NCBI GenBank assembly: GCA_963746845.1
Contig: CAVVCZ010000006.1
Span: forward strand, 288,001 to 352,000
From: an uncultured Chloroflexia bacterium
GTDB taxonomy: Bacteria; Chloroflexota; Limnocylindria; Limnocylindrales; CSP1-4
DNA length: 64,000 nucleotides
Direction: 5' to 3'
Below the pieces are notes generated by a model. That model did no database searches and was not told the DNA's origin. It was given only the letters and a program-made list of their open reading frames with translations. Below, piece after piece: positions 1 to 64,000 of the stretch (positions within the stretch are counted from its first letter, which is position 1; each line of letters starts with the position of its first letter). The position numbers and the translations under genes were made by a program.

Positions 1-760
1 CCGGCGCCTCCATGACGTGGAGGAGGCCATCGCTGAAGACCTCCTCGATCACCGTCGCATCGTAGTCCCGGATCGCGGCGATCACCCGCTCGCCGACCCG
101 CCGGACGAGGGCCCCGATCGGGCCGTCGCCGTCGATCCGCGCGAGCGCCCGCTCGGCGTCGGTCGCGGTCCGGCCGGCCATCAGCTCGTCGAGGATCACG
201 GCGGCCCGGGTCAGGGCCCCCTGCTCCACGGGCGCCGGGAGAGTCACGAGGACCTGCCGAAGGGCGCCCTCGCGGAACACGATGATCAGGCTGGCGAGCC
301 GGTCGCTGATCGAGACGATGTCGATCCGCCGGACGTGTGCGGCACGTGGCTTGGCCGCGGTCGCGAGACCCGCGACGCGGTTCGTCGCGGCGAGCGTCGT
401 CGCGGCGAGACGGAACCACTGCTCCGAGGCGTGCTGGACCTGGCCGAACTGGTGCCGGATCATCAGCTGCTCGACTGCCGGGAGCTGGCTCGAGTCGGAG
501 ATCGACTCGACGAAGTAGCGATACCCGCCGTCGGTCGGGATCCGGCCGGCGCTCGTGTGCGGGTGGGTCAGGAGCCCGGCACTCTCGAGGTCGGCGAGGA
601 TGTTCCGGACCGTTGCGCTGGACACGCCAAGGCCGTAGCGATCGACGAGCGCCTGGGACGCGACCGGTGTCGCGGTCGCCACGTATTCCTCGATGACGGC
701 TCGCAGGATCGACTCCGAACGAGGATCCAGCGAACCGGTGGTGCGGGGACGTCGCGCCAC
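1..760 (-). CDS. hrcA: Heat-inducible transcription repressor HrcA (3' end runs off the window)
   Basis: Manual translation from GTG at 760: VARRPRTTGSLDPRSESILRAVIEEYVATATPVASQAL...SSATVRNILADLESAGLLTHPHTSAGRIPTDGGYRYFVE, the HrcA signature. CIRCE lies directly upstream. Not in the ORF track because it lacks a stop. Confidence 0.95.
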   Translation of the reverse strand, partial: MARRPRTTGSLDPRSESILRAVIEEYVATATPVASQALVDRYGLGVSSATVRNILADLESAGLLTHPHTSAGRIPTDGGYRYFVESISDSSQLPAVEQLMIRHQFGQVQHASEQWFRLAATTLAATNRVAGLATAAKPRAAHVRRIDIVSISDRLASLIIVFREGALRQVLVTLPAPVEQGALTRAAVILDELMAGRTATDAERALARIDGDGPIGALVRRVGERVIAAIRDYDATVIEEVFSDGLLHVMEAP

Positions 761-809
761 GGGTGCCTCGTGGTGTGGGCCGAGCGGATCGCCGGCCGTG
801 CTCGCGGAG

Positions 810-836
810 TTAGCACTCTGGTGCGTTGAGTGCTAA
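810..836. promoter_or_regulatory. CIRCE element (HrcA operator)
   Basis: Perfect TTAGCACTC-N9(tggtgcgtt)-GAGTGCTAA. Confidence 0.97.
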
Positions 837-839
837 CGA

Positions 840-869
840 ACTCTAGCAGTCGAGCCGGGGGAGTGTCAA
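840..869 (-). promoter_or_regulatory. sigmaA-type promoter of hrcA
   Basis: Minus strand TTGACA-18 nt-TAGAGT with extended TGn, immediately upstream of CIRCE. Confidence 0.8.
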
Positions 870-915
870 CGGGTGGCGGGTGGATTCGCAGGCGGAAGTC
901 GGACGGGATCCGGCC

Positions 916-2163
916 TCAGACGAGGCGCGAGAACACCTCGTTCGACAGCAGCCGGCCACGCGTCGTGAGCACGATCCGGTCGTGCTCGTCGATCGTCAGG
1001 AGCTCCGCGGCAAGCGCCCACCCGAAGATGTCGGCGAGCGGCGCCTCGGTCGCAGCCGAGCGCGGCAGGCCTCGGTCCGTGCGGAGCCCGAGGATCGCCG
1101 TCTCGGCCGCCGCGGTCTCGGGGTCGAGCGTCTCGGAGCCGCCCGGCGGGAGGGCCGGCGCGCGTCCGGAGCCGGGCGGAGGCGTCAACGCGTCGACGTA
1201 GCGTCGGAGGTTGGCCGCGTTCCAGCGGCGCGATACGCCGTCGAAGGCATGGGCGCCGGGCCCGACGGCCTCGTACGGCCGCCGTTCCCAGTAGGCGAGA
1301 TTGTGCCGGCTCTCATGGCCGGGCGTCGCCCAGTTGCTGATCTCGTAGCCGCGCCAGCCGTCCTCACTCAGCCGGTGGACCGCGTGGTGGTACTGGGCCG
1401 CCGCCCGGTCCTCGTCCTGCTCGACGAGCGCGGCGTCCCGCCAGCGACGGGCGCCACGCGGTGTCGGGAGATGGTCGCCACCCGGGCCGGTCAGCCCCTC
1501 GGCATCGGGATCGTCCAGTGTCAGGGCGTACAGCGATAGATGGTCGGGCCCGATCTCCAGCGCCGCGTCGAGCGTGTCGATCCAGGTCACCAGGCTCCCG
1601 GCGGGGATGTCGTACAGCAGGTCCAGGTTGATCGAGCCGATCCCGGCGGCCCGGGCCCCGTCGACGGCATCGGCGACATCCCCGGGCCGGTGCCGGCGAC
1701 CGAGACGCCGGAGCTGGGCGCGATCCAGGCTCTGCGCCCCGTACGAGATCCGGTTGATTCCGGCGGCCACGATCGCGAACGGATCGCCACGCTCGTCGGG
1801 CCCCGGGTTGGCTTCGATCGTCAGCTCGGCGTCAGCGGCGACGCCGAACCGATCCCGGATCAGCGCGACGAGCTCGCCGAGAACGTCGGCGGGGAGCAGG
1901 CTCGGCGTGCCGCCGCCGAGATAGACCGTGTCCAGGGCCGGTCGGCGGGGCGATCCCGGTGCCCCGAACGCCGCGTCCAGCGCATCGGCACGCAGCCCCA
2001 GCTCGGCGCGCAGCGCGGCCGCGAACGCCGCGATCCGGTTCGACGGTCCACGCGCGGCCGCACCCGCCACGACAACGAAGTCGCAGTACGGACAGAGCGA
2101 GACGCAGAACGGGACGTGGACGTACAGCCCGATGGGGGGTCGTGGGACCGGGCCGTCGCTCAC
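916..2163 (-). CDS. hemW: Radical SAM heme chaperone HemW (HemN-like)
   Basis: GLYVHVPFCVSLCPYCDF (CxxxCxxC), YLGGGTPS, YEISNW, HNLAYW. GTG at 2163 overlaps the upstream stop (GTGA); the longer track ORF is an N-terminal over-extension. Confidence 0.9.
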   Translation of the reverse strand: MSDGPVPRPPIGLYVHVPFCVSLCPYCDFVVVAGAAARGPSNRIAAFAAALRAELGLRADALDAAFGAPGSPRRPALDTVYLGGGTPSLLPADVLGELVALIRDRFGVAADAELTIEANPGPDERGDPFAIVAAGINRISYGAQSLDRAQLRRLGRRHRPGDVADAVDGARAAGIGSINLDLLYDIPAGSLVTWIDTLDAALEIGPDHLSLYALTLDDPDAEGLTGPGGDHLPTPRGARRWRDAALVEQDEDRAAAQYHHAVHRLSEDGWRGYEISNWATPGHESRHNLAYWERRPYEAVGPGAHAFDGVSRRWNAANLRRYVDALTPPPGSGRAPALPPGGSETLDPETAAAETAILGLRTDRGLPRSAATEAPLADIFGWALAAELLTIDEHDRIVLTTRGRLLSNEVFSRLV

Positions 2164-2927
2164 CGGTCTCGCGAGGCGGGCTCCCGCGGCCCGATGACGT
2201 GCCAGCCCTTCGGTGGACGGCGCTTCGCCTCGAGCTCCTCGACCTCTCGACCGCGAGGCAGGAACTGGCCGGCATGGCCGGTCGCCAGGAAGACGGAGAA
2301 CCGGGTGATCGCGTGGCCCAGGAAGGCGGCGGCGATGCCGCCCGTCACCGCGGTGACCCAGCCGCCGGCGAGACCGATCCCGAGGGCCATCAGGAGCAGC
2401 CAGCGGTTCCGCCCGGGAGCCCCGAGCCGCGTCGCGAGTGCGTAGAGGAGCGCCTGGATGACGTTCGCCGCGGTCGGGTCGATGCCGGTCATCAGGAGCA
2501 GCCCGAACACCGCGCCGCGGAACGCGACCTCGTCGATGATCGCGGTGACGACCGCGTTGAGCAGGGCGCCCGGATAGGACCACACATCCGGGAACCGGAG
2601 CCGGTGATAGCGGTAGAGCGCCACACCCATCGCGATCGCCGTGCCGATCGTCCCGTACAGCAGCCCGAAGAAGATCGTCTTCTGCCGGTCGCCCGGCCCC
2701 AGAGCGAAGTCGCTCTGGGGCGACGGGTGGACGATGTAGATCCCGGCCACGAGGGCCAGCCCGATCGCGTACCACGCAGTCCGGCGGCGGAACGACGGCG
2801 CCCGCCCGTCGACGGTGTCGTCGTACTCGGCGGCGCTGAAGTGGGCGGCCTCGAGCCGCAGCATGATCAGGAGCAGCGCGAGCCCGGCCGCCATCAGCAT
2901 CCGGATCGTCGGGATCCACTCCTCCAT
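2160..2927 (-). CDS. CPBP (Abi/CAAX) family intramembrane protease-like protein
   Basis: Multi-TM protein with IIDEVAFRG motif and AAFLGHAITR. Confidence 0.75.
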   Translation of the reverse strand: MEEWIPTIRMLMAAGLALLLIMLRLEAAHFSAAEYDDTVDGRAPSFRRRTAWYAIGLALVAGIYIVHPSPQSDFALGPGDRQKTIFFGLLYGTIGTAIAMGVALYRYHRLRFPDVWSYPGALLNAVVTAIIDEVAFRGAVFGLLLMTGIDPTAANVIQALLYALATRLGAPGRNRWLLLMALGIGLAGGWVTAVTGGIAAAFLGHAITRFSVFLATGHAGQFLPRGREVEELEAKRRPPKGWHVIGPREPASRDR

Positions 2928-2968
2928 CGGTCAGCGCGCCCGGTCAGCGGGGTTGCAGCGCGACCCGT

Positions 2969-4780
2969 TCAGCTCTCGCCCATCCGGAGCATCGCGAGGA
3001 ATGCCTCCTGCGGGATCTCGACCGACCCGACCCGCTTCATCCGCTGCTTGCCCTCTTTCTGCTTCTCGAGCAGCTTCCGCTTCCGGGTGATGTCGCCACC
3101 GTAGCACTTGGCCAGCACGTTCTTGCGCATGGCACGGACGGTTTCGCGGGCAATGACGTTACTGCCGATCGAGGCCTGGATCGGAATCTCGAACATCTGG
3201 CGGGGGATCAGCTCCTTCAACCGCTCGGTCAGACCGCGCCCGACGGACTGGGCCTTGTCGCGGTGGACGATCAGCGACAACGCGTCGACGGGCTCGCCGT
3301 TGACGAGGATGTCGACCTTCGCGAGGTTCGCGGCCCGGTAGCCGAGCTCCTCGTAGTCCATCGACGCGTAACCCTGGCTGCGGCTCTTCAGCTGGTCGAA
3401 GTAGTCGACGATCAGCTCGGCCAGCGGCATCTCGAAGTGGAGGACGACCCGCGTCGGGTCGAGGTACTCCATGTTCTGGAACAGCCCGCGCCGGTTCGTG
3501 GAGAGCTCCATCAGCGAGCCGATGTAGTTCGATGGAGTCACGACGCTGAGCTTCACCCACGGCTCCTCGAGGGTCTCGATGTCGGACGGGTTCGGGAGCA
3601 GCGACGGGTTGTCGATCGCGATCTCGCCGCGGCCATGGAGCAGCTGGACGTGGTACTCCACCGAGGGCGCGGATGCGATGAGGTCGAGGTTGAACTCGCG
3701 CTCGAGGCGCTCCTGGACGATCTCCATGTGGAGCAGCCCGAGGAACCCGCAGCGGAACCCGAAGCCGAGCGCCACCGAGCTCTCCGGCTCGTAGGTGAAG
3801 CTCGCGTCGTTGAGGTGGAGCTTCTCGAGCGCCTCGCGGAGGAGCGGGTAGTCCTCGCCCGAGACCGGGTAGATCCCCGCGAACACGAGGCTCTTCGCCG
3901 GCTGGTAGCCCGGCAGCGGCTCCGTCGCGGGCCGGGCGACCGTCGTGACCGTGTCGCCGACCTGGGCGTCGCGGACGCTCTTGAGCCCGGTCGCGATGTA
4001 GCCGACCTCGCCGGCGGTCAGCTGCTTGACCGGAACGAGCTGCGGCCGGAACACGCCGAGCTCCAGCGGCTCCGCGGTCGCGTCGGAGCCCATCAGCCGG
4101 ATCTCGTCGTGCTGACGGAGGGTGCCGGCCGCCAGCCGGACGTAGACGACGACGCCCTTGTAGGCGTCGTAGTGGCTGTCGAAGATCAGGCCCTGGAGCG
4201 GCTTCGCCGGGTCGCCCTTCGGCGCCGGGATCCGCGCGACGATCGCCTCGAGGATGTCGGCGACGCCGGTGCCGTCCTTCGCGCTCGCGAGGATCACCTC
4301 CTCGCGCGGGATCGCGAGGACGTTCTCGAGCTCGTCCATGATCGTCTCGGGGTCGGCCGAGGGCAGGTCGATCTTGTTCAGGACCGGGATCAGGGTCAGC
4401 CCCTCACGCAGCGCGAGGTGGACGTTGGCGAGCGTCTGGGCCTCGATCCCCTGGGTCGCGTCGACGACGAGGATCGCGCCCTCGCAGGCCTGAAGGCTAT
4501 GGCTGACCTCGTAGGCGAAGTCGACATGGCCGGGCGTGTCGATGAGGTTCAGGCCGTAGATCAGACCGTCGCGCGCCTGGTATTCGAGGCGGACCGCGCG
4601 GGCCTTGATCGTGATGCCCTTCTCGCGCTCGAGGTCCATCGAGTCGAGGACCTGGCTCATCATCTGCCGGCCCTCGACCGTATGCGTCAGCTCGAGGAGC
4701 CGGTCGGCGAGGGTCGACTTGCCGTGATCGATGTGGGCGATGATCGAGAAGTTGCGAAGACGATCCTGAGGGATGGCCAC
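2969..4780 (-). CDS. lepA: Translation elongation factor 4 (LepA)
   Basis: [48 protein letters not shown]; GTG start at 4780. Confidence 0.98.
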
Positions 4781-4868
4781 GACGCGGGAGTGTAGCCCAC
4801 CATGCTGCCTGGGCAGCCACGTTCTGTCAGGTCGCGGCCCGGTGCCATCTGACGCGAGGAGGGCGATC

Positions 4869-5219
4869 ATGGAGGTTCATCTCGGAGTCGTCGTGTCGAA
4901 CGTCGCGACCGATGATTGGCAGCCCGACCCTGAAACGGGCGGTGAGATGCACGTGCTGTTCGAAGGCGAAGGGGCATACGTCGGCATGTCGCGCTTCCTG
5001 GACGTCGCGGAAGTGGGCCCGTTGACCCTGCCGGCCAGGGAGTCGTTCTTGATCCTCGAGGGTGCAGCGCGCATCGAGATCGCCGGCAGGCCCACGCTGG
5101 AGCTGAACGTCGGCGACATGGCCTCGATCCCGGAGGGTGCCTCTGTCACGTGGCACCTCACGCTGCCCTTCAAGGAAGTGTGGTTCTTTGGCAGCGCCTA
5201 CGAGATGGCCGCGGACTAG
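4869..5219 (+). CDS. Cupin domain protein (cupin_3/EutQ-like)
   Basis: [13 protein letters not shown]...[17 protein letters not shown] cupin pattern. Confidence 0.7.
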
Positions 5220-5237
5220 CGACACGATCAACCGGAG

Positions 5238-6008
5238 ATGCGACAAGTGGCGACATCCGACGGGATCCGGCTCCACGCCCTCGACGGTGGCACCGTCCGG
5301 GCGACCGGCGACGACGCGACCGCGATGTCCGACGACGGCGCCTACAGAGGCCGGACCCTCGACATGCCGGTTCCGTGCTTCCTGATCCGACATCCCCGGG
5401 GCGACCTGATGTGGGAGACGGGCATGTCGCGGACCCGGACCGACCTCGGCGAATGGGCGACGCCCGGCGTGAGCCTCGTCGACCAGTTACGGGTGCTCGG
5501 CGTGGCACCGACGGACATCCGCTTCCTGGCGCTGTCGCATGGCCATTGGGACCACTCGGGCAACGCCGGACTGTTCGCGAGCTCGACCTGGCTCGTCGAT
5601 GCGATCGAACGTCGGTGCATGTTCGACGACGAGAACCGCGCCTCGCCGTCGATGGACGACTACGGTGCGCTCGAGACGTCGACGACGCGCCTGATCGGCG
5701 ACGACCACGATGTCTTCGGCGACGGGTCGGTCGTGATCATCCGCGCGCCCGGCCACACGCCGGGCCACACGGTGCTGCTGGTACGTCTGGCGCGCGCCGG
5801 GCCGATCCTCCTGACCGGCGACCTGTGGCACGTGACCGAGAGCCGGGTGCACCGACGCGTCCCGGTCTTCAACACGGATCGTGCCCAGACCCTCGCCTCG
5901 ATGGACCGGATCGAGGCGCTTGCGGCCGCGATCGGCGCTCGCGTGGTCATCCAGCACGATCGCGGGGACTACGAATCCCTACGGCGCCTCGCGACGGGCC
6001 TGCGGTAG
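5238..6008 (+). CDS. N-acyl homoserine lactonase-family metallo-beta-lactamase
   Basis: HGHWDH, PGHTPGH, LTGD and QHD metal ligands. Confidence 0.8.
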   Translation: MRQVATSDGIRLHALDGGTVRATGDDATAMSDDGAYRGRTLDMPVPCFLIRHPRGDLMWETGMSRTRTDLGEWATPGVSLVDQLRVLGVAPTDIRFLALSHGHWDHSGNAGLFASSTWLVDAIERRCMFDDENRASPSMDDYGALETSTTRLIGDDHDVFGDGSVVIIRAPGHTPGHTVLLVRLARAGPILLTGDLWHVTESRVHRRVPVFNTDRAQTLASMDRIEALAAAIGARVVIQHDRGDYESLRRLATGLR

Positions 6009-6401
6009 GGAGCTCGCGGCCGGCCCGGCCGACGTGGTGGCCTCGCGGCGATCGAGGTAGTAGCTCGTCCCGGTCAGGGCGACGCCGAACAGCACGACCG
6101 CCAGGACCACAGCGAAGAACGGGTCACCCGTCGTGAGGAACAGGGCGAGGAGCCCGAAGCTCAGGACCGAGCGGACGACAAGGGTCGTGGTGTAGAGGAC
6201 CTCGACGTGGTGTCGGATGATCTGGACGATCAGGATCCCGAGCGCGAGCAGCACGAGGCCCGCGAGCCGCAGCGCAGCCTCCTCGTACGTGTGGTTGGAC
6301 TGGAGCAGCTTCGTCGCGAACGTCGGGACGAAGAGCAGGAGAAGCCCCGACGGGATGACGTATCCGGCCAGGTAGTACAGGCTCAGGTGGGTCCGACGCA
6401 T
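5979..6401 (-). CDS. Four-TM hypothetical membrane protein
   Basis: ATG at 6401 after GAAAGGGAG RBS; four hydrophobic segments; divergent from an HxlR regulator. Confidence 0.7.
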   Translation of the reverse strand: MRRTHLSLYYLAGYVIPSGLLLLFVPTFATKLLQSNHTYEEAALRLAGLVLLALGILIVQIIRHHVEVLYTTTLVVRSVLSFGLLALFLTTGDPFFAVVLAVVLFGVALTGTSYYLDRREATTSAGPAASSLPQARREAP

Positions 6402-6514
6402 GGCTGGCTCCCTTTCCGTGCGCCCGGCGGCGGAGGCCCGCCGGGCAGTCCGTTGCGTGACGCTACGGACTCTACGCGAGTGCGTTTCTTGATGCAACGG
6501 GGTAGATTCCGGCC

Positions 6515-6964
6515 ATGCGCCGGACCAGCCTCGCCGACTTCCACTGCTCCGTGGCCCGGACCGTCGACGTCATCGGGGAGTGGTGGACGCCGCTGATCGT
6601 CCGGGACGCGTTCTACGGGCGACGCCGCTTCGAGGACTTCCAGCGCAGCCTGGGGCTCGCCCGGAACGTCCTCGCGGCCCGGCTCGACCGGCTCGTGGAG
6701 TCCGGGATCATGGAGCGCCGGCGCTACCAGGACCGGCCGCCGCGTGACGAGTACGTCCTCACCGAGAAGGGACGCGACCTCTTCCCGGTCATCGCCGCGA
6801 TGCTCGCCTGGGGCGACCGATGGACCGCCGGCGAGGCCGGCCCGCCGCTCCTGCTCGTCCACGAGCCGTGCGGCGAGCCGGGAACGCTCCGAGCCGTGTG
6901 CGACCACTGCGGCGAGCCGCTGACCCTGGACACGATCCGCCCGCAGCCCGGCCCGGGCGCCTGA
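6515..6964 (+). CDS. HxlR-family winged-helix transcriptional regulator
   Basis: CSVARTVDVIGEWWTPLIVRDA...RRFEDFQ...EYVLTEKGRDL...WGD. Confidence 0.9.
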   Translation: MRRTSLADFHCSVARTVDVIGEWWTPLIVRDAFYGRRRFEDFQRSLGLARNVLAARLDRLVESGIMERRRYQDRPPRDEYVLTEKGRDLFPVIAAMLAWGDRWTAGEAGPPLLLVHEPCGEPGTLRAVCDHCGEPLTLDTIRPQPGPGA

Positions 6965-7087
6965 GACGGGTCGCTTCGGCGCCGTCGCGGTGGTCAGAAA
7001 CCGTGGCCACCTGCTACCATGCGCGTTCGTGCTCGGCCCCTTCCCGCCGTGCCGTGTCCACGACACCCTTCTGAGAGGTTCGACCCC

Positions 7088-7720
7088 TTGGCCAAGACGC
7101 CCCGCACCTGGACGGGCGCCCGAACGCCGTCGGGACTGAAGCGCGTCCGTCAGGCCGAGCGCCGGCGCGACATCCTTCAGCCGAGGCGGAGCGCCGCAAA
7201 GACCTACGTCGCCACCGCCCTGAGCGTTGCGACCCACGACACCGATCCGGAGGTCGCCGCGAAGGCACTCTCGGACGCCCACGCCGCGCTCGATCGCGCG
7301 GCGAAGGTCGGTGCCATCCACCCGAACGCTGCCGCGCGGCGCAAGTCGCGCCTGACGATCAAGTTCAACGCCGCGACCGGTGGCGCCACGGTCCAGACCT
7401 CGAGCCGCGTCGTGAAGACGACCTCGAAGGCCCAGGCCCAGAAGGCGGCCAAGACCCGGATCGCGCTCGGCAAGGCGAACAAGGCGAAGGGCGCCCAGAC
7501 GGCGGCCGGCAAGGCCCGCGCCGCGGTCTCGAAGTCCGCCCGCACGGAGGCCGCCGCGGCCGCGGCGGTGGCCGTCGAAGTGGCCGAGCCGACGACGGCC
7601 AAGGCCGCGCCGAAGGCGAGCTCGACGAAGAAGGCCCCGGCAAAGGCGACCGCGACGAAGGCGGCCCCGAAGGCCACGGCGAAGAAGGCACCCGCGAAGA
7701 AGACCGCCGCGAAGAGCTGA
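7088..7720 (+). CDS. rpsT: 30S ribosomal protein S20 with long Lys/Ala-rich C-terminal extension
   Basis: SGLKRVRQAERRR...LDRAAKVGAIHPNAAARRKSRL S20 motif; TTG start at 7088 after GAGG. Confidence 0.9.
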   Translation: MAKTPRTWTGARTPSGLKRVRQAERRRDILQPRRSAAKTYVATALSVATHDTDPEVAAKALSDAHAALDRAAKVGAIHPNAAARRKSRLTIKFNAATGGATVQTSSRVVKTTSKAQAQKAAKTRIALGKANKAKGAQTAAGKARAAVSKSARTEAAAAAAVAVEVAEPTTAKAAPKASSTKKAPAKATATKAAPKATAKKAPAKKTAAKS

Positions 7721-7742
7721 CGCTCGACGCGCCGCTCAGACG

Positions 7743-7772
7743 AACGCCCCGGATCCGATCCGGGGCGTTTCT
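7743..7772 (+). terminator. Intrinsic terminator after rpsT
   Basis: aacgccccggatc-c-gatccggggcgtt hairpin followed by tctcgt. Confidence 0.75.
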
Positions 7773-7799
7773 CGTGGCCGGCGCGACCGTTGCTCGCGA

Positions 7800-8000
7800 T
7801 CAGTGCGGGACGCTGCACACGAACTGGGCAGCGATCGGCCCGGCGACCACCGCGGCGGCATGGACGACGTGGACGGCGGCGAACCCGGCCACGGAGCCGC
7901 CCGCCAGGATCGCCGCCAGCGGGCGACGCACCCGGGAGGCCGCCCGTCGGCCTCGACCCACCGCGCTTCGCGGATCCGGTCCGACGACAAACTCGTCCAT
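7800..8000 (-). CDS. Small hypothetical protein with one hydrophobic segment (66 aa)
   Basis: MDEFVVGPDP...LAAILAGGSVAGFAAVHVVHAAAVVAG; TAGACT -10 lies 7 nt before the ATG (leaderless geometry). Confidence 0.5.
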   Translation of the reverse strand: MDEFVVGPDPRSAVGRGRRAASRVRRPLAAILAGGSVAGFAAVHVVHAAAVVAGPIAAQFVCSVPH

Positions 8001-8046
8001 CAGCTGAAGTCTAGCGAGTCCATCGTCCCTTGCGGTTGTCGACGGC

Positions 8047-8598
8047 ATGGGCGATCCTCGCGGCGTGCTGTCTGCCGGGCCCACCGGGCGTTCGACGGTG
8101 CCGCTGCTCGTGGCGCCGCTGCTCGTGGTCGCGGCGATCGCCCTCCTGAAGATCTCGAACGAGCTCCTCTCCATCGGCCCGTTCGACCGGGCACAGTTCG
8201 GCTGGCTGATCCCGATCCCGATGCTGCTGCTCGCCCCCGCGGTCGCCGGCCTGGCGGCGCGCGCGACCGGCGAGCGACGGGCGATGGCTGCCCTCATCGC
8301 CCTGTCAGCCGCCCTCGGCGGCTTCGTGACGGTACTCATCGCGTCGTCGACCCGGCAGATCGGCTGCACGCCGATCGAGGGCGCCTGGGGCGCACTCGTG
8401 CCCGCGGCGTTCATCGGATTCACGGGCGGTCTCGGCTTCGCGGCCGCGGGAATCGTGGCGCTCCGCCTGCGGGAGCGGCCGCTCGTCGCCCTCCTCGGCA
8501 GCGCTGCCACCGCGGTCATCGCCGGAGCGCTCACCCTCATCGTGTTCGGAGCGGTGTTCGCGGCCGGCACCTGCGTGCCGCTGCCCACGCCGGGCTGA
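8047..8598 (+). CDS. Hypothetical multi-TM membrane protein
   Basis: About six hydrophobic segments, host-like GC3. Confidence 0.7.
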   Translation: MGDPRGVLSAGPTGRSTVPLLVAPLLVVAAIALLKISNELLSIGPFDRAQFGWLIPIPMLLLAPAVAGLAARATGERRAMAALIALSAALGGFVTVLIASSTRQIGCTPIEGAWGALVPAAFIGFTGGLGFAAAGIVALRLRERPLVALLGSAATAVIAGALTLIVFGAVFAAGTCVPLPTPG

Positions 8599-8603
8599 GT
8601 CCG

Positions 8604-11772
<3,169 letters not shown>

Positions 11773-11788
11773 CGGGCCGCCGCCGCGG

Positions 11789-12808
11789 TCAGGCCGCGAC
11801 CGGCAGGCGCGCGGCCACGAACCCGATCAGGTCGGCGACGCGGCAGCTGTAGCCCCACTCGTTGTCGTACCAGCTGATGACCTTCACCATCGTCCCGTCG
11901 AGGACCATGGTCGACTCGGCGTCGATGATCGAGGAGCGAGGATCGCCCCGGAAGTCGGTCGACACGAGCGGCTCGTCGCTCACCCCGAGGATGCCCTTGA
12001 GCGGGCCTTCGGCGGCCGCCCGGAACGCGGCGTTGAGCTCCTCGACGCTCGTCCGGCGGGAGACGTCGGCCGTGAAGTCGACGACGCTGACGGTCGGGGT
12101 CGGGACGCGCAGGCTGAACCCGTCGAACTTGCCTTTCAGGTCCGGGATGACGAGGGCGAGGGCCTTCGCCGCGCCGGTCGTCGTCGGGATGATGTTCTGG
12201 CCCGCCGCGCGTGCCCGGCGCGGGTCCTTGTGGGCGACGTCGAGGATCCGTTGGTCGTTCGTGTAGCTGTGGATCGTGTTCATCAGGCCGCGCTCGATCG
12301 TGAGCAGGTCGTGGACGACCTTGGCGGCCGGGGCGAGGCAGTTCGTCGTGCAGCTCGCGTTGCTGATGATGTGATGGGCGGTCGGGTCGTACTTGTCCTC
12401 GTTCACGCCGAGGACGATCGTGATGTCCTCGCCCTTGGCCGGGGCGCTGATGATCACCTTCTTCGCGCCGGCCGTGATGTGGGCCTTCGCCTTCTCGGCG
12501 TCCGTGAAGATCCCGGTGGACTCGAGGACGATGTCGACGCCGAGATCACCCCACGGCAGCGCCGCGGGATCCTTCTCCTTCAGGACCTTGATCTCGCGGC
12601 CGTCGATGATCAGGGCGTCGTCCGTGTGGTCGACCGTCCCCGGATAGGCGCCGTAGGTCGAGTCGTGCTTGAAGAGCAGGGCGTTGAGCGGCGTCTCGAC
12701 CAGGTCGTTCACGGCCACGATCTCGATGTCCGGCGTCCGCTCGATGAGCGCCTTGAGGGATTGGCGGCCGATCCGCCCGAAGCCGTTGATGCCGACACGC
12801 ACTGCCAT
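11789..12808 (-). CDS. gap: Glyceraldehyde-3-phosphate dehydrogenase (type I)
   Basis: [33 protein letters not shown]; ATG at 12808. Confidence 0.98.
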
Positions 12809-13076
12809 CGTTGCCGTCCTCCGCGAGCGCGGGCGCCGATCGGCGCCGGTTGGTCCGTCATTGGGCCGGGGCATGGCGCGCAGCGGCGCGAACCCCTCGT
12901 CCGTGATGCTCCCATCGTACGACGTCGCGGGGCCAGAGCCGTTCGGCCCGAAGGTTCCGGGACCGTTGCGGATGGGTTGCGCCGCCGCAGACGGCGAGAC
13001 GGGCGATGCGAGCCGGGAATCGAACGGCCCCCGCCGTCACCGGCAGGGGCCGTCTCGGATCGAGTTCGGGTCGGCG

Positions 13077-13217
13077 TCAGCCGCCGATCTTGAAGACCTT
13101 GCCGCCGCACTTCGGGCAGGTGCCCTGGAGTGCCGGCTTGCCGTTCTTCATCGTGATCCGCGTCGGATTCACGACTTCGACCTTCATCTTGTCCTTGACG
13201 CAATAGGCTTCGGCCAT
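13077..13217 (-). CDS. DUF5679-like small Zn-ribbon basic protein (46 aa)
   Basis: Manual translation MAEAYCVKDKMKVEVVNPTRITMKNGKPALQGTCPKCGGKVFKIGG; strong GAGGAGGAG RBS; below the ORF-track cutoff. Confidence 0.85.
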   Translation of the reverse strand: MAEAYCVKDKMKVEVVNPTRITMKNGKPALQGTCPKCGGKVFKIGG

Positions 13218-13283
13218 GGAGCGGGCTCCTCCTCGGTTCGGCGTGGCGTCACGGAACGCTTGTCCCGTGTCCGCGTCTCGCGA

Positions 13284-14138
13284 TCAGTTCCAGAGGGACG
13301 GTCGCCAGCGATCCGTCCCGGCTTCCCGTTTCTGACGGTCCATCGTCGCGAGGATCAGGAGCGCCTCGAGCCCCGTCTCCACGCAGGCGGCTTCTGCTGC
13401 GTCCTTTGCCGCTCCCTCGATGAATGCCCCGGTCGTGCGCTGCGCGTAGACCGCACAGACGACGCCGGCCCGGCATCGAGCGAGTGTCGCGAGCACCAGC
13501 AGTGCCGACGCCTCCATCTCGAAGTTCATGACGCGCTGGCGCGCCATGTCCTCAGCCAGGTCAGGGTAACGGATGGGCAACTGCGGGATCGGGCGCCCTT
13601 GCGCACCGAAGAACCCGGGTGCCGTGGCCGTCACCCCGACATGGGTCCGGTGTCCGAGCCGCTCGGCGGCCTCGATGAGCGCCAGGACCGCCTCGTAATC
13701 GGCGACCGCCGGATACCCATCGTGGACGAAGAAGCTCGTGGTCGACTCGAGCCGGACAGCTCCGGTCGAGACGATCAGGTCTCCCAGGGCGATCTCCGGC
13801 TGGAGACTGCCGCAGGAGCCGACCCGAACGAAGGTCGGACGATCCGTGATCGCCAGGATCTCCGCCACCGTGATCTCGACGTTATCCGTGCCGATCCCGG
13901 TCGAGACGACCGAGACACGGGTGCCGCGATACGTTCCGGTGACCGACGCGAACTCCCGGTGGCGCCGCTCGAACTCCACGTCGTCAAGACGCGTGGCGAT
14001 CCGGGCGGTCCGATCGGGGTCACCGGGGAGGAGGATGTACTCGGCCAGTTCACCCGGTCCGAGTCCGATGTGGTATTGCCGGTCTCCGACGGGGAGTGCT
14101 ACGCGGGGATCCGCGTTCGGCAAGACCTCGTCCCTCAC
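13284..14138 (-). CDS. udp: Uridine/nucleoside phosphorylase (PNP_UDP_1)
   Basis: QYHIGL, LLPGDPDR, HREF, STGIG, RVGSCG, FFGAQGR, NFEME; start uncertain (GTG 14138 or TTG 14123). Confidence 0.85.
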   Translation of the reverse strand: MRDEVLPNADPRVALPVGDRQYHIGLGPGELAEYILLPGDPDRTARIATRLDDVEFERRHREFASVTGTYRGTRVSVVSTGIGTDNVEITVAEILAITDRPTFVRVGSCGSLQPEIALGDLIVSTGAVRLESTTSFFVHDGYPAVADYEAVLALIEAAERLGHRTHVGVTATAPGFFGAQGRPIPQLPIRYPDLAEDMARQRVMNFEMEASALLVLATLARCRAGVVCAVYAQRTTGAFIEGAAKDAAEAACVETGLEALLILATMDRQKREAGTDRWRPSLWN

Positions 14139-14294
14139 TCTGGCGTGCTTCGCTGGCGCGAAACTCGGGCGAGGATAGTCCCGGGCTCTTCGGAGCGTCA
14201 AGCACGGCCACGCACGAGCCACGCTCGGCGGACCCCGCTCCGGGCGGCCTCCGGCGCCCGTCCGGGTCCATGGTCGGGCCCGTCGCGGAGGTGG

Positions 14295-17200
14295 TCACCG
14301 AGCCGGGCCGCCTGACTCGGGCGGCCGGGAGGCGTCGATCGAGACCGGTGTCATCCCCGGCGTGATGGCGGGTAGGGCCGTCGCCGCGGGCCCCACGAGG
14401 ACCTCCAGGCGGGCGGCGATCCGCGCCGCGAGGCGGCGGCGTGAGCGCTCGCGCCGGAGGATGGTGACGCCGAGCGAGGCGAGCGCGACAAGCACGATCC
14501 CGGTGATCCCGAGCTCCGGGGCGAACGGATCCGAGACGCCCGCCGCGATCGGCGTGTCACCCGTGCCGAGCGCCGATCCGAGGTCGGCCGTCGCCGGGTC
14601 GGAGCCGGTCGCCGATGGGGCCACGCTGCCCCCGCCGTCTGCCACGAGGTCGCCCACCCGAACGATCCCGGCCGGATCATCGACGACGATCACGGTCGCG
14701 TCTGCGTCGACGCCGGATCCTCGTTCGACCCGTCCGATCGCGCTCAGCGCGTCATCCGCCGACAGATCCGTCAGGCCGTCGAGCGCCGCGCCGCGAAGCA
14801 CGACCCGGGCCACCGCGGTGCCGTCGTCCAGACGGAACCCGTCCGTTTCGAGCCCGGCGACGAGCCCACCGACCCGGACGGTCTGGCCGACGTGCTCGTC
14901 GATCGCGACGAGATCGATGTCCGTCGCGGCCGCGGCGAGACCGGTGGCACCGCCGGCGGCCGCGCCGGACGATGAGCCAGCGGGACCGCCCCGCTGGGTG
15001 CCCGGCTTGCCGCCGGTCGTCCCGGCACCGGCATCGTCGATCGGCCCACCGATCGTCACGTCACGAGCCGAGCGGGGCAGGATCGCGAAGCGGCGGTCCG
15101 TCGCCGACGGGTACGGCCGGCGCACGATGCCGACGATCGTCGCGGTCCGGCCCTCGACGATCGCGCTGGCCGGGATCCCGGCACCGGCGAGGCCGAGGAT
15201 CGGGATCCGTTTGCCGCCGACGAGCAGCTCGGCACCCCAGCGGTCGCCCGACCGATGGAGGTCGACGACGTCGCCCCGGACCCGGACGAGCCGCCACTCG
15301 TGCGCGGCGCCCGGCGCGGTCCGGAGCTCCAGCACCTTCGCCGTGTCGCCCCCGAGGCGTCGGACCTCGTCGGCTCGGATCCGCGGCGCGCCGTACGCGA
15401 TGCCGAGGTCGCCGCTCACCCGGACGTGGGTGCCGACCGGTGGGGCGGACGTGCCCGTCGGCAGGAGGACCTCGATCGCCGCGGACCGGTCCTGGATCAC
15501 GATCCGGCGGCCGGTCGCGTCGAGGAGGCGCGGGCCGATCGTCACGACGCCGTCGACGGTCACGTGGCCCGTCTTCGCGAGGATCGCGGCCGCGATCGTC
15601 ATCGGCGATCCGGCTGATCCGCCGGGGAGCGTCGATCCCGACGGTCCGGGGCGTGGTGTCGGGGTCGCCTTCCCGCCGCCGATGCGGACGATGTCAGCGG
15701 CATCACGCAGACAGATCCGGAAGCCGTCGGCCGCGCCCTTGCGGCTCGCACGCTGGCCGACGACGCCCGTTACGCGCAGCCGCGCGTGAGCGGCGATCGA
15801 GGATGCGGCGATCCGTGACGACCCGTCGGCGGCGATGCGGATCGATCCACCGGCCGACGTGAGCGTGAACGAGAAGTCACCGCCGGGCGCCTTCGACGGC
15901 TTCGCATCCACGGTGCCTTCGACCGTCACGAGCCGTGCCTCGACGGCCTCGCCGATGCCCGCCGGGCCGACGGCCGACGAGCTCGGTGGACCTTCGGTCC
16001 CGAGGACGCGGAGCCCGCCGACGAGACCGCGGAGCTCGAGCTGACCGAACGGGTCGGCGAGCGTGCCGGTGAGCTCGACCCGGACGCCGCGGGCGGGGTG
16101 CGGGTCGGTGTCGGACAGTCGGACGACGATCCCGGCCGTTGCGTCCTGGATCGCGATCAGCGGCGGCGTGCCGAGCCTGCCGGCCTCGGCCGTCACGATG
16201 CCGGTGACGCTGACCCGGCCGCCGACGGGGCGCATCCGCGCGGCGGCGATCGTCGTTGTCGGTGCGCTCGGGGCGGGGGTCGGGTTCGGGGCTGGCGTCG
16301 GCGTCGGCGTCGGGGCCCGGGTCGGAGTCGGCGTCGGGGCCCCGGTCGGAGTCGGCGTCGGGGCGCTCGGCATCGGCACCGACGTCGGAGCAGGTGTCGG
16401 CGTCGGGGTTGGCGTCGGCGTCGGAACGGGCGTGGGAGCCGGCGGCGCCTCCACGGTCACCTCACCGGCCAGCGTCGCGTGAAGACGATATCCGGCCGTT
16501 CCGCTGCCGCTGCTGTCGCGCTGCCCGAGCGGGCCGGTCGCGTGGACGAGGTCCCCGGTGTGGATCGTCGCGACCCCGAGAGCGAGCGACCCGACCACGA
16601 TCCGGAGCGGCCCGGTTCCGTCGTCGATCGTGACGCCGAGTCCGTCGGCGAGCGCCGCCGGCGCCTCCGTGACCACGCCGCCCACCGTCAGTCGCAGGCC
16701 CTCGAGCGGCTCGCCGGTCGCTCCGGTCTCCGCCCCGACCGGCGCCGGGATCTCCGCGGGTCCACCCACCGTGATCGACGCCGCCGCGACGTTCAGCACG
16801 CGCAGGTTGAAGTAGCCGCCGAGCGTGCCGGTGACGGTCACCGAGCTTCCGGCGGGGATCGGCGCTTCGATCGCCGTATCGAGTCGGACGGCGATCCCAC
16901 CGGTGACGTCCTGGACGAACCCGACCCGTGCCGAGTCGATCGCCCCGAGGTCGGTCGTCAGCACGCCGGCGACCGTGGCGGTGCTTCCGTCGGTCAGCTG
17001 ACGGGCATCCGCGATCCCGATGATCGTCGGGGTCGGGGCCGGCGTCGGAACGGGCGTCGGGGTTGGCGTGGGCACCGGGGTGGGCGTCGGCGTGGGGACG
17101 GGCGTCGGGACGGGTGTCGGCGTCGGCGTGGGGATGGGGGTGGGCACCAGGGTGGGCGTCGGCGTCGGCGTGGGCGTCCCGCTCGATCCGCCGATCGGTG

Positions 17201-17846
17201 GCGCCGCGAGGTTCTGCGGGTTCGGCGGAGCGACGACGAAGTCGGCCGAGTTGACGTTCGTGTCAGCCGCATTTCCGGCCGCGCCACCCGGCAGCCGTTC
17301 CAGGCTCGATCCGGCCGGCGGCGCGGGCGCGGCCGTCCCCTCCACGAAGGCGTTCGTCGCGTCGCCCCACGCGACCGCGTCGATCGGCGATCCGCCGACC
17401 AGCCGCAGCACGACCGCGCCACCCGTGGCGGCAAATCCGGACGCATACGTCGCATCGGCGATGGCGGCGTGGATCCCGGCAGCGTTCGCGATCACGAGGT
17501 GCCGGCCCGGATCGAGGGGGGTCGATGCCGTCCAGGTCGCCTTCCTCGTGACCGTCGAGCCAGTCGAGGTCGCGTACACGACCTCGAGACCCAGCAGGTC
17601 GACTGGGGCGGACCCGGCGTTGTACAGCTCGACAAGCTCGTCGGACGCAGAGTTGCCACCCGTCTGGACCTCGGAGATCACGAGCGCCGAGACCGGCCAG
17701 GCGACGGCCGCGGCGACCGCCGGACCGCTTGCGACCGACGCGCGTGCGTCCGGCCGGCGGGCCGCTTCGGCCAGCGAGACCACGGCAAGGGCGAGGACCA
17801 GGGCAATCGGCAGGGCCACCGGCCCTGCGCGTCGGGCACGCGACAT
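14295..17846 (-). CDS. Large secreted, membrane-anchored protein: lamin-tail domain, PT linkers, multiple OB-fold repeats
   Basis: Signal peptide; [24 protein letters not shown] motif; repeated 'IAxAR...VTVxGVVT' OB units; C-terminal TM plus Arg-rich tail. Confidence 0.8.
16270..16440 (-). repeat. (Pro-Thr)n coding low-complexity linker
   Basis: Degenerate ccgacg tandem repeats encoding PTPTPT. Confidence 0.8.
17028..17176 (-). repeat. (Pro-Thr)n coding low-complexity linker
   Basis: Degenerate hexamer repeats encoding [10 protein letters not shown]. Confidence 0.8.
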
Positions 17847-18125
17847 CGACGACCTCCCGGCGGGTGTCGGGATGGGTGGCCGGGCGGACGTCGACGGTCG
17901 TCGTCATGGCCGGATGGCGGCGGACCGACGTTGTAGCAGGCGACGATCGACCTGCGGTGCATCACGACTTCGCCGCCGCTTCACCGCGACGGCACTGGCG
18001 CTCACCACCAGCCGGGCCGCTCGGCGGCGATCGGCCACCCGACCGCGTACGATGGATGCCTTCCGTCACCCGACCGACGACCATCTCGTCCGAGCCGCCC
18101 GTCGGCCGAGCCCCGTGGAGGCACC

Positions 18126-18920
18126 GTGGCCCGAGCCAAGAGAACCAATCGAGCCGAGGCGCGCCGGCGCTACCGCGCGACGCTCGCGGAGACCGACATC
18201 GACGCCGAGTCCGTCGACGGCGACGCCGCCGCGGCGACCGGCGCCGCGACCGCGACCGCGACCGCGACCGCATCGAAGTCGGCGGCGCCGACGCGATCCG
18301 GCGCCGGCAAGGCGCCCCCGCCCGAGCTGCAGCGACCGGGGATCGCCACCGCGTTCCGGCAGGCCTTCCGGCCGCTGGATCTCCGCGGCGACCTGCGTGC
18401 GCTGCCGCGGCTCCTCATCCATCCCGCGTTCCTCGTCCCGGTGATCCTGTCGGGCCTGTCGGTCGCGCTGATTCCGCTCGTCGGGCTGAACGCGCTCACC
18501 TCGACCTTCTACCAGTACTTCTCGTTCACGGCCCCGCTCGGCACCTCGTTCATCGCGGGCTTCTTCGCGCCACGCGCGAGCTACCTGATCGGCGCCCTCG
18601 CGGCGCTCGCGTCGGTCGGCTTCCAGGCCATCGCGTACACCTTCGGCTCGTTCGGTGGATTCCTCGACGCCTTCACCGACCCGGCGACGGGCCAGGCGAT
18701 GAGCCACCAGGCGGCGGCGCAGCTGATCCTCAGCCAGGCGTTGTTCGTCGGCGTCCCGTCGGCTGCGTTCTTCGCGGCGGCGGCGGCCTGGTATCGACGG
18801 TTCCTCCGGGGCGCGAACCCGAACCGGGGCCGGCAGGCCGCCCAGCAGTCGTCGAAGCGACCGGACGGCAAGGTCCCGAAGAAGCAGGAACAGCGCCCGC
18901 TCCTGGCCAGGAGGCGCTGA
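18126..18920 (+). CDS. Hypothetical membrane protein with basic termini
   Basis: GGAGG RBS; MARAKRTNRAEARRRYR; 4-5 TM segments; 4x gcgacc repeat at 18246-18269. Confidence 0.75.
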   Translation: MARAKRTNRAEARRRYRATLAETDIDAESVDGDAAAATGAATATATATASKSAAPTRSGAGKAPPPELQRPGIATAFRQAFRPLDLRGDLRALPRLLIHPAFLVPVILSGLSVALIPLVGLNALTSTFYQYFSFTAPLGTSFIAGFFAPRASYLIGALAALASVGFQAIAYTFGSFGGFLDAFTDPATGQAMSHQAAAQLILSQALFVGVPSAAFFAAAAAWYRRFLRGANPNRGRQAAQQSSKRPDGKVPKKQEQRPLLARRR

Positions 18921-18954
18921 CACCGGTCGTCGCGCCTGGACGACGCTGTCGGGT

Positions 18955-21900
18955 CTAGCCCAGGCGGCGCATCCCCGCGTAGCCGAGGGCCTTGACGCCT
19001 TCGGGGCGGGCCGGAGCTCCGGCCGTGGCCGTGACCTCGACCAGCGCCTGCACGTCCCTCGCGATCACGTTCACCACCGACGACTCGCGCTGAAGGTCAC
19101 CGTCGACCAGGAGCAGCGCGTGACGGCGGACGATGCCACGGAGCCGGGCCCAGGTGTCCGGCCAGAGCGTGACGTTGACCATGCCCGTCTCGTCCTCGAG
19201 CGCCAGGAAGACCGTGCCCTTCGCCGTCATCGGGTGCTGGCGGGTGACGACGAGCCCACCGATCCGGACCCGGCCCGGCGTGCGGTCGTTGAGCGCGGCG
19301 TTCGTCACCGCCCCGAGCCGGTCCAGCGCCGGCCGGTACAGCGTCACCACCTGCCGTCGCGCGTCGAGCCCGATCACCGCGTAGGCGTCGCCGATCCGCT
19401 CCGACTCGGTGAGGCCGGGGAGCGTCGGCGCGTCCGTCGCGGGCAGGCGGAGCGCCATCGGTCGGGAGGCGGCCCGGGTGAACGCGCCGCCGCGGGTCGA
19501 ACGCCCGTCGAGGCGCCCCCGTGTCGCGCCCGCAACCTCGCGGAGCTGCCAGAGGAGCTCCCGCCGTGGCCGGCCGAGCGAATCCAGCGCTCCGACCCGG
19601 ATCAGTCGCTCGAGGGTCTCCTCGTGCAGCCCGGTCCGCTCGACGACGTCGGCGAGCGACCGGTACGGCCCGCGCGCCAGCTCGGCGTCGAGCAGCTCCC
19701 TGTGCTCCTCGCCGATCCCCTTGACGAGCCGCAACCCCAGCCGGACCCCCCAGCCGACGGCGCTCTCGGCGGCCCATCGTTCGCGCGCCTCGTCCGACGG
19801 GATCGTGCAGCCGCTCGACCGGACCGGCGCGGGCCGGCGCTCGATGCCGGCGTCCTCGGGGAGCGGCTCACCCGGCCCGTCGTCGCCCTCCCCGATCGCC
19901 CAGCCCGGCCGCCCGACCCACTCGGTCGTCGTCGCGTAGGTCGAGCGGTTGATGTCAACCGGGAGGACCGCGACGCCGTGGCGCTTCGCGTCGTTGACGA
20001 GGACCTCGACCGGGTAGAAGCCCATCGGCTGGGCGTTGATCAGCCCGACGACGAACTGGGCCGGGTAGAACAGCTTCAGGAAGCTCGACTCGTAGGCGGT
20101 CCGGGCGAACGCGGCCGCGTGGCTCTTCGCGAAGCCAAAGCTCGCGAACGCGGCGACCTGGCGGAACAGCTCCTCCGCGATGTCCTCGGTCATCCCGGGT
20201 TGCTTCATGCAGCCGTCATGGAAGCGAGCGTGGAGCTTCTCCATCTCGCGGGTCGATCGCCACGTGCCCATCGCCCGGCGGAAGCCGTCGCTCTCGGCCG
20301 GGCTGAACCCGGCGACCTCGATCGCGATCCGCATCACCTGCTCCTGGTAGAGGATCACGCCCATCGAGTCCTTGAGGACCGGCTCGAGGCTCGGGTGGAG
20401 GTAGGTCACCGGCTCGAGGCCCTGCTTCCGGCGCAGGTACGGGTGGACGGCGTTGCCCTGGATCGGGCCGGGCCGGATGATCGCGACCTCGACGACGAGG
20501 TCGTCCAGGTTCGACGGGGTCGACTTCGGCAGGGTCTGCATCTGGGCCCGGCTCTCGACCTGGAAGACCCCGACGGTGTCGGCCGCCTGGAGCATCGCGA
20601 AGACCTCCGGCACCGACTCCGGGAGCCGGTCGAGGTCGAGGCAGACCGCGCAGTCGTGCTCGATCAGCTGGAGCGTCTCGTCGATCGCGGCGAGCATCCC
20701 GAGCCCGAGCAGGTCGAGCTTGATCAGCTTGATCGCCTCGACGTCACGCTTGTCGAACTGGACGACGACGCGGTCCTTCATCGTCGCGCGCTCCAGCGGG
20801 GCGATGTCGATCAGCGGGGCCGCGGTCACGAGCATCCCGCCGCTGTGGATGCTGAGGTGGCGCGGGAAGCCGTCGATCCGGGCGCAGAACTCGAGCCAGC
20901 GCTCCCAGTCGGAGAGGCCGACCGTGCTGCCGCCGAGGGGCTGGGGCGGCAGCTCCGGCTCGACGCGGGCGACGCTCGAATGGTCGCCGCCCCGGCCCAT
21001 CGCCGCGGTCTTCGGCGCCGGCGGATCCCAGTGGTTGGGTCGGCCCAGCCGATCCGCCTTGCGCGCCGGCGGCTCCGGCATCCCGCTCTCCGGGTCGATC
21101 GCGCGGCCGCCCTGGCCATCGGGGAGCAGCGCCGGCGCGACGAGCCGCTCGCGATCCGCCGCGTAGCCGGTCCCACGACCCTCGCGCAGCCAGGCGACGC
21201 TCGCCGGGGTGTCGCCGGGGCCGCCCTCGTCGTCGCCGTTCCGGCTCGGCCGGATCGCGGTCCGCGGCGCGAGCGCGTCGGGGAGGACGCCGCCAGTCCG
21301 CTTCGCGTCGCCGACATGCGCCGGAGTGCTATTCCTCGCGCGTCGATTGCCAGAAGCGAGGTCTGGAAGGACGATCCGAGCGCGCTCGAGCGTGGCCGAC
21401 GGCCCGTCCGGACCCCTCGACGCGTCTTGTGGCCCCACTTCCCCTGCGGGTAGCACTGGGGGTGATATCGCCTCGGACAGCGCCCCGCCCAGCCACGCGA
21501 ACGGCCGCGGCGCGTCCGGGTCCACCGGCTTCGGTGGCTGGCGCCAGGGCGGGACCTTCCCGACCAGCGGCATCCGTGTGTTCAGCTGGCCCATGCCGTC
21601 GACGAAGCCGCGCGTCTCCGCCTCCGCCGCGGCGCCCGACTCGGCCGGCAGGCCATCCCCGGGCCGCTTGAAGAACTCGGCGAAGCCGCCGTCCGCCTCC
21701 AGGTCGCGCCGGACCATCACCGAGTCGTACGTCTCGAGCGCCTTCGCCACCCGGTCGACCAGCGGCCGCGGGAACCCGAGCGCGACCCCGACCTCGCGCA
21801 CGGCCGACCGCGCCCGGTACGTCACGAGGTTGCAGACCATCCCCGTGTGCTCCGGGCCGTAGCGGTTGTAGATGTACTGGATGACCTCCTCGCGCCGCTC

Positions 21901-23313
21901 CGAGCTGAAGTCGATGTCGACGTCCGGGTAGGTCGTCCGGCCCTCGTTGATGAACCGCTCGAACAGCAGGTTGTGCTGGATCGGCTCGACCCGGCTGATC
22001 CCGAGCGTGTACGACACGATCGAGCTGGTCGCGCTGCCCCGGCCCTGGGCCGGGATCCCCCGCTCCTTCGCGTAGCGCATCAGGTCCCAGCAGATCAGGA
22101 AGAACTCGGCGAGCCCCGCCCGCTCGATCACGTCGAGCTCGTGGGCGAGCCGGTTGACGACGGCCGGGGTCAGCGGGTGGTAGCGCTTCTTCGCGCCGGT
22201 CCAGCACAGCTCGGACAGGTACGAGAACGGCGTCTCGTTGCGGGGCACCGGGAAGCCCGGAAAGCGGTACTGCTCGAAGCCGAGGTCGACCCGGCATGCG
22301 GCGGCGAGGTCGGCAGCGCGGGCGATCCCCGCCGACCAGGCACGGGCCACGTCGCGGCCGAGCGACCCGTCGCCGGGCGGGAGCGCCGCCATCTCCCCGG
22401 CCGACTTGAGGAACGACTCGCCGTCCGCTCGCCGCAGGTCCGCGAGCGCGTCGAGCGTTCGCCCGTGGCGGATCGCCGTGAGCACGTCCTGGAACTCGCG
22501 GCCTTCCGGCCGGGCGTAATGGACGTCGTTCGTCACGACCACCGGCAATCCCAGCTCATCGGCGAGTGCCACCGTCTCCGTCACGAGCCAGTCGTCGTCG
22601 GGCAGGCGGTGGTGGGACAGCTCGAGATGGAACCCGTCCCGGCCGTAGCGCTCCGCCAGCACCGCCGCTGCCGCCCGCGCCCCGGCGCGGTCCCCGGCGA
22701 GCAGCCGCCGGGCGATCTCGCCCTCGCGACAGCCCGACAGCGCGACCAGCCCCTCGGTGTGCTCGGCGAGAAGCGCCCCGTCGAACCGGGGCATCGCCTT
22801 CGTCCCGGCGAGGTTGGCCCGGGAGACGAGCCGGCACAGGCTCCGATAGCCAGTCGCGTCGCGCGCCAGCAGCACGAGATGCGGGCCGCGCTGCCGCTCG
22901 CCGATCCCGCGCTGGTCCTCCTTGACCGCCTCGCGATGACCGGGCAGCCGGGCGCGCTCGGGACGCGGTCGATCGGGCTCGCCCTCACGAGCAGCGGAGT
23001 CCTCCGCGGCCGGGCCGATCAGGTGCTTCCGACGGCCGCCACGCCGGGCGGTGCGCCGGGCCGGGACGACGATCCGATCCGGGTCGTCGACGATCGGATC
23101 GCGCAGCTCGATCTCCACGCCGAGGACCGGCTGCAGCCCGACCTCCTCGAATGCGGACGTGGCGCGGACGACCCCGTACAGACCCTGGTGATCGGTGATC
23201 CCGAGGCCGGTCAGCCCGAGCTCGACGGCCCGCTCGGCCAGCTCGTCGGGCGCCGAGGCGCCGTCCAGGAACGAGAAGTTCGTGTGGCAGTGGAGCTCGG
23301 CATAGGCGGCCAT
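18955..23313 (-). CDS. dnaE2: Error-prone DNA polymerase III alpha DnaE2 (ImuC) with large insertions
   Basis: YAELHCHTNFSFLDGAS PHP start, QGRGSA, PDVDIDFS, FPRHLSIHSGG, KLDLLGLGML, FQVESRAQM, FGFAKSHAAAFA, RQHPMTAKGTVF; LexA box upstream; imuAB nearby. Confidence 0.95.
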   Translation of the reverse strand: MAAYAELHCHTNFSFLDGASAPDELAERAVELGLTGLGITDHQGLYGVVRATSAFEEVGLQPVLGVEIELRDPIVDDPDRIVVPARRTARRGGRRKHLIGPAAEDSAAREGEPDRPRPERARLPGHREAVKEDQRGIGERQRGPHLVLLARDATGYRSLCRLVSRANLAGTKAMPRFDGALLAEHTEGLVALSGCREGEIARRLLAGDRAGARAAAAVLAERYGRDGFHLELSHHRLPDDDWLVTETVALADELGLPVVVTNDVHYARPEGREFQDVLTAIRHGRTLDALADLRRADGESFLKSAGEMAALPPGDGSLGRDVARAWSAGIARAADLAAACRVDLGFEQYRFPGFPVPRNETPFSYLSELCWTGAKKRYHPLTPAVVNRLAHELDVIERAGLAEFFLICWDLMRYAKERGIPAQGRGSATSSIVSYTLGISRVEPIQHNLLFERFINEGRTTYPDVDIDFSSERREEVIQYIYNRYGPEHTGMVCNLVTYRARSAVREVGVALGFPRPLVDRVAKALETYDSVMVRRDLEADGGFAEFFKRPGDGLPAESGAAAEAETRGFVDGMGQLNTRMPLVGKVPPWRQPPKPVDPDAPRPFAWLGGALSEAISPPVLPAGEVGPQDASRGPDGPSATLERARIVLPDLASGNRRARNSTPAHVGDAKRTGGVLPDALAPRTAIRPSRNGDDEGGPGDTPASVAWLREGRGTGYAADRERLVAPALLPDGQGGRAIDPESGMPEPPARKADRLGRPNHWDPPAPKTAAMGRGGDHSSVARVEPELPPQPLGGSTVGLSDWERWLEFCARIDGFPRHLSIHSGGMLVTAAPLIDIAPLERATMKDRVVVQFDKRDVEAIKLIKLDLLGLGMLAAIDETLQLIEHDCAVCLDLDRLPESVPEVFAMLQAADTVGVFQVESRAQMQTLPKSTPSNLDDLVVEVAIIRPGPIQGNAVHPYLRRKQGLEPVTYLHPSLEPVLKDSMGVILYQEQVMRIAIEVAGFSPAESDGFRRAMGTWRSTREMEKLHARFHDGCMKQPGMTEDIAEELFRQVAAFASFGFAKSHAAAFARTAYESSFLKLFYPAQFVVGLINAQPMGFYPVEVLVNDAKRHGVAVLPVDINRSTYATTTEWVGRPGWAIGEGDDGPGEPLPEDAGIERRPAPVRSSGCTIPSDEARERWAAESAVGWGVRLGLRLVKGIGEEHRELLDAELARGPYRSLADVVERTGLHEETLERLIRVGALDSLGRPRRELLWQLREVAGATRGRLDGRSTRGGAFTRAASRPMALRLPATDAPTLPGLTESERIGDAYAVIGLDARRQVVTLYRPALDRLGAVTNAALNDRTPGRVRIGGLVVTRQHPMTAKGTVFLALEDETGMVNVTLWPDTWARLRGIVRRHALLLVDGDLQRESSVVNVIARDVQALVEVTATAGAPARPEGVKALGYAGMRRLG

Positions 23314-23329
23314 CGGATCGTCTACGATA

Positions 23330-23341
23330 GAACAGATGTTC
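23330..23341. promoter_or_regulatory. LexA (SOS) box upstream of dnaE2
   Basis: GAACagatGTTC, 16 nt from the ATG. Confidence 0.9.
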
Positions 23342-23424
23342 GACGGTCGTCGAGCCCACCGGCGGCTCGAAAATCGTGAGCTGGACCGCGCAACAAGAGC
23401 GGCCTGTCCAGCGTCTACTGGCCC

Positions 23425-23553
23425 ATGAAGCGGGACGCGTCCAGTCTCCTCGCCATCACCCTGCGGACGGGGCTCATGGTCGGGCTCGCGATGATCCTGA
23501 TCCTCGTTCTTCTCCCCGCGGTGTTGGGAGCACAGGCGGCCGGGATCCGCTGA
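23425..23553 (+). CDS. Small single-TM peptide (42 aa)
   Basis: Manual translation MKRDASSLLAITLRTGLMVGLAMILILVLLPAVLGAQAAGIR. Confidence 0.55.
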   Translation: MKRDASSLLAITLRTGLMVGLAMILILVLLPAVLGAQAAGIR

Positions 23554-23731
23554 ACCATCAACCGTCCTGCGCCTGGGGGCCCGGGACGAGCGGCGGCAGA
23601 GATCGCGATGATCGATGCCGACCCGCCGCGAACCTGGTGAGCGGGTTTGCGGCCACAAGACCGCCGTCGTGCTGGGGCGCGACGGCGGTCTTCCTGTTCC
23701 GCCGACCCGGCCGGCCGTCTAGGATGCCCGC

Positions 23732-24256
23732 GTGACCGCGCCACGACGCCGGGCCGCCATCCCTCTCGTCCCGATCCTCGCGATCGCGTTCACCCTGGTC
23801 GCGGCCGGATGTGGTCCCGACGCCGCCCGCGCGACGCCGGCGCCGTCCCGGCCTTCGGCCCCCGACCTGACCCCCGTCCCGGGCGCTCCCGGCACGAATC
23901 CCTCGAACGACGTGCCGACGACCACCACCGACGTCGACGGGTTCGGCCCGATCCGGGATGCGGTTCCGCCGTCCTTCCCGAGGCTCGCCGGACAGGAGCC
24001 GGCCGACACCGGCGCCGGACCGACGAGCGGCGCCTTCGCGGTGAACATGACGGCCGCCGCAGCATCTGCGGCGATGCAGGCGAAGCTGACGACCGCCGGC
24101 TGGAGCGCGGACGTGGGCTCTCCCCTCGAGGACGGCTCGGTCGTGCTCGAGGCGACGGGCGCCCCACCGGGTTGCAAGGCCGAGGTACGCTTCACCCCGA
24201 CGTCCGGCACGACCACCATGTCGGTGCTGTACGGGGCAAGCTGCCCCGCGAGCTGA
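23732..24256 (+). CDS. Putative lipoprotein
   Basis: Signal peptide with LVAAGC lipobox; TAGGAT -10 lies 6 nt before the GTG. Confidence 0.75.
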   Translation: MTAPRRRAAIPLVPILAIAFTLVAAGCGPDAARATPAPSRPSAPDLTPVPGAPGTNPSNDVPTTTTDVDGFGPIRDAVPPSFPRLAGQEPADTGAGPTSGAFAVNMTAAAASAAMQAKLTTAGWSADVGSPLEDGSVVLEATGAPPGCKAEVRFTPTSGTTTMSVLYGASCPAS

Positions 24257-24436
24257 GCGCAGAGGAGACCGGATCGACGCAGGTCAGGACCCGCGATCCC
24301 GCGGGATCACCTCTGACGGCCGCTCGATCCTCGTTCCCGCGACGCACCGGCGTTGACTCCCCCGTAACGAAACGCGAACGGCCGCCGTCCATGCGTCGAC
24401 GACCGGGAGGGGACCGGTCCGATCCGGGGTGATGGC

Positions 24437-24547
24437 GTGCAGCAACGGACCACGCGCTCGAACGATCTCGAGACGGTCGCCTTCGTCGTTCTCCTCTTCG
24501 TGCTCCTTCTCGTGGTGATCCTGACAGTGGGGTCGCCGATCGGCTGA
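24437..24547 (+). CDS. Small single-TM peptide (36 aa), weakly Flp-pilin-like
   Basis: Manual translation VQQRTTRSNDLETVAFVVLLFVLLLVVILTVGSPIG; GGGGTGA RBS. Confidence 0.5.
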   Translation: MQQRTTRSNDLETVAFVVLLFVLLLVVILTVGSPIG

Positions 24548-24570
24548 CGCTCCGTGCGCGCGGCAGGCCC

Positions 24571-24819
24571 TCAGTCGTACAGCCGCTCCAGGTGCCACGT
24601 GCCGGCCAGCCGGTCGTGGTAGACGAGGGCGAGCCAGCGCCGCCCGACGACCTTGCAGTAGTCGCGCTCGATCGGTTCGCGCCACCACGATTCCGCGACC
24701 CGCCAGCTGTTGCAGACCTCGACCGGCTCGCGCTGGCCGTTCCAGGCGATCGCCACGAGCCGGCCGTCCCCGTCCAGCTCGACCCCGATCTCCGGGTGCT
24801 CGCGGAGGAGCCGGGTCAT
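24571..24819 (-). CDS. Small mutasome-associated protein resembling the detached ImuB C-terminal domain (DUF6504-like)
   Basis: WRVAESWWREPIERDY...W.LERLYD; ATGA overlap with the imuB stop. Confidence 0.75.
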   Translation of the reverse strand: MTRLLREHPEIGVELDGDGRLVAIAWNGQREPVEVCNSWRVAESWWREPIERDYCKVVGRRWLALVYHDRLAGTWHLERLYD

Positions 24820-26054
24820 GACCGCCAGCCCCAGCGATGCTCCGCGAGCGGCGCCTCGGGATCCGTGACCGCGACCCGTCGGACCCGATCCTCCCCGAAC
24901 GTCAGCGCCAGGCGCGCGAGCTGCCAGCCGAGCCGGGCCGCCTGGGCGGCCTGCGGCACGAACAGCGGGAGCTGCTGACCGACGGCCGGCTCGACGCCGG
25001 CCAGCTCCAGCTCGATCCGCTCGACCGGTGCCGGCGGCGGCGTCCGCTCCAGCCGGGCGAGCAGCAGGCGCTCGATCGCGTCCGCGTCGGCGGTCGGCTC
25101 GGGGAAGCGCTGCTCGACGATCATCTCCCCGGCCGTGCCGGGCGCCGCGAACGCGAGGTCCAGCGTCAGCCGCAGGTGCGCGCGAGCGGCGGCCATCCCC
25201 CGCGCATCGACCTGGGCGGCGAGCGCGGCCGCGAGCCGATGGAGGACGAACCGGAGCGACTCCGTCTCCGCCACGGGCGGGTCGATGGGGAGCGACAGGG
25301 TCAGCCGCTCCGGCGCACGGCGCGGCCGGAACGGCTCCAGCTCCTCACCGCGGGACCGGGCGTGGAGTCGCTCGCCCTCGTCCCCGAACCGGGCGACGAG
25401 CGCCGACTTCGGCAGCTCCGCGACCGCCCCGATCCGGCGGAGCCCGAACCGGGCCAGGCGGGCCCGGACGTCGGGGTCGGGCGTGAGGAGGACCGACGGG
25501 AGCGGCGCGAGGAAGCCGGCGTCGCCGCCCGGCTCCACGGCCCGGAGGACGCCCGGCTCCGCGTGGCCCGCGGCGACCGTCGCGGCAAAGCGCGTCCCCG
25601 CGATCCCCGGCCGCGGCGCGCCCGGCAGGACGCCGTCCGTGTCCAGCGCCCGGACCAGCCGCTCGACGAGGACCGGCTCGGGGCCCCACAGCCGGTCGAG
25701 CCCATCGGCCTGGAGCTCGATCAGCCCGAAGGCCGGATCGGTCGGGTCGGTCGTGCCGGCGAGCCCCGGGCTGAACCGGGCGAGCGTCTCGAAGGCGGCC
25801 TCGACGGCCGCCGCGTCCGCGTCCGGCTCCGAGTCGAGGAAGGCGGCCTCAGGAGCGAGCCGGTGCGCGCTTCCGAGCGGGATCCCGCGCCGGACGCCGA
25901 GCGCCCGGGCCGCCGGATCCGCGTCGATCACCGTCCCGTCCGTCCACGGCTGCCCGCCGAGAACGACCGGCCGGTCCGTCGGGAACGAGTCGGAGTGGCG
26001 GGACCGCGCCAGCCGGATCGGGAGATGGGGCCAGTAGAGATGGAGGAGTCGCAT
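24816..26054 (-). CDS. imuB: ImuB, inactive Y-family polymerase homolog
   Basis: ARALGVRRGIPLGSAHRLAP, LARFGLRRIGAVAELP..RFG, beta-clamp motif QLPLF, no catalytic acidic triad; ATG at 26054. Confidence 0.88.
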   Translation of the reverse strand: MRLLHLYWPHLPIRLARSRHSDSFPTDRPVVLGGQPWTDGTVIDADPAARALGVRRGIPLGSAHRLAPEAAFLDSEPDADAAAVEAAFETLARFSPGLAGTTDPTDPAFGLIELQADGLDRLWGPEPVLVERLVRALDTDGVLPGAPRPGIAGTRFAATVAAGHAEPGVLRAVEPGGDAGFLAPLPSVLLTPDPDVRARLARFGLRRIGAVAELPKSALVARFGDEGERLHARSRGEELEPFRPRRAPERLTLSLPIDPPVAETESLRFVLHRLAAALAAQVDARGMAAARAHLRLTLDLAFAAPGTAGEMIVEQRFPEPTADADAIERLLLARLERTPPPAPVERIELELAGVEPAVGQQLPLFVPQAAQAARLGWQLARLALTFGEDRVRRVAVTDPEAPLAEHRWGWRS

Positions 26055-26970
26055 CGGTCGGGATCCGTGGGTCGAGGATGCCGGTGGGGGCGGCAAGGGG
26101 GACGACGATGGCGGGTCTCGCCCCGTCGTCGCGGAGGAGGTCCGGGCGGCGGAGGCACCGATCCCGCTCGCCGCCCTCGGCGTAGAGGATCCGGAGCTCC
26201 GCCCGTCTGCCCGGCGGCCCGTAGCGACTGCGGGCCACGAGCGCCTCGGTCCGCTGGCCGACGACGTCGCGGCCGAGCCGGATCCAGCTCGTTCGGCTGA
26301 GCTCGAGCCGGAGCCCGGTCGATTCGGCGACGGCGGTCGCGAGACCGGCGGTCAGGCCCGGCGGCTCGAGGGCGACGAGGAGCGTCTCGGCGCGTCTCGC
26401 CAGTGCCGCCAGCCGTCGCAGGCGGTCGGCGACCTTCGCCGGCGTCGTGCCCGCGTTCGGGCGCGGCGGCAGGTCGATGACGAGGACGTCGACCGATCGC
26501 GCGGCGAGGAGCATCCCGGCGATCGACAGACCCTCGTCGACGGTCTCCGGCGTCAGCACGACGAGCCAGTCCAGCCGGACGCCGCGGGCGGCGGCCTCGA
26601 CCGGGTCGAGCGCGCGGGCGAGATCGAGCCAGGCGACGATCGCGCCATCGGCCTGGGCCTCGGCGACGAGCCGGAGGGCGAGGGTCGTGGCGCCGGAGCT
26701 CGGCGCGCCGCGCAGCGCCACGCTCGCGCTCCGCGGCAGCCCGCCCGGCCCGACGATCGCGTCGAGGTCCGGGAAGCCGGTCCGGACGATCCGCTCGACG
26801 CCAGTTCGCGGCTCGCCCGCGGGAGCTGGAGCGAGCTCGGATGGGTCGTCGGGCGGATCGACCGGGAGCGGCGCCGTGGCCAGCGCTCCGATCACCCGCG
26901 GAGCTGCGGCACCCCACCGCGTCTGGAGAGACGCCAAAGCCGCCGAGACGTCCGGGGAGAGGCTGGCCAT
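25849..26970 (-). CDS. imuA: ImuA, RecA-like mutasome protein
   Basis: TGFPDLDAIVGPGGLPR, degenerate Walker A GAPSSGATT, AWLD..LDP.AAARGV. Confidence 0.85.
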   Translation of the reverse strand: MASLSPDVSAALASLQTRWGAAAPRVIGALATAPLPVDPPDDPSELAPAPAGEPRTGVERIVRTGFPDLDAIVGPGGLPRSASVALRGAPSSGATTLALRLVAEAQADGAIVAWLDLARALDPVEAAARGVRLDWLVVLTPETVDEGLSIAGMLLAARSVDVLVIDLPPRPNAGTTPAKVADRLRRLAALARRAETLLVALEPPGLTAGLATAVAESTGLRLELSRTSWIRLGRDVVGQRTEALVARSRYGPPGRRAELRILYAEGGERDRCLRRPDLLRDDGARPAIVVPLAAPTGILDPRIPTDATPPSLLAPSPDPAGAVPPLRLVPDGPAGRSRRAAVDGRDGDRRGSGGPGARRPARDPARKRAPARS

Positions 26971-26979
26971 CGGACGTCA

Positions 26980-27008
26980 AGATTAGAACAAACGTTCTGT
27001 ACCGTCAA
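26980..27008 (-). promoter_or_regulatory. imuA promoter with a LexA box in the spacer
   Basis: TTGACG-17 nt-TAATCT; GAACaaacGTTC at 26986-26997. Confidence 0.9.
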
Positions 27009-27022
27009 TCAGATCGTGGCGA

Positions 27023-27184
27023 TTTCTGTCATCGCCCATGGGCAGACCGTTAGGCGGCGAGTCCGGCCTGAATCGGTCGAATCGCAGGCTGTCGTAGCCG
27101 TCAGGGGCTAACGATGCGGCCGGAGATCCCGATTCGGGGCGATGATCCCGCCCCAACGGTCCCGGGGCGGTCATCTGACAGAAA
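27023..27184. other. Long imperfect palindrome (candidate ncRNA or MITE)
   Basis: Nested complementary blocks TTTCTGTCA/TGACAGAAA, ACCGTT/AACGGT, GAATCGG/CCGATTC, TAGCC/GGCTA. Confidence 0.5.
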
Positions 27185-27265
27185 GGCCGCGGGCCGGTCG
27201 AGCCGGTCCCGCTCCCCCGGCCACTGTCACCCGGGCGTCATCGCGAGGGCCTACGGTCGGCGATC

Positions 27266-28021
27266 ATGCTCGAGATGCAGCCTCCTGCCCTGCCCGATCG
27301 GCCGATCCTCGTCGTCGACGACGACGCGAAGATCGTCCGGCTCGTCCGGACATACCTGGAGCGCGACGGGTTCAGCGTCGTCACGGCCGCGGACGGGCCG
27401 GGTGCCCTCGACGCGATCGAGACCCACCGGCCGGCGCTCGTCGTCCTCGACCTGATGCTGCCGGAGCTCGACGGGCGGGCCGTGATCCGCGCCGTCCGGC
27501 GCGACGAGGAGGCCGGCGCGACGCCGATCCTCGTCCTCTCGGCACGTGGCACGACGATCGACCGGATCGCCGGGCTCGAGGACGGCGCCGACGACTACCT
27601 GCCGAAGCCGTTCTCGCCCGCCGAGCTCGTCGTTCGCGTGAAGGCGATCCTCCGCCGATCGACCGGCGGCGCGACGGCCGCGACCGCCGCTCCGAGCCCG
27701 GGCTCGACCGGCGTCATCCGCCACAACGACCTGACGCTCGACCGGGAGCGCCACGAGGTCACCGTGGGTGGCGCGTCCGTGCAGCTCACGAATGTCGAGT
27801 TCCGCCTCCTCCAGACACTCCTCGAGGCCGACGGCCGCGTCCTCAGCCGCGACCAGCTGCTCGATGCCGTCTGGGGCGCCGACCAGTCCGAGGTCCTCGA
27901 CCGGACGATCGACGTCCACATCCGCCGCCTCCGCGACAAGCTCGGCGACGACGCGGACGCCCCGCGCTACGTCGCGACGGTCCGCGGCGCCGGCTATCGA
28001 TCGGCGCCCGTGACGGCGTGA
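27266..28021 (+). CDS. OmpR-family response regulator
   Basis: ILVVDDD, VLDLMLP, GADDYLPKPF, RTIDVHIRRLRDKL, TVRGAGY. Confidence 0.95.
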   Translation: MLEMQPPALPDRPILVVDDDAKIVRLVRTYLERDGFSVVTAADGPGALDAIETHRPALVVLDLMLPELDGRAVIRAVRRDEEAGATPILVLSARGTTIDRIAGLEDGADDYLPKPFSPAELVVRVKAILRRSTGGATAATAAPSPGSTGVIRHNDLTLDRERHEVTVGGASVQLTNVEFRLLQTLLEADGRVLSRDQLLDAVWGADQSEVLDRTIDVHIRRLRDKLGDDADAPRYVATVRGAGYRSAPVTA

Positions 28022-28022
28022 C

Positions 28023-29087
28023 GTGAGCTCGCGCGGGATCGCCACGCGGATCGCGCTCGCCGCCCTCGCGTCGGCCGCGCTCGGGATCCTGATCGTCGTC
28101 GTCGGCGTGCTCGTCGTCGGCGGCCAGGTCTTCACCGACCTGATGACGCGGGCGGGCGACTCGGCGGCCCACGCCCGGGCGATGTACGACCAGTCCGTGA
28201 CGACCGTCGTGGTCGCCGCGGTGATCGTGGCCGCGATCGCGAGCATCCTCCTGTCCGTCCTGATGGCGCGGATGCTCGTCCGGCCGCTCCGCGAGGTGGG
28301 CGCCGCCGCCCGCCGCATCGCCGACGGCGACTACGCCGCCCGGGTCCCTCGCGAGGGTCCCGAAGAGATCGCCAGCCTCGCCGATTCCTTCAACCAGATG
28401 GCGCACAGCCTCGAGGAGCAGGAACGGATGCGGCGTGACTTCATCGCGAACGCCGCCCACGAGCTGCGCACCCCGCTGACGAACCTGCAGGGCTACCTCG
28501 AGGCGCTGCGGGACGGCGTGATCGTCGCCGACCGGCAGACCTACGAGTCGCTCCACGAGGAGGCCGAGCGGCTCGTCCGGCTGTCCCGCTCGCTCGACGC
28601 CCTGGCCGAGGGTGACGCCGCGTCCTCACCGCCGGAGCTGCAGGCGATCGACCTCGCTGCAACGGTCCGCATGGCGGTCGAGCTGGCGCAGCCGGCGCTG
28701 GACCGGGCCGGTCTGCGGGTGTCGGTCGACGCGCCCGAGACGCTGCCTGCCCGGGCCAATCCGGACCATCTCGCCCAGGTGCTCGCAAACCTGCTCTCGA
28801 ATGCGGTCCGCTACACGCCACGCGGCGGCATGGTCTCCGTTCGCGTCGAACGCCATCCGGACGATCTCCTCGTCTCGATCGCCAACACCGGCGACGCGAT
28901 CCCGCCCGAGGACCTCGACCGCGTCTTCGAGCGCTTCTACCGCGTCGAGAAGTCGCGGGACCGTGCCCGCGGCGGCGCCGGGATCGGGCTGTCGATCGTG
29001 AAGCAGCTGATCGAGTCCGAAGGCGGCCGCGTCGGCGCCGAGTCCGGCGACGGCCAGACGCGCTTCTGGTTCAGCCTGCCGGCCTAA
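28023..29087 (+). CDS. HAMP sensor histidine kinase (BaeS-like)
   Basis: Two TM segments, HAMP, AHELRTPL, NLLSNA, FERFYRV, GAGIGL. Confidence 0.95.
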   Translation: MSSRGIATRIALAALASAALGILIVVVGVLVVGGQVFTDLMTRAGDSAAHARAMYDQSVTTVVVAAVIVAAIASILLSVLMARMLVRPLREVGAAARRIADGDYAARVPREGPEEIASLADSFNQMAHSLEEQERMRRDFIANAAHELRTPLTNLQGYLEALRDGVIVADRQTYESLHEEAERLVRLSRSLDALAEGDAASSPPELQAIDLAATVRMAVELAQPALDRAGLRVSVDAPETLPARANPDHLAQVLANLLSNAVRYTPRGGMVSVRVERHPDDLLVSIANTGDAIPPEDLDRVFERFYRVEKSRDRARGGAGIGLSIVKQLIESEGGRVGAESGDGQTRFWFSLPA

Positions 29088-29986
29088 GGCAGCGCCACCG
29101 CGACCAGACCCGCCGCGATCCCCACGAGGCCGAGCCATTGCGTCGGGCGCAGGCGCTCGCCCCACAGGACAACCGCCACGATCACCGTCACGACCGGGCC
29201 GAACGAGCTCGCGAGCCCGACGATCCAGGTCGGCGCCTGCTCGAGCCCGATCGCGAACGCGACGAGGCCGACGATGTCGAGGATGCCCCCGATCATCGCC
29301 ACCGCGATGCCGGTCCGGAGCGAGATCGGACGTCGGTCGGCCGCGTGCGCGAGGAGCGGCGCTGCGGCCCCCGGTCGCCGTCCGAGCACGACCGCCAGGA
29401 TGACCCAGACGGTGGTCGCGTTGGCCAGCCGCGCGGCGAGCAGCACGGGGAGCCAGCCGGACGTGCGGATCGGGCCCGCCATGACGATCGTCAGACCCGC
29501 GAAGCAGATCAGCGCGACGATCGAGAAGAGCACCCCGCGGCCGACGATCCGCGTGCCGCGCCATCCGCCGTCGAAGATCAACCCGGTCAGGATGACGCCG
29601 GCCGTGCCGATCGCCGCCCCGGCGGCCTGGACCGGCGTCAGCGTCTCGCCCCGGAGGACGACCGCCAGGAGGACCGTCAGGCCGCCGTAGGCGGCCACGA
29701 CCGGGCTGACGACCGACACCGGCCCGATCCGGAGGGCGGTGAAGAACGCGATGTAGGCAGCCGCGGCGATCATCCCGCTCACGATGGCGACCAGGGTGTC
29801 CGCGGGTGTCGCGGGCAGGCCCGTCGTCCGCACGACGCACAGGACGAGCACGGCGGTGAGGCTCGTGAGCTGGACGATCGCCGCGACGTGGATGCTCCCG
29901 AGACGCCGTCCGGCATAGGCCGCCGACACGTCGACCGATCCCCAGCAGAGGGCGGCAACCAGCCCGAGGGCGAGTCCGATCGACAT
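29084..29986 (-). CDS. EamA/DMT family transporter
   Basis: Two 5-TM repeats ending in LRGETL and LWGERL. Confidence 0.9.
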   Translation of the reverse strand: MSIGLALGLVAALCWGSVDVSAAYAGRRLGSIHVAAIVQLTSLTAVLVLCVVRTTGLPATPADTLVAIVSGMIAAAAYIAFFTALRIGPVSVVSPVVAAYGGLTVLLAVVLRGETLTPVQAAGAAIGTAGVILTGLIFDGGWRGTRIVGRGVLFSIVALICFAGLTIVMAGPIRTSGWLPVLLAARLANATTVWVILAVVLGRRPGAAAPLLAHAADRRPISLRTGIAVAMIGGILDIVGLVAFAIGLEQAPTWIVGLASSFGPVVTVIVAVVLWGERLRPTQWLGLVGIAAGLVAVALP

Positions 29987-30088
29987 CGGCGGAGGGTACC
30001 GGGCGGCCGGAGGCCGCGAGACCCCGTGCTACACTTCGGGACCCGTCGGCCGCCGCCGCATGCCGGTGCGCACCGCCCGCACGGCCGT

Positions 30089-30164
30089 GGGGATGTAGCT
30101 CAGCTGGGAGAGCACCGCGTTCGCATCGCGGGGGTCAGGGGTTCGAGTCCCCTCATCTCCACCA
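30089..30164 (+). tRNA. tRNA-Ala (CGC)
   Basis: GGGGATG acceptor with G3-U70, ccgcg-TT CGC AT-cgcgg anticodon arm, GGTTCGAGTCC, encoded CCA. Confidence 0.97.
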
Positions 30165-30231
30165 CCCACTCGCCCTTCCCCGGTTGCGCGCGCGCCCCGG
30201 CAGGCTGCGCCCCGGACACCCCGGCACGCAG

Positions 30232-30264
30232 ACGAACGGGCGGGCTCGAAGGCCCGCCGTTCGT
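30232..30264. terminator. Hairpin downstream of tRNA-Ala
   Basis: acgaacgggcgggc-tcgaag-gcccgccgttcgt. Confidence 0.55.
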
Positions 30265-30474
30265 GGCGCCGGTGGGACGCGTCCCCCGCGTCCCGGGTGA
30301 GTCAGCCGAGCACGTAGCGCAGCTGTGGCGTGTGCTGGACCGTGGTGGCCTTCTCGAGGATTTCCCATCGCCACGCTCGCGGGCGGTGGCGGTCCCGTTG
30401 ATCTGACATCCGTGTTGTAGGACCCGCCCGTCAGCCGCGACGTGTGCCGTTCGGCCCGAAGGGTCGGGACCTCC

Positions 30475-30490
30475 AGGGCCGACCGGCCCG
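30475..30490. promoter_or_regulatory. OsdR/DosR-like palindromic site
   Basis: AGGGCCGACCGGCCCG; related copies at 30443-30458, 32892-32907, 34287-34302, 36609-36624 and 12935-12950. Confidence 0.6.
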
Positions 30491-30608
30491 TCTTCGGCGC
30501 ACGATCTCCCGTGATGGGCCTCATGCACCGTCACGACGGGCCGCACGGCACTGTCCCACCGGGTGCCGGAGGGCGGATGGTCGACACGCCAGGAACTGGA
30601 GGTGCGCC

Positions 30609-31091
30609 ATGACGGCGATGACCATCGACGGCCGGACCGTGATCCGGTCCTTCGTCGAACATGAGCACGAGGAGCTCGCGGCCGGCATCGACCGCATCCA
30701 CGAGGTGGCCTGGGACCTGCCACTCCTGCCCGTCGGCCAGCAGTCAGCCCGGATCGCGGGCGTGCTGCACTGGGTCGAGGAGACCCTGAGGCCGCACATG
30801 GCCTGGGAGGAGGCCTGGCTGTTCCCGCAGATCGACGCCCGGGCACGGACGCCGTGGGCGACCCGGATGGCCCGCTTCGACCACCGCCAGATCTCGGATC
30901 AGGCCGAACGGCTCGCGAGTCATCGCCACCACCTCGACCACGGGCCGTCCGCCGAGACGCTCGTCGAGATCCGGTGCGACCTCTTCGGCCTCGAGGCGCT
31001 GCTCCGCGCGAGCCTCGAGCGTGAGGAGAGCGTCCTGTTGCCGGTCCTGGAATCGGAGGCCGAGCGATGGACACCGGAGTGGCGCGACTGA
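30609..31091 (+). CDS. Hemerythrin domain protein
   Basis: EHEHEEL, PHMAWEEAWLFP, FDHRQI, LEREESVLLP (HHE pattern; last His replaced by Ser); GGAGG RBS. Confidence 0.85.
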   Translation: MTAMTIDGRTVIRSFVEHEHEELAAGIDRIHEVAWDLPLLPVGQQSARIAGVLHWVEETLRPHMAWEEAWLFPQIDARARTPWATRMARFDHRQISDQAERLASHRHHLDHGPSAETLVEIRCDLFGLEALLRASLEREESVLLPVLESEAERWTPEWRD

Positions 31092-31807
31092 TTCGCGACG
31101 GCGCGACCGGCCCGGCCGACGACGCCACGCCGGCCGCGAGCCTCAGCGCCGCGGATTCCGCCCCGAGGCTCCAGCGCTGGGGGTTCCTGGCCCAGCCGGA
31201 CCTGCCGGATCGCCCGGGTCCGGCGTTCCTCCTCGTCGCGCTCCGGCCCGGCCCGACCCTCGAGCACTACGACCCGGAGGCCGTCGAGTACTGGGTGACC
31301 GTGGACGGCCACGGCCAGCGACGGACGCTGACCCACGACAGCCCGATGCCGCAGTCCGAGGACTTCGCGTGGGGCCTGATCCGCCTGGTCGACCGCCTCG
31401 GCGTGTCGAACGAGTACCTGACGTTCGGCGGCCATCTCGACGCGGCCGTGGTCGACTCGGTCGTGGTCGTGGCCTTCGCCTCGGGCGTGCCGCTGCTGCG
31501 GCGGGGCGGCCATTCGCAGGGCGTGGACCCGGGTGCGGATGCGGTCGGGGCGTTCTTCGGGCGCCTGATGGTCGCGGTCGACTACCAGCCCGGCTACGAG
31601 GCCGCGCTCGCCGCGGCCGATCCGTTGACCCGATACGCCGCGTTCGTGCGGGACGCCGACGAGCGTCGGCGCCGGCCCGGACGCAGCCCTTCGCTCGACG
31701 ACTCGTACGACCGTCTGATCCGGAGCGAAGCCACCCGGCTCCAGGCGACCGAGCGGAGGCATTGGGAGCTCGCGCGGGCCCTCCTCGCGAGCGCGAACGC
31801 TGCATGA
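31067..31807 (+). CDS. Hypothetical protein
   Basis: Host-like codon usage, fills the gap between hemerythrin and USP; no family recognised. Confidence 0.7.
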   Translation: MDTGVARLIRDGATGPADDATPAASLSAADSAPRLQRWGFLAQPDLPDRPGPAFLLVALRPGPTLEHYDPEAVEYWVTVDGHGQRRTLTHDSPMPQSEDFAWGLIRLVDRLGVSNEYLTFGGHLDAAVVDSVVVVAFASGVPLLRRGGHSQGVDPGADAVGAFFGRLMVAVDYQPGYEAALAAADPLTRYAAFVRDADERRRRPGRSPSLDDSYDRLIRSEATRLQATERRHWELARALLASANAA

Positions 31808-31836
31808 CACATGCGGCATCGAAAGGAGCACCTGCC

Positions 31837-32238
31837 ATGAAGAAGATCCTCGTCGCGTATGACGGAGGCGAACCAGCTCATCGGGCCCTGGAGACCGCGA
31901 TCGAGCTGACGAAGAAGTTCGGGGGCGAACTGTCCGTCGTGAGCGTCGTCCCCTACTACCCGGGCCGTGCCGGCACCGACCCGTGGGACGACCGGCCGAC
32001 CCATGACCGCCAGCTGGCCGAGGCCCGCGACCTCCTCGCGAGCCAGGGCGTGACGGCCGAGATGATCGAGCCCGCCGGGGATCCGGCCGTGACGATCGAG
32101 CGGATCGCCGACCAGGGCGGGTTCGACACGGTGATCGTCGGATCGCGCGGCCTGGACGCGGTGTCACGGTTCCTGCGTGGCAGCGTCTCCGAGCATGTCG
32201 CGGTCCACGCCCGGGCGACGGTGATCGTCGCTCGCTGA
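31837..32238 (+). CDS. Universal stress protein (UspA family)
   Basis: KKILVAYDG, GDPA, IVGSRG..GSVSEHVA..ATVIVAR; GAAAGGAG RBS. Confidence 0.93.
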   Translation: MKKILVAYDGGEPAHRALETAIELTKKFGGELSVVSVVPYYPGRAGTDPWDDRPTHDRQLAEARDLLASQGVTAEMIEPAGDPAVTIERIADQGGFDTVIVGSRGLDAVSRFLRGSVSEHVAVHARATVIVAR

Positions 32239-32334
32239 GCGCGCTCGGGGCAGCGCGCTGGTCCGGCGCCGGCACGTGAGGGGGGTGCCCGGCGCCGGCC
32301 AATTCCTGCGGGGAGGGCCGCCCGGCGAGCGACG

Positions 32335-32856
32335 TCAGGCCGCGAAGGGGACCGTTGCGCGGACGTCGAGGATCACGTCGACAATCCCGCCGTCGCCCCG
32401 TCCGAATGTGACCGGGCGGCCGGTCGAGCGGATCAGCCCGATGACCGCGCCGTTCGACCAGCGCATCGACGCGCTCAGCCGGGTGTAGCCGTGTCCGCGC
32501 GCCCAGGCGATCGCCCGCTCGAGCAGCTCCCGGCCGATCCCGTGCCGCTGCCAGCGATCCGCGACGGCGATCGCCATCTCGACCGTCTCGTCGTCGACCG
32601 GCTCCAGGCAGATGTGGCCGACGATCACGGTCCGGCCGCTCTCATCGGCGGACTCCGCGACGAGCCCCTCGCGATGCCGGTGATCCGGGCCGCAGAAGAG
32701 GCGCGCCGCTCGCTCGCCGATCCCCGGCGTCGCGCCGAGGAACCGGGCCTCGAGGGCGTCCGTCGACAGGCCGGCGTAGAACGCGGTCAAGGCGGGCCGA
32801 TCGCTCGGGGCGATCCGTCGCACGGGGCAGCCGGTGGAATCGGTCCGGGGCCTCAT
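32335..32856 (-). CDS. GNAT N-acetyltransferase (protein lysine acetylase-like GNAT domain)
   Basis: FYAGLS...RF, EMAIAVADRWQRHGIGRELL. Confidence 0.85.
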   Translation of the reverse strand: MRPRTDSTGCPVRRIAPSDRPALTAFYAGLSTDALEARFLGATPGIGERAARLFCGPDHRHREGLVAESADESGRTVIVGHICLEPVDDETVEMAIAVADRWQRHGIGRELLERAIAWARGHGYTRLSASMRWSNGAVIGLIRSTGRPVTFGRGDGGIVDVILDVRATVPFAA

Positions 32857-32964
32857 GTTGCGAGTGGACCACGCCCGGTCAACCCTCGGGCAGGTCCGAA
32901 CGGCCCGGATGCGGCCGCCGGATGGCCCGTGCCGGTCGGAGCGGCGTCCAAGTAGGCTGCCGTC

Positions 32965-34236
32965 ATGCAACTCGTCTCCGCTGCCGAGGCGACGGCGGTC
33001 GTTCGCTCCGGCGACCGGGTCTACGTGCACTGCGCCGCCGCGACCCCGTCCGTCCTGCTCGACGCGCTCGTCGCACGCGCCCCCGACCTGCACGACGTCA
33101 CGGTGGTCCACCTCCACACGGAGGGCCCGGGCCCGCACCTCGCCCCGGAGATGGCCGGCCACTTCCGGCACCGCGCCCTGTTCATCGGGCCGAACGCGCG
33201 AGCCGCGGTCAACGAGGGGCGGGCCGACTACGTCCCGATCTTCCTGTCCGACGTGCCGCGGCTCTTCCTCAGCGGGGCGCTGCCCCTCGACGCCGTGCTC
33301 GTCAACGTCACCCCGCCCGACGCCCACGGGTTCTGCTCGCTCGGGACGAGCGTCGAGGCGATGCACGCCGCGATCCGCTCCGCCACGACGGTCATCGCCC
33401 AGCTGAACCGCTCGATGCCACGGACGCTCGGCGAGAGCTTCATCCACGTCGACGATATCGATCTCGCCGTCGAGGTCGACGTGCCCCCGTACGTCCCCCA
33501 GGCACCCGCGATCGGCGACATCGAGCGACGGATCGGGGCGCATGTCGGCGAGCTCGTGCCGGATGGGGCGACCCTCCAGCTCGGGATCGGCGCGATCCCC
33601 GCCGCGACCGCGCTCGCCCTGACCGACAAGCACGACCTGGGGATCCACACCGAGATGTTCACCGACGGGGTCGCCGACCTGGTCGAGGCGGGCGTCGTGA
33701 CCGGAGCCGCGAAGGAGCGCAACCGGGGCAAGATCGTGACGGCCTTCCTCATGGGGTCGGCCCGGCTGTACGACTTCGTCCACGACAACCCGATGGTCGA
33801 GATGCGCTCGGTCGACTTCACGAACGACACGCACGTGATCCGCTCGTTCAACCGGATGGTCTCGATCAACTCGGCGATCGAGGTGGACCTGACCGGCCAG
33901 GTCGTCGCCGACTCGATCGGGCACGCGCTCTACTCCGGCGTCGGCGGGCAGATGGACTTCATCCGGGGCGCGGCGCTGGCGCCCGAGGGACGCTCGGTCA
34001 TCGCGCTGCCGTCGACCGCGGCGGGTGGAACGGTCTCGCGGATCGTCGATCACCTCCGGGAGGGCGCCGGCGTCGTGACGACGCGGGCCCACGTCCGGAC
34101 GGTCGTCACGGAATGGGGCGTCGCCGAGCTCTTCGGGCTCAGCCTCCGCGAACGCGCAAAGGCGCTGATCGCGATCGCCCACCCGGACTTCCGGGCCGAG
34201 CTGCGGCGCGAGGCGACCCGGCTGCATCTCGTCTAG
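32965..34236 (+). CDS. Acetyl-CoA hydrolase/transferase (4-hydroxybutyrate CoA-transferase-like)
   Basis: LQLGIGAIP, LGIHTEM, NSAIEVDLTGQV, SGVGGQMDF, IAHPDFR. Confidence 0.93.
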   Translation: MQLVSAAEATAVVRSGDRVYVHCAAATPSVLLDALVARAPDLHDVTVVHLHTEGPGPHLAPEMAGHFRHRALFIGPNARAAVNEGRADYVPIFLSDVPRLFLSGALPLDAVLVNVTPPDAHGFCSLGTSVEAMHAAIRSATTVIAQLNRSMPRTLGESFIHVDDIDLAVEVDVPPYVPQAPAIGDIERRIGAHVGELVPDGATLQLGIGAIPAATALALTDKHDLGIHTEMFTDGVADLVEAGVVTGAAKERNRGKIVTAFLMGSARLYDFVHDNPMVEMRSVDFTNDTHVIRSFNRMVSINSAIEVDLTGQVVADSIGHALYSGVGGQMDFIRGAALAPEGRSVIALPSTAAGGTVSRIVDHLREGAGVVTTRAHVRTVVTEWGVAELFGLSLRERAKALIAIAHPDFRAELRREATRLHLV

Positions 34237-34380
34237 GCGCGCGCCCGCGGCCACCGGATCGCCGGCGGCGGGACGACTGGCGGCACCGGGCCGAATGGCC
34301 CGCGTCGAGACGACGAACGGCGCTGGGCGATGACCCCGCCGCGGTCCACGCTCGTGGCAGGTTCGAACGGAGGGTCTGCC

Positions 34381-34794
34381 ATGCTCGTCCAGCTCCTGGT
34401 CGCCGGGTTCCTGCTCGGACATGCGGCGCTCCACATCGCGTTCATCGCCCCGGCCCCGCCGGCGACCGCCGACGGGCCCGCGTGGCCGTTCACCACCGCG
34501 GACTCGTGGCTCTTCACGCGGCTCGGCGTGCCGTCCGATACGGCGCGGCTCGTCGCCATCGCGCTCGTCGCGGCCACGATCGCCGGGTTCGCGCTGGCCG
34601 CGATCGTCGCGCTCGGCTTCCTGCCCGAGGCGATCTGGGTCCCGTCGATCCTCATCGGTGCCGTCGCGTCGCTCGGCCTGCTGGTGACCTGCTTCCACCC
34701 GTGGCTGGCCCTGGGCGTCGTCATCGACGTCGCCCTGATCTGGGCCTGCCTGATCGCGGGCTGGACCCCCGGTGGATCGGAGTCGGCGGTCTGA
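34381..34794 (+). CDS. Four-TM membrane protein
   Basis: GGAGG RBS; HAALH motif; hydrophobic segments. Confidence 0.75.
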   Translation: MLVQLLVAGFLLGHAALHIAFIAPAPPATADGPAWPFTTADSWLFTRLGVPSDTARLVAIALVAATIAGFALAAIVALGFLPEAIWVPSILIGAVASLGLLVTCFHPWLALGVVIDVALIWACLIAGWTPGGSESAV

Positions 34795-34820
34795 TCCGCC
34801 CGCGTGGAAAGGAGCTCACC

Positions 34821-35339
34821 ATGAAGGTCCTCGTCACCGCCGCGTCGAAGCACGGCTCGACCGCGGAGATCGCGTCCGTGATCGCCGCCGTCCTCCGGAC
34901 ATCCGGCATCGAGGTCGACGTCACGCCGCCCGAGTCGGTCGAGGCGATCGACGGCTACGACGCCGTCGTTCTCGGGTCCGGCGTGTATGCCAGCCACTGG
35001 CTGCAGCCGGCCAAGGCGTTCGTCGACCGCTGGGAGGACGACCTCGGCGAGCGGCCCGTGTTCCTCTTCTCGAGCGGACCGCTCGGGGAGCTCCCGAAGC
35101 CGACCGAGGATCCCATCGATGTCGAGGAGATCGATCGGCATACCCATGCAGTCGACCACCAGGTCTTCGCCGGTCGGCTCACTCGCAGTGAGATGAGCCT
35201 GCCGGAGAAGATGATCCTGACGGTCGTTCGCGCGCCGGACGGCGACTTCCGGCCGTGGGACGACATCTCGGACTGGGCGAACGAGATCGCCCGCTTCCTC
35301 CTCGGAACGTCGACCGCGGCGGAGGTCGGCCCCGGCTGA
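34821..35339 (+). CDS. Flavodoxin domain protein (HemG-like)
   Basis: ASKHGSTAEIA, YDAVVLGSGVY, FSSGP, FAG, GDFRPWDDI..WA. Confidence 0.88.
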   Translation: MKVLVTAASKHGSTAEIASVIAAVLRTSGIEVDVTPPESVEAIDGYDAVVLGSGVYASHWLQPAKAFVDRWEDDLGERPVFLFSSGPLGELPKPTEDPIDVEEIDRHTHAVDHQVFAGRLTRSEMSLPEKMILTVVRAPDGDFRPWDDISDWANEIARFLLGTSTAAEVGPG

Positions 35340-35397
35340 CGGCGGCGGCGCGCGTGGCCGCACGGCGAGCTCCCTGGGTGGCCGCGCGACGAGGACA

Positions 35398-35428
35398 AGA
35401 CGGGCCGGCCCGATGGGCCGGCCCGTCT
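35398..35428. terminator. Hairpin between convergent flavodoxin and ADH genes
   Basis: agacgggccggccc-gat-gggccggcccgtct perfect 14-bp stem. Confidence 0.7.
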
Positions 35429-35456
35429 CGCAATGGAGGGGCGTTGGACGCCGTCC

Positions 35457-36533
35457 CTACGGCGTGATCGCGACCTTCAGGACGCCGTCGAGGCGTCCGC
35501 TGAACACCCGGTAGGCCTCACCGATCTGGCTCAGCGGGAACCGATGGGTCAGCAGGGGCGTGGGATCGAACCGTCCGGACCGGACGGTGGCGATCAGCCG
35601 GCTCATCCGCTCCTTGCCGCCGGGGCAGAGCGTCGTCACGATCCGGTGATCACCGAGCCCGGCAGCGAACGCCGAGTACGGCATCTCGAGCTTCCGGGAG
35701 TAGACGCCGAGGCTGGACAGCGTCCCGCCCGGCCGCAGCGACCGGAGGGCGCTCTCGAACGTCTGCTGCGTCCCGAGCGCCTCGATCGCGACGTCCGCGC
35801 CGCGACCCTGGGTCCGATGCATGACCTCCTCGATGACGTCGACCTTCGTGAAGTCGAGGGTCACGTCCGCGCCCATCCGCTTCGACATCGCCAGGCGGAC
35901 CGGGTCGCTGTCGACCCCGATGACCTGGGCGGCGCCCATCAGCCGGGCCCCGACCGTCGCACACAGCCCGATGGGGCCCTGGGCGAACACGACGACGGTG
36001 TCACCGATCCGCACGCCACCGGACTCGGCGCCCGCGAACCCGGTCGACGCGATGTCGGCGAGCAGGACGACCTGCTCGTCGGTCACGTCGTCCGGGATCA
36101 GGGCGAGGTTCGCCTGGGCGGACGGGACGAGCAGGTACTCGGCCTGCGCGCCGTCGATCGTGTTGCCGAACCGCCAGCCGCCGATCGCCTCGTAGCCGGA
36201 CCCATGACCGCACTGGGACAGGTGGCCGGAGAGGCAGGCATGGCACTGGCCGCAGGGCGTGATCGCCCCGACCAGCACCCGGTCGCCGACGTCGTAGCCG
36301 GTGATCCCGGATCCGAGCTCCTCGATGACGCCGACCGGCTCGTGCCCGAGGACGAGGCCAGGGCGGACCGGATACTCACCCTTGACGATGTGGACGTCCG
36401 TCCCGCAGATCGTCGTCAGCGTGACGCGGATCAGGGCCTCGCCCGGTCCCGGCCGCGGTCGGCCCACCTCCTCGATGGAGAACTCGTTCGGGGCCCGGAA
36501 GACATTGGCCCGCATGGTGTCGATCGCGATCAT
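35457..36533 (-). CDS. Zinc-dependent alcohol dehydrogenase
   Basis: ICGTD, GHEPVG, CGQCHAC..C, QGPIGL, TLCPGGKERM. Confidence 0.93.
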   Translation of the reverse strand: MIAIDTMRANVFRAPNEFSIEEVGRPRPGPGEALIRVTLTTICGTDVHIVKGEYPVRPGLVLGHEPVGVIEELGSGITGYDVGDRVLVGAITPCGQCHACLSGHLSQCGHGSGYEAIGGWRFGNTIDGAQAEYLLVPSAQANLALIPDDVTDEQVVLLADIASTGFAGAESGGVRIGDTVVVFAQGPIGLCATVGARLMGAAQVIGVDSDPVRLAMSKRMGADVTLDFTKVDVIEEVMHRTQGRGADVAIEALGTQQTFESALRSLRPGGTLSSLGVYSRKLEMPYSAFAAGLGDHRIVTTLCPGGKERMSRLIATVRSGRFDPTPLLTHRFPLSQIGEAYRVFSGRLDGVLKVAITP

Positions 36534-36662
36534 CTCGGCGCTCCCTTCGCTGTGCACGGTGAATCCAGATCGCTGATCCGAGGCTGGTCTCCGGGCCGCT
36601 TCGGTGCCAGTGCCGAAGGTCCCGTCCGACGGGGCGGGCCGGCCCTCGGGCAAGATGCGCGG

Positions 36663-37199
36663 ATGACCGATCGACCTCCGCGGATCGTCCTCGTCGGGAT
36701 GATGGGATCGGGCAAGACGACCGTCGGCCGGGCGCTGGCGACGGCGCTGGGCTGGCCCTTCCTCGACAACGACGAGCTGGTCCGGGAGATGACCGGGCGG
36801 ACCGGGCCGGAGCTGTTCGCGGCCGACGGGGAGCTCGCGCTCCACCGGGCCGAGCGGGCCGCGTTCGGCGACGCGATCGGGCGACCGACGCCGTCCGTCG
36901 TGACGGCAGCCGGGTCCGTGATCGACGATCCCTGGCTGCGCGCCGCGCTCCCGAACGCGGGCTGGGTCGTCTGGCTCGATGCGGAGCCGGCGACGCTCGT
37001 CGCGCGGATCGCCGCCGGCGAGGGGCGCCGATCGGATGCGCCGGACGTCGGATGGCTGTCGACGCTGTTGATCGCCCGGTCGCCGCTGTGGACCGCGGTC
37101 GCCGACCAGATCGTCGAGGTCGACGGACGGGGCGTCGAGGAGGTCGTCGGCGCGATCCTGTCGGCGTCCGGACTGGGCCGGGAGTCGTCAGCCGGCTGA
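36663..37199 (+). CDS. aroK: Shikimate kinase family protein
   Basis: VGMMGSGKTTVGRALA, FLDND, VVWLDA. Confidence 0.8.
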   Translation: MTDRPPRIVLVGMMGSGKTTVGRALATALGWPFLDNDELVREMTGRTGPELFAADGELALHRAERAAFGDAIGRPTPSVVTAAGSVIDDPWLRAALPNAGWVVWLDAEPATLVARIAAGEGRRSDAPDVGWLSTLLIARSPLWTAVADQIVEVDGRGVEEVVGAILSASGLGRESSAG

Positions 37200-37958
37200 C
37201 GACTCCGGGGCGACGACGTCGGCCAGCGCGCCGTGCAGCTCGATCGAGTGCGTCCGCAGCCAGCGACGCCAGACGAGGTGGTCCGGGCGCCGCGACGCGA
37301 CGACCGCCCAGAAGCGTGGGCCGTGACCGAACACCCGGAGATGGGCGAGCTCGTGGATCACGACGGTCTCCAGCGCCTCGGGCGGCGCGAGGATGAGCCG
37401 CCAGCTGAACATCAGGCGACCCTGGCGTGACGCGCTCCCCCAGCGGCTCCGTGGGTCGCGGATGCTGATCGTCGCGGGCCGGACCCCGAGGGCCATCGCG
37501 TGGTCGTCGATCGTCGCCTCGAGGGCGACCCGGGCCTGCTCGCGGAACCAGCCGTCGAGGACGCGGGCGATCGCGTCCCGGTCGCGAGCGGCCGGCGCCA
37601 CACGGAGCTCGAAGCCGTCCGGCCGGACGATCCGCGCGACGGTCGATCGGCGGGCCGGCGTGATCGGGGCGATCCGGAGGCGGTGAAGCTCCCCGCGGAA
37701 GCGGATGACCGCTCCGTCGGCGAGACCGCCGCGGGCGGCGAGCTCGGCGCGCTCCCGGGCGCGCCGGTCCAGGTGGCGGCGGATCCAGGCATCGCGGTCC
37801 TGGAGGAACGCGTCGATCCGGGCTTCCGGGTGCGCCCAACCGCGACGGCTCGGCGGCGGCACGGTGACGACGAGGCCGAGCTCGGGGTCGATCGTGATCC
37901 GGAGATGGCGTGACCGCGCCGAATGGCGCAGGGTGTAGGCGACGGGCGAGCCGCTCAG
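37188..37958 (-). CDS. SprT-like/M48 (YgjP, DUF45) metallopeptidase family protein
   Basis: SRWGSAS, FSWRLILAP, VIHELAHL..HGPRFW; start uncertain (possible CTG at 37958). Confidence 0.85.
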   Translation of the reverse strand: MSGSPVAYTLRHSARSRHLRITIDPELGLVVTVPPPSRRGWAHPEARIDAFLQDRDAWIRRHLDRRARERAELAARGGLADGAVIRFRGELHRLRIAPITPARRSTVARIVRPDGFELRVAPAARDRDAIARVLDGWFREQARVALEATIDDHAMALGVRPATISIRDPRSRWGSASRQGRLMFSWRLILAPPEALETVVIHELAHLRVFGHGPRFWAVVASRRPDHLVWRRWLRTHSIELHGALADVVAPESSAG

Positions 37959-38404
37959 CGCGCCCGGCCCTCGCGCAGGGTCGCGACCGCCTTCTCGATC
38001 CGTCGCGCGCGGGTCTCGTCGCTCTTCGCGGCGTTGATCGGATCGACCCAGAACCGCTGGTTGCTGTAGGACAGGCCGTCGAACGTCGCGCGTGCGGCCG
38101 GCACGGCGTCGAGCGCGGCGGCCAGGTCGTCCGGCACCGCCATGACGCGCGGCGCGGTGTCGAGCACGACCTCGACGTCGATCATCTCGCCGCCGCGGAC
38201 GCCCGTCGCCTGCCGGACCGCCTCGCTCACGCCGATCATCGGGCCGCCGTTCACCGTGGCGACGCTGCTCCGATACGTGAACCCGTTGATCGTCACCGAC
38301 ACCTTCGGCGCCTTGCCGGCCCCGAGGGCCGTCATGACCTCTTCGGGGACCTGGATGCCCGTCGCCGTCTTCGAGCTCTGGAAGAGCTCCGTCCGGAATT
38401 GCAT
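37955..38404 (-). CDS. DUF1905 / YdeI-OmpD-associated family protein
   Basis: TATGIQVP, VPDDLAAAL, FDGLSYSNQR, AKSDETRARRI. Confidence 0.88.
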   Translation of the reverse strand: MQFRTELFQSSKTATGIQVPEEVMTALGAGKAPKVSVTINGFTYRSSVATVNGGPMIGVSEAVRQATGVRGGEMIDVEVVLDTAPRVMAVPDDLAAALDAVPAARATFDGLSYSNQRFWVDPINAAKSDETRARRIEKAVATLREGRAR

Positions 38405-38476
38405 GCCCGTAGCGTGCCACAGCCTGTATCGTCCGCGGCGCGCACCCCATTTCCTCGTCCCAGGAGCGAGCGTGGC

Positions 38477-39076
38477 ATGGACGTCGTCCTTCTCGGGTTC
38501 ATCGCCGGGTTCATCTACGGCGGCTACCGATCCGGGTTCCTGAAGCGACTGTTCGGGATCGTCTTCGTGGTCATCGCGCTGCTGGCCACGGCGTACCTCC
38601 GGTACCCGGTGGCCGCGATCGCCTCGGCCCTCTTCAAGGACATCCCGGCGGACTACGCCGAGCTCGTCGCCGCGATCATCGTCTTCCCCGCCGTCCTCGC
38701 CGCCCTGCACCTCCTGAGCGGGACGATGATCGAGCGGATCCACGTCCAGGGCCTCACCCAGGCCGTCGATGGCGCCCTCGGCGCGGTCCTCGGGTTCGTC
38801 GAGGCGATCCTCATCCTGTCGGCCCTCGTCGTGATCGTCGACGCCTATTTCGGCTCGTCGTCGACCGCGATCGCCGGCGTGTCGACCGGCTACGTCAAGG
38901 ACATCGTCAAGGCGTTCAATGCCTCGGAGACGGTGCGGCTGCTCCGCGACACGACGGTCCCGTTCGTGGTGGCGATCCTCGGCCCGCTGCTCCCGAAGGA
39001 CCTGGGCGAGGTCGTCCCGAAGGGCCTGCCGGGCATCCCGGGCCTCCCCGGTGGCAGCGGCCTGCCGATCCCGTAG
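38477..39076 (+). CDS. CvpA (colicin V production) family protein
   Basis: MDVVLL..IYGGYRSGFLK, DGALGAVLGFVE. Confidence 0.85.
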   Translation: MDVVLLGFIAGFIYGGYRSGFLKRLFGIVFVVIALLATAYLRYPVAAIASALFKDIPADYAELVAAIIVFPAVLAALHLLSGTMIERIHVQGLTQAVDGALGAVLGFVEAILILSALVVIVDAYFGSSSTAIAGVSTGYVKDIVKAFNASETVRLLRDTTVPFVVAILGPLLPKDLGEVVPKGLPGIPGLPGGSGLPIP

Positions 39077-39175
39077 CGGACCGACCGCGGACCGCCCGTC
39101 CCGACTAGCCCGGATCGTCGATCCCGCGCGTCTACCCTTCGAGGGCCGCCGGACGAGCGGCCAGACGAGGGGCCG

Positions 39176-39712
39176 ATGACCGTCGAGGCGATCCGAAGCC
39201 GCCGCCCACAGACGCTCGCGGACCTCCTCGAGGCACACGGGCGGGAGATCCAGGCCGTCGCCTGGCTGATCCTGCGCGACCGCCCGCTCGCCGAGGACGT
39301 GACGATCGAGACGCTGCTGACCGCGTTCGAGAAAGGCGGCTCGATCCGCGACGACGCCGCCCTCCGGCCGTGGCTCCTCCGGGTCGCGACGAACCGGGCA
39401 CTGAGCATCCGCCGATCGTCGTCGCGGGTCGTGGACCTGACGCTGGTGCCGGACCGGGCGGCACCCGGAGACCTGGCCGTCGACTCGGCGGATCACCTCG
39501 TCCTGCTCGCCGGCGTCGCCGATCTGCCGCTCCAGATGCGCGCCGCGGTCGTCCTCCGCTACTACGCCGACCTCCCGGTCGAGGAGGTGGCACGAGCGCT
39601 CGGCAAGAGCCCGAACACGATCAAGGCCCAGCTCCAGACCGCGCTCGACCGGCTGCGCCGGTCGCTCGCCGACCCGGCCGTCCCGTCGGCCACGGAGGCC
39701 CGCCATGCATGA
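39176..39712 (+). CDS. ECF sigma-70 factor
   Basis: AEDVTIET, WLLRVATN, LP..MRAAVVLRYYADL..EEVA..LG....TIK. Confidence 0.92.
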   Translation: MTVEAIRSRRPQTLADLLEAHGREIQAVAWLILRDRPLAEDVTIETLLTAFEKGGSIRDDAALRPWLLRVATNRALSIRRSSSRVVDLTLVPDRAAPGDLAVDSADHLVLLAGVADLPLQMRAAVVLRYYADLPVEEVARALGKSPNTIKAQLQTALDRLRRSLADPAVPSATEARHA

Positions 39713-41123
39713 CGAGATGCTCGAGCGGCGTCTGCGCGACGCGCTCCGGTCGGAGGGCGACGCCCTCGGCCTGACGATCACGGCCGCCGAGCTGGAGCGG
39801 CGGCTGGCGCTGCGACGACGCCGCGGGGTCGGCAGGACGGCGACGCTGCTGGTCGCGGCCGGGATCGGGATCGGGATCCTCGGCGTGGCCGGAGCGGCCG
39901 CGGGCTGGTTCGACCGGGTGACGCTGCCCCCGGGCCCGGCGCCGTCGACCGCACCGGCGCTCGTGAGCAAGACATCACCGTCGCCCGTCGCGTCGCCGCC
40001 GGCGAGCGCGGCGCCGCCCGAGCTGCCGACGCTCGACGCGCTCATCGCCGCGGGCGATCCCTCGACGGTCGTGCTCGCCCAGGCCCATGGACCTGCCGAG
40101 GGACCGGCCGCCCTACCGCCATCGGTGTCCGTCGATCCGCCGCGCGTGCAGCTGGCGCTGCCACCGGGCCCCGGGGACTACGAGGCGACGTTCGCGTGCA
40201 TCAGCGGCGGCCGGATGGGCTACTTCGTCAAGGATCCGGCGAGGTTCGGCGTGCTCGTGACGCCGGACACCGCATGCGACGGGTCGCTCACGACGAAGAC
40301 GTTCCGGGACCAGGGCACGCTGCTCGATCTCGTGGCCGAGGCGCCGCAGGCCAGCTGGCGCGTCGTCGTCCGCCGCCTCTCTGCACCCTCGGGGCCGATC
40401 GACGGGGTGACCGAGCCGCCGGTCGACCCCGGCCAGGAGGAGTTCGCGCGGACGACGGACCAGGACGTCGGTGGGAGCCCCTCGACGGAATCCGCGACGC
40501 CCGGGGCATCGATCGTGCCGGTCCGGATCGTCAGCCTCCCGGCCCGCCGCGGGTACAACCTCAGCCTGTCGTGCCTGGGGGCGCCCTTGATGCGGATCGT
40601 CTTCGGGGACGACTCGACCGATCCGCCGGTCGCCGACACGGACACGCAGGTGTTCTGCGACGGCATCGTCCACAGGCACGAGCTGTCCATCGCCTACCCG
40701 AACGGCACCAGCGTCTACGTGACGCCGGTGGCCGGAATGACGTGGCGGCTCGTCGTGTCGTCGGACGCCGCGCCGATCCAGCTGATCGATCGCGAACCCG
40801 GCTGGCGGCTCTCGACCGGCCTGGGACCGAGCTTCCGGTTCGATGCCGCCGAGCAGGGCCTCTCCCTGTACGCCCACGATCGACGGGGTCCGGTCCGTGT
40901 CGCCGTCTCGTGCGCGGGTGATGGGATCGCGAACATCAGCCTCGAGACGGGGGCCCCCGCGGGTTCGAAGGACGCATTCGAGGTCGACTGTCGCGCCGGC
41001 GGCGGCTCGGTCGATCGGACGGTGGACCTGCCGGGCGGCAACGTCCAATTGACGTATCAGGTGCCGTCCCGGACCTGGATCGCGGTTTCCGCTCTCGTGC
41101 CCGAACCGTCCGCAGCGCCGTGA
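39705..41123 (+). CDS. Putative membrane anti-sigma factor with repeated extracytoplasmic domains
   Basis: Overlaps the sigma stop; LERRLRDAL N-terminus, one TM, Pro-rich linker, three Cys-pair repeats. Confidence 0.7.
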   Translation: MHDEMLERRLRDALRSEGDALGLTITAAELERRLALRRRRGVGRTATLLVAAGIGIGILGVAGAAAGWFDRVTLPPGPAPSTAPALVSKTSPSPVASPPASAAPPELPTLDALIAAGDPSTVVLAQAHGPAEGPAALPPSVSVDPPRVQLALPPGPGDYEATFACISGGRMGYFVKDPARFGVLVTPDTACDGSLTTKTFRDQGTLLDLVAEAPQASWRVVVRRLSAPSGPIDGVTEPPVDPGQEEFARTTDQDVGGSPSTESATPGASIVPVRIVSLPARRGYNLSLSCLGAPLMRIVFGDDSTDPPVADTDTQVFCDGIVHRHELSIAYPNGTSVYVTPVAGMTWRLVVSSDAAPIQLIDREPGWRLSTGLGPSFRFDAAEQGLSLYAHDRRGPVRVAVSCAGDGIANISLETGAPAGSKDAFEVDCRAGGGSVDRTVDLPGGNVQLTYQVPSRTWIAVSALVPEPSAAP

Positions 41124-41136
41124 CGGCGCCGGCGCA

Positions 41137-42966
41137 CTAGGCCTCCGCGATGACGCCGATCGAGATGCGGAACCCCGCGCGGCGCTGGAGCGGCGGCATC
41201 AGCGTGCCCTGACCGATCGGCGTGTCGCCCGGGAACCAGCGGACCCACTCCTGGTTGAACGCGTCGAACTCGGTCGGGTCGCGCAGCGACCAGTTCGCCC
41301 AGACGACCTTGTCGAGGGAGCTGCCGGCCGCCTCGAGCTTGGCCTTCAGGTTTGTCATGCACTGGCGGGCCTGGTCCTTGATCGCGTTGCTGACGACCTG
41401 GCCAGTCTCCGGGTTGATCGGACCGACGCTCGAGACGTAGACCATCCCGCCCGCGGCGACCGCTCGGCCCTGGCCGACCCGCAGCGCGGCGGCCAGCGCG
41501 GCGTGGGTGTCCTCCTCGCTCGAGCCCCAGCGACCCTTCATCGGCAGGGACGGCTTCGCCGGGTCCTCCGGTGGGATGCCGAACTCGCCCGGCGGCAGGT
41601 CCACCCCGTTCTTCCGGAACTGGGGCATGAACGTGGGGCGGATGCCGGTCGGCTGGAGCCGGCCCTCGATCTTGCCCTCGTCGTTGATCCCGGTCTGCTG
41701 GAACGCGAAGATGTCCTGGGTGAGGATCTCGTCGTCCTCGATCCCGTAGACCTCGGTGATGTTGACGACCTTCCGGGTCCCGTCCTTCAACCGGGCGGTG
41801 TGGACGATCAGGTCGACGGCCGAGGCGATCTGCTCGCGGATGGCGCGGAGCGGCAGCTGGTAGCCGGTCATCAGGACCATCGTCTCGAGCCGCCGGAGCA
41901 TGTCGTTCGGGCTGTTCGCGTGACCGGTCGAGAGCGACCCGTCGTGGCCGGTTGTCATCGCCTGAAGCATGTCCAGCGCCTCGCCGGACCGGCACTCCCC
42001 GACGATCACCCGGTCGGGCCGCATGTGCATCGCGTTCCGGAGAAGCTGGCGGATCGTGATCTCGCCCTCACCCTCGAGGTTCGGCGGGCGCGACTCCAGG
42101 GTGATCACGTGGTCCTGGCGGAGCTGGAGCTCGGCGGCGTCTTCGATCGTGACGATCCGCTCGTCATTCGGGATGAAGGACGACAGGACGTTGAGCGTCG
42201 TCGTCTTGCCGGAGCCGGTGCCGCCCGAGACGAACAGGTTCAGCCGGGCCTCGATGCAGGAGCGGAGGAACTCGAACATGTCGGGGGTCGCCGTCCCGAA
42301 CCGGATCAGGTCGTCGACGGTGTACGGCCTCGTCGCGAACTTGCGCACGGTGATGACCGGGCCGACGAGCGACAGCGGCTCGACGATCGCGTTGACGCGG
42401 GAGCCGTCGGGGAGGCGCGCGTCGACCCGCGGGCTCGTCTCGTCGATCCGCCGGCCCATCGGGGTGATGATCCGGTCGATGATCCGGAGGACGTGCTCGT
42501 CGTTCAGGAAGTGGCTGTCGATCTTCTGGATCTTGCCGCCGCGCTCGATGTAGACGTGGGTCGGCCCGTTGACCATCACCTCGGTGATCGACTCGTCGTG
42601 GAGCAGCGGCTCGAGCGGCCCGAAGCCCGTGACGTCGTCGGACAGCTCGTCGATCAGGCGGATCCGCTCGTCGCGGGTCACCGCGAAGCCGTCCTGTGCG
42701 ATGGTCCGGTCGACGATCGCCTCGATCGTCAGGCGCGCGTCCGTGTTCTTCTCGTCGAGCAGCGTGTCGAAGGCGTTCACGGCCTCGGCCTGGAGGCGAA
42801 GCCGGATCCCCAGCAGCAGCTCCTCGCGCGCCGCGCTCCGAACCGGAGACGGTGGCATGACGGGCGCGGGCGGCGGCGTGACGGGCGGAGGCGGCGTGCC
42901 CGCATTCGTCGAATTTGCCAGCTCCGCGGCCTGCTGCGCCCGTTCCACGCGCCGGAGCAGGGACAT
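41137..42966 (-). CDS. CpaF/TadA secretion ATPase fused to a C-terminal RidA/YjgF-like domain
   Basis: GFGPLEPLL, EVMVNG, DARLPDGSRVN, SGGTGSGKTT, IEDAAEL, MRPDRVIVGECR, TGHDGSLSTGH; the last ~115 aa follow the Rid-family pattern. Confidence 0.92.
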   Translation of the reverse strand: MSLLRRVERAQQAAELANSTNAGTPPPPVTPPPAPVMPPSPVRSAAREELLLGIRLRLQAEAVNAFDTLLDEKNTDARLTIEAIVDRTIAQDGFAVTRDERIRLIDELSDDVTGFGPLEPLLHDESITEVMVNGPTHVYIERGGKIQKIDSHFLNDEHVLRIIDRIITPMGRRIDETSPRVDARLPDGSRVNAIVEPLSLVGPVITVRKFATRPYTVDDLIRFGTATPDMFEFLRSCIEARLNLFVSGGTGSGKTTTLNVLSSFIPNDERIVTIEDAAELQLRQDHVITLESRPPNLEGEGEITIRQLLRNAMHMRPDRVIVGECRSGEALDMLQAMTTGHDGSLSTGHANSPNDMLRRLETMVLMTGYQLPLRAIREQIASAVDLIVHTARLKDGTRKVVNITEVYGIEDDEILTQDIFAFQQTGINDEGKIEGRLQPTGIRPTFMPQFRKNGVDLPPGEFGIPPEDPAKPSLPMKGRWGSSEEDTHAALAAALRVGQGRAVAAGGMVYVSSVGPINPETGQVVSNAIKDQARQCMTNLKAKLEAAGSSLDKVVWANWSLRDPTEFDAFNQEWVRWFPGDTPIGQGTLMPPLQRRAGFRISIGVIAEA

Positions 42967-43185
42967 CAGGAGACCTCCCCTCGGTCACCGATCATGCTGA
43001 TGAGCGTCATTTCGTTCGAGCGAGGCCGATAAGCGGGCCGCGCCCTGGCTGGGTACTGGCGGAGCATAACCCGAAGGTACGGGCCCCTCGTTGCGCGCCG
43101 TCAACCTTGATTGCAGGAGCCTTCCGGGACCCTCCCGCGGATCGATCCGGGCACGCTGCTGCGCTATACTCCGCGCTCCGGCTGT

Positions 43186-43261
<76 letters not shown>

Positions 43262-43309
43262 ATACCCCATCGCTGACCCATCGCTGCACCGGCGACGCCG
43301 ACCATCCAC

Positions 43310-43344
43310 GACCCCCTGCCGGCCCGGCGGGGGGTTCGTTCGTT
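43310..43344 (+). terminator. Hairpin between tRNA-Ala and leuS
   Basis: accccctgccg-gcc-cggcggggggt followed by tcgttcgtt. Confidence 0.5.
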
Positions 43345-43366
43345 CAACCTGGAGCCTGACCCGCCG

Positions 43367-45943
43367 ATGACCGTCCAGGACCCCGGCCCGAACCCGCACC
43401 CAAGCCGCTCCGCGCGGGTCGAGCGATACGACCCGGCAGCGATCGAGCCGCGCTGGCAGCGGCGCTGGGAGGAGCTCGGCCTGTACCGGACGGACCTGAC
43501 CGACACGTCCCGGCCGAAGTTCTACCTGCTCACGATGTATCCGTACCCGTCGGGCGACCTCCATATCGGTCACTGGTACATCAAGACCCCGACCGATGCG
43601 CTCGCCCGGTTCCACCGGATGCACGGCGAGAACGTGTTCCTGCCGATCGGGTTCGACGCGTTCGGGTTGCCGGCGGAGAACGCCGCGATCAAGAACAACA
43701 TCAACCCGCGCGACTGGACGATGGCGAACATCGACAACATGCGCCGGCAGCTCCGGTCGATGGGCGCGACGTTCGACTGGGAGGCGGAGGTCGTCACCGC
43801 CGATCCCGAGTACTACCGCTGGAACCAGTGGTTCTTCCTCCGGTTCCTCGAGGCCGGGCTGGCCTATCGCCAGACCTCCACGGTCGACTGGTGCCCGAAC
43901 GACGGCACGCTCGCCCGCGAGCAGGTCGAGGGCGCGGATCGCCACTGCTGGCGGTGCGGGGCGAAGGTCGAGAAGCGCGACCTGCCCCAGTGGTACCTGC
44001 GGGTCACGAACTACGCGGACGAGCTGCTCGACTTCACGGGTCTCGACTGGCCCGAGCCGATCAAGACGCAGCAGACGAACTGGATCGGTCGGAGCGAGGG
44101 CGGCGAGATCGTGTTCGAGACGGCCCCGTCCGGCCACCACGCCGGCGGTGACGAGCTGCGGGTCTTCACGACCCGCCCGGACACGCTGTTCGGCGCGACG
44201 TTCATGGTCCTCGCTCCGGAGCATCCGCTCGTCACGGCGCTGACCGCGCCGGAGCGGTCCGCCGAGGTCGGCGCGTACGTCGCCCAGGCCGCCGCGCGGA
44301 CGGAGATCGACCGGCTCTCGACGGACCGCGAGAAGACGGGCGTTCCGATCGGGGCCGATGCGATCAACCCCATCAACGGGGAGCGGATCCCGATCTTCGT
44401 CGCGGACTATGTGCTGGGCGGCTACGGCACCGGCGCGATCATGGCCGTCCCGGCCCACGACGAGCGCGACTACGCGTTCGCGCAGAAGTTCGGCCTGCCG
44501 ATCCGGCGCGTCGTCGCGGCGCCCGGGGACGAGGAGCGCGACCTCATCGATGGTGCCTACATCGCCCATTCGGCCGGGGAGCGGCTGGTCAACAGCGGGC
44601 CGTACTCCGGGCTGTCCGCCGACGAGGGCGGCGCGGCGATCGTGTCGGCGCTCGAGGCCCAGGGAAAGGGTCGCGCCGCCATCACCTACCGGTTGCGCGA
44701 CTGGCTGATCAGCCGCCAGCGCTACTGGGGCACCCCGATCCCGGTGATCTACTGCCCGGACGACGGCATCGTGCCCGTGCCCGACGAGGACCTGCCGGTC
44801 CGGCTGCCCGACACCGTCGATTACCGGGGCAGCGGCGAGAACCCGCTCAATCGTGACGAGGCCTTCCTGAACGTCGCCTGCCCGAAGTGCGGCGGCCCCG
44901 CCCGACGCGAGACCGACACGATGGACACGTTCATGGACTCGTCCTGGTACTGGTTCCGGTATCTGTCGCCCGAGAAGGCCGGCTCCGCCTTCGACCGTTC
45001 CATGGCGCAGCGCTGGACCCCGGTCGACCAGTACACCGGCGGTGCCGAGCACGCCGTCATGCACCTGCTCTACGCCCGCGAGTTCACGAAGATGATGCGC
45101 GACGTCGGCCTGCTGGACCAGGACGAGCCGTTCCGGCGGCTGTTCAACCAGGGCCAGATCCTCGGGATGGACGGCGAGCGGATGTCCAAGTCCCGCGGCA
45201 ACGTCGTCGACCCCGACGACCTGGTCGCACGGTACGGCGCGGACACGGTCCGCCTGTTCCTGATGTTCATGGGCCCGTGGGACCAGGGCGGCCCGTGGAG
45301 TCCCACGGGGATCGGCGGCGTCCACCGCTTCCTGAACCGGCTCTGGACGATCGCGCTGGACCCGCACGGCCGCGAGCCGGGCGACCCGGAGGCCGGATCC
45401 CTGCCGGCCGGCGAGGACGAGGCCGCCGCCCGGGCGGCGATCCGGCAGGCCGCCCATCGGACGCTGCGCGACGTCACCGCTGACTACGAGGCATTCCATT
45501 TCAACACGATGATCGCGAAGCTCATGGAGCTCGCGAACCTGCTGATGCGGTACCGCGGCACGGTCGCCGCCGGCACGACCGAGTGGGACGAGGCGGTCCG
45601 GCTCGCGCTCCTGATGCTGGCGCCCGCGGCTCCCCACATCACCGAGGAGCTGTGGTCGCGGCGGCTCAAGGCGAGCGCGACGACGTGGTCATCCATCCAT
45701 ACGGCGCGGTGGCCGGAGGTCGACGCCGCCGCCATCGTCGAGGCGACCCGCGAGGTGCCGGTCCAGGTCAACGGCAAGCTCCGCGACCGGATCACCGTCC
45801 CGTCGGACATCTCCGCGGCCGATCTCGAGGCGGCGGCCCTCGCGAGCGAGCGGATCCACGGGATCCTCGAGGGTCGAACACCGCTGCGGGTCATCGTCGC
45901 GGGCGGCGGCCGGCTCGTGAACATCGTCGTTCGCGACGCCTGA
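43367..45943 (+). CDS. leuS: Leucine--tRNA ligase
   Basis: MYPYPSGDLHIGH, GFDAFGLPAENAA, FTTRPDT, DWLISRQRYWGTPIP, RMSKS, VQVNGKLR. Confidence 0.98.
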   Translation: MTVQDPGPNPHPSRSARVERYDPAAIEPRWQRRWEELGLYRTDLTDTSRPKFYLLTMYPYPSGDLHIGHWYIKTPTDALARFHRMHGENVFLPIGFDAFGLPAENAAIKNNINPRDWTMANIDNMRRQLRSMGATFDWEAEVVTADPEYYRWNQWFFLRFLEAGLAYRQTSTVDWCPNDGTLAREQVEGADRHCWRCGAKVEKRDLPQWYLRVTNYADELLDFTGLDWPEPIKTQQTNWIGRSEGGEIVFETAPSGHHAGGDELRVFTTRPDTLFGATFMVLAPEHPLVTALTAPERSAEVGAYVAQAAARTEIDRLSTDREKTGVPIGADAINPINGERIPIFVADYVLGGYGTGAIMAVPAHDERDYAFAQKFGLPIRRVVAAPGDEERDLIDGAYIAHSAGERLVNSGPYSGLSADEGGAAIVSALEAQGKGRAAITYRLRDWLISRQRYWGTPIPVIYCPDDGIVPVPDEDLPVRLPDTVDYRGSGENPLNRDEAFLNVACPKCGGPARRETDTMDTFMDSSWYWFRYLSPEKAGSAFDRSMAQRWTPVDQYTGGAEHAVMHLLYAREFTKMMRDVGLLDQDEPFRRLFNQGQILGMDGERMSKSRGNVVDPDDLVARYGADTVRLFLMFMGPWDQGGPWSPTGIGGVHRFLNRLWTIALDPHGREPGDPEAGSLPAGEDEAAARAAIRQAAHRTLRDVTADYEAFHFNTMIAKLMELANLLMRYRGTVAAGTTEWDEAVRLALLMLAPAAPHITEELWSRRLKASATTWSSIHTARWPEVDAAAIVEATREVPVQVNGKLRDRITVPSDISAADLEAAALASERIHGILEGRTPLRVIVAGGGRLVNIVVRDA

Positions 45944-45947
45944 CACG

Positions 45948-46367
45948 ATGCCGCACGTCCGCGAGCGCGGGGAGCCGGAGGACGAAACCGCGTCGGCGAC
46001 GCTCGAGGCGGACATCGACCGCCTGCTCACCGCGCATGCGCCGGAGCTCCAGGCGATCGAGCGGGCGCTCCGCGCATCGATCGAGGCGCTCGAGCCCGCG
46101 ATCGTCGTCCAGGTCGACTTCGGCAACAAGCTGATCGCGTTCGGGCGCTCGATGAAGATGCGCGGGCTCCTGTTCGCGGTGATCGCCCACACGACGTGGG
46201 TCAACCTCCAGCTCGCCGACGGCGCGGAGCTGCCCGATCCCGACGGGCTCATCGAGGGCACCGGCAAGCGGATCCGCCACGTCAAGATCCGATCGGTCGA
46301 GATGGCGTCGTCCGCCCCCGTCGTGGCGATCATGCGGGCGCAGCTCGCCGCCCGCCCGGTGGGCTGA
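45948..46367 (+). CDS. DUF1801 (YdhG-like) domain protein
   Basis: VNLQLADGAELPDPDGLIEGTGKRIRHVKI. Confidence 0.85.
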   Translation: MPHVRERGEPEDETASATLEADIDRLLTAHAPELQAIERALRASIEALEPAIVVQVDFGNKLIAFGRSMKMRGLLFAVIAHTTWVNLQLADGAELPDPDGLIEGTGKRIRHVKIRSVEMASSAPVVAIMRAQLAARPVG

Positions 46368-46371
46368 GGGC

Positions 46372-46782
46372 ATGGTGCCGGCGCGCGGGATCGCGACCGT
46401 CTCGTGGGGGCCGGGGCGGATCGATCGCTTCTGGATCGGCCCGGACGGTGATCTCATTCACGCGGCGTTCGACGACGGAGCGTGGGGCGCGGACGAGAGC
46501 CTCGGCGGCAGCCTCGCGGGGACCCCGGGCGTGACGGCGTGGGGCCCGGACCAGCTCGAGGTCTTCGCGGTGTTCCGGGACGGCCAGCTCTGGGACCGCT
46601 ACTGGGACGGGATCAGCTGGCACCCATGGGAGTCGCTCGGCGGCGAGCTCGACCCCGCCGGCGGCGCTTCGGCGTCGTCATGGTCGGGCGACCGGATCGA
46701 CGTCTGGGCGGTCGGTCGCGACGGTCGGACATGGCACCGCCTGTGGGACGGTGCCCGCTGGGTGGAGTGGGAGCAGCTCTAG
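46372..46782 (+). CDS. Three-repeat beta-propeller-blade protein (fucose-lectin/PLL-like repeats)
   Basis: Three repeats of [SA]W..xx[IL][DE].[FW]...DG..WH..[WF]DG..W...ESLGG. Confidence 0.75.
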   Translation: MVPARGIATVSWGPGRIDRFWIGPDGDLIHAAFDDGAWGADESLGGSLAGTPGVTAWGPDQLEVFAVFRDGQLWDRYWDGISWHPWESLGGELDPAGGASASSWSGDRIDVWAVGRDGRTWHRLWDGARWVEWEQL

Positions 46783-46807
46783 GACGCGGCCGCCTGTGCC
46801 GCGGTCG

Positions 46808-47455
46808 TCAGGCCGCCGGGGTCGTCTCCTCGACGTCCTTCTGGCGGGCCCGATGGCGGCGGGCCTTCGCCCGGTTGCCACACGTCGCCATGTCGCACCA
46901 GCGCCGCTGGCCTGACCGGGACTCGTCGTAGAAGATCCAGCGACAGGTGTCGCTCGCGCAGATCCGGAAACGCGCGTCGTGACCATCGCCGATCTCGCGG
47001 ACGATCGGCTCGGCGATCCGGGCCAGGGCATCGTCGATCGCGTCGCCGGTGTGGCTGTGGCCGAGACGGACACCGTCCTGTGCGGCGACGAGCTCGATCC
47101 GCTCGCGTCCCGCCAGGGCCCGATTGACCTCCTCGACGGCGGCCGGTTCGGCGCGCTCGTCATGGGCGACCGAGTGGGCGACGTCGCGCAGGGCCGTCCG
47201 GGCGCGGACGAGCCGAGCCAGCGCCGCGTCGCGGCCCGGCGGCCGGCGTCCGATGTGCGTGATCCGTCGCGCGTCGTCGATCACGCCGTGCTCCGCCAGC
47301 CAGGCGGCGGCAGCGTCCAGGGAGGTCAGCCGCTCGACCAGTGCACCGCCCTCGAGCTCGAGCGTGTTCAGGAAGTCGAACGCGGTCTCGAGTGGCAGCG
47401 GCCGGTGGACGTGGTCTGTCTTCGGCGGTCGATGCGCCGGTGTTGCCTGCATCAC
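46808..47455 (-). CDS. CGNR zinc finger / ABATE domain protein
   Basis: FDFLNT N-terminus; C...C.W.FYD.SRSGQRRWCDMATCGNRAKARRHR. Confidence 0.93.
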   Translation of the reverse strand: MMQATPAHRPPKTDHVHRPLPLETAFDFLNTLELEGGALVERLTSLDAAAAWLAEHGVIDDARRITHIGRRPPGRDAALARLVRARTALRDVAHSVAHDERAEPAAVEEVNRALAGRERIELVAAQDGVRLGHSHTGDAIDDALARIAEPIVREIGDGHDARFRICASDTCRWIFYDESRSGQRRWCDMATCGNRAKARRHRARQKDVEETTPAA

Positions 47456-47456
47456 A

Positions 47457-47537
47457 TAACCACTGTAAATCACTTGACAGGTTACGCGCAAGAGGGTAGT
47501 CTTCGGCAGTAACCAGAAGAACCGCAAATACCGGTTA
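47457..47537. promoter_or_regulatory. Divergent promoter region with two TAACC-N18-GGTTA inverted repeats
   Basis: Repeats at 47457-47484 and 47510-47537; TTGACA(47474)-17 nt-TAGTCT(47497) on the + strand. Confidence 0.75.
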
Positions 47538-47559
47538 CGGATCAGGACGGGAGAGCCCG

Positions 47560-47688
47560 ATGGAAGCACTGGCACTGATCACGGCCATCCTCGTCGGCCT
47601 CGTCGGACTCGACCTCGCCGCCATCCGCTGGGGCACCGACAGCCGCGAGCGGACGCGGGAGCAGGACGCGTCCTGGCCGATCCACTGA
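47560..47688 (+). CDS. Small membrane peptide with RWGxDSR motif (42 aa)
   Basis: Manual translation MEALALITAILVGLVGLDLAAIRWGTDSRERTREQDASWPIH; GGGAG RBS; clear promoter. Confidence 0.7.
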   Translation: MEALALITAILVGLVGLDLAAIRWGTDSRERTREQDASWPIH

Positions 47689-47708
47689 CACGCAGACCGG
47701 AGATCCAC

Positions 47709-47909
47709 ATGTACAGCCACTACCTCTTCATCGCCCTCGACATCGCGGGCCAGCGGGCAGCCGAGGCCAGCCAGCACCGGCTCGCCGAGACCGCCCACCA
47801 CGACGCTGCGCGGGTCAACCCCATTCGCCGGTTGGTCGCGCGGACTGCGGTCGCGGTCGCTCGCGTCGCCGACGAGACCGCGATCCATCATTCGCCGACC
47901 GCGGCCTGA
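47709..47909 (+). CDS. Small hypothetical protein (66 aa)
   Basis: GGAGA RBS, host-like codons, follows the 42-aa peptide. Confidence 0.7.
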   Translation: MYSHYLFIALDIAGQRAAEASQHRLAETAHHDAARVNPIRRLVARTAVAVARVADETAIHHSPTAA

Positions 47910-47936
47910 GCGCCGCGGTGCGGCGCATCCGCGGCC

Positions 47937-48827
47937 TCAGCGAGCCGCGGCGAGATCGGTCACCGCGAACACCATCCGGCAGTCCTTCGACGGCGCCTGG
48001 ACGTCGTCGGAGTCGGCCATCGTGCAGTTCGCCGCGGCGGGATGATCGAAGACGCCGGTGACGGTGACCACCTGTCCGACGGGCAGGGTCGCGGGATGCC
48101 GACCGTCGGGATCCAGGTGGAGGATCAGCCAGTCGCCGGGATCCCGTGGCGGACCCGTGCGACCGGGCTCGACGAGGAGCGGCGGGTTGCCACTTCCCAG
48201 GGTGAACCAGCTGGGTGACGACGGAGGGCCGTCGATGTCGCAGTTGCAATCGGCCAGGCGCGCCCGGATCGTGATCGGCACCTTCGGGTAGCAGGCGAGG
48301 CCGACGCCCGGCGCTAGGGCGGTCAGCTCGACGACGCTCGTCGGCAGCGGCGGGCAGTCGAACGATCCAGGAGCGAGCCACGGCTCGTTCGTCCGGCTCG
48401 CGACCGCCACCCACCCTTCGTGGAGCGTGGGCGAGGTCATCGGGACGACCTGGACCCAGTCGTAGTCGGATGCCGTGACCGGACCGTCGAGGACGTACAC
48501 CGGGGTCCCCTTCGGCAGGAGCGGGTCGTATTTGAACGAGTCGTCGCTGACCCGGGGCTGCGACCGGACCCGGAGCCCGTCGACGACCGTGACGGCGACC
48601 GTGCCGGCCTTCACGGCCGCGGGAACGCTCGGTGCCGGCGTCGGCGCGGGCCCCTCGGACGTCGCCGGAGACGTATCGGCGGTTGCCGGGGCCGTCGATG
48701 TGGTGACGGACGGGGTCGCGGGTGGCGTGGAGGCCGACGACGGGCTGGCGATCGACATCCGGCAGCCCGCGACGAGCGCGATGGCGCCCAGGAGGGTGAT
48801 CACGCCTCGGCGGTTCGAGCCGATCAT
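47937..48827 (-). CDS. Putative lipoprotein with SH3-like domain and Cys-rich C-terminal domain
   Basis: LVAGC lipobox, S/T/P linker, DGLRVRSQP...W.QV...GWVA. Confidence 0.75.
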   Translation of the reverse strand: MIGSNRRGVITLLGAIALVAGCRMSIASPSSASTPPATPSVTTSTAPATADTSPATSEGPAPTPAPSVPAAVKAGTVAVTVVDGLRVRSQPRVSDDSFKYDPLLPKGTPVYVLDGPVTASDYDWVQVVPMTSPTLHEGWVAVASRTNEPWLAPGSFDCPPLPTSVVELTALAPGVGLACYPKVPITIRARLADCNCDIDGPPSSPSWFTLGSGNPPLLVEPGRTGPPRDPGDWLILHLDPDGRHPATLPVGQVVTVTGVFDHPAAANCTMADSDDVQAPSKDCRMVFAVTDLAAAR

Positions 48828-48990
48828 CGATGCCTCTCGTGACGACAGTCGCACGTAGGACGCCGTCGACCCGGGCATGTTACGGCCGGCCAGGTCACCG
48901 ACCGCAATGGGCAAATCGCCAGCCACGGCGGGGGCGTTCCTCGGGCGCGGTGATCGATACTGCAACGATCGATGACCGGAGGGAGGAGAC

Positions 48991-49830
48991 GTGCCGCTGT
49001 TCATGGATCGCCACGACCTGCCCGGCGTCACGGCCGCGCAAGTGGCCCACATGCATCTCCTCGACCTGCCGGTGTCGGCCCGCCACGACGTTCATTTCCT
49101 CTCGTACTGGTTCGACGCCGCTGCCGGAGCCGCATTCTGCCTGGCCCGGGCTCCCGCTCCCGAGGCGCTGGCGGCGGTCCATCGCGAGTCCCACGGGCAG
49201 GTCCCCAACAGGATCATCGCGGTCGACGAAGCGAGCATCCTCAGGTTCCTGGGCAGGATCGAAGAGCCCGTCGACCCGGCCAGCGTCACGAGCCCGTTTC
49301 GCACCATCCTGTTCACGGACCTCGAGAGCTCGACGTCCTTGCTGTCCGAGCTGGGTGAGTCCGCGTACATGGCGTTGCTCGACGAGCACGACCTGATCAT
49401 CCGACGCGCCCTGGTGGCCAGGAGCGGCCGCGAGGTGAAGCACACTGGCGACGGCGTCATGGCCTCGTTCGACGACGTTGCACGTGCGTTGGCGTGCGCG
49501 ATCGACATCCGCGACAGGCTCGATGACCGCAACGGATCGCGTGGAGCGCCAGCCTTGCTGGTCCGCATCGGTATGGCAGCGGGCGAGCCTGTCGACCGCG
49601 ACGACGACCTGTTCGGTACGACGGTGAACCTGGCCAGTCGCATCTGCAACGCTGCCCACGGAGGCCAGATCCTCGTCTCGGAGCTCGTGCGCGAACTCGG
49701 GATCAAGGAAGGCTTTGCCTTCACTCCGGCCGGAGCAAGGATCCTGAAGGGATTCCCCGGCTCGATTGCCCTCTTCCAGCTGGATCGGCTGGCCCCGGCA
49801 AGCCGTGACCGGGCGAGTCCTCCGACATGA
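48991..49830 (+). CDS. DUF4242 (SCO4226-like) domain fused to a class III adenylate cyclase
   Basis: MPLFMDRH..AHMH..YW..FCL..AP..VHRESHG; ILFTDLESST, VKHTGDG, DLFGTTVNLASR. Confidence 0.9.
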   Translation: MPLFMDRHDLPGVTAAQVAHMHLLDLPVSARHDVHFLSYWFDAAAGAAFCLARAPAPEALAAVHRESHGQVPNRIIAVDEASILRFLGRIEEPVDPASVTSPFRTILFTDLESSTSLLSELGESAYMALLDEHDLIIRRALVARSGREVKHTGDGVMASFDDVARALACAIDIRDRLDDRNGSRGAPALLVRIGMAAGEPVDRDDDLFGTTVNLASRICNAAHGGQILVSELVRELGIKEGFAFTPAGARILKGFPGSIALFQLDRLAPASRDRASPPT

Positions 49831-50032
49831 AGCGGGAGCCGGGCTGCCTCTCACCGCGTTGGGGTTCCGTGGTAACTGCCAGATAAGTCCCGCTCGCTAG
49901 AGTCCGGTCAGACGCCTCGCCGACGTCGGAAGTGCCCCCAACGTCGCGAGGCGTCGGCTCGTTCGCGGGTGTGAGCCGCCGAGCGCCGCCACGAACTGAA
50001 CACCCGCCGCACCGCCCGCCGTGGGAGGACCG

Positions 50033-50740
50033 ATGGATCAGGCATCGGCGCCGTGGCGCGTCCTGGAATCCGCCGACGACGCGAGCGAGCCGGGCCCCGG
50101 TGCGCGCCCGGCCGAGAGCGGGATCACGGCGCACCGGCTGTTCCCGTTCGCGATCACGGTTCTCGCGGCGGGTCTCGCGGTCGGGGCGTTCGCCGTCGCC
50201 GCCATCGGGGCGCGGCCGTCGATCGACGTCACCGGGGCCACACCCCAGGGGTCGGGTCCGGCCGACGCGTCGGCGCCCGCCGCCGGGCCGGCGTCGTCCG
50301 GCGGCGGAGCACGGCTCGTCGTCGACGTCCAGGGTGCGGTCGCCCACCCGGGCGTTGTTCGTCTCGTGGCCGGATCGCGTGTCGGGGATGCGATCGCGGC
50401 GGCCGGCGGCTACGGCCCGCGCGTCGCCGCCGATCGGGTCGGACAGGTCCTGAACCTCGCGGCGCTCCTCCGGGATGGCGACCAGATCCTGGTTCCGTCA
50501 CGCGACGACACGGGGCCCACGACGGCCGATCGCGGCGGGGCGGCCACCGCACCGATCGACCTGAACACCGCGACGGGCGAGCAGCTCGACGCGCTGCCCG
50601 GGATCGGCCCGGTGACGGCGGCGAAGATCCTCGCCGCACGCGACGAGCAGCCGTTCAGGTCGGTCGACGATCTCAAGTCGCGGAAGCTCGTCGGAGCGGC
50701 GACCTTCGACAAGATCCAGGCGCTCGTCACCGTCCGCTGA
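50033..50740 (+). CDS. comEA: Competence protein ComEA
   Basis: [43 protein letters not shown] HhH. Confidence 0.93.
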
Positions 50741-50759
50741 GCCCGACCGAGCATTCGAC

Positions 50760-53327
50760 ATGACCTCCAGCGGCTGGCTGGCGATCGGCGCCGTCGTCGC
50801 TAGCCTCGTCGGACGGCGGATCGACCCGGCCTCGCTCGTGCTGCTGGCGACGGCGCTGTCGGTCGCGGCGGCAGGCTTCCGAGCAGGACGTCCGGTCGCG
50901 ACGCGGCGGCGGGTCACGTCCCTGATCGTGCTGGGGATCGGGGCGCTCGTCATCGCCCTGCGTCTCGCGTCGACCGCCCCGCCGGGGGGAGCCGTCGCCT
51001 CGCTTCCTGGCGGCTCGGGGCCGTGGACCGGCACGGTGGTCGGCATCTCGTCGCCGCGCGATGGCCAGCAGGTCGCGACGCTCCGACTCGACGGCGACGA
51101 GGCCGACGAGGCCCGCCCGCGGATCCTCCCGGTCACGGTGACGGCCACGCTCCCCCGCTTCCCGGCCGTGGAGCCTGGCGTTGTCGTCCGCGTCTCCGGG
51201 CGTCTGGAGCCGCCGCCGGACGGGCCCTACGGCGACTACCTGGCGCGGACCGGGGTTGCGGGCAGCCTCTTTTCCCGAAGCCTCGCGGTCGTCGGTCGGG
51301 AGGACGATCCCGGCTCCCGGCTGGAGGGGCTTCGGCGGGCCGCGGGTGACGCGCTGGCGGCGGCCATCCCGGAGCCGGAGGCCGGTCTCGCAGCCGGGAT
51401 CGTGATCGGACTGCGCGATCGTGTGGATCGCGACGTGGCCGCCGCCTTCACGACCGTCGGCGCGAGCCATGTCGTGGCGATCTCGGGCTGGAACATCGCG
51501 ATCGTGGCGGCGACCGTGGCCGCGCTCGCCGGTCGCCTCGGACGTCGCCGCCGGGCCATCGTGCTCGTCGTCGCGATCGTCGCCTACGTCCTGTTCGCGG
51601 GCGCGTCGCCGTCGGTCGTCCGCGCTGCCGCGATGGCTGGTGTCGTGCTGCTGGCACGCGAAAGCGGGCGAGCAGGGCGCGCGGCCGCGGCGCTCGGCTG
51701 GGCGGCCGTCCTGCTGCTGGTGGCCGATCCGGGCCTGATCGACGATCCGGGCTTCCAGCTCTCGACGCTCGCCACGGGCGGCATCCTGGCGTGGGCCTCG
51801 TCCTGGACCGAGCGGATCGGCCGGCTCGCCGGTGGCCGCGTGCCCCGTTGGCTCGCCGAGTCGCTCGGGGTCTCACTGGCCGCGCAGGTCGCGACGCTCC
51901 CGGTTGTCCTCCTGACGTTCGGGCGGCTGGCGGTCGTCTCGCCGGCCGTGAATCTCGCGATCGTCCCGATCGTGGCGCCGGCAATGGCGGCCGCCCTCGT
52001 CGCCCTCGCCGGCGGCGCCGCGTCGCTCCTCGGCGGCCCGGCCATCGTGGCGACCCTGGCCGGCCTCCCCGCATGGGGCCTGCTGACCGCGATGTGCACG
52101 ATCATCCGCGCGGCCGCGGCGCTGCCGTTCGCGAACGTGAGCTTCGGGCCGCCATGGACGCTCGTCGCGGGCGGTCTCAGTGCGGCCGCGATCCTCCGCG
52201 GCCCGGCGATCTGGCGATGGGCCCGTCGCCAACGGTCCGGCCGGCGGGCTCGAGAACCGCGGCCGGACTCGGCCCGGAACGATCGGTCGCCGGTCAGCCG
52301 GCCCGCGCGTCGCTCGTCGCGTCTGGCCCTGATCGGGCTCGTCGCGGCAGCTGCGAGCCTCGGGCTGGCGTTCGCCCACCGCGTTGACGGCACGACGCGG
52401 ATCACCGTCCTCGACATCGGACAGGGCGACGCGATCCTCGTCGAGGGGGGTCGCGGCGGCCGGATGCTCATCGACGGCGGACCGGACCCGGATCGGCTGC
52501 TCGTCGAGCTCGACCGGAGGCTGCCGCCGTGGGATCGACGGATCGACATCCTCGTGCTGACGCACCCGCACGAGGATCATGTCGCGGGGATGCCGCTCCT
52601 GCTCGAGCGCTACCGGATCGGCCGGATCTACGAGACCGGGATGCGCGGGCCGGGACCCGGCTACCGGGCGTTCGACCGCGAGCTCGCCCGGGGTGGCGCG
52701 CCGGCGAGGGCGCTGCTCTCGACGGGTGCGCGGATCGCCGTCGACGACATCCGTTTCCGGGTCCTGTGGCCGGATCCCGGTCGCGTCCCGCGGCAGCCGC
52801 CGGACGCCGGTCGCGGGATCAACGACGTCTCCGTGGTCCTGCTGGGCGAGGTCGCCGGGCGGCGGATCCTGCTGACCGGCGACGTGGAGGACGATGTCGA
52901 CCCGCTGCTCGCGAGCCGTGGCCTCCCGCCGGTCGACATCCTGAAGGTCGCCCACCACGGGAGCGCAACGGCGTCGACCTCGACGTTCCTCGACGAGGTC
53001 CGGCCGAAGGTGGCGATCGTGTCGGCCGGCGCGGGCAACCCGTACGGGCATCCGGCGCGATCGACGATCGATCGGCTCGCCGCCACGGGGGCACGCGTCC
53101 TCCGGACGGACACGGACGGCTCGGTCGCGGTCACGATCGATCCGGCCGGCGCGATCGCGGTGTCGACGACCGGTGCGCGTCGATCCTGGCTGTCGGCCCC
53201 GATCGCCGCCCGCCTGGCGATGGCGCGGATCCCGGCCCCGGGACCGCCGGCGGCCGCATCGCAGGCGGCGCCCATCCTCCGACCGGGTCCGGTCGCGTTC
53301 ACGTGCGGGATACCATCGACCGGATGA
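50760..53327 (+). CDS. comEC: DNA internalization competence protein ComEC/Rec2
   Basis: SHVVAISGWN, SPSVVRAA, GFQLS, DIGQGD, THPHEDH, KVAHHGS, NPYGHP. Confidence 0.95.
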   Translation: MTSSGWLAIGAVVASLVGRRIDPASLVLLATALSVAAAGFRAGRPVATRRRVTSLIVLGIGALVIALRLASTAPPGGAVASLPGGSGPWTGTVVGISSPRDGQQVATLRLDGDEADEARPRILPVTVTATLPRFPAVEPGVVVRVSGRLEPPPDGPYGDYLARTGVAGSLFSRSLAVVGREDDPGSRLEGLRRAAGDALAAAIPEPEAGLAAGIVIGLRDRVDRDVAAAFTTVGASHVVAISGWNIAIVAATVAALAGRLGRRRRAIVLVVAIVAYVLFAGASPSVVRAAAMAGVVLLARESGRAGRAAAALGWAAVLLLVADPGLIDDPGFQLSTLATGGILAWASSWTERIGRLAGGRVPRWLAESLGVSLAAQVATLPVVLLTFGRLAVVSPAVNLAIVPIVAPAMAAALVALAGGAASLLGGPAIVATLAGLPAWGLLTAMCTIIRAAAALPFANVSFGPPWTLVAGGLSAAAILRGPAIWRWARRQRSGRRAREPRPDSARNDRSPVSRPARRSSRLALIGLVAAAASLGLAFAHRVDGTTRITVLDIGQGDAILVEGGRGGRMLIDGGPDPDRLLVELDRRLPPWDRRIDILVLTHPHEDHVAGMPLLLERYRIGRIYETGMRGPGPGYRAFDRELARGGAPARALLSTGARIAVDDIRFRVLWPDPGRVPRQPPDAGRGINDVSVVLLGEVAGRRILLTGDVEDDVDPLLASRGLPPVDILKVAHHGSATASTSTFLDEVRPKVAIVSAGAGNPYGHPARSTIDRLAATGARVLRTDTDGSVAVTIDPAGAIAVSTTGARRSWLSAPIAARLAMARIPAPGPPAAASQAAPILRPGPVAFTCGIPSTG

Positions 53328-54424
53328 CCGCCCGATCCCCGCTCGCTTACTTCTGGGGCGACGACGACCTCTCGATCGACCGCGCGGTCGCGCGGTTCGC
53401 CAGGCATGTCGCGGACGGCGGCGAGCCGCTCGAGCCGTGGAGGCTCCGAGGCAACAAGAACCTCGCTGACGGCCAGATCGCCGAGATCCAGTCGCGGATC
53501 GCGACGCCGGTGCTGTTCGGCGGGGGCACGCTGGCGGTGGTCAGCAACGCGGGCGCCCTCATGGTCACGACGGAGGGCCGTGACGCCGTCCTCGCGCTCG
53601 TCGGGCTCACGGCACCGGGCAACGGACTCGTGATCGTCGAGCAGGCACGGAGCGGCGCGAGAGGGCCGGGCCAGCTGAAGCTCGCGAAGGCGATCCAGGA
53701 CGCGGGCGGCGTGATCCGCGAGTTCCCCTCGCCGCGCGAAGGCGGCCTGGCGGCCTGGATCGACAGCGAGGCCCGGGACCGTGGGATGCGTCTCGCGCCG
53801 GGCGCGGCCAAGGAGATCGCGTCGCGGATCGGCGGGTTCGTGCGCGAGGGCGATGCCGATCGACGCGATCAGACGCGGCGGGCGGCGATGGAGCTCGACA
53901 AGCTGGCGCTCTACCGGCCGGACGCCTCGATCACGGTCGATGACGTCGCCGCGCTCGTCGCGGAGGCCGTGCCGGGATCGGCGTGGGCGTTCGCCGACGC
54001 CGTCGGCGACCGCGACGGGCCGCGGGCGACGGCGCTCCTCGAGACGCTGGCCGAGACGATGCCCGAGCCGGTCATCGTCGTCGTCCTGCATCGCCGGGTT
54101 CGCGAGATGCTGGAGCTCAAGGACCGGCTGCCGACGGCGAAGAACGTCGGCGAGGCCGGCAGGGCGATGGGGATCAACGCTGCGTATCGCGCACAGCGGA
54201 TCGCCGAGCAGGGGGCCCGCTGGAAGGCGGCGGAGCTGGTGGCCGCGCTCGACGGGATCCTGGAGCTCGACGCGGTCGTCAAGGGTGCACCGGGCCGGGG
54301 CGGCGAGGGCGCCTGGCACCGACTCGCGTTCACGCTCTGGATCGCCGACCACGTCGGCCGCTCAGGAGTCCGACGACCCCCCGGCGTCAGCGCCCGCCGC
54401 AGTCCCGCGGCGTCGGCCCGCTAG
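53324..54424 (+). CDS. holA: DNA polymerase III subunit delta
   Basis: YFWGDD, ELDKLALY..ITVDDV..LV; conserved position after comEC with ATGA overlap. Confidence 0.85.
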   Translation: MTARSPLAYFWGDDDLSIDRAVARFARHVADGGEPLEPWRLRGNKNLADGQIAEIQSRIATPVLFGGGTLAVVSNAGALMVTTEGRDAVLALVGLTAPGNGLVIVEQARSGARGPGQLKLAKAIQDAGGVIREFPSPREGGLAAWIDSEARDRGMRLAPGAAKEIASRIGGFVREGDADRRDQTRRAAMELDKLALYRPDASITVDDVAALVAEAVPGSAWAFADAVGDRDGPRATALLETLAETMPEPVIVVVLHRRVREMLELKDRLPTAKNVGEAGRAMGINAAYRAQRIAEQGARWKAAELVAALDGILELDAVVKGAPGRGGEGAWHRLAFTLWIADHVGRSGVRRPPGVSARRSPAASAR

Positions 54425-54675
54425 TCGGCAGACGACCAGGCCTGCTCCTGGACGACCAGATCCGATTCGATGGCGAAGACGCAGCGGCCGTCGCGCAGGT
54501 CGAGCAGCTCGATCAGCTCCGGATCGATGTAGAGCTGGTGGCAGTCCTCGCACAGGCCGCCGGGGATGCCGAAGCACAGACGCTCGGTTCGATCCGACAT
54601 CCGGAACGTCGTGTCGAACCGGGTCGTGATCAGCCGTCGACTGCAACCGGGGCAGCGCTCGCGAAGGCGGGACAT
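54421..54675 (-). CDS. YgiT-type zinc finger protein
   Basis: CPGC...IPGGLCEDCHQLYID. Confidence 0.65.
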   Translation of the reverse strand: MSRLRERCPGCSRRLITTRFDTTFRMSDRTERLCFGIPGGLCEDCHQLYIDPELIELLDLRDGRCVFAIESDLVVQEQAWSSAD

Positions 54676-54940
54676 CGATCGAGCCGTTGGGCCTCGTGGA
54701 CGGGTCGATCGGCGATCGACCACCTGCACGGGATGCTGCGGCCCGCCTCGAGGCCCCGACATGACCCGACGGTACCGCCATGCCGTCGGTACTCGGGCTA
54801 CCGCGCCATGGCGCCGACTGCGTTCGTCGCGGCTGGGCGGTCAGGGCAAGGCGAAGCCGAGCACCGGAGCGAGCGCACGCGGACGTGCGTGAGCGAGGAG
54901 CGCAGGGTTCAACGCCGCCATGTCCGTCCAGGCGCGACAG

Positions 54941-55405
54941 TCATTGAACCCGGAGGACGACCTTTGCCTCCGACCAGTGCTTCTCCAGCGAGTAGTAGTC
55001 GCGCTCCGGCGGGGTGAACACGTGGACGACCACGGCGCCGAAGTCGACGAGGACCCAGTGCGACGACGCGGTGCCCTCACGGCCGATCGGGCGGACCTTC
55101 TCCGATCGCATGCCCTCGATGATCCCGTCGGCGATCGCGTCGAGCTGCCGCTCGGAGCCGCCCGAGCAGATCACGAACGCGTCCGCCAGCGTCGTCAACC
55201 CGGCGAGGTCGAGCAGGACGATGTCGGCCGCCTTCTTGTCCTCGGCGAGCTCGACGATCCGTCGCGCCATGTCGAGGGGCGGTCGCTCCGGGATCGCGAC
55301 GGCCGCCCCGGCCGGCGCCTCGCCCCGAGTGGGCAGGCCGTCGGGTCGAGGGGTGGTCGCGGACGTGCCTGCGGGGGTTCCGGCGTCGGTCATGGGGTCG
55401 GTCAC
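54941..55405 (-). CDS. rsfS: Ribosome silencing factor
   Basis: DKKAADIVLLDL, FVICSG, WVLVDFGAVVVHVF..ERDYYSLEKHW. Confidence 0.95.
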   Translation of the reverse strand: MTDPMTDAGTPAGTSATTPRPDGLPTRGEAPAGAAVAIPERPPLDMARRIVELAEDKKAADIVLLDLAGLTTLADAFVICSGGSERQLDAIADGIIEGMRSEKVRPIGREGTASSHWVLVDFGAVVVHVFTPPERDYYSLEKHWSEAKVVLRVQ

Positions 55406-56085
55406 GGGCTGGCGGTCTCCTGTTGCTCGGGATGACGATACAGCCCATTGTCCCGGATGACCTCCGCGACGGCCGGCGACACGAGGCCGTCGATCGGCTC
55501 GCCGAGGGCCACCAGGCGTCGGATCTCCGAGGCCGAGACCGCGATCGCGGGCAGATCGAGGAGGGCGATCCGGCTGGATCCGCCGACGACGACGGCGTCC
55601 GCGGCGGTCACGTCGGGCGCCGGGTAGCCCGGCCGGGGCGCGACGGCCACCCGGGACAGCTCGAGCAGTCGCTCGGGCCGGTGCCACGTCGCGAGGCCGG
55701 CAAACGACTCGGCCGAGAGGATGACCGTCACGTCCGGGGCGCGGCCCGCCGAGCGTTGAGCCGCGACCAGCGCCTCGACCGTGTCCACCGTCCACGACGG
55801 GCCGCCCCGGTCCAGCTCGATCCGGCTGGCCTCGAGACGCGGCTCACCGGCGATCCCCGCCTCGACCAGTGCCAGCCGCACCTCCGGCGGGCTGATCGGG
55901 CGACCGGTCTTGTGCGGCGGGTTGGCGGCGGGGATGACGAGGACCCGCTCCAGCCCGAGCTGATCGCGCGCCGCGCGGGCCAGCGCCAGGTGCCCGAGGT
56001 GGAACGGGTCGAAGGTCCCCCCGAGCATCCCGATCGAGCCCGGCCGGATCGGCGCGACGAGCGCGGAGCCCGATTCGCCGGTCAC
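55402..56085 (-). CDS. nadD: Nicotinate-nucleotide adenylyltransferase
   Basis: GGTFDPFHLGH, PPHK, SWTVDT, VSASEIR. Confidence 0.95.
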   Translation of the reverse strand: MTGESGSALVAPIRPGSIGMLGGTFDPFHLGHLALARAARDQLGLERVLVIPAANPPHKTGRPISPPEVRLALVEAGIAGEPRLEASRIELDRGGPSWTVDTVEALVAAQRSAGRAPDVTVILSAESFAGLATWHRPERLLELSRVAVAPRPGYPAPDVTAADAVVVGGSSRIALLDLPAIAVSASEIRRLVALGEPIDGLVSPAVAEVIRDNGLYRHPEQQETASP

Positions 56086-57389
56086 AGCTCCCAGGGCTGG
56101 GCTTCCCATTCCAGCTCGGTCGAACCGATCCGGACCAGGTCGCGGGGCCCGACGCCCCGGCGGCGGAGCTCGTCCTCGATCCCGAAGCGGGCGAGGGCCT
56201 TCTGGAACCGCTCGGCCGACTCCTCCACGTCGAAGTTCGTCTGCGCGGCCAGCCGCTCGATCCGCCGGCCGCGGACACGGAGGACCCCGTCGGCGTCCTC
56301 CTCGACGAAGAACCCGTCGTCGGCCGGGTCGATCCGATGGACGACGACGCCCGCGGGCTCCGGCGGCGTCCCCAGCTCGTCGGCGCCCGGCAGGAGCTCG
56401 CCGATCCGTGCCCGAAGCTCGGCGAGGCCGGTGCCCTCGGTCGCCGAGATCGCGACGGTGTCCTCGCCCGCCGCCCGACGAGCCTTGCGGAAGGCGGGCC
56501 ACGCCCCGACGGCCGCAGGCCGGTCCATCTTGTTGAACACGACGAGGATCGGCTTGTCGAGCAGCGCGGGATCGTGGGCGAGGAGCTCGTCGCGGATGAC
56601 GTCGTGGTCCCAGCCCGGGTCGCGCGACGACCCGTCGACGATGTGGAGGAGCACGCGGGTCCGCTCGACGTGACGGAGGAACGCGTGACCCAGCCCGGCC
56701 CCGCTCGATGCCCCCTCGATCAGGCCCGGGACGTCGGCGATCGTCGGCCGGCGCTCGTCACCGGACGGGTCGTCGGGATCGGCCAGGTCCATGACGCCGA
56801 GGTTCGGCTCGAGCGTCGTGAACGGGTAGTCCGCGATCTTCGGCGTCGCGGCGGTCAGGGCGGCCAGGAGCGTCGACTTGCCGGCGTTCGGCAGCCCGAC
56901 CAGCCCGACGTCGGCGATCAGGCGGAGCTCGAGCCGGAGCCGGCGCTCCTCGCCGGGCTCGCCCTTCTGCGCGTGCTTGGGGGCCTGGTGGGTCGCCGTC
57001 TTGAAGTGCGTGTTCCCGAGGCCGCCTCGACCGCCGCGCGCGACGGCCGCCACCTGTCCCACCGCGACGAGGTCCGCCAGGAGCTCGCCAGTCTCGTCAT
57101 CGAGCACGGCCGTGCCGGGCGGGACGTCGAGGATCAGGTCGTCGCCTGCCGAGCCGTGCCGGCGCGCCCGTTCGCCGCGTCCACCGGAGGTCGCCTTGAA
57201 GTGGTGCTTGAAGCGGAAGTCGCGGAGCGTCGTCTGCCCGGCGTCGACGATCAACCGGATCGAGCCGCCACGTCCCCCGTCGCCGCCGTCGGGGCCGCCC
57301 CGGGGGACATGGGCCTCGTGCCGGAACGTCGCGGCACCGTCACCGCCGTCGCCGCCCTTGACGAAGATCGTGACGCGGTCGAGGAACAT
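56082..57389 (-). CDS. obgE: GTPase ObgE/CgtA
   Basis: GGPDGGDGGRGG, VGLPNAGKST, YPFTTL, DVPG, NKMD, C-terminal DUF1967-like domain. Confidence 0.97.
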   Translation of the reverse strand: MFLDRVTIFVKGGDGGDGAATFRHEAHVPRGGPDGGDGGRGGSIRLIVDAGQTTLRDFRFKHHFKATSGGRGERARRHGSAGDDLILDVPPGTAVLDDETGELLADLVAVGQVAAVARGGRGGLGNTHFKTATHQAPKHAQKGEPGEERRLRLELRLIADVGLVGLPNAGKSTLLAALTAATPKIADYPFTTLEPNLGVMDLADPDDPSGDERRPTIADVPGLIEGASSGAGLGHAFLRHVERTRVLLHIVDGSSRDPGWDHDVIRDELLAHDPALLDKPILVVFNKMDRPAAVGAWPAFRKARRAAGEDTVAISATEGTGLAELRARIGELLPGADELGTPPEPAGVVVHRIDPADDGFFVEEDADGVLRVRGRRIERLAAQTNFDVEESAERFQKALARFGIEDELRRRGVGPRDLVRIGSTELEWEAQPWEL

Positions 57390-57522
57390 CGCGGCGATTG
57401 TCGCATCCGCACCCGATCGCACCGGCCGCCGCGATCGCGTCGACGCGCGCGGGCTGGACCGTGAGGCCTCGATCGCGTCGCCGGCCCTCCTCCAAGCCGG
57501 CGACGCGACGGGCGTCAGGCGA

Positions 57523-58854
57523 TCAGAGATAGAGCAGCGGGTTGACCCGAGTGCCGCCGTCCCAGACGGGGCCGCGCCAGACCTCGAAGTGGAGATGCGG
57601 CCCGGTCGCGTTGCCGGTCATGCCGACCCGCCCGACCTGCTGGCCGCGACCGACCGACTGGCCGCTCCCGACGGTGATCGACGACATGTGGTTGTAGGTC
57701 GTGTAGAGGTTCGAGCCGTGGGCGATCCAGACCTGGTAGCCGCCGCCGTTGTTCTTCCAGCCGGCGAAGATCACGGTCCCGGACGCGGCGGCCATGACCG
57801 TGGTCCCCGGATCGGCCGCAATGTCGATCGCGTAGTGGCCGTAGTGGAAATACTGGCTGATGTAGCCGCCCGCGACCGGCCAGTGGAACGCGCCACCGGT
57901 GTACTGCGCGGGCGGGCGGCCACCACCGCCACCGCCACTCGACGTGTGGGTCGGGCGGCTGGACACCGGGGCCTTCGTGGGCTTTGGGGTCGGGATGCCG
58001 GCGGCGCGTGCGCCGGGGATCGTGAGCGTCTGCCCGATGACGAGGTTCGGATCGGCCAGGTCGTTGGCGCTGACGATCTCCGCCGGATCGACGTCGAACT
58101 TGGCCGCGAGGGCGTCGAGGGTGTCCGTCGCGCCGACCGTGACGACGATCCCGCTCACCGGCGGGATGACGAGCTTCTGCCCGACATGGAGCGCGTCCTT
58201 CGATGTCAGGTGGTTGGCCCACCACAGGGTCATCATCGAGACGTGGAAGTGACGCGCGATCCCGGTCAGCGTGTCGCCCGAGCGGACGCGGTAGGTCTGG
58301 ATCAGGGCCTTGCCATCGGAGATGGTCGTGTCGACGGCGCCGGGCTTGACGAGCGTGCCGTCATCCGCGAACGGGCCGTCGATGACCTGGCGGTCGTCCG
58401 GCGACAGGACCGTCGGGGCCACGAGGTCGTCGTCCAGCGAGACGTTGCCGTCGACCGCCGACGTGCCGTCGGTCGTGCCCGCGCCGTTCGTCGTGTCCGT
58501 GCCGTCGATCGTGTTGTCGATGCCGCCCTGCGGCGCACCCTCGAGGCCCGAGACCGCGCCCCCGACCGCGATCCGCGGCTCGGAGCCGGCGCCGGAGGTG
58601 TTGCCGGTGGGGCCGCCGAGCCCGCTGGCGCCCAGGTTGCTCACGGCGATGGCGACGGCGACCAGCCCCACGGCAGTCAGCGAGACGAGTCGCTCACCAT
58701 CCAGGCGCGGCCAGCCGATCGATCGCGGGCTCCGTACGCCATGGGCCATCGAGACGCTGCGCCGCTGCAGGGTGGCGGCAGCCACCGAGCGACGAGCCTG
58801 GGTCGGTCTCAGGCGCGACATGATGCGCCGGACGCCGACGGATGCGTTGAGCAA
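57523..58854 (-). CDS. LysM x2 + M23 peptidoglycan endopeptidase
   Basis: TM; YRVRSGDTLTGIA; HYAID, YNH, TGPHLHFEV; TTG start after a CAGGAG RBS. Confidence 0.92.
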   Translation of the reverse strand: MLNASVGVRRIMSRLRPTQARRSVAAATLQRRSVSMAHGVRSPRSIGWPRLDGERLVSLTAVGLVAVAIAVSNLGASGLGGPTGNTSGAGSEPRIAVGGAVSGLEGAPQGGIDNTIDGTDTTNGAGTTDGTSAVDGNVSLDDDLVAPTVLSPDDRQVIDGPFADDGTLVKPGAVDTTISDGKALIQTYRVRSGDTLTGIARHFHVSMMTLWWANHLTSKDALHVGQKLVIPPVSGIVVTVGATDTLDALAAKFDVDPAEIVSANDLADPNLVIGQTLTIPGARAAGIPTPKPTKAPVSSRPTHTSSGGGGGGRPPAQYTGGAFHWPVAGGYISQYFHYGHYAIDIAADPGTTVMAAASGTVIFAGWKNNGGGYQVWIAHGSNLYTTYNHMSSITVGSGQSVGRGQQVGRVGMTGNATGPHLHFEVWRGPVWDGGTRVNPLLYL

Positions 58855-59283
58855 TGAGGTCTCCTGAGGGGGACGGTCGCAGCATGAGTGGGGCGCTGGG
58901 GGAGTGACCGTCCTGGTCGCGATATCGAGCTGGGGTCTCTACGCGGCCGAGCCCGCACCCACGCGGGCTTGCGACATCGCGGGAACTGTAACGGACCGGT
59001 AACACCGTGGCAAACGAAAGGGCTGTCGCGCCTGGGCACGCCATCGCGTCGTTGCCGGCTGCGGTCCGCGCTCACGCACCCTCAGGTGCGCTCGCTTTCG
59101 GTCCTCGCCGGCGCCTCACGCTGACGCACCCATGCGCGACGAACGCAGTCTTGTGCGGGTCACGCAGTTGCGCGGCCCTTCGTGGGGCGGCTGGCGTGCG
59201 AGCAGGCGGGCGACGTCGCGCGCGGGGTCGGTGTTCGGGCGGCGGACGGCGTTCGGAGAGGCGGGCGGCGTTCGGGGCGGCCG

Positions 59284-60666
59284 TCAGGCGTCGAGGGACT
59301 TGGTCAGCGAGCCCAGGAACTGCACGTTGGTGTCGGTCTTCGAGAGGCGGTTGAGCAGCAGCTCGATGCCCTCGTTCGTGCCGACGGCGGAGAGCATCCG
59401 GCGCATCGTCCAGACCATCTTCAGCGTGCCTTCCTCGAGGAGCAGCTCCTCGCGGCGGGTTCCGGACCGCTGGACGTCGATCGACGGGTAGATCCGCTTC
59501 TCGGCAAGCTTCCGGTCCAGGATGAGCTCCGAGTTGCCGGTGCCCTTGAACTCCTCGTAGATCACGTCGTCCATGCGCGACCCGGTGTCGACGAGGCAGG
59601 TCGCGATGATCGTCAGCGATCCGCCCTCCTCGATGTTCCGGGCGGCCCCGAAGAAGCGCTTGGGCGGGTACAGGGCGATCGGGTCGATGCCGCCCGACAG
59701 CGTCCGCCCGCTCGGCGGCAGCGCCAGGTTGTAGGCGCGGGCGAGCCGGGTGACCGAGTCGAGCAGGATCACGACGTCTCGACCGGTCTCGACCTGCCGC
59801 TTGGCGATCTCGAGCGCCATCTCGGCGACGTGGGTGTGGTTCTCGGTCGGCTCGTCGAACGTCGAGCTGATGACCTCGCCCTTCACGGATCGTCGCATGT
59901 CCGTGACCTCCTCCGGCCGCTCGCCGATCAGGGCGACCATCAGGAGGATGTCCGGGTAGTTCTCGCTGATCCCGTTCGCGATGTTCTTCAGGAGCATCGT
60001 CTTGCCGGCCTTCGGCGGGCTGACGATCAGGGCGCGCTGGCCCTTGCCGAGCGGGTTGACGATGTTGACGAGGCGCTGGCTGAGGTTCTTCGGGTCGCTC
60101 TCGAGGTTGATCAGCTCGTCCGGGTGGACCGGGGTCAGGTCGGCGAACACCGGGCGGCGACGCGCGGTCTCGATGTCCACGCCGTTCACGGCATCGACCC
60201 GGAGCATCCCCCAGTACTTCTCCGCCTCGCGCGGCGCACGGACCGCGCCGCTGACGCGATCGCCGATCCGGAGGCCGAACCGCCGGACCTGGCTGGAGGA
60301 GACGTAGACGTCGTCCGGGCTCGGCAGCAGGCCGTGCCGGCGCATGAACCCGAACCCCTCGTCGACGATGTCGAGGATGCCGGACGCGTACGCGTGACCG
60401 GCCCGCTCGGTCTGGCGCTCGAGGATCCGCTCGACGAGGTCGTCCTTGCGCTCCTGGGTGCCGGTCTCGAGCTGCAGGTCGCGGCTGACGGCCCGGAGCT
60501 CCGTGACGCTCATGTCGCGGAGGTCGGCGATGTCGAGGTCGTTCCGCTCGCGCGCGGCTTCGAGCTCCTGCTGCTCCTCGTACTCCGTGACGGGAGCGCG
60601 CTGGATCTGGCCGCGACGCCGCGGGCGGCGATTGCGCGAACGCTGGTCTGGACCGAGTTGGGGCAT
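59284..60666 (-). CDS. rho: Transcription termination factor Rho
   Basis: [56 protein letters not shown]. Confidence 0.98.
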
Positions 60667-60914
60667 GGGCGGGGGGTGTCCCTCGAGAGACGGCGTGGGC
60701 CGGATCCGGGCTGGTGTTCGCGCGGAATCGATCCGCTGCGCAGGCCGGTCTGGGATGCAGGGAATCATACGCGGCGCAACGGCCGACGTCAATGGATCGG
60801 CACGGGTCGGGATCGGCGTCCAGGAGCCCGGCGGCCGCCCGGGGCAACCATCCACGGCGCGGCGCGCTCATCTGAGCGATTGACTCTCATCTGTGCGATC
60901 CATATGCTGCCGGG

Positions 60915-61580
60915 GTGTCTCCCACGATCCATGACGCACGCACGTCCGCGATCGCGGCCGCGATCCGGGCGACGCGCCTGGTCGTCGTCCTTCGGCGGAT
61001 CGAGCCCCGCGACCGGCTGGTGGCGCTCGTCGACGAGCTCGCGGACGCCGGGGCGAGCGTGTTCGAGATCACGTTCGACGGCCCGGACGCGGCGGCGGAT
61101 CTTGCCGCCGTGCGGTGGCATCTGGAGGGGCGCGACCCCGCCGACGCCTGGGTCGGCGCCGGCACGGTCCGCTCGATCGCCGAGCTGGATGCCGCCGTGG
61201 ATGCCGGGGCCGCCTTCGGGGTGAGTCCCGTGCTGGATCGCGACGTCCTGGATCGGGCCGCGTCTCACGGGCTGCCGTTCGTCCCGGGCGCCTACACCCC
61301 GACCGAGGTCGACGCGGCGTGGCGGGCCGGGGCGGCGTTCGTCAAGCTATTCCCCGGCTCGTCGCTGGGTCCGGACCACGTCCGCGAGCTGCGTGGGCCG
61401 CTGCCGGAGATCGAGACGATCGTGACCGGCGGGGTGGATGGATCGAATGCCGGGGCGTTCCTCGCGGCCGGTGCGACGGCGGTCGGCATCGGCTCCGCGA
61501 TCGTGCGGGCCACGCCGGCCGAGCGACGCGAGATCGTCGCCTCGATCGCGGCCGCACCGCGACCGGGATCGCCGGCATGA
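60915..61580 (+). CDS. eda: KDPG/KHG aldolase
   Basis: VVVLR, FEIT, GAGTV, PGAYTPTE, VKLFP, TGGV. Confidence 0.88.
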   Translation: MSPTIHDARTSAIAAAIRATRLVVVLRRIEPRDRLVALVDELADAGASVFEITFDGPDAAADLAAVRWHLEGRDPADAWVGAGTVRSIAELDAAVDAGAAFGVSPVLDRDVLDRAASHGLPFVPGAYTPTEVDAAWRAGAAFVKLFPGSSLGPDHVRELRGPLPEIETIVTGGVDGSNAGAFLAAGATAVGIGSAIVRATPAERREIVASIAAAPRPGSPA

Positions 61581-62614
61581 TCGAGACCGAGCCCGCCGTC
61601 CGCGATGACTCGGCGCTGGCCGGTCAGGTCGCCCGCCTGTTCTTCGACCGCCAGCTCACGAAGGTCGAGATCGCCGGCCGGCTCGGGATCTCCCGGTTCC
61701 GCGTGGCCCGCCTGCTCGATCGCGCGCTCGCCGACGGGATCGTCCGGATCGAGTTCCGCGACGTCCCGGCGGAGGATCGCGCCCTCGCCCGCCAGGTCGA
61801 GGAGCGGTACGGCCTGGACCTGTGCGTGGTCGCGTCCACGGCCGACGACCCGACGACCGCCGCGGCGCGTCTGGCCGCGGGCGTCCTCGATGACCTGCTC
61901 ACGCACGGCGTCGCGATCGGCGTCGCCTGGGGTTCGACGGTGTCGCGCGTGGTCCGCGAGATGCCCGCCCGGCGCGATCCGACGATCCACGTCGTCCAGC
62001 TGGCCGGCGGCTCGTCGAGCCTGGATCCGGGCGCCGATCCGGGGGATGTCACCCGGGTCCTCGCCGAGCGACTCGGCGGCCGGGGGCTGCGGATCCACGC
62101 CCCGGCGTTCGTCGAGTCGGCCGAGCTGCGCGACGCGCTGGTCCGCCAGCCGGAGATCGCGGCGACCGTCGAGCGATTCGCGGACGTGTCGATCGCCCTC
62201 CTCGGGATCGGCGCGTTCGGGCCGGACGGCGGACGATCCGGCTCGTCGTTGCTCCGCTCGGGAGCCCTGCCGCCGGCGGCCGTCCGGCAGCTGATCGATG
62301 ACGGAGCGATCGGCGACCTCCTCGTCCACCCGTTCGATGCGAGCGGATCGTTCCTGGCACCCGAGATCGGGGCGAGAGCCGTCTCGATCGGCGTCGACGA
62401 GCTTCGTCGGGTCCGGCACGTGGTCGCCGTGGCGACCGGCGCCGAGAAAGCGACCGCGATCCGCGGGGCGCTCCGGACGGGCGTCGTGCGGATCCTCGTG
62501 ACGGACGCCGCGGCGGCGACGGTCCTGGCGGGTGGCGGCGGGCGCGGATCCGCTCGGCCCGCGTCGTCGCGACGCCCGGCCCGGACGCCCCGCGCGAAGG
62601 CATCGCAGCCATGA
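61577..62614 (+). CDS. SorC/DeoR-family sugar-binding transcriptional regulator
   Basis: VARLFF..LTKVEIAGRLGISRFRVARLL HTH, IGVAWGST, LVTD. Confidence 0.9.
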   Translation: MIETEPAVRDDSALAGQVARLFFDRQLTKVEIAGRLGISRFRVARLLDRALADGIVRIEFRDVPAEDRALARQVEERYGLDLCVVASTADDPTTAAARLAAGVLDDLLTHGVAIGVAWGSTVSRVVREMPARRDPTIHVVQLAGGSSSLDPGADPGDVTRVLAERLGGRGLRIHAPAFVESAELRDALVRQPEIAATVERFADVSIALLGIGAFGPDGGRSGSSLLRSGALPPAAVRQLIDDGAIGDLLVHPFDASGSFLAPEIGARAVSIGVDELRRVRHVVAVATGAEKATAIRGALRTGVVRILVTDAAAATVLAGGGGRGSARPASSRRPARTPRAKASQP

Positions 62615-63426
62615 ACCGCCTGCGTGATCGCGTCTGTCTCGTCACCGGGTCGACCGGGATCGCGGCGGCCGCCGCTCGGAGGTTCGCCGCCGAGGGGGCC
62701 TCGGTGTTCGTGGTGTCGCGAACGGCGGCCCACGTCCGCGCGCTGACCGACCAGATCGCCGCGACCGGCGGCGTCGTGGCGTCGACCGTCGCCGACCTGA
62801 CCGACGAGGCGGCCGTCGAGCGCGCGGTCGCCGACTGCGTCGATCGCTACGGGCGGATCGACGGACTGTTCTCGGTGGCGGGGGGCAGCGGCCGGCGGTT
62901 CGGAGACGGACCGATCGATACCGTGACCCGCGACGCGTGGGACCGGACCCTGGAGCTGAACCTGACGACCCAGGCGCTCGTCTGCCGCGCGGTCGTCGCG
63001 CGGATGCGGGCCCAGGAGCCGAACGGGTCGGGGACGCGCGGCTCGATCCTGCTGTTGGGCAGCGTCACGACGTCGGACCCATCGCCCGAGTACTTCGCCA
63101 CCCATGCCTACGCCGCCGCGAAGGGCGCCCTGACGTCGCTGATGACGACGATGGCGGCCGCCTATCTGCCGGATCGGATCCGCGTCAACGTCGTCGCGCC
63201 CGGTCTGACCGAGACACGGATGGCCGGGCGGGCGGCCGGCGACCCGGCGATCCGGGCGTACGCGGCCCGGAAGCAGCCGCTCGCGGGCGAGATGATGGAC
63301 CCGGACGAGATCGCCCACGCCGCGGTCTTCTTCCTTGCGGACGAATCGCGGGCCGTGACCGGGCAGCTGCTGAAGGTGGACGGCGGATGGTCGGTCGCGT
63401 CGGTGTCGCCGGAGCCCGGGCGATGA
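62611..63426 (+). CDS. SDR family oxidoreductase
   Basis: TGSTGIA, YAAAK, IRVNVVAPG, VTGQ..VDGG. Confidence 0.92.
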   Translation: MNRLRDRVCLVTGSTGIAAAAARRFAAEGASVFVVSRTAAHVRALTDQIAATGGVVASTVADLTDEAAVERAVADCVDRYGRIDGLFSVAGGSGRRFGDGPIDTVTRDAWDRTLELNLTTQALVCRAVVARMRAQEPNGSGTRGSILLLGSVTTSDPSPEYFATHAYAAAKGALTSLMTTMAAAYLPDRIRVNVVAPGLTETRMAGRAAGDPAIRAYAARKQPLAGEMMDPDEIAHAAVFFLADESRAVTGQLLKVDGGWSVASVSPEPGR

Positions 63427-64000
63427 CCGCCGCCTGGTCCACCGCGGTGCCCGCGATTGCCGCCGCCGACGTCTGCATCGTCGGGTCGGGATCGGCGGGG
63501 TCCACCGCGGCGATCGCCGCGGCGCGCTGCGGGGCGTCGGTCGTGCTCATCGAGAAGCTGCCGTTCCTCGGCGGGACGAGCACCGCCGTCCTCGACACCT
63601 TCTACGGGTTCTGGACGCCGGGGCAGGAGCCGCGCAAGGTGGTCGGCGGGATCGCGGACGAGGTCGTCGGCGGGCTGCGGGCGCTCGGGCCGGTCGTCGA
63701 GCGACCGAACACCTACGGGGCCGGAACCGGGATCACCTACGTCGCGGAGCACCTGAAGGTCGTCTGGGAGGGGCTGGTCGCGGATGCCGGCGTCCGGATC
63801 CTCCTCCACGCGTTCGTCCAGGACGTCGCGGTCGACGCGGAAGGTCGCGTTCGATCGTTGCTCGTCGCGACCAAGGCGGGTCTGCGGCGGATCGAGGCCC
63901 GCGTCTTCGTCGATGCGAGCGGCGACGCCGATCTCTGCGCGTTCGCCGGGTTCGGGTTCGAGACGGCCGGCGAGATCGATCCGGCCCAGACCCTCACGAC
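63423..64000 (+). CDS. FAD-dependent oxidoreductase (FAD_oxidored family), truncated by window end
   Basis: ATGA overlap; DVCIVGSGSAGSTAAIAAARCGASVVLIEKLPFLGGTST...FVDASGDADL. Confidence 0.88.
   Translation, partial: MTAAWSTAVPAIAAADVCIVGSGSAGSTAAIAAARCGASVVLIEKLPFLGGTSTAVLDTFYGFWTPGQEPRKVVGGIADEVVGGLRALGPVVERPNTYGAGTGITYVAEHLKVVWEGLVADAGVRILLHAFVQDVAVDAEGRVRSLLVATKAGLRRIEARVFVDASGDADLCAFAGFGFETAGEIDPAQTLT

Follow-up and report, generated by a model that had tools for sequence, protein, structure and literature searches.

Tad pili are described as single-motor systems (PMC12019362; 10.1101/616128), and how their one bifunctional motor reverses is an open question for which a 2026 preprint proposes a flip of the ring (10.64898/2026.02.24.707734). 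In this ATPase-inversion model, as the preprint presents it, CpaF's N-terminal face drives extension and the C-terminal face retraction. The preprint rests the model on AF3 models and Caulobacter mutants, and it reports that either the R387A substitution in CpaF or a C-terminal mCherry fusion stops retraction and not extension, with the beta13-beta14 turn as another retraction-face element (10.64898/2026.02.24.707734). The same source models PilB and PilT as docking by opposite faces. In the parts of the literature available to us, no Tad system with two dedicated motors was found. Also among the described proteins closest to our locus are the Rid (YjgF) proteins. According to the work on RidA, an Arg is essential (PMC4433059), and changes of Tyr17 and Glu120 have little effect on activity (Niehaus 2015, PMC4433059).

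The window analyzed here, a 64,000-nucleotide stretch of DNA, contains a single minus-strand ORF (41137-42966, 609 aa, from the ORF listing of the window) that a sequence-only reading had described as an intact CpaF ATPase fused to a Rid-type domain. Both parts are recovered by Pfam well above cut-off, as T2SSE at residues 113-392 (E 3e-61, 207.6 bits versus a gathering cut-off of 24.9) and as Ribonuc_L-PSP (PF01042) at residues 501-583 (E 4.2e-16, 59.5 bits versus 27.3), and both are conserved in relatives. The gene and its parts are as follows.

42974..42980, minus strand: Shine-Dalgarno-like GGGGAGG, 7 nt upstream of the ATG (direct sequence reading)
41137..42966, minus strand: whole gene, CpaF/TadA paralog plus Rid-fold domain (ORF of 609 aa plus stop; Pfam T2SSE plus Ribonuc_L-PSP)
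42835..42966, minus strand: aa 1-44, Pro/Ala-rich and variable after a conserved MSLLxRVE start (alignment A1, 3 of 44 columns invariant)
42637..42834, minus strand: aa 45-110, helical N1 region of CpaF (alignment to the tad-locus CpaF)
42292..42636, minus strand: aa 111-225, N2 domain of the ATPase (Pfam T2SSE; 9e24 alignment; 54 of 115 columns invariant)
41572..42291, minus strand: aa 226-465, catalytic C-terminal ATPase domain and CpaF C-terminal motif (9e24 alignment up to residue 456; alignment to the own-locus CpaF)
42199..42225, minus strand: Walker A, within the catalytic C-terminal ATPase domain
41905..41907, minus strand: codon of N354, at the position of Caulobacter CpaF R387, the retraction-face Arg (offset +33 in the 9e24 alignment)
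41470..41571, minus strand: aa 466-499, variable 34-residue linker in which Lys K477 is the only invariant position (1 of 34 columns; low pLDDT)
41140..41469, minus strand: aa 500-609, Rid/YjgF-fold domain without the catalytic Arg (Pfam PF01042; AF2; Foldseek; three-copy model)
41203..41220, minus strand: aa 583-588, P-I-G-Q-G-T in place of the RidA P-A-R active-site motif (alignment to 2csl)

The closest solved relative of the ATPase part is Caulobacter CpaF 9e24 (E 1.6e-117, residues 80-456 versus 113-490), followed by an archaeal secretion ATPase (7.8e-46), and the 9e24 alignment spans N2, the catalytic domain, and the C-terminal motif. TIGR03819 (TadA family) is the best NCBIfam match, at 328.3 bits, which is below its curated cut-off of 373.15. 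The motifs that we take to be Walker A (GGTGSGKTT), the Asp box, Walker B, and the His box are all present and are invariant in 35 fused relatives (alignment A1), except that in six of the 35 Gln replaces the His box's first His, a change absent from the present copy. Within the catalytic core, 106 of 175 columns are invariant. Aligned to the CpaF of the genome's own tad locus, the fused protein is 64% identical over its full CpaF length (1-464 versus 1-469 of 471), and the two catalytic cores are near-identical. The least conserved folded part is N1, with a mean top-residue frequency of 0.62 in 15 fused proteins versus 0.84 in 42 locus CpaFs. The R387-equivalent is Arg in all 42 tad-locus CpaFs; among the 35 fused proteins it is distributed as R9 K14 N4 P5 S1 G1 E1, i.e., Lys or Arg in 23 and non-basic in 12 (10 of 15 in the smaller set). 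Similarly, the charged positions 448, 449, and 451 of the C-terminal motif are 95-100% conserved in locus CpaFs and variable in the fused proteins. The beta13-beta14 turn, mapped approximately, is invariant in 35/35. At ten positions, the 15 fused proteins are fixed (one residue in at least 93%) for a different residue from the 42 locus CpaFs (one residue in at least 95%).

The linker that follows is loosely conserved compared with the Rid domain (mean pairwise identity 38% versus 74%), in which 33 of 110 columns are invariant. The AF2 model of the Rid domain (pLDDT 91.6) superimposes on solved Rid proteins with TM 0.77-0.82 and rmsd 1.2-1.9 Å, and all of the top Foldseek matches listed are Rid/YjgF structures (best 2dyy_G, E 2.4e-11, TM 0.81), in agreement with the fold first assigned to the C-terminus. 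Its best profile matches are PF01042 and TIGR00004, the latter at 56-59.7 bits, below the curated cut-off of 106.25. The catalytic residues had been read as gone. In the HMMER alignment to the solved Rid protein 2csl, 'PIG' stands against 'PAR', 'SIGVIA' against 'EVACVA', and Gln against the N-terminal Tyr, and thus Arg, Glu, and Tyr are all replaced. The site of the Arg (Arg105 of E. coli TdcF / S. enterica RidA) is Gly585, Gly in 35/35 fused relatives, within a stretch where P583, Q586, and T588 are equally invariant; the Arg is retained in 9/9 nearest stand-alone relatives, all reading DPPAR(Q/S)G, and, by inspection, in all four stand-alone Rid paralogs of the same genome. A tblastn search of the genome with the Rid domain returned only itself, and the four paralogs were found by phmmer on the ORFs. 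The other two residues are a different matter: the Arg-bearing stand-alone relatives already have Ser at the Glu site, and since changes of Tyr17 and Glu120 are mild in RidA, their loss is not diagnostic. The N-terminal Tyr site is variable among the fused proteins.

The nearest stand-alone relatives belong to an Arg-bearing RidA-like subgroup of the same class, 44-55% identical to our domain. These comparisons show that the Rid domain came from this resident subgroup and then lost the catalytic Arg, and the Arg-bearing, RidA-like character of the relatives, together with the Ser in place of Glu, argues for an Arg loss independent of Rid4-Rid7. Changes specific to the fused clade comprise two Trp residues (W556 and W559, which replace small residues of the stand-alone relatives), Gly for Arg, and a two-residue insertion containing R595 and R596 (each in 34/35), all at or beside the modelled subunit interface; near the former active site, the 35 fused proteins share invariant Cys, Gln, and Thr residues. 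Judged from its residue conservation, the Rid domain appears to be under selection yet not catalytic, and we infer that it is not an imine deaminase.

Three copies of the Rid domain were modelled together at 0.86, versus 0.01 for the best of three controls, a difference to which solved Rid trimers may contribute. Partner pLDDT is 83 or more, and 80% or more of the contacts recur between runs; the mark used for such models is reached by 20 of the 30 proteins whose solved form is a pair of one chain and by 1 of the 23 whose solved form is a single chain. The modelled interface covers the invariant AGGM-Y, VWANW, and PxGQxT stretches. The Rid domain probably trimerizes on the basis of this model, which is in line with the earlier proposal of two Rid trimers per hexamer and may merely reflect likeness to solved Rid trimers. 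Full-length AF2 modelling from a 35-row alignment gave a mean pLDDT of 58.2 and a pTM of 0.38, with unreadable packing between Rid and ATPase, and so poor a model leaves the placement of the Rid domains unfixed.

The fusion is genuine rather than an artefact. Of the other genomes in its family (f1), 45 of 60 carry it and 15 do not, a patchy distribution; in the class's four other families (f2-f5), none of 140 genomes does. Both domains are carried by 119 of the 120 best listed homologs, and in an ESM Atlas cluster with 976 members, T2SSE is present in 100% and Rid in 93%. In two trees, the second with outgroups, the fused clade is monophyletic (SH-aLRT 100 and 99), separate from and faster-evolving than the locus CpaFs, and nested in a 95-supported clade with the locus CpaFs of f1, f3, and f4. 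This phylogeny shows the fused gene to be a full-length CpaF paralog that arose within the class's CpaF lineage and evolved more rapidly thereafter. Orthologs of the fused clade that lack the fusion were looked for and rejected, with none found in five fusion-less f1 genomes (G008, G014, G074, G119, and G158) or in five f3 genomes.

That the gene stands alone, as noted at the outset, extends to its relatives. In 10/10 relatives' loci, the 8-10 kb around the fused gene contain none of tadB, tadC, cpaE, and cpaB, and tad-locus genes (tadB/tadC, cpaE, rcpC/cpaB) were not found in the 64-kb window either. A 472-aa gene runs convergently toward the fused gene, and tRNA-Ala(GGC) and leuS diverge from it. 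The tRNA neighbor named earlier is thereby confirmed; the other, called an anti-sigma gene, is the 472-aa gene, which follows an ECF sigma gene, has no Pfam match, and can be assigned as anti-sigma only by inference from this position and a predicted membrane segment. Across 11 loci, no gene family is common to more than four, and a conserved partner gene beside the fusion was rejected on this count. Of the comEA/comEC pair placed about 7 kb away, comEC is present (50760-53327, ~7.8 kb from the fused gene), and the candidate comEA (ORF 50053-50763) has no Pfam match. The suggested link to DNA uptake had the proximity of comEC as its sole basis and finds no support in a neighborhood that is not conserved. 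An Rfam scan of the upstream region for a riboswitch or RNA element returned the neighboring tRNA only, other matches being below gathering scores, and a scan for promoter and terminator consensus found none, which is uninformative at the genome's 72% G+C. Among the sequencing runs searched, none held at least half of the fused gene's words. One DNA run and three RNA runs were mapped; their matches are mostly 90-95% alike and lie on the conserved ATPase core of other organisms, and thus the runs give no evidence of expression of the fused gene. The Rid part appears in two of the RNA runs (X15 and X18) as short contigs only, ~91% alike.

Elsewhere in the genome, on another contig, there is one complete tad locus with its own unfused CpaF, the second tadA/cpaF that the sequence-only reading had advised looking for. 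The genome has two T2SSE genes, two T2SSF genes (TadB and TadC, both in this locus), and one prepilin peptidase, and contains no alternative platform gene. Most of the fusion-bearing genomes examined further also hold a locus CpaF. In G242, G229, and G207 (90, 87, and 73% complete), the fused gene is present and neither T2SSF nor a locus CpaF was detected, which may reflect incompleteness or independence from the tad locus.

Our best explanation, held tentatively and at slightly less than an even chance, is that the fused protein serves the cell's one Tad pilus machine as an accessory second motor ATPase, with Rid trimers on its C-terminal face restricting or gating that face. The protein would form the usual hexamer, its six Rid domains would come together as two trimers at the ring's C-terminal side, and the Rid domain would act as a structural cap or clamp rather than as an imine deaminase. 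Under the ATPase-inversion model, whose transfer from Caulobacter to the present lineage is by analogy, such a cap would limit or gate how the C-terminal face is used; in that model, a bulky C-terminal tag on CpaF abolishes retraction. The fused paralog would then be an extension-biased or regulated motor, competing with the canonical CpaF for the single TadB/TadC platform. Relaxation of the R387-equivalent and of positions 448, 449, and 451 in the fused clade counts for a link to the C-terminal face; against it count the invariant beta13-beta14 turn, the Lys or Arg still found at the R387-equivalent in most fused proteins, and the location of the strongest relaxation in N1, on the other face. 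The 34-residue linker could, moreover, let the Rid domains swing aside. A bolder form of this explanation, which we consider unlikely, is a first natural dual-motor Tad system, in which the two Rid trimers cap the retraction face and lock one orientation, and extension and retraction are partly split between the CpaF paralogs, as between PilB and PilT. Whether or not a genome has the fused paralog, its locus CpaF looks much the same (short branches), which gives no sign of a division of labor.

The Rid domains might instead gate the motor metabolically, with a small molecule bound in their inter-subunit clefts altering hexamer dynamics and connecting metabolism to pilus activity. We regard this as improbable. 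Rid proteins are described as binding small carboxylates in these clefts (PMC4433059), the three-copy model separates well from its controls, and the fused clade keeps its pocket and interface residues invariant, with R595 and R596 added by its specific insertion. However, every fused relative has Gly in place of the Arg by which the ligand carboxylate is anchored, the bulky W556 and W559 at the modelled interface could fill the cleft, no ligand was found, and the 11 loci showed neither a metabolic gene neighbor nor a conserved neighborhood. The fused-specific interface changes, as modelled, are no less compatible with a structural role than with sensing.

Mixed hexamers of the fused paralog and the canonical CpaF (e.g., 3+3), in which one Rid trimer would mark or regulate the heterohexamer, are quite unlikely in our judgment. 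Their sequence similarity, the near-identical cores, the co-occurrence with a locus CpaF in most of the fusion-bearing genomes examined further, and the trimer as the modelled Rid unit would all suit such an assembly, yet the ten differently fixed positions speak against it, as do the three genomes in which no locus CpaF was detected. A similarly low probability attaches to a motor for a non-Tad task, such as another secretion process or DNA uptake, that would work without TadB/TadC. The fused gene is an orphan in 11/11 loci examined, the three genomes just mentioned show no detected tad platform, comEC is nearby in the window, and Tad pili have been linked to DNA uptake in Liberibacter in the account available (PMC8513845). 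Nevertheless, the fused protein nests in the class's tad-locus CpaF lineage and keeps the C-terminal motif and the beta13-14 turn, CpaF elements that face the platform, the genome is without an alternative platform gene, and the proximity of comEC travels with leuS, which adjoins the fused gene in only four of the 11 loci. We think it very unlikely that the protein is a bifunctional enzyme whose Rid domain retains catalysis (deaminase or hydrolase) through other residues, for instance the Cys, Gln, and Thr that are invariant. Ser for Arg is reported in about 10% of RidA proteins, and the functions of the Arg-less Rid4-7 are given as unknown (Niehaus 2015, PMC4433059), but Arg to Ala nearly abolishes RidA activity and an Arg-less Rid7 showed none (PMC4433059); here, the Glu is absent too and there is no metabolic context. 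A lost stop codon, assembly chimera, or decaying gene, as the two-frame copy in the close relative G050 and the frameshift-ridden database representative P0249 might suggest, is already refuted by the genome survey, with an intact frame in 45 of 48 full-length matches (the other three cut by contig ends), a strongly conserved Rid domain, and a G050 leuS likewise in two frames, pointing to assembly indels.

For the accessory-motor explanation, the meaning lies in the fact that a widespread soil lineage has fixed a folded, probably trimerizing domain on the C-terminal end of a second motor copy. The CpaF-Rid architecture may control the working direction of the pilus motor, and, if the cap restricts orientation, the fused protein would be a natural probe of the inversion model. 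If true, this would outline a route from a single-motor machine toward two specialized motors and the fold of a metabolic-repair enzyme put to new use as a mechanical cap. For work on Rid proteins, the fused domain clearly exemplifies catalysis lost after fusion, with Arg-bearing stand-alone relatives persisting in the same class.

Among known systems, RidA/YjgF/UK114 imine deaminases share the fold of the C-terminal domain, which differs from them in falling below the TIGR00004 cut-off, in its Gly for Arg, Ser for Glu, and variable Tyr, and in its fusion to a motor protein. Rid4-Rid7 likewise lack the essential Arg and are presumed non-deaminases; as described, their Glu is retained and the Arg site is Trp or variable (Niehaus 2015, PMC4433059), whereas the present domain, compared with them by description, has Ser for Glu and descends from an Arg-bearing RidA-like subgroup. 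Rid domains in multi-domain proteins are known from 3x-RidA covalent trimers and other Rid fusions (Niehaus 2015, PMC4433059). We scanned ten Rid matches (six longer ones, two full-length members of the fused family, and two stand-alone Rid proteins). Many matches have three tandem Rid domains, one has six, and one has three plus HAD; a secretion ATPase with an independent Rid domain was found in none of the six.

With CpaF/TadA (Caulobacter crescentus, PDB 9e24/8rkd), the fused protein shares N2, the catalytic domain, the C-terminal motif, and all ATPase motifs; it differs in its extra 145 residues (linker plus Rid), in being encoded away from tad genes, in its separate, faster-evolving clade, and in an R387-equivalent that is not fixed. 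Dual-motor type IV pili (PilB for extension, PilT for retraction, one PilC platform) are alike in having two related ATPases and one platform per cell, although a division of labor between the present CpaF paralogs would be by analogy. The nearest parallel to a folded domain on the CpaF C-terminus is CpaF-mCherry (Whitfield et al. 2026, 10.64898/2026.02.24.707734), described there as an engineered tag on the sole motor, whereas here the domain is natural, conserved, probably trimerizing, and carried on a long linker by a second paralog. Our literature search found no description of this architecture, supplementary lists of Rid fusions and CpaF orthologs aside, which agrees with the first impression that it was undescribed. 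CpaF/TadA motors and Rid domains are each already known; what is new is their conserved union in a CpaF paralog-Rid fusion.

One open frame of the window joins a CpaF/TadA pilus ATPase, through a linker, to a Rid/YjgF-fold domain:

41137-42966, minus strand: fused CpaF-Rid gene, a single open frame of 609 aa

A Shine-Dalgarno-like GGGGAGG can be read 7 nt upstream of its ATG. The two domains named in the sequence-only reading are both found in this frame above their Pfam gathering scores, T2SSE spanning residues 113-392 (E 3e-61) and Ribonuc_L-PSP residues 501-583 (E 4.2e-16). Among NCBIfam families, the top match is TIGR03819 (TadA family; 328 bits, under the cut-off of 373), and the tail scores 56 bits with TIGR00004 (RidA), under the cut-off of 106. 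Residues 1-464 can be aligned in full with residues 1-469 of the 471-aa unfused CpaF in the tad locus of the same genome (64% identity), and Caulobacter CpaF (PDB 9e24) aligns to residues 80-456 (E 1.6e-117). Because of these two alignments, the product is a complete CpaF carrying about 145 extra residues rather than a truncated ATPase. The leading His of the His box (position 341, window-protein numbering) is conserved in each of the 42 tad-locus CpaFs and replaced by Gln in 6 of 35 aligned fused proteins, the window copy not among them; part of the fused clade may have altered ATPase chemistry.

A model of the last 124 residues, built from a 50-row alignment, has a pLDDT of 91.6 and a TM of 0.77-0.82 (rmsd 1.2-1.9 Å) to solved Rid/YjgF proteins, so the C-terminus does resemble the Rid fold first recognized from its sequence pattern. 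A HMMER alignment to 2csl, a Rid protein of solved structure, bears out the residue losses that had been called by eye: PIG aligns with PAR, SIGVIA faces EVACVA, and the N-terminal Tyr aligns with Gln. According to Niehaus 2015 (PMC4433059), imine hydrolysis needs the Arg, Arg-less Rid subfamilies are presumed non-deaminases, and changes of Tyr17 and Glu120 have little effect. Across the 35 fused proteins, mean pairwise identity is 74% in the Rid domain (33 of 110 columns invariant), 85% in ATPase residues 111-465 and 38% in the linker (1 of 34 columns invariant); G585, Q586, T588, W556, W559 and C536 are invariant in 35/35. Since the domain is conserved and lacks an Arg essential for imine hydrolysis, it is, judging from these alignments, kept for a role other than RidA chemistry.

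Modelled in three copies (residues 486-609, own alignment, three runs, three controls), the domain scores 0.86 (runs 0.87, 0.83, 0.86) versus 0.01 for the best control, with partner pLDDT of at least 83 and at least 80% agreement of contacts between runs. In calibration, 20 of 30 same-chain pair structures came up to the mark versus 1 of 23 single-chain structures, counts that apply only roughly to the Rid model because it used three copies and its own alignment. The modelled interface spans invariant stretches, among them the PxGQxT motif and the two Trp peculiar to fused proteins. Because structures of Rid trimers have been solved, the pass shows a likeness rather than proof; the domain is probably trimeric. 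A hexamer could then supply two Rid trimers from its six chains, as pictured earlier.

The fusion recurs in relatives. Among the top 120 homologs listed, out of 8000 candidates scored, 119 have both domains (75-87% identity), the sole exception being P0010 (919 aa); among the matches listed, some sources are named Candidatus Limnocylindrales or Chloroflexota, and the annotation is merely 'CpaF'. One of these database proteins, P0023, is 80% identical to the query and labelled Candidatus Bathyarchaeia archaeon, probably a mis-binned contig. When the last 167 residues were searched against 201 genomes of the class, 45 of the 60 other genomes from the window's own family (f1) gave full-length matches, against 0 of 140 from the other four, f2 (7), f3 (66), f4 (66) and f5 (1), where matches are stand-alone and Rid-sized only; 8 of these 140 genomes are unpublished and enter this tally alone. 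An open frame of at least 545 aa is kept in 45 of 48 full-length matches, the other three ending at contig edges, so that relatives do not always have two separate genes. Among the best 150 matches in a library of 50%-identity representatives, only P0123 and the frameshift-ridden P0249 are full-length fused proteins, and in the ESM Atlas a single cluster (976 members) combines both domains, Chloroflexota being the commonest source. The family is confined to one clade but abundant in soil metagenomes, where 'soil' is taken from run records that contain only small shares of the gene's words. The C-terminal region is present twice in each of two genomes, G179 (C9:202591-203094 and C2:17815-18318; 65-72% identical to the query) and G191 (contigs C64 and C79; 62-69%), a sign that the fused paralog has duplicated again. 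In a genome of the window's genus (locus L016, G050:C4), the fused gene (9727-11542) and leuS (11936-14507) are each split over two frames, which looks like assembly indel errors rather than real pseudogenes.

As the sequence-only reading had it, the gene stands alone, and an unfused tadA lies elsewhere in the genome. On one side it converges with a 472-aa gene whose frame overlaps an ECF sigma gene's stop, and on the other it diverges from tRNA-Ala(GGC) and leuS. The 8-10 kb around it in ten relatives' loci contain no CpaB, CpaE, TadB or TadC, and no neighboring gene family is common to more than 4 of 11 loci; leuS, and comEC with it, adjoins it only in the genera closest to the window's. Other features in the same genome (12 contigs, 92% complete) are:

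48991-49830, plus strand: 279-aa protein with an SCO4226-like (nickel-responsive protein-like) domain and an adenylate/guanylate cyclase catalytic domain
50760-53327, plus strand: ComEC, with Competence and metallo-beta-lactamase domains
3234-13520 of locus L003 (contig C1:113000-132999): main tad locus, LuxR-type response regulator and HisKA_3 kinase first

Of the comEA/comEC pair suggested nearby, comEC stands and comEA is not confirmed, the ORF directly upstream (from 50053, plus strand) having no Pfam match in the tested frame. The genome has exactly two T2SSE genes, and the second is the 471-aa CpaF of the complete tad locus, where the two-component system precedes RcpC/CpaB, CpaE, CpaF, TadB, TadC and DUF192. 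CpaE begins with a receiver domain, a hint that pilus assembly is under phosphorylation control. Apart from TadB and TadC the genome has no T2SSF gene, and it has one prepilin peptidase. Eleven TadE-domain (pseudopilin-like) matches fall in several clusters remote from the tad locus, on contigs C2 (126-138 kb) and C4 (952-953 kb, 1133 kb), a high number given that the genome has one tad platform.

In a quick-search tree of 57 CpaFs, the 15 fused proteins form a single clade (SH-aLRT 100) on far longer branches than the 42 tad-locus CpaFs. Rooted with f3 secondary CpaF paralogs and a distant T2SSE (quick search, long branches flagged), the fused clade (support 99) falls in a clade of 41 rows (support 95) that also contains the f3, f1 and f4 locus CpaFs, whose branching order this tree does not settle. 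The window genome's locus CpaF is 82-85% identical to f4 CpaFs but only 64% to its own fused paralog. Most f1 genomes have one or two T2SSE copies (121 searched, 115 matched, one matched genome unpublished), and a search of five f1 genomes without the fusion and five f3 genomes turned up no unfused protein orthologous to the fused clade. One f1 genome lacking the fusion (G158; loci L041 on C3 and L042 on C2) has two unfused locus-type CpaFs that group together in the tree, a Tad motor duplication of independent origin. At 44-55% identity, the closest stand-alone Rid proteins belong to genomes of the same class (f1, f4); TIGR00004 is the top match for five such database relatives, one exceeding the cut-off. 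The closest stand-alone proteins read DPPAR(Q/S)G in 9 of 9 fetched, versus PxGQ in fused proteins, and VVSxTF versus VVWANWS, lack a two-residue insertion with two Arg, and already have Ser at the Glu120 position. Because these relatives keep the Arg, as do, by inspection, the window genome's four stand-alone Rid paralogs, the fusion joined a resident RidA-like domain to a duplicated CpaF, and the Arg was lost within the fused clade.

A 2026 preprint (10.64898/2026.02.24.707734) proposes that the CpaF ring flips to reverse pilus movement, platform contact by its N-terminal face driving extension and by its C-terminal face retraction; R387A or a C-terminal mCherry reportedly abolishes retraction while extension is kept. 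Tentatively, and at slightly less than an even chance, we favor an accessory Tad motor in which the second CpaF would work as a pilus ATPase and a non-catalytic Rid cap would restrict or gate the C-terminal face; a version gated by a ligand seems unlikely. R387 corresponds to N354 (+33 offset, 9e24 alignment), a position that is Arg in 42/42 tad-locus CpaFs of three families and R in 3, K in 2 and non-basic in 10 of 15 fused proteins (R in 9, K in 14 and non-basic in 12 of 35 in the larger set). Three charged positions of the C-terminal motif vary likewise, and this variation is in line with the inversion-based cap. However, the beta13-beta14 turn, as mapped here, is invariant in 35/35 fused proteins, and N1, on the opposite face, shows the strongest relaxation in the fused clade (0.62 vs 0.84), both counting against the cap. 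The full-length model is too poor to position the Rid domains. Also against the cap, locus CpaFs from genomes with and without the fused paralog do not differ in the tree. Mixed hexamers of the paralog with canonical CpaF are improbable. Three genomes (90, 87 and 73% complete) have the fused gene with no detected platform or locus CpaF, a further count against the cap, and we give a non-Tad role as little credence as mixed hexamers.

In kind, the protein is a paralog of CpaF extended by an accessory domain. Searches of the literature on CpaF/RidA, YjgF-type IV pilus ATPase, PF01042 with PF00437, Tad pili/Chloroflexota and Limnocylindria pili found no description of the architecture, in agreement with the sequence-only reading, though supplementary tables of Niehaus 2015 and the preprint might list it; automatic resources already record the PF01042/PF00437 pair. 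Multiplied Rid domains occur in other proteins: many Rid-domain matches of about 400 aa carry three in tandem (P0153, P0155-P0157 and others), and of P0251 and P0187, one has six (803 aa) and one has three with a HAD hydrolase (842 aa). Compared with CpaF-mCherry, the accessory motor favored here would be its natural counterpart, the fusion setting a folded, probably trimeric domain at the same end of CpaF.
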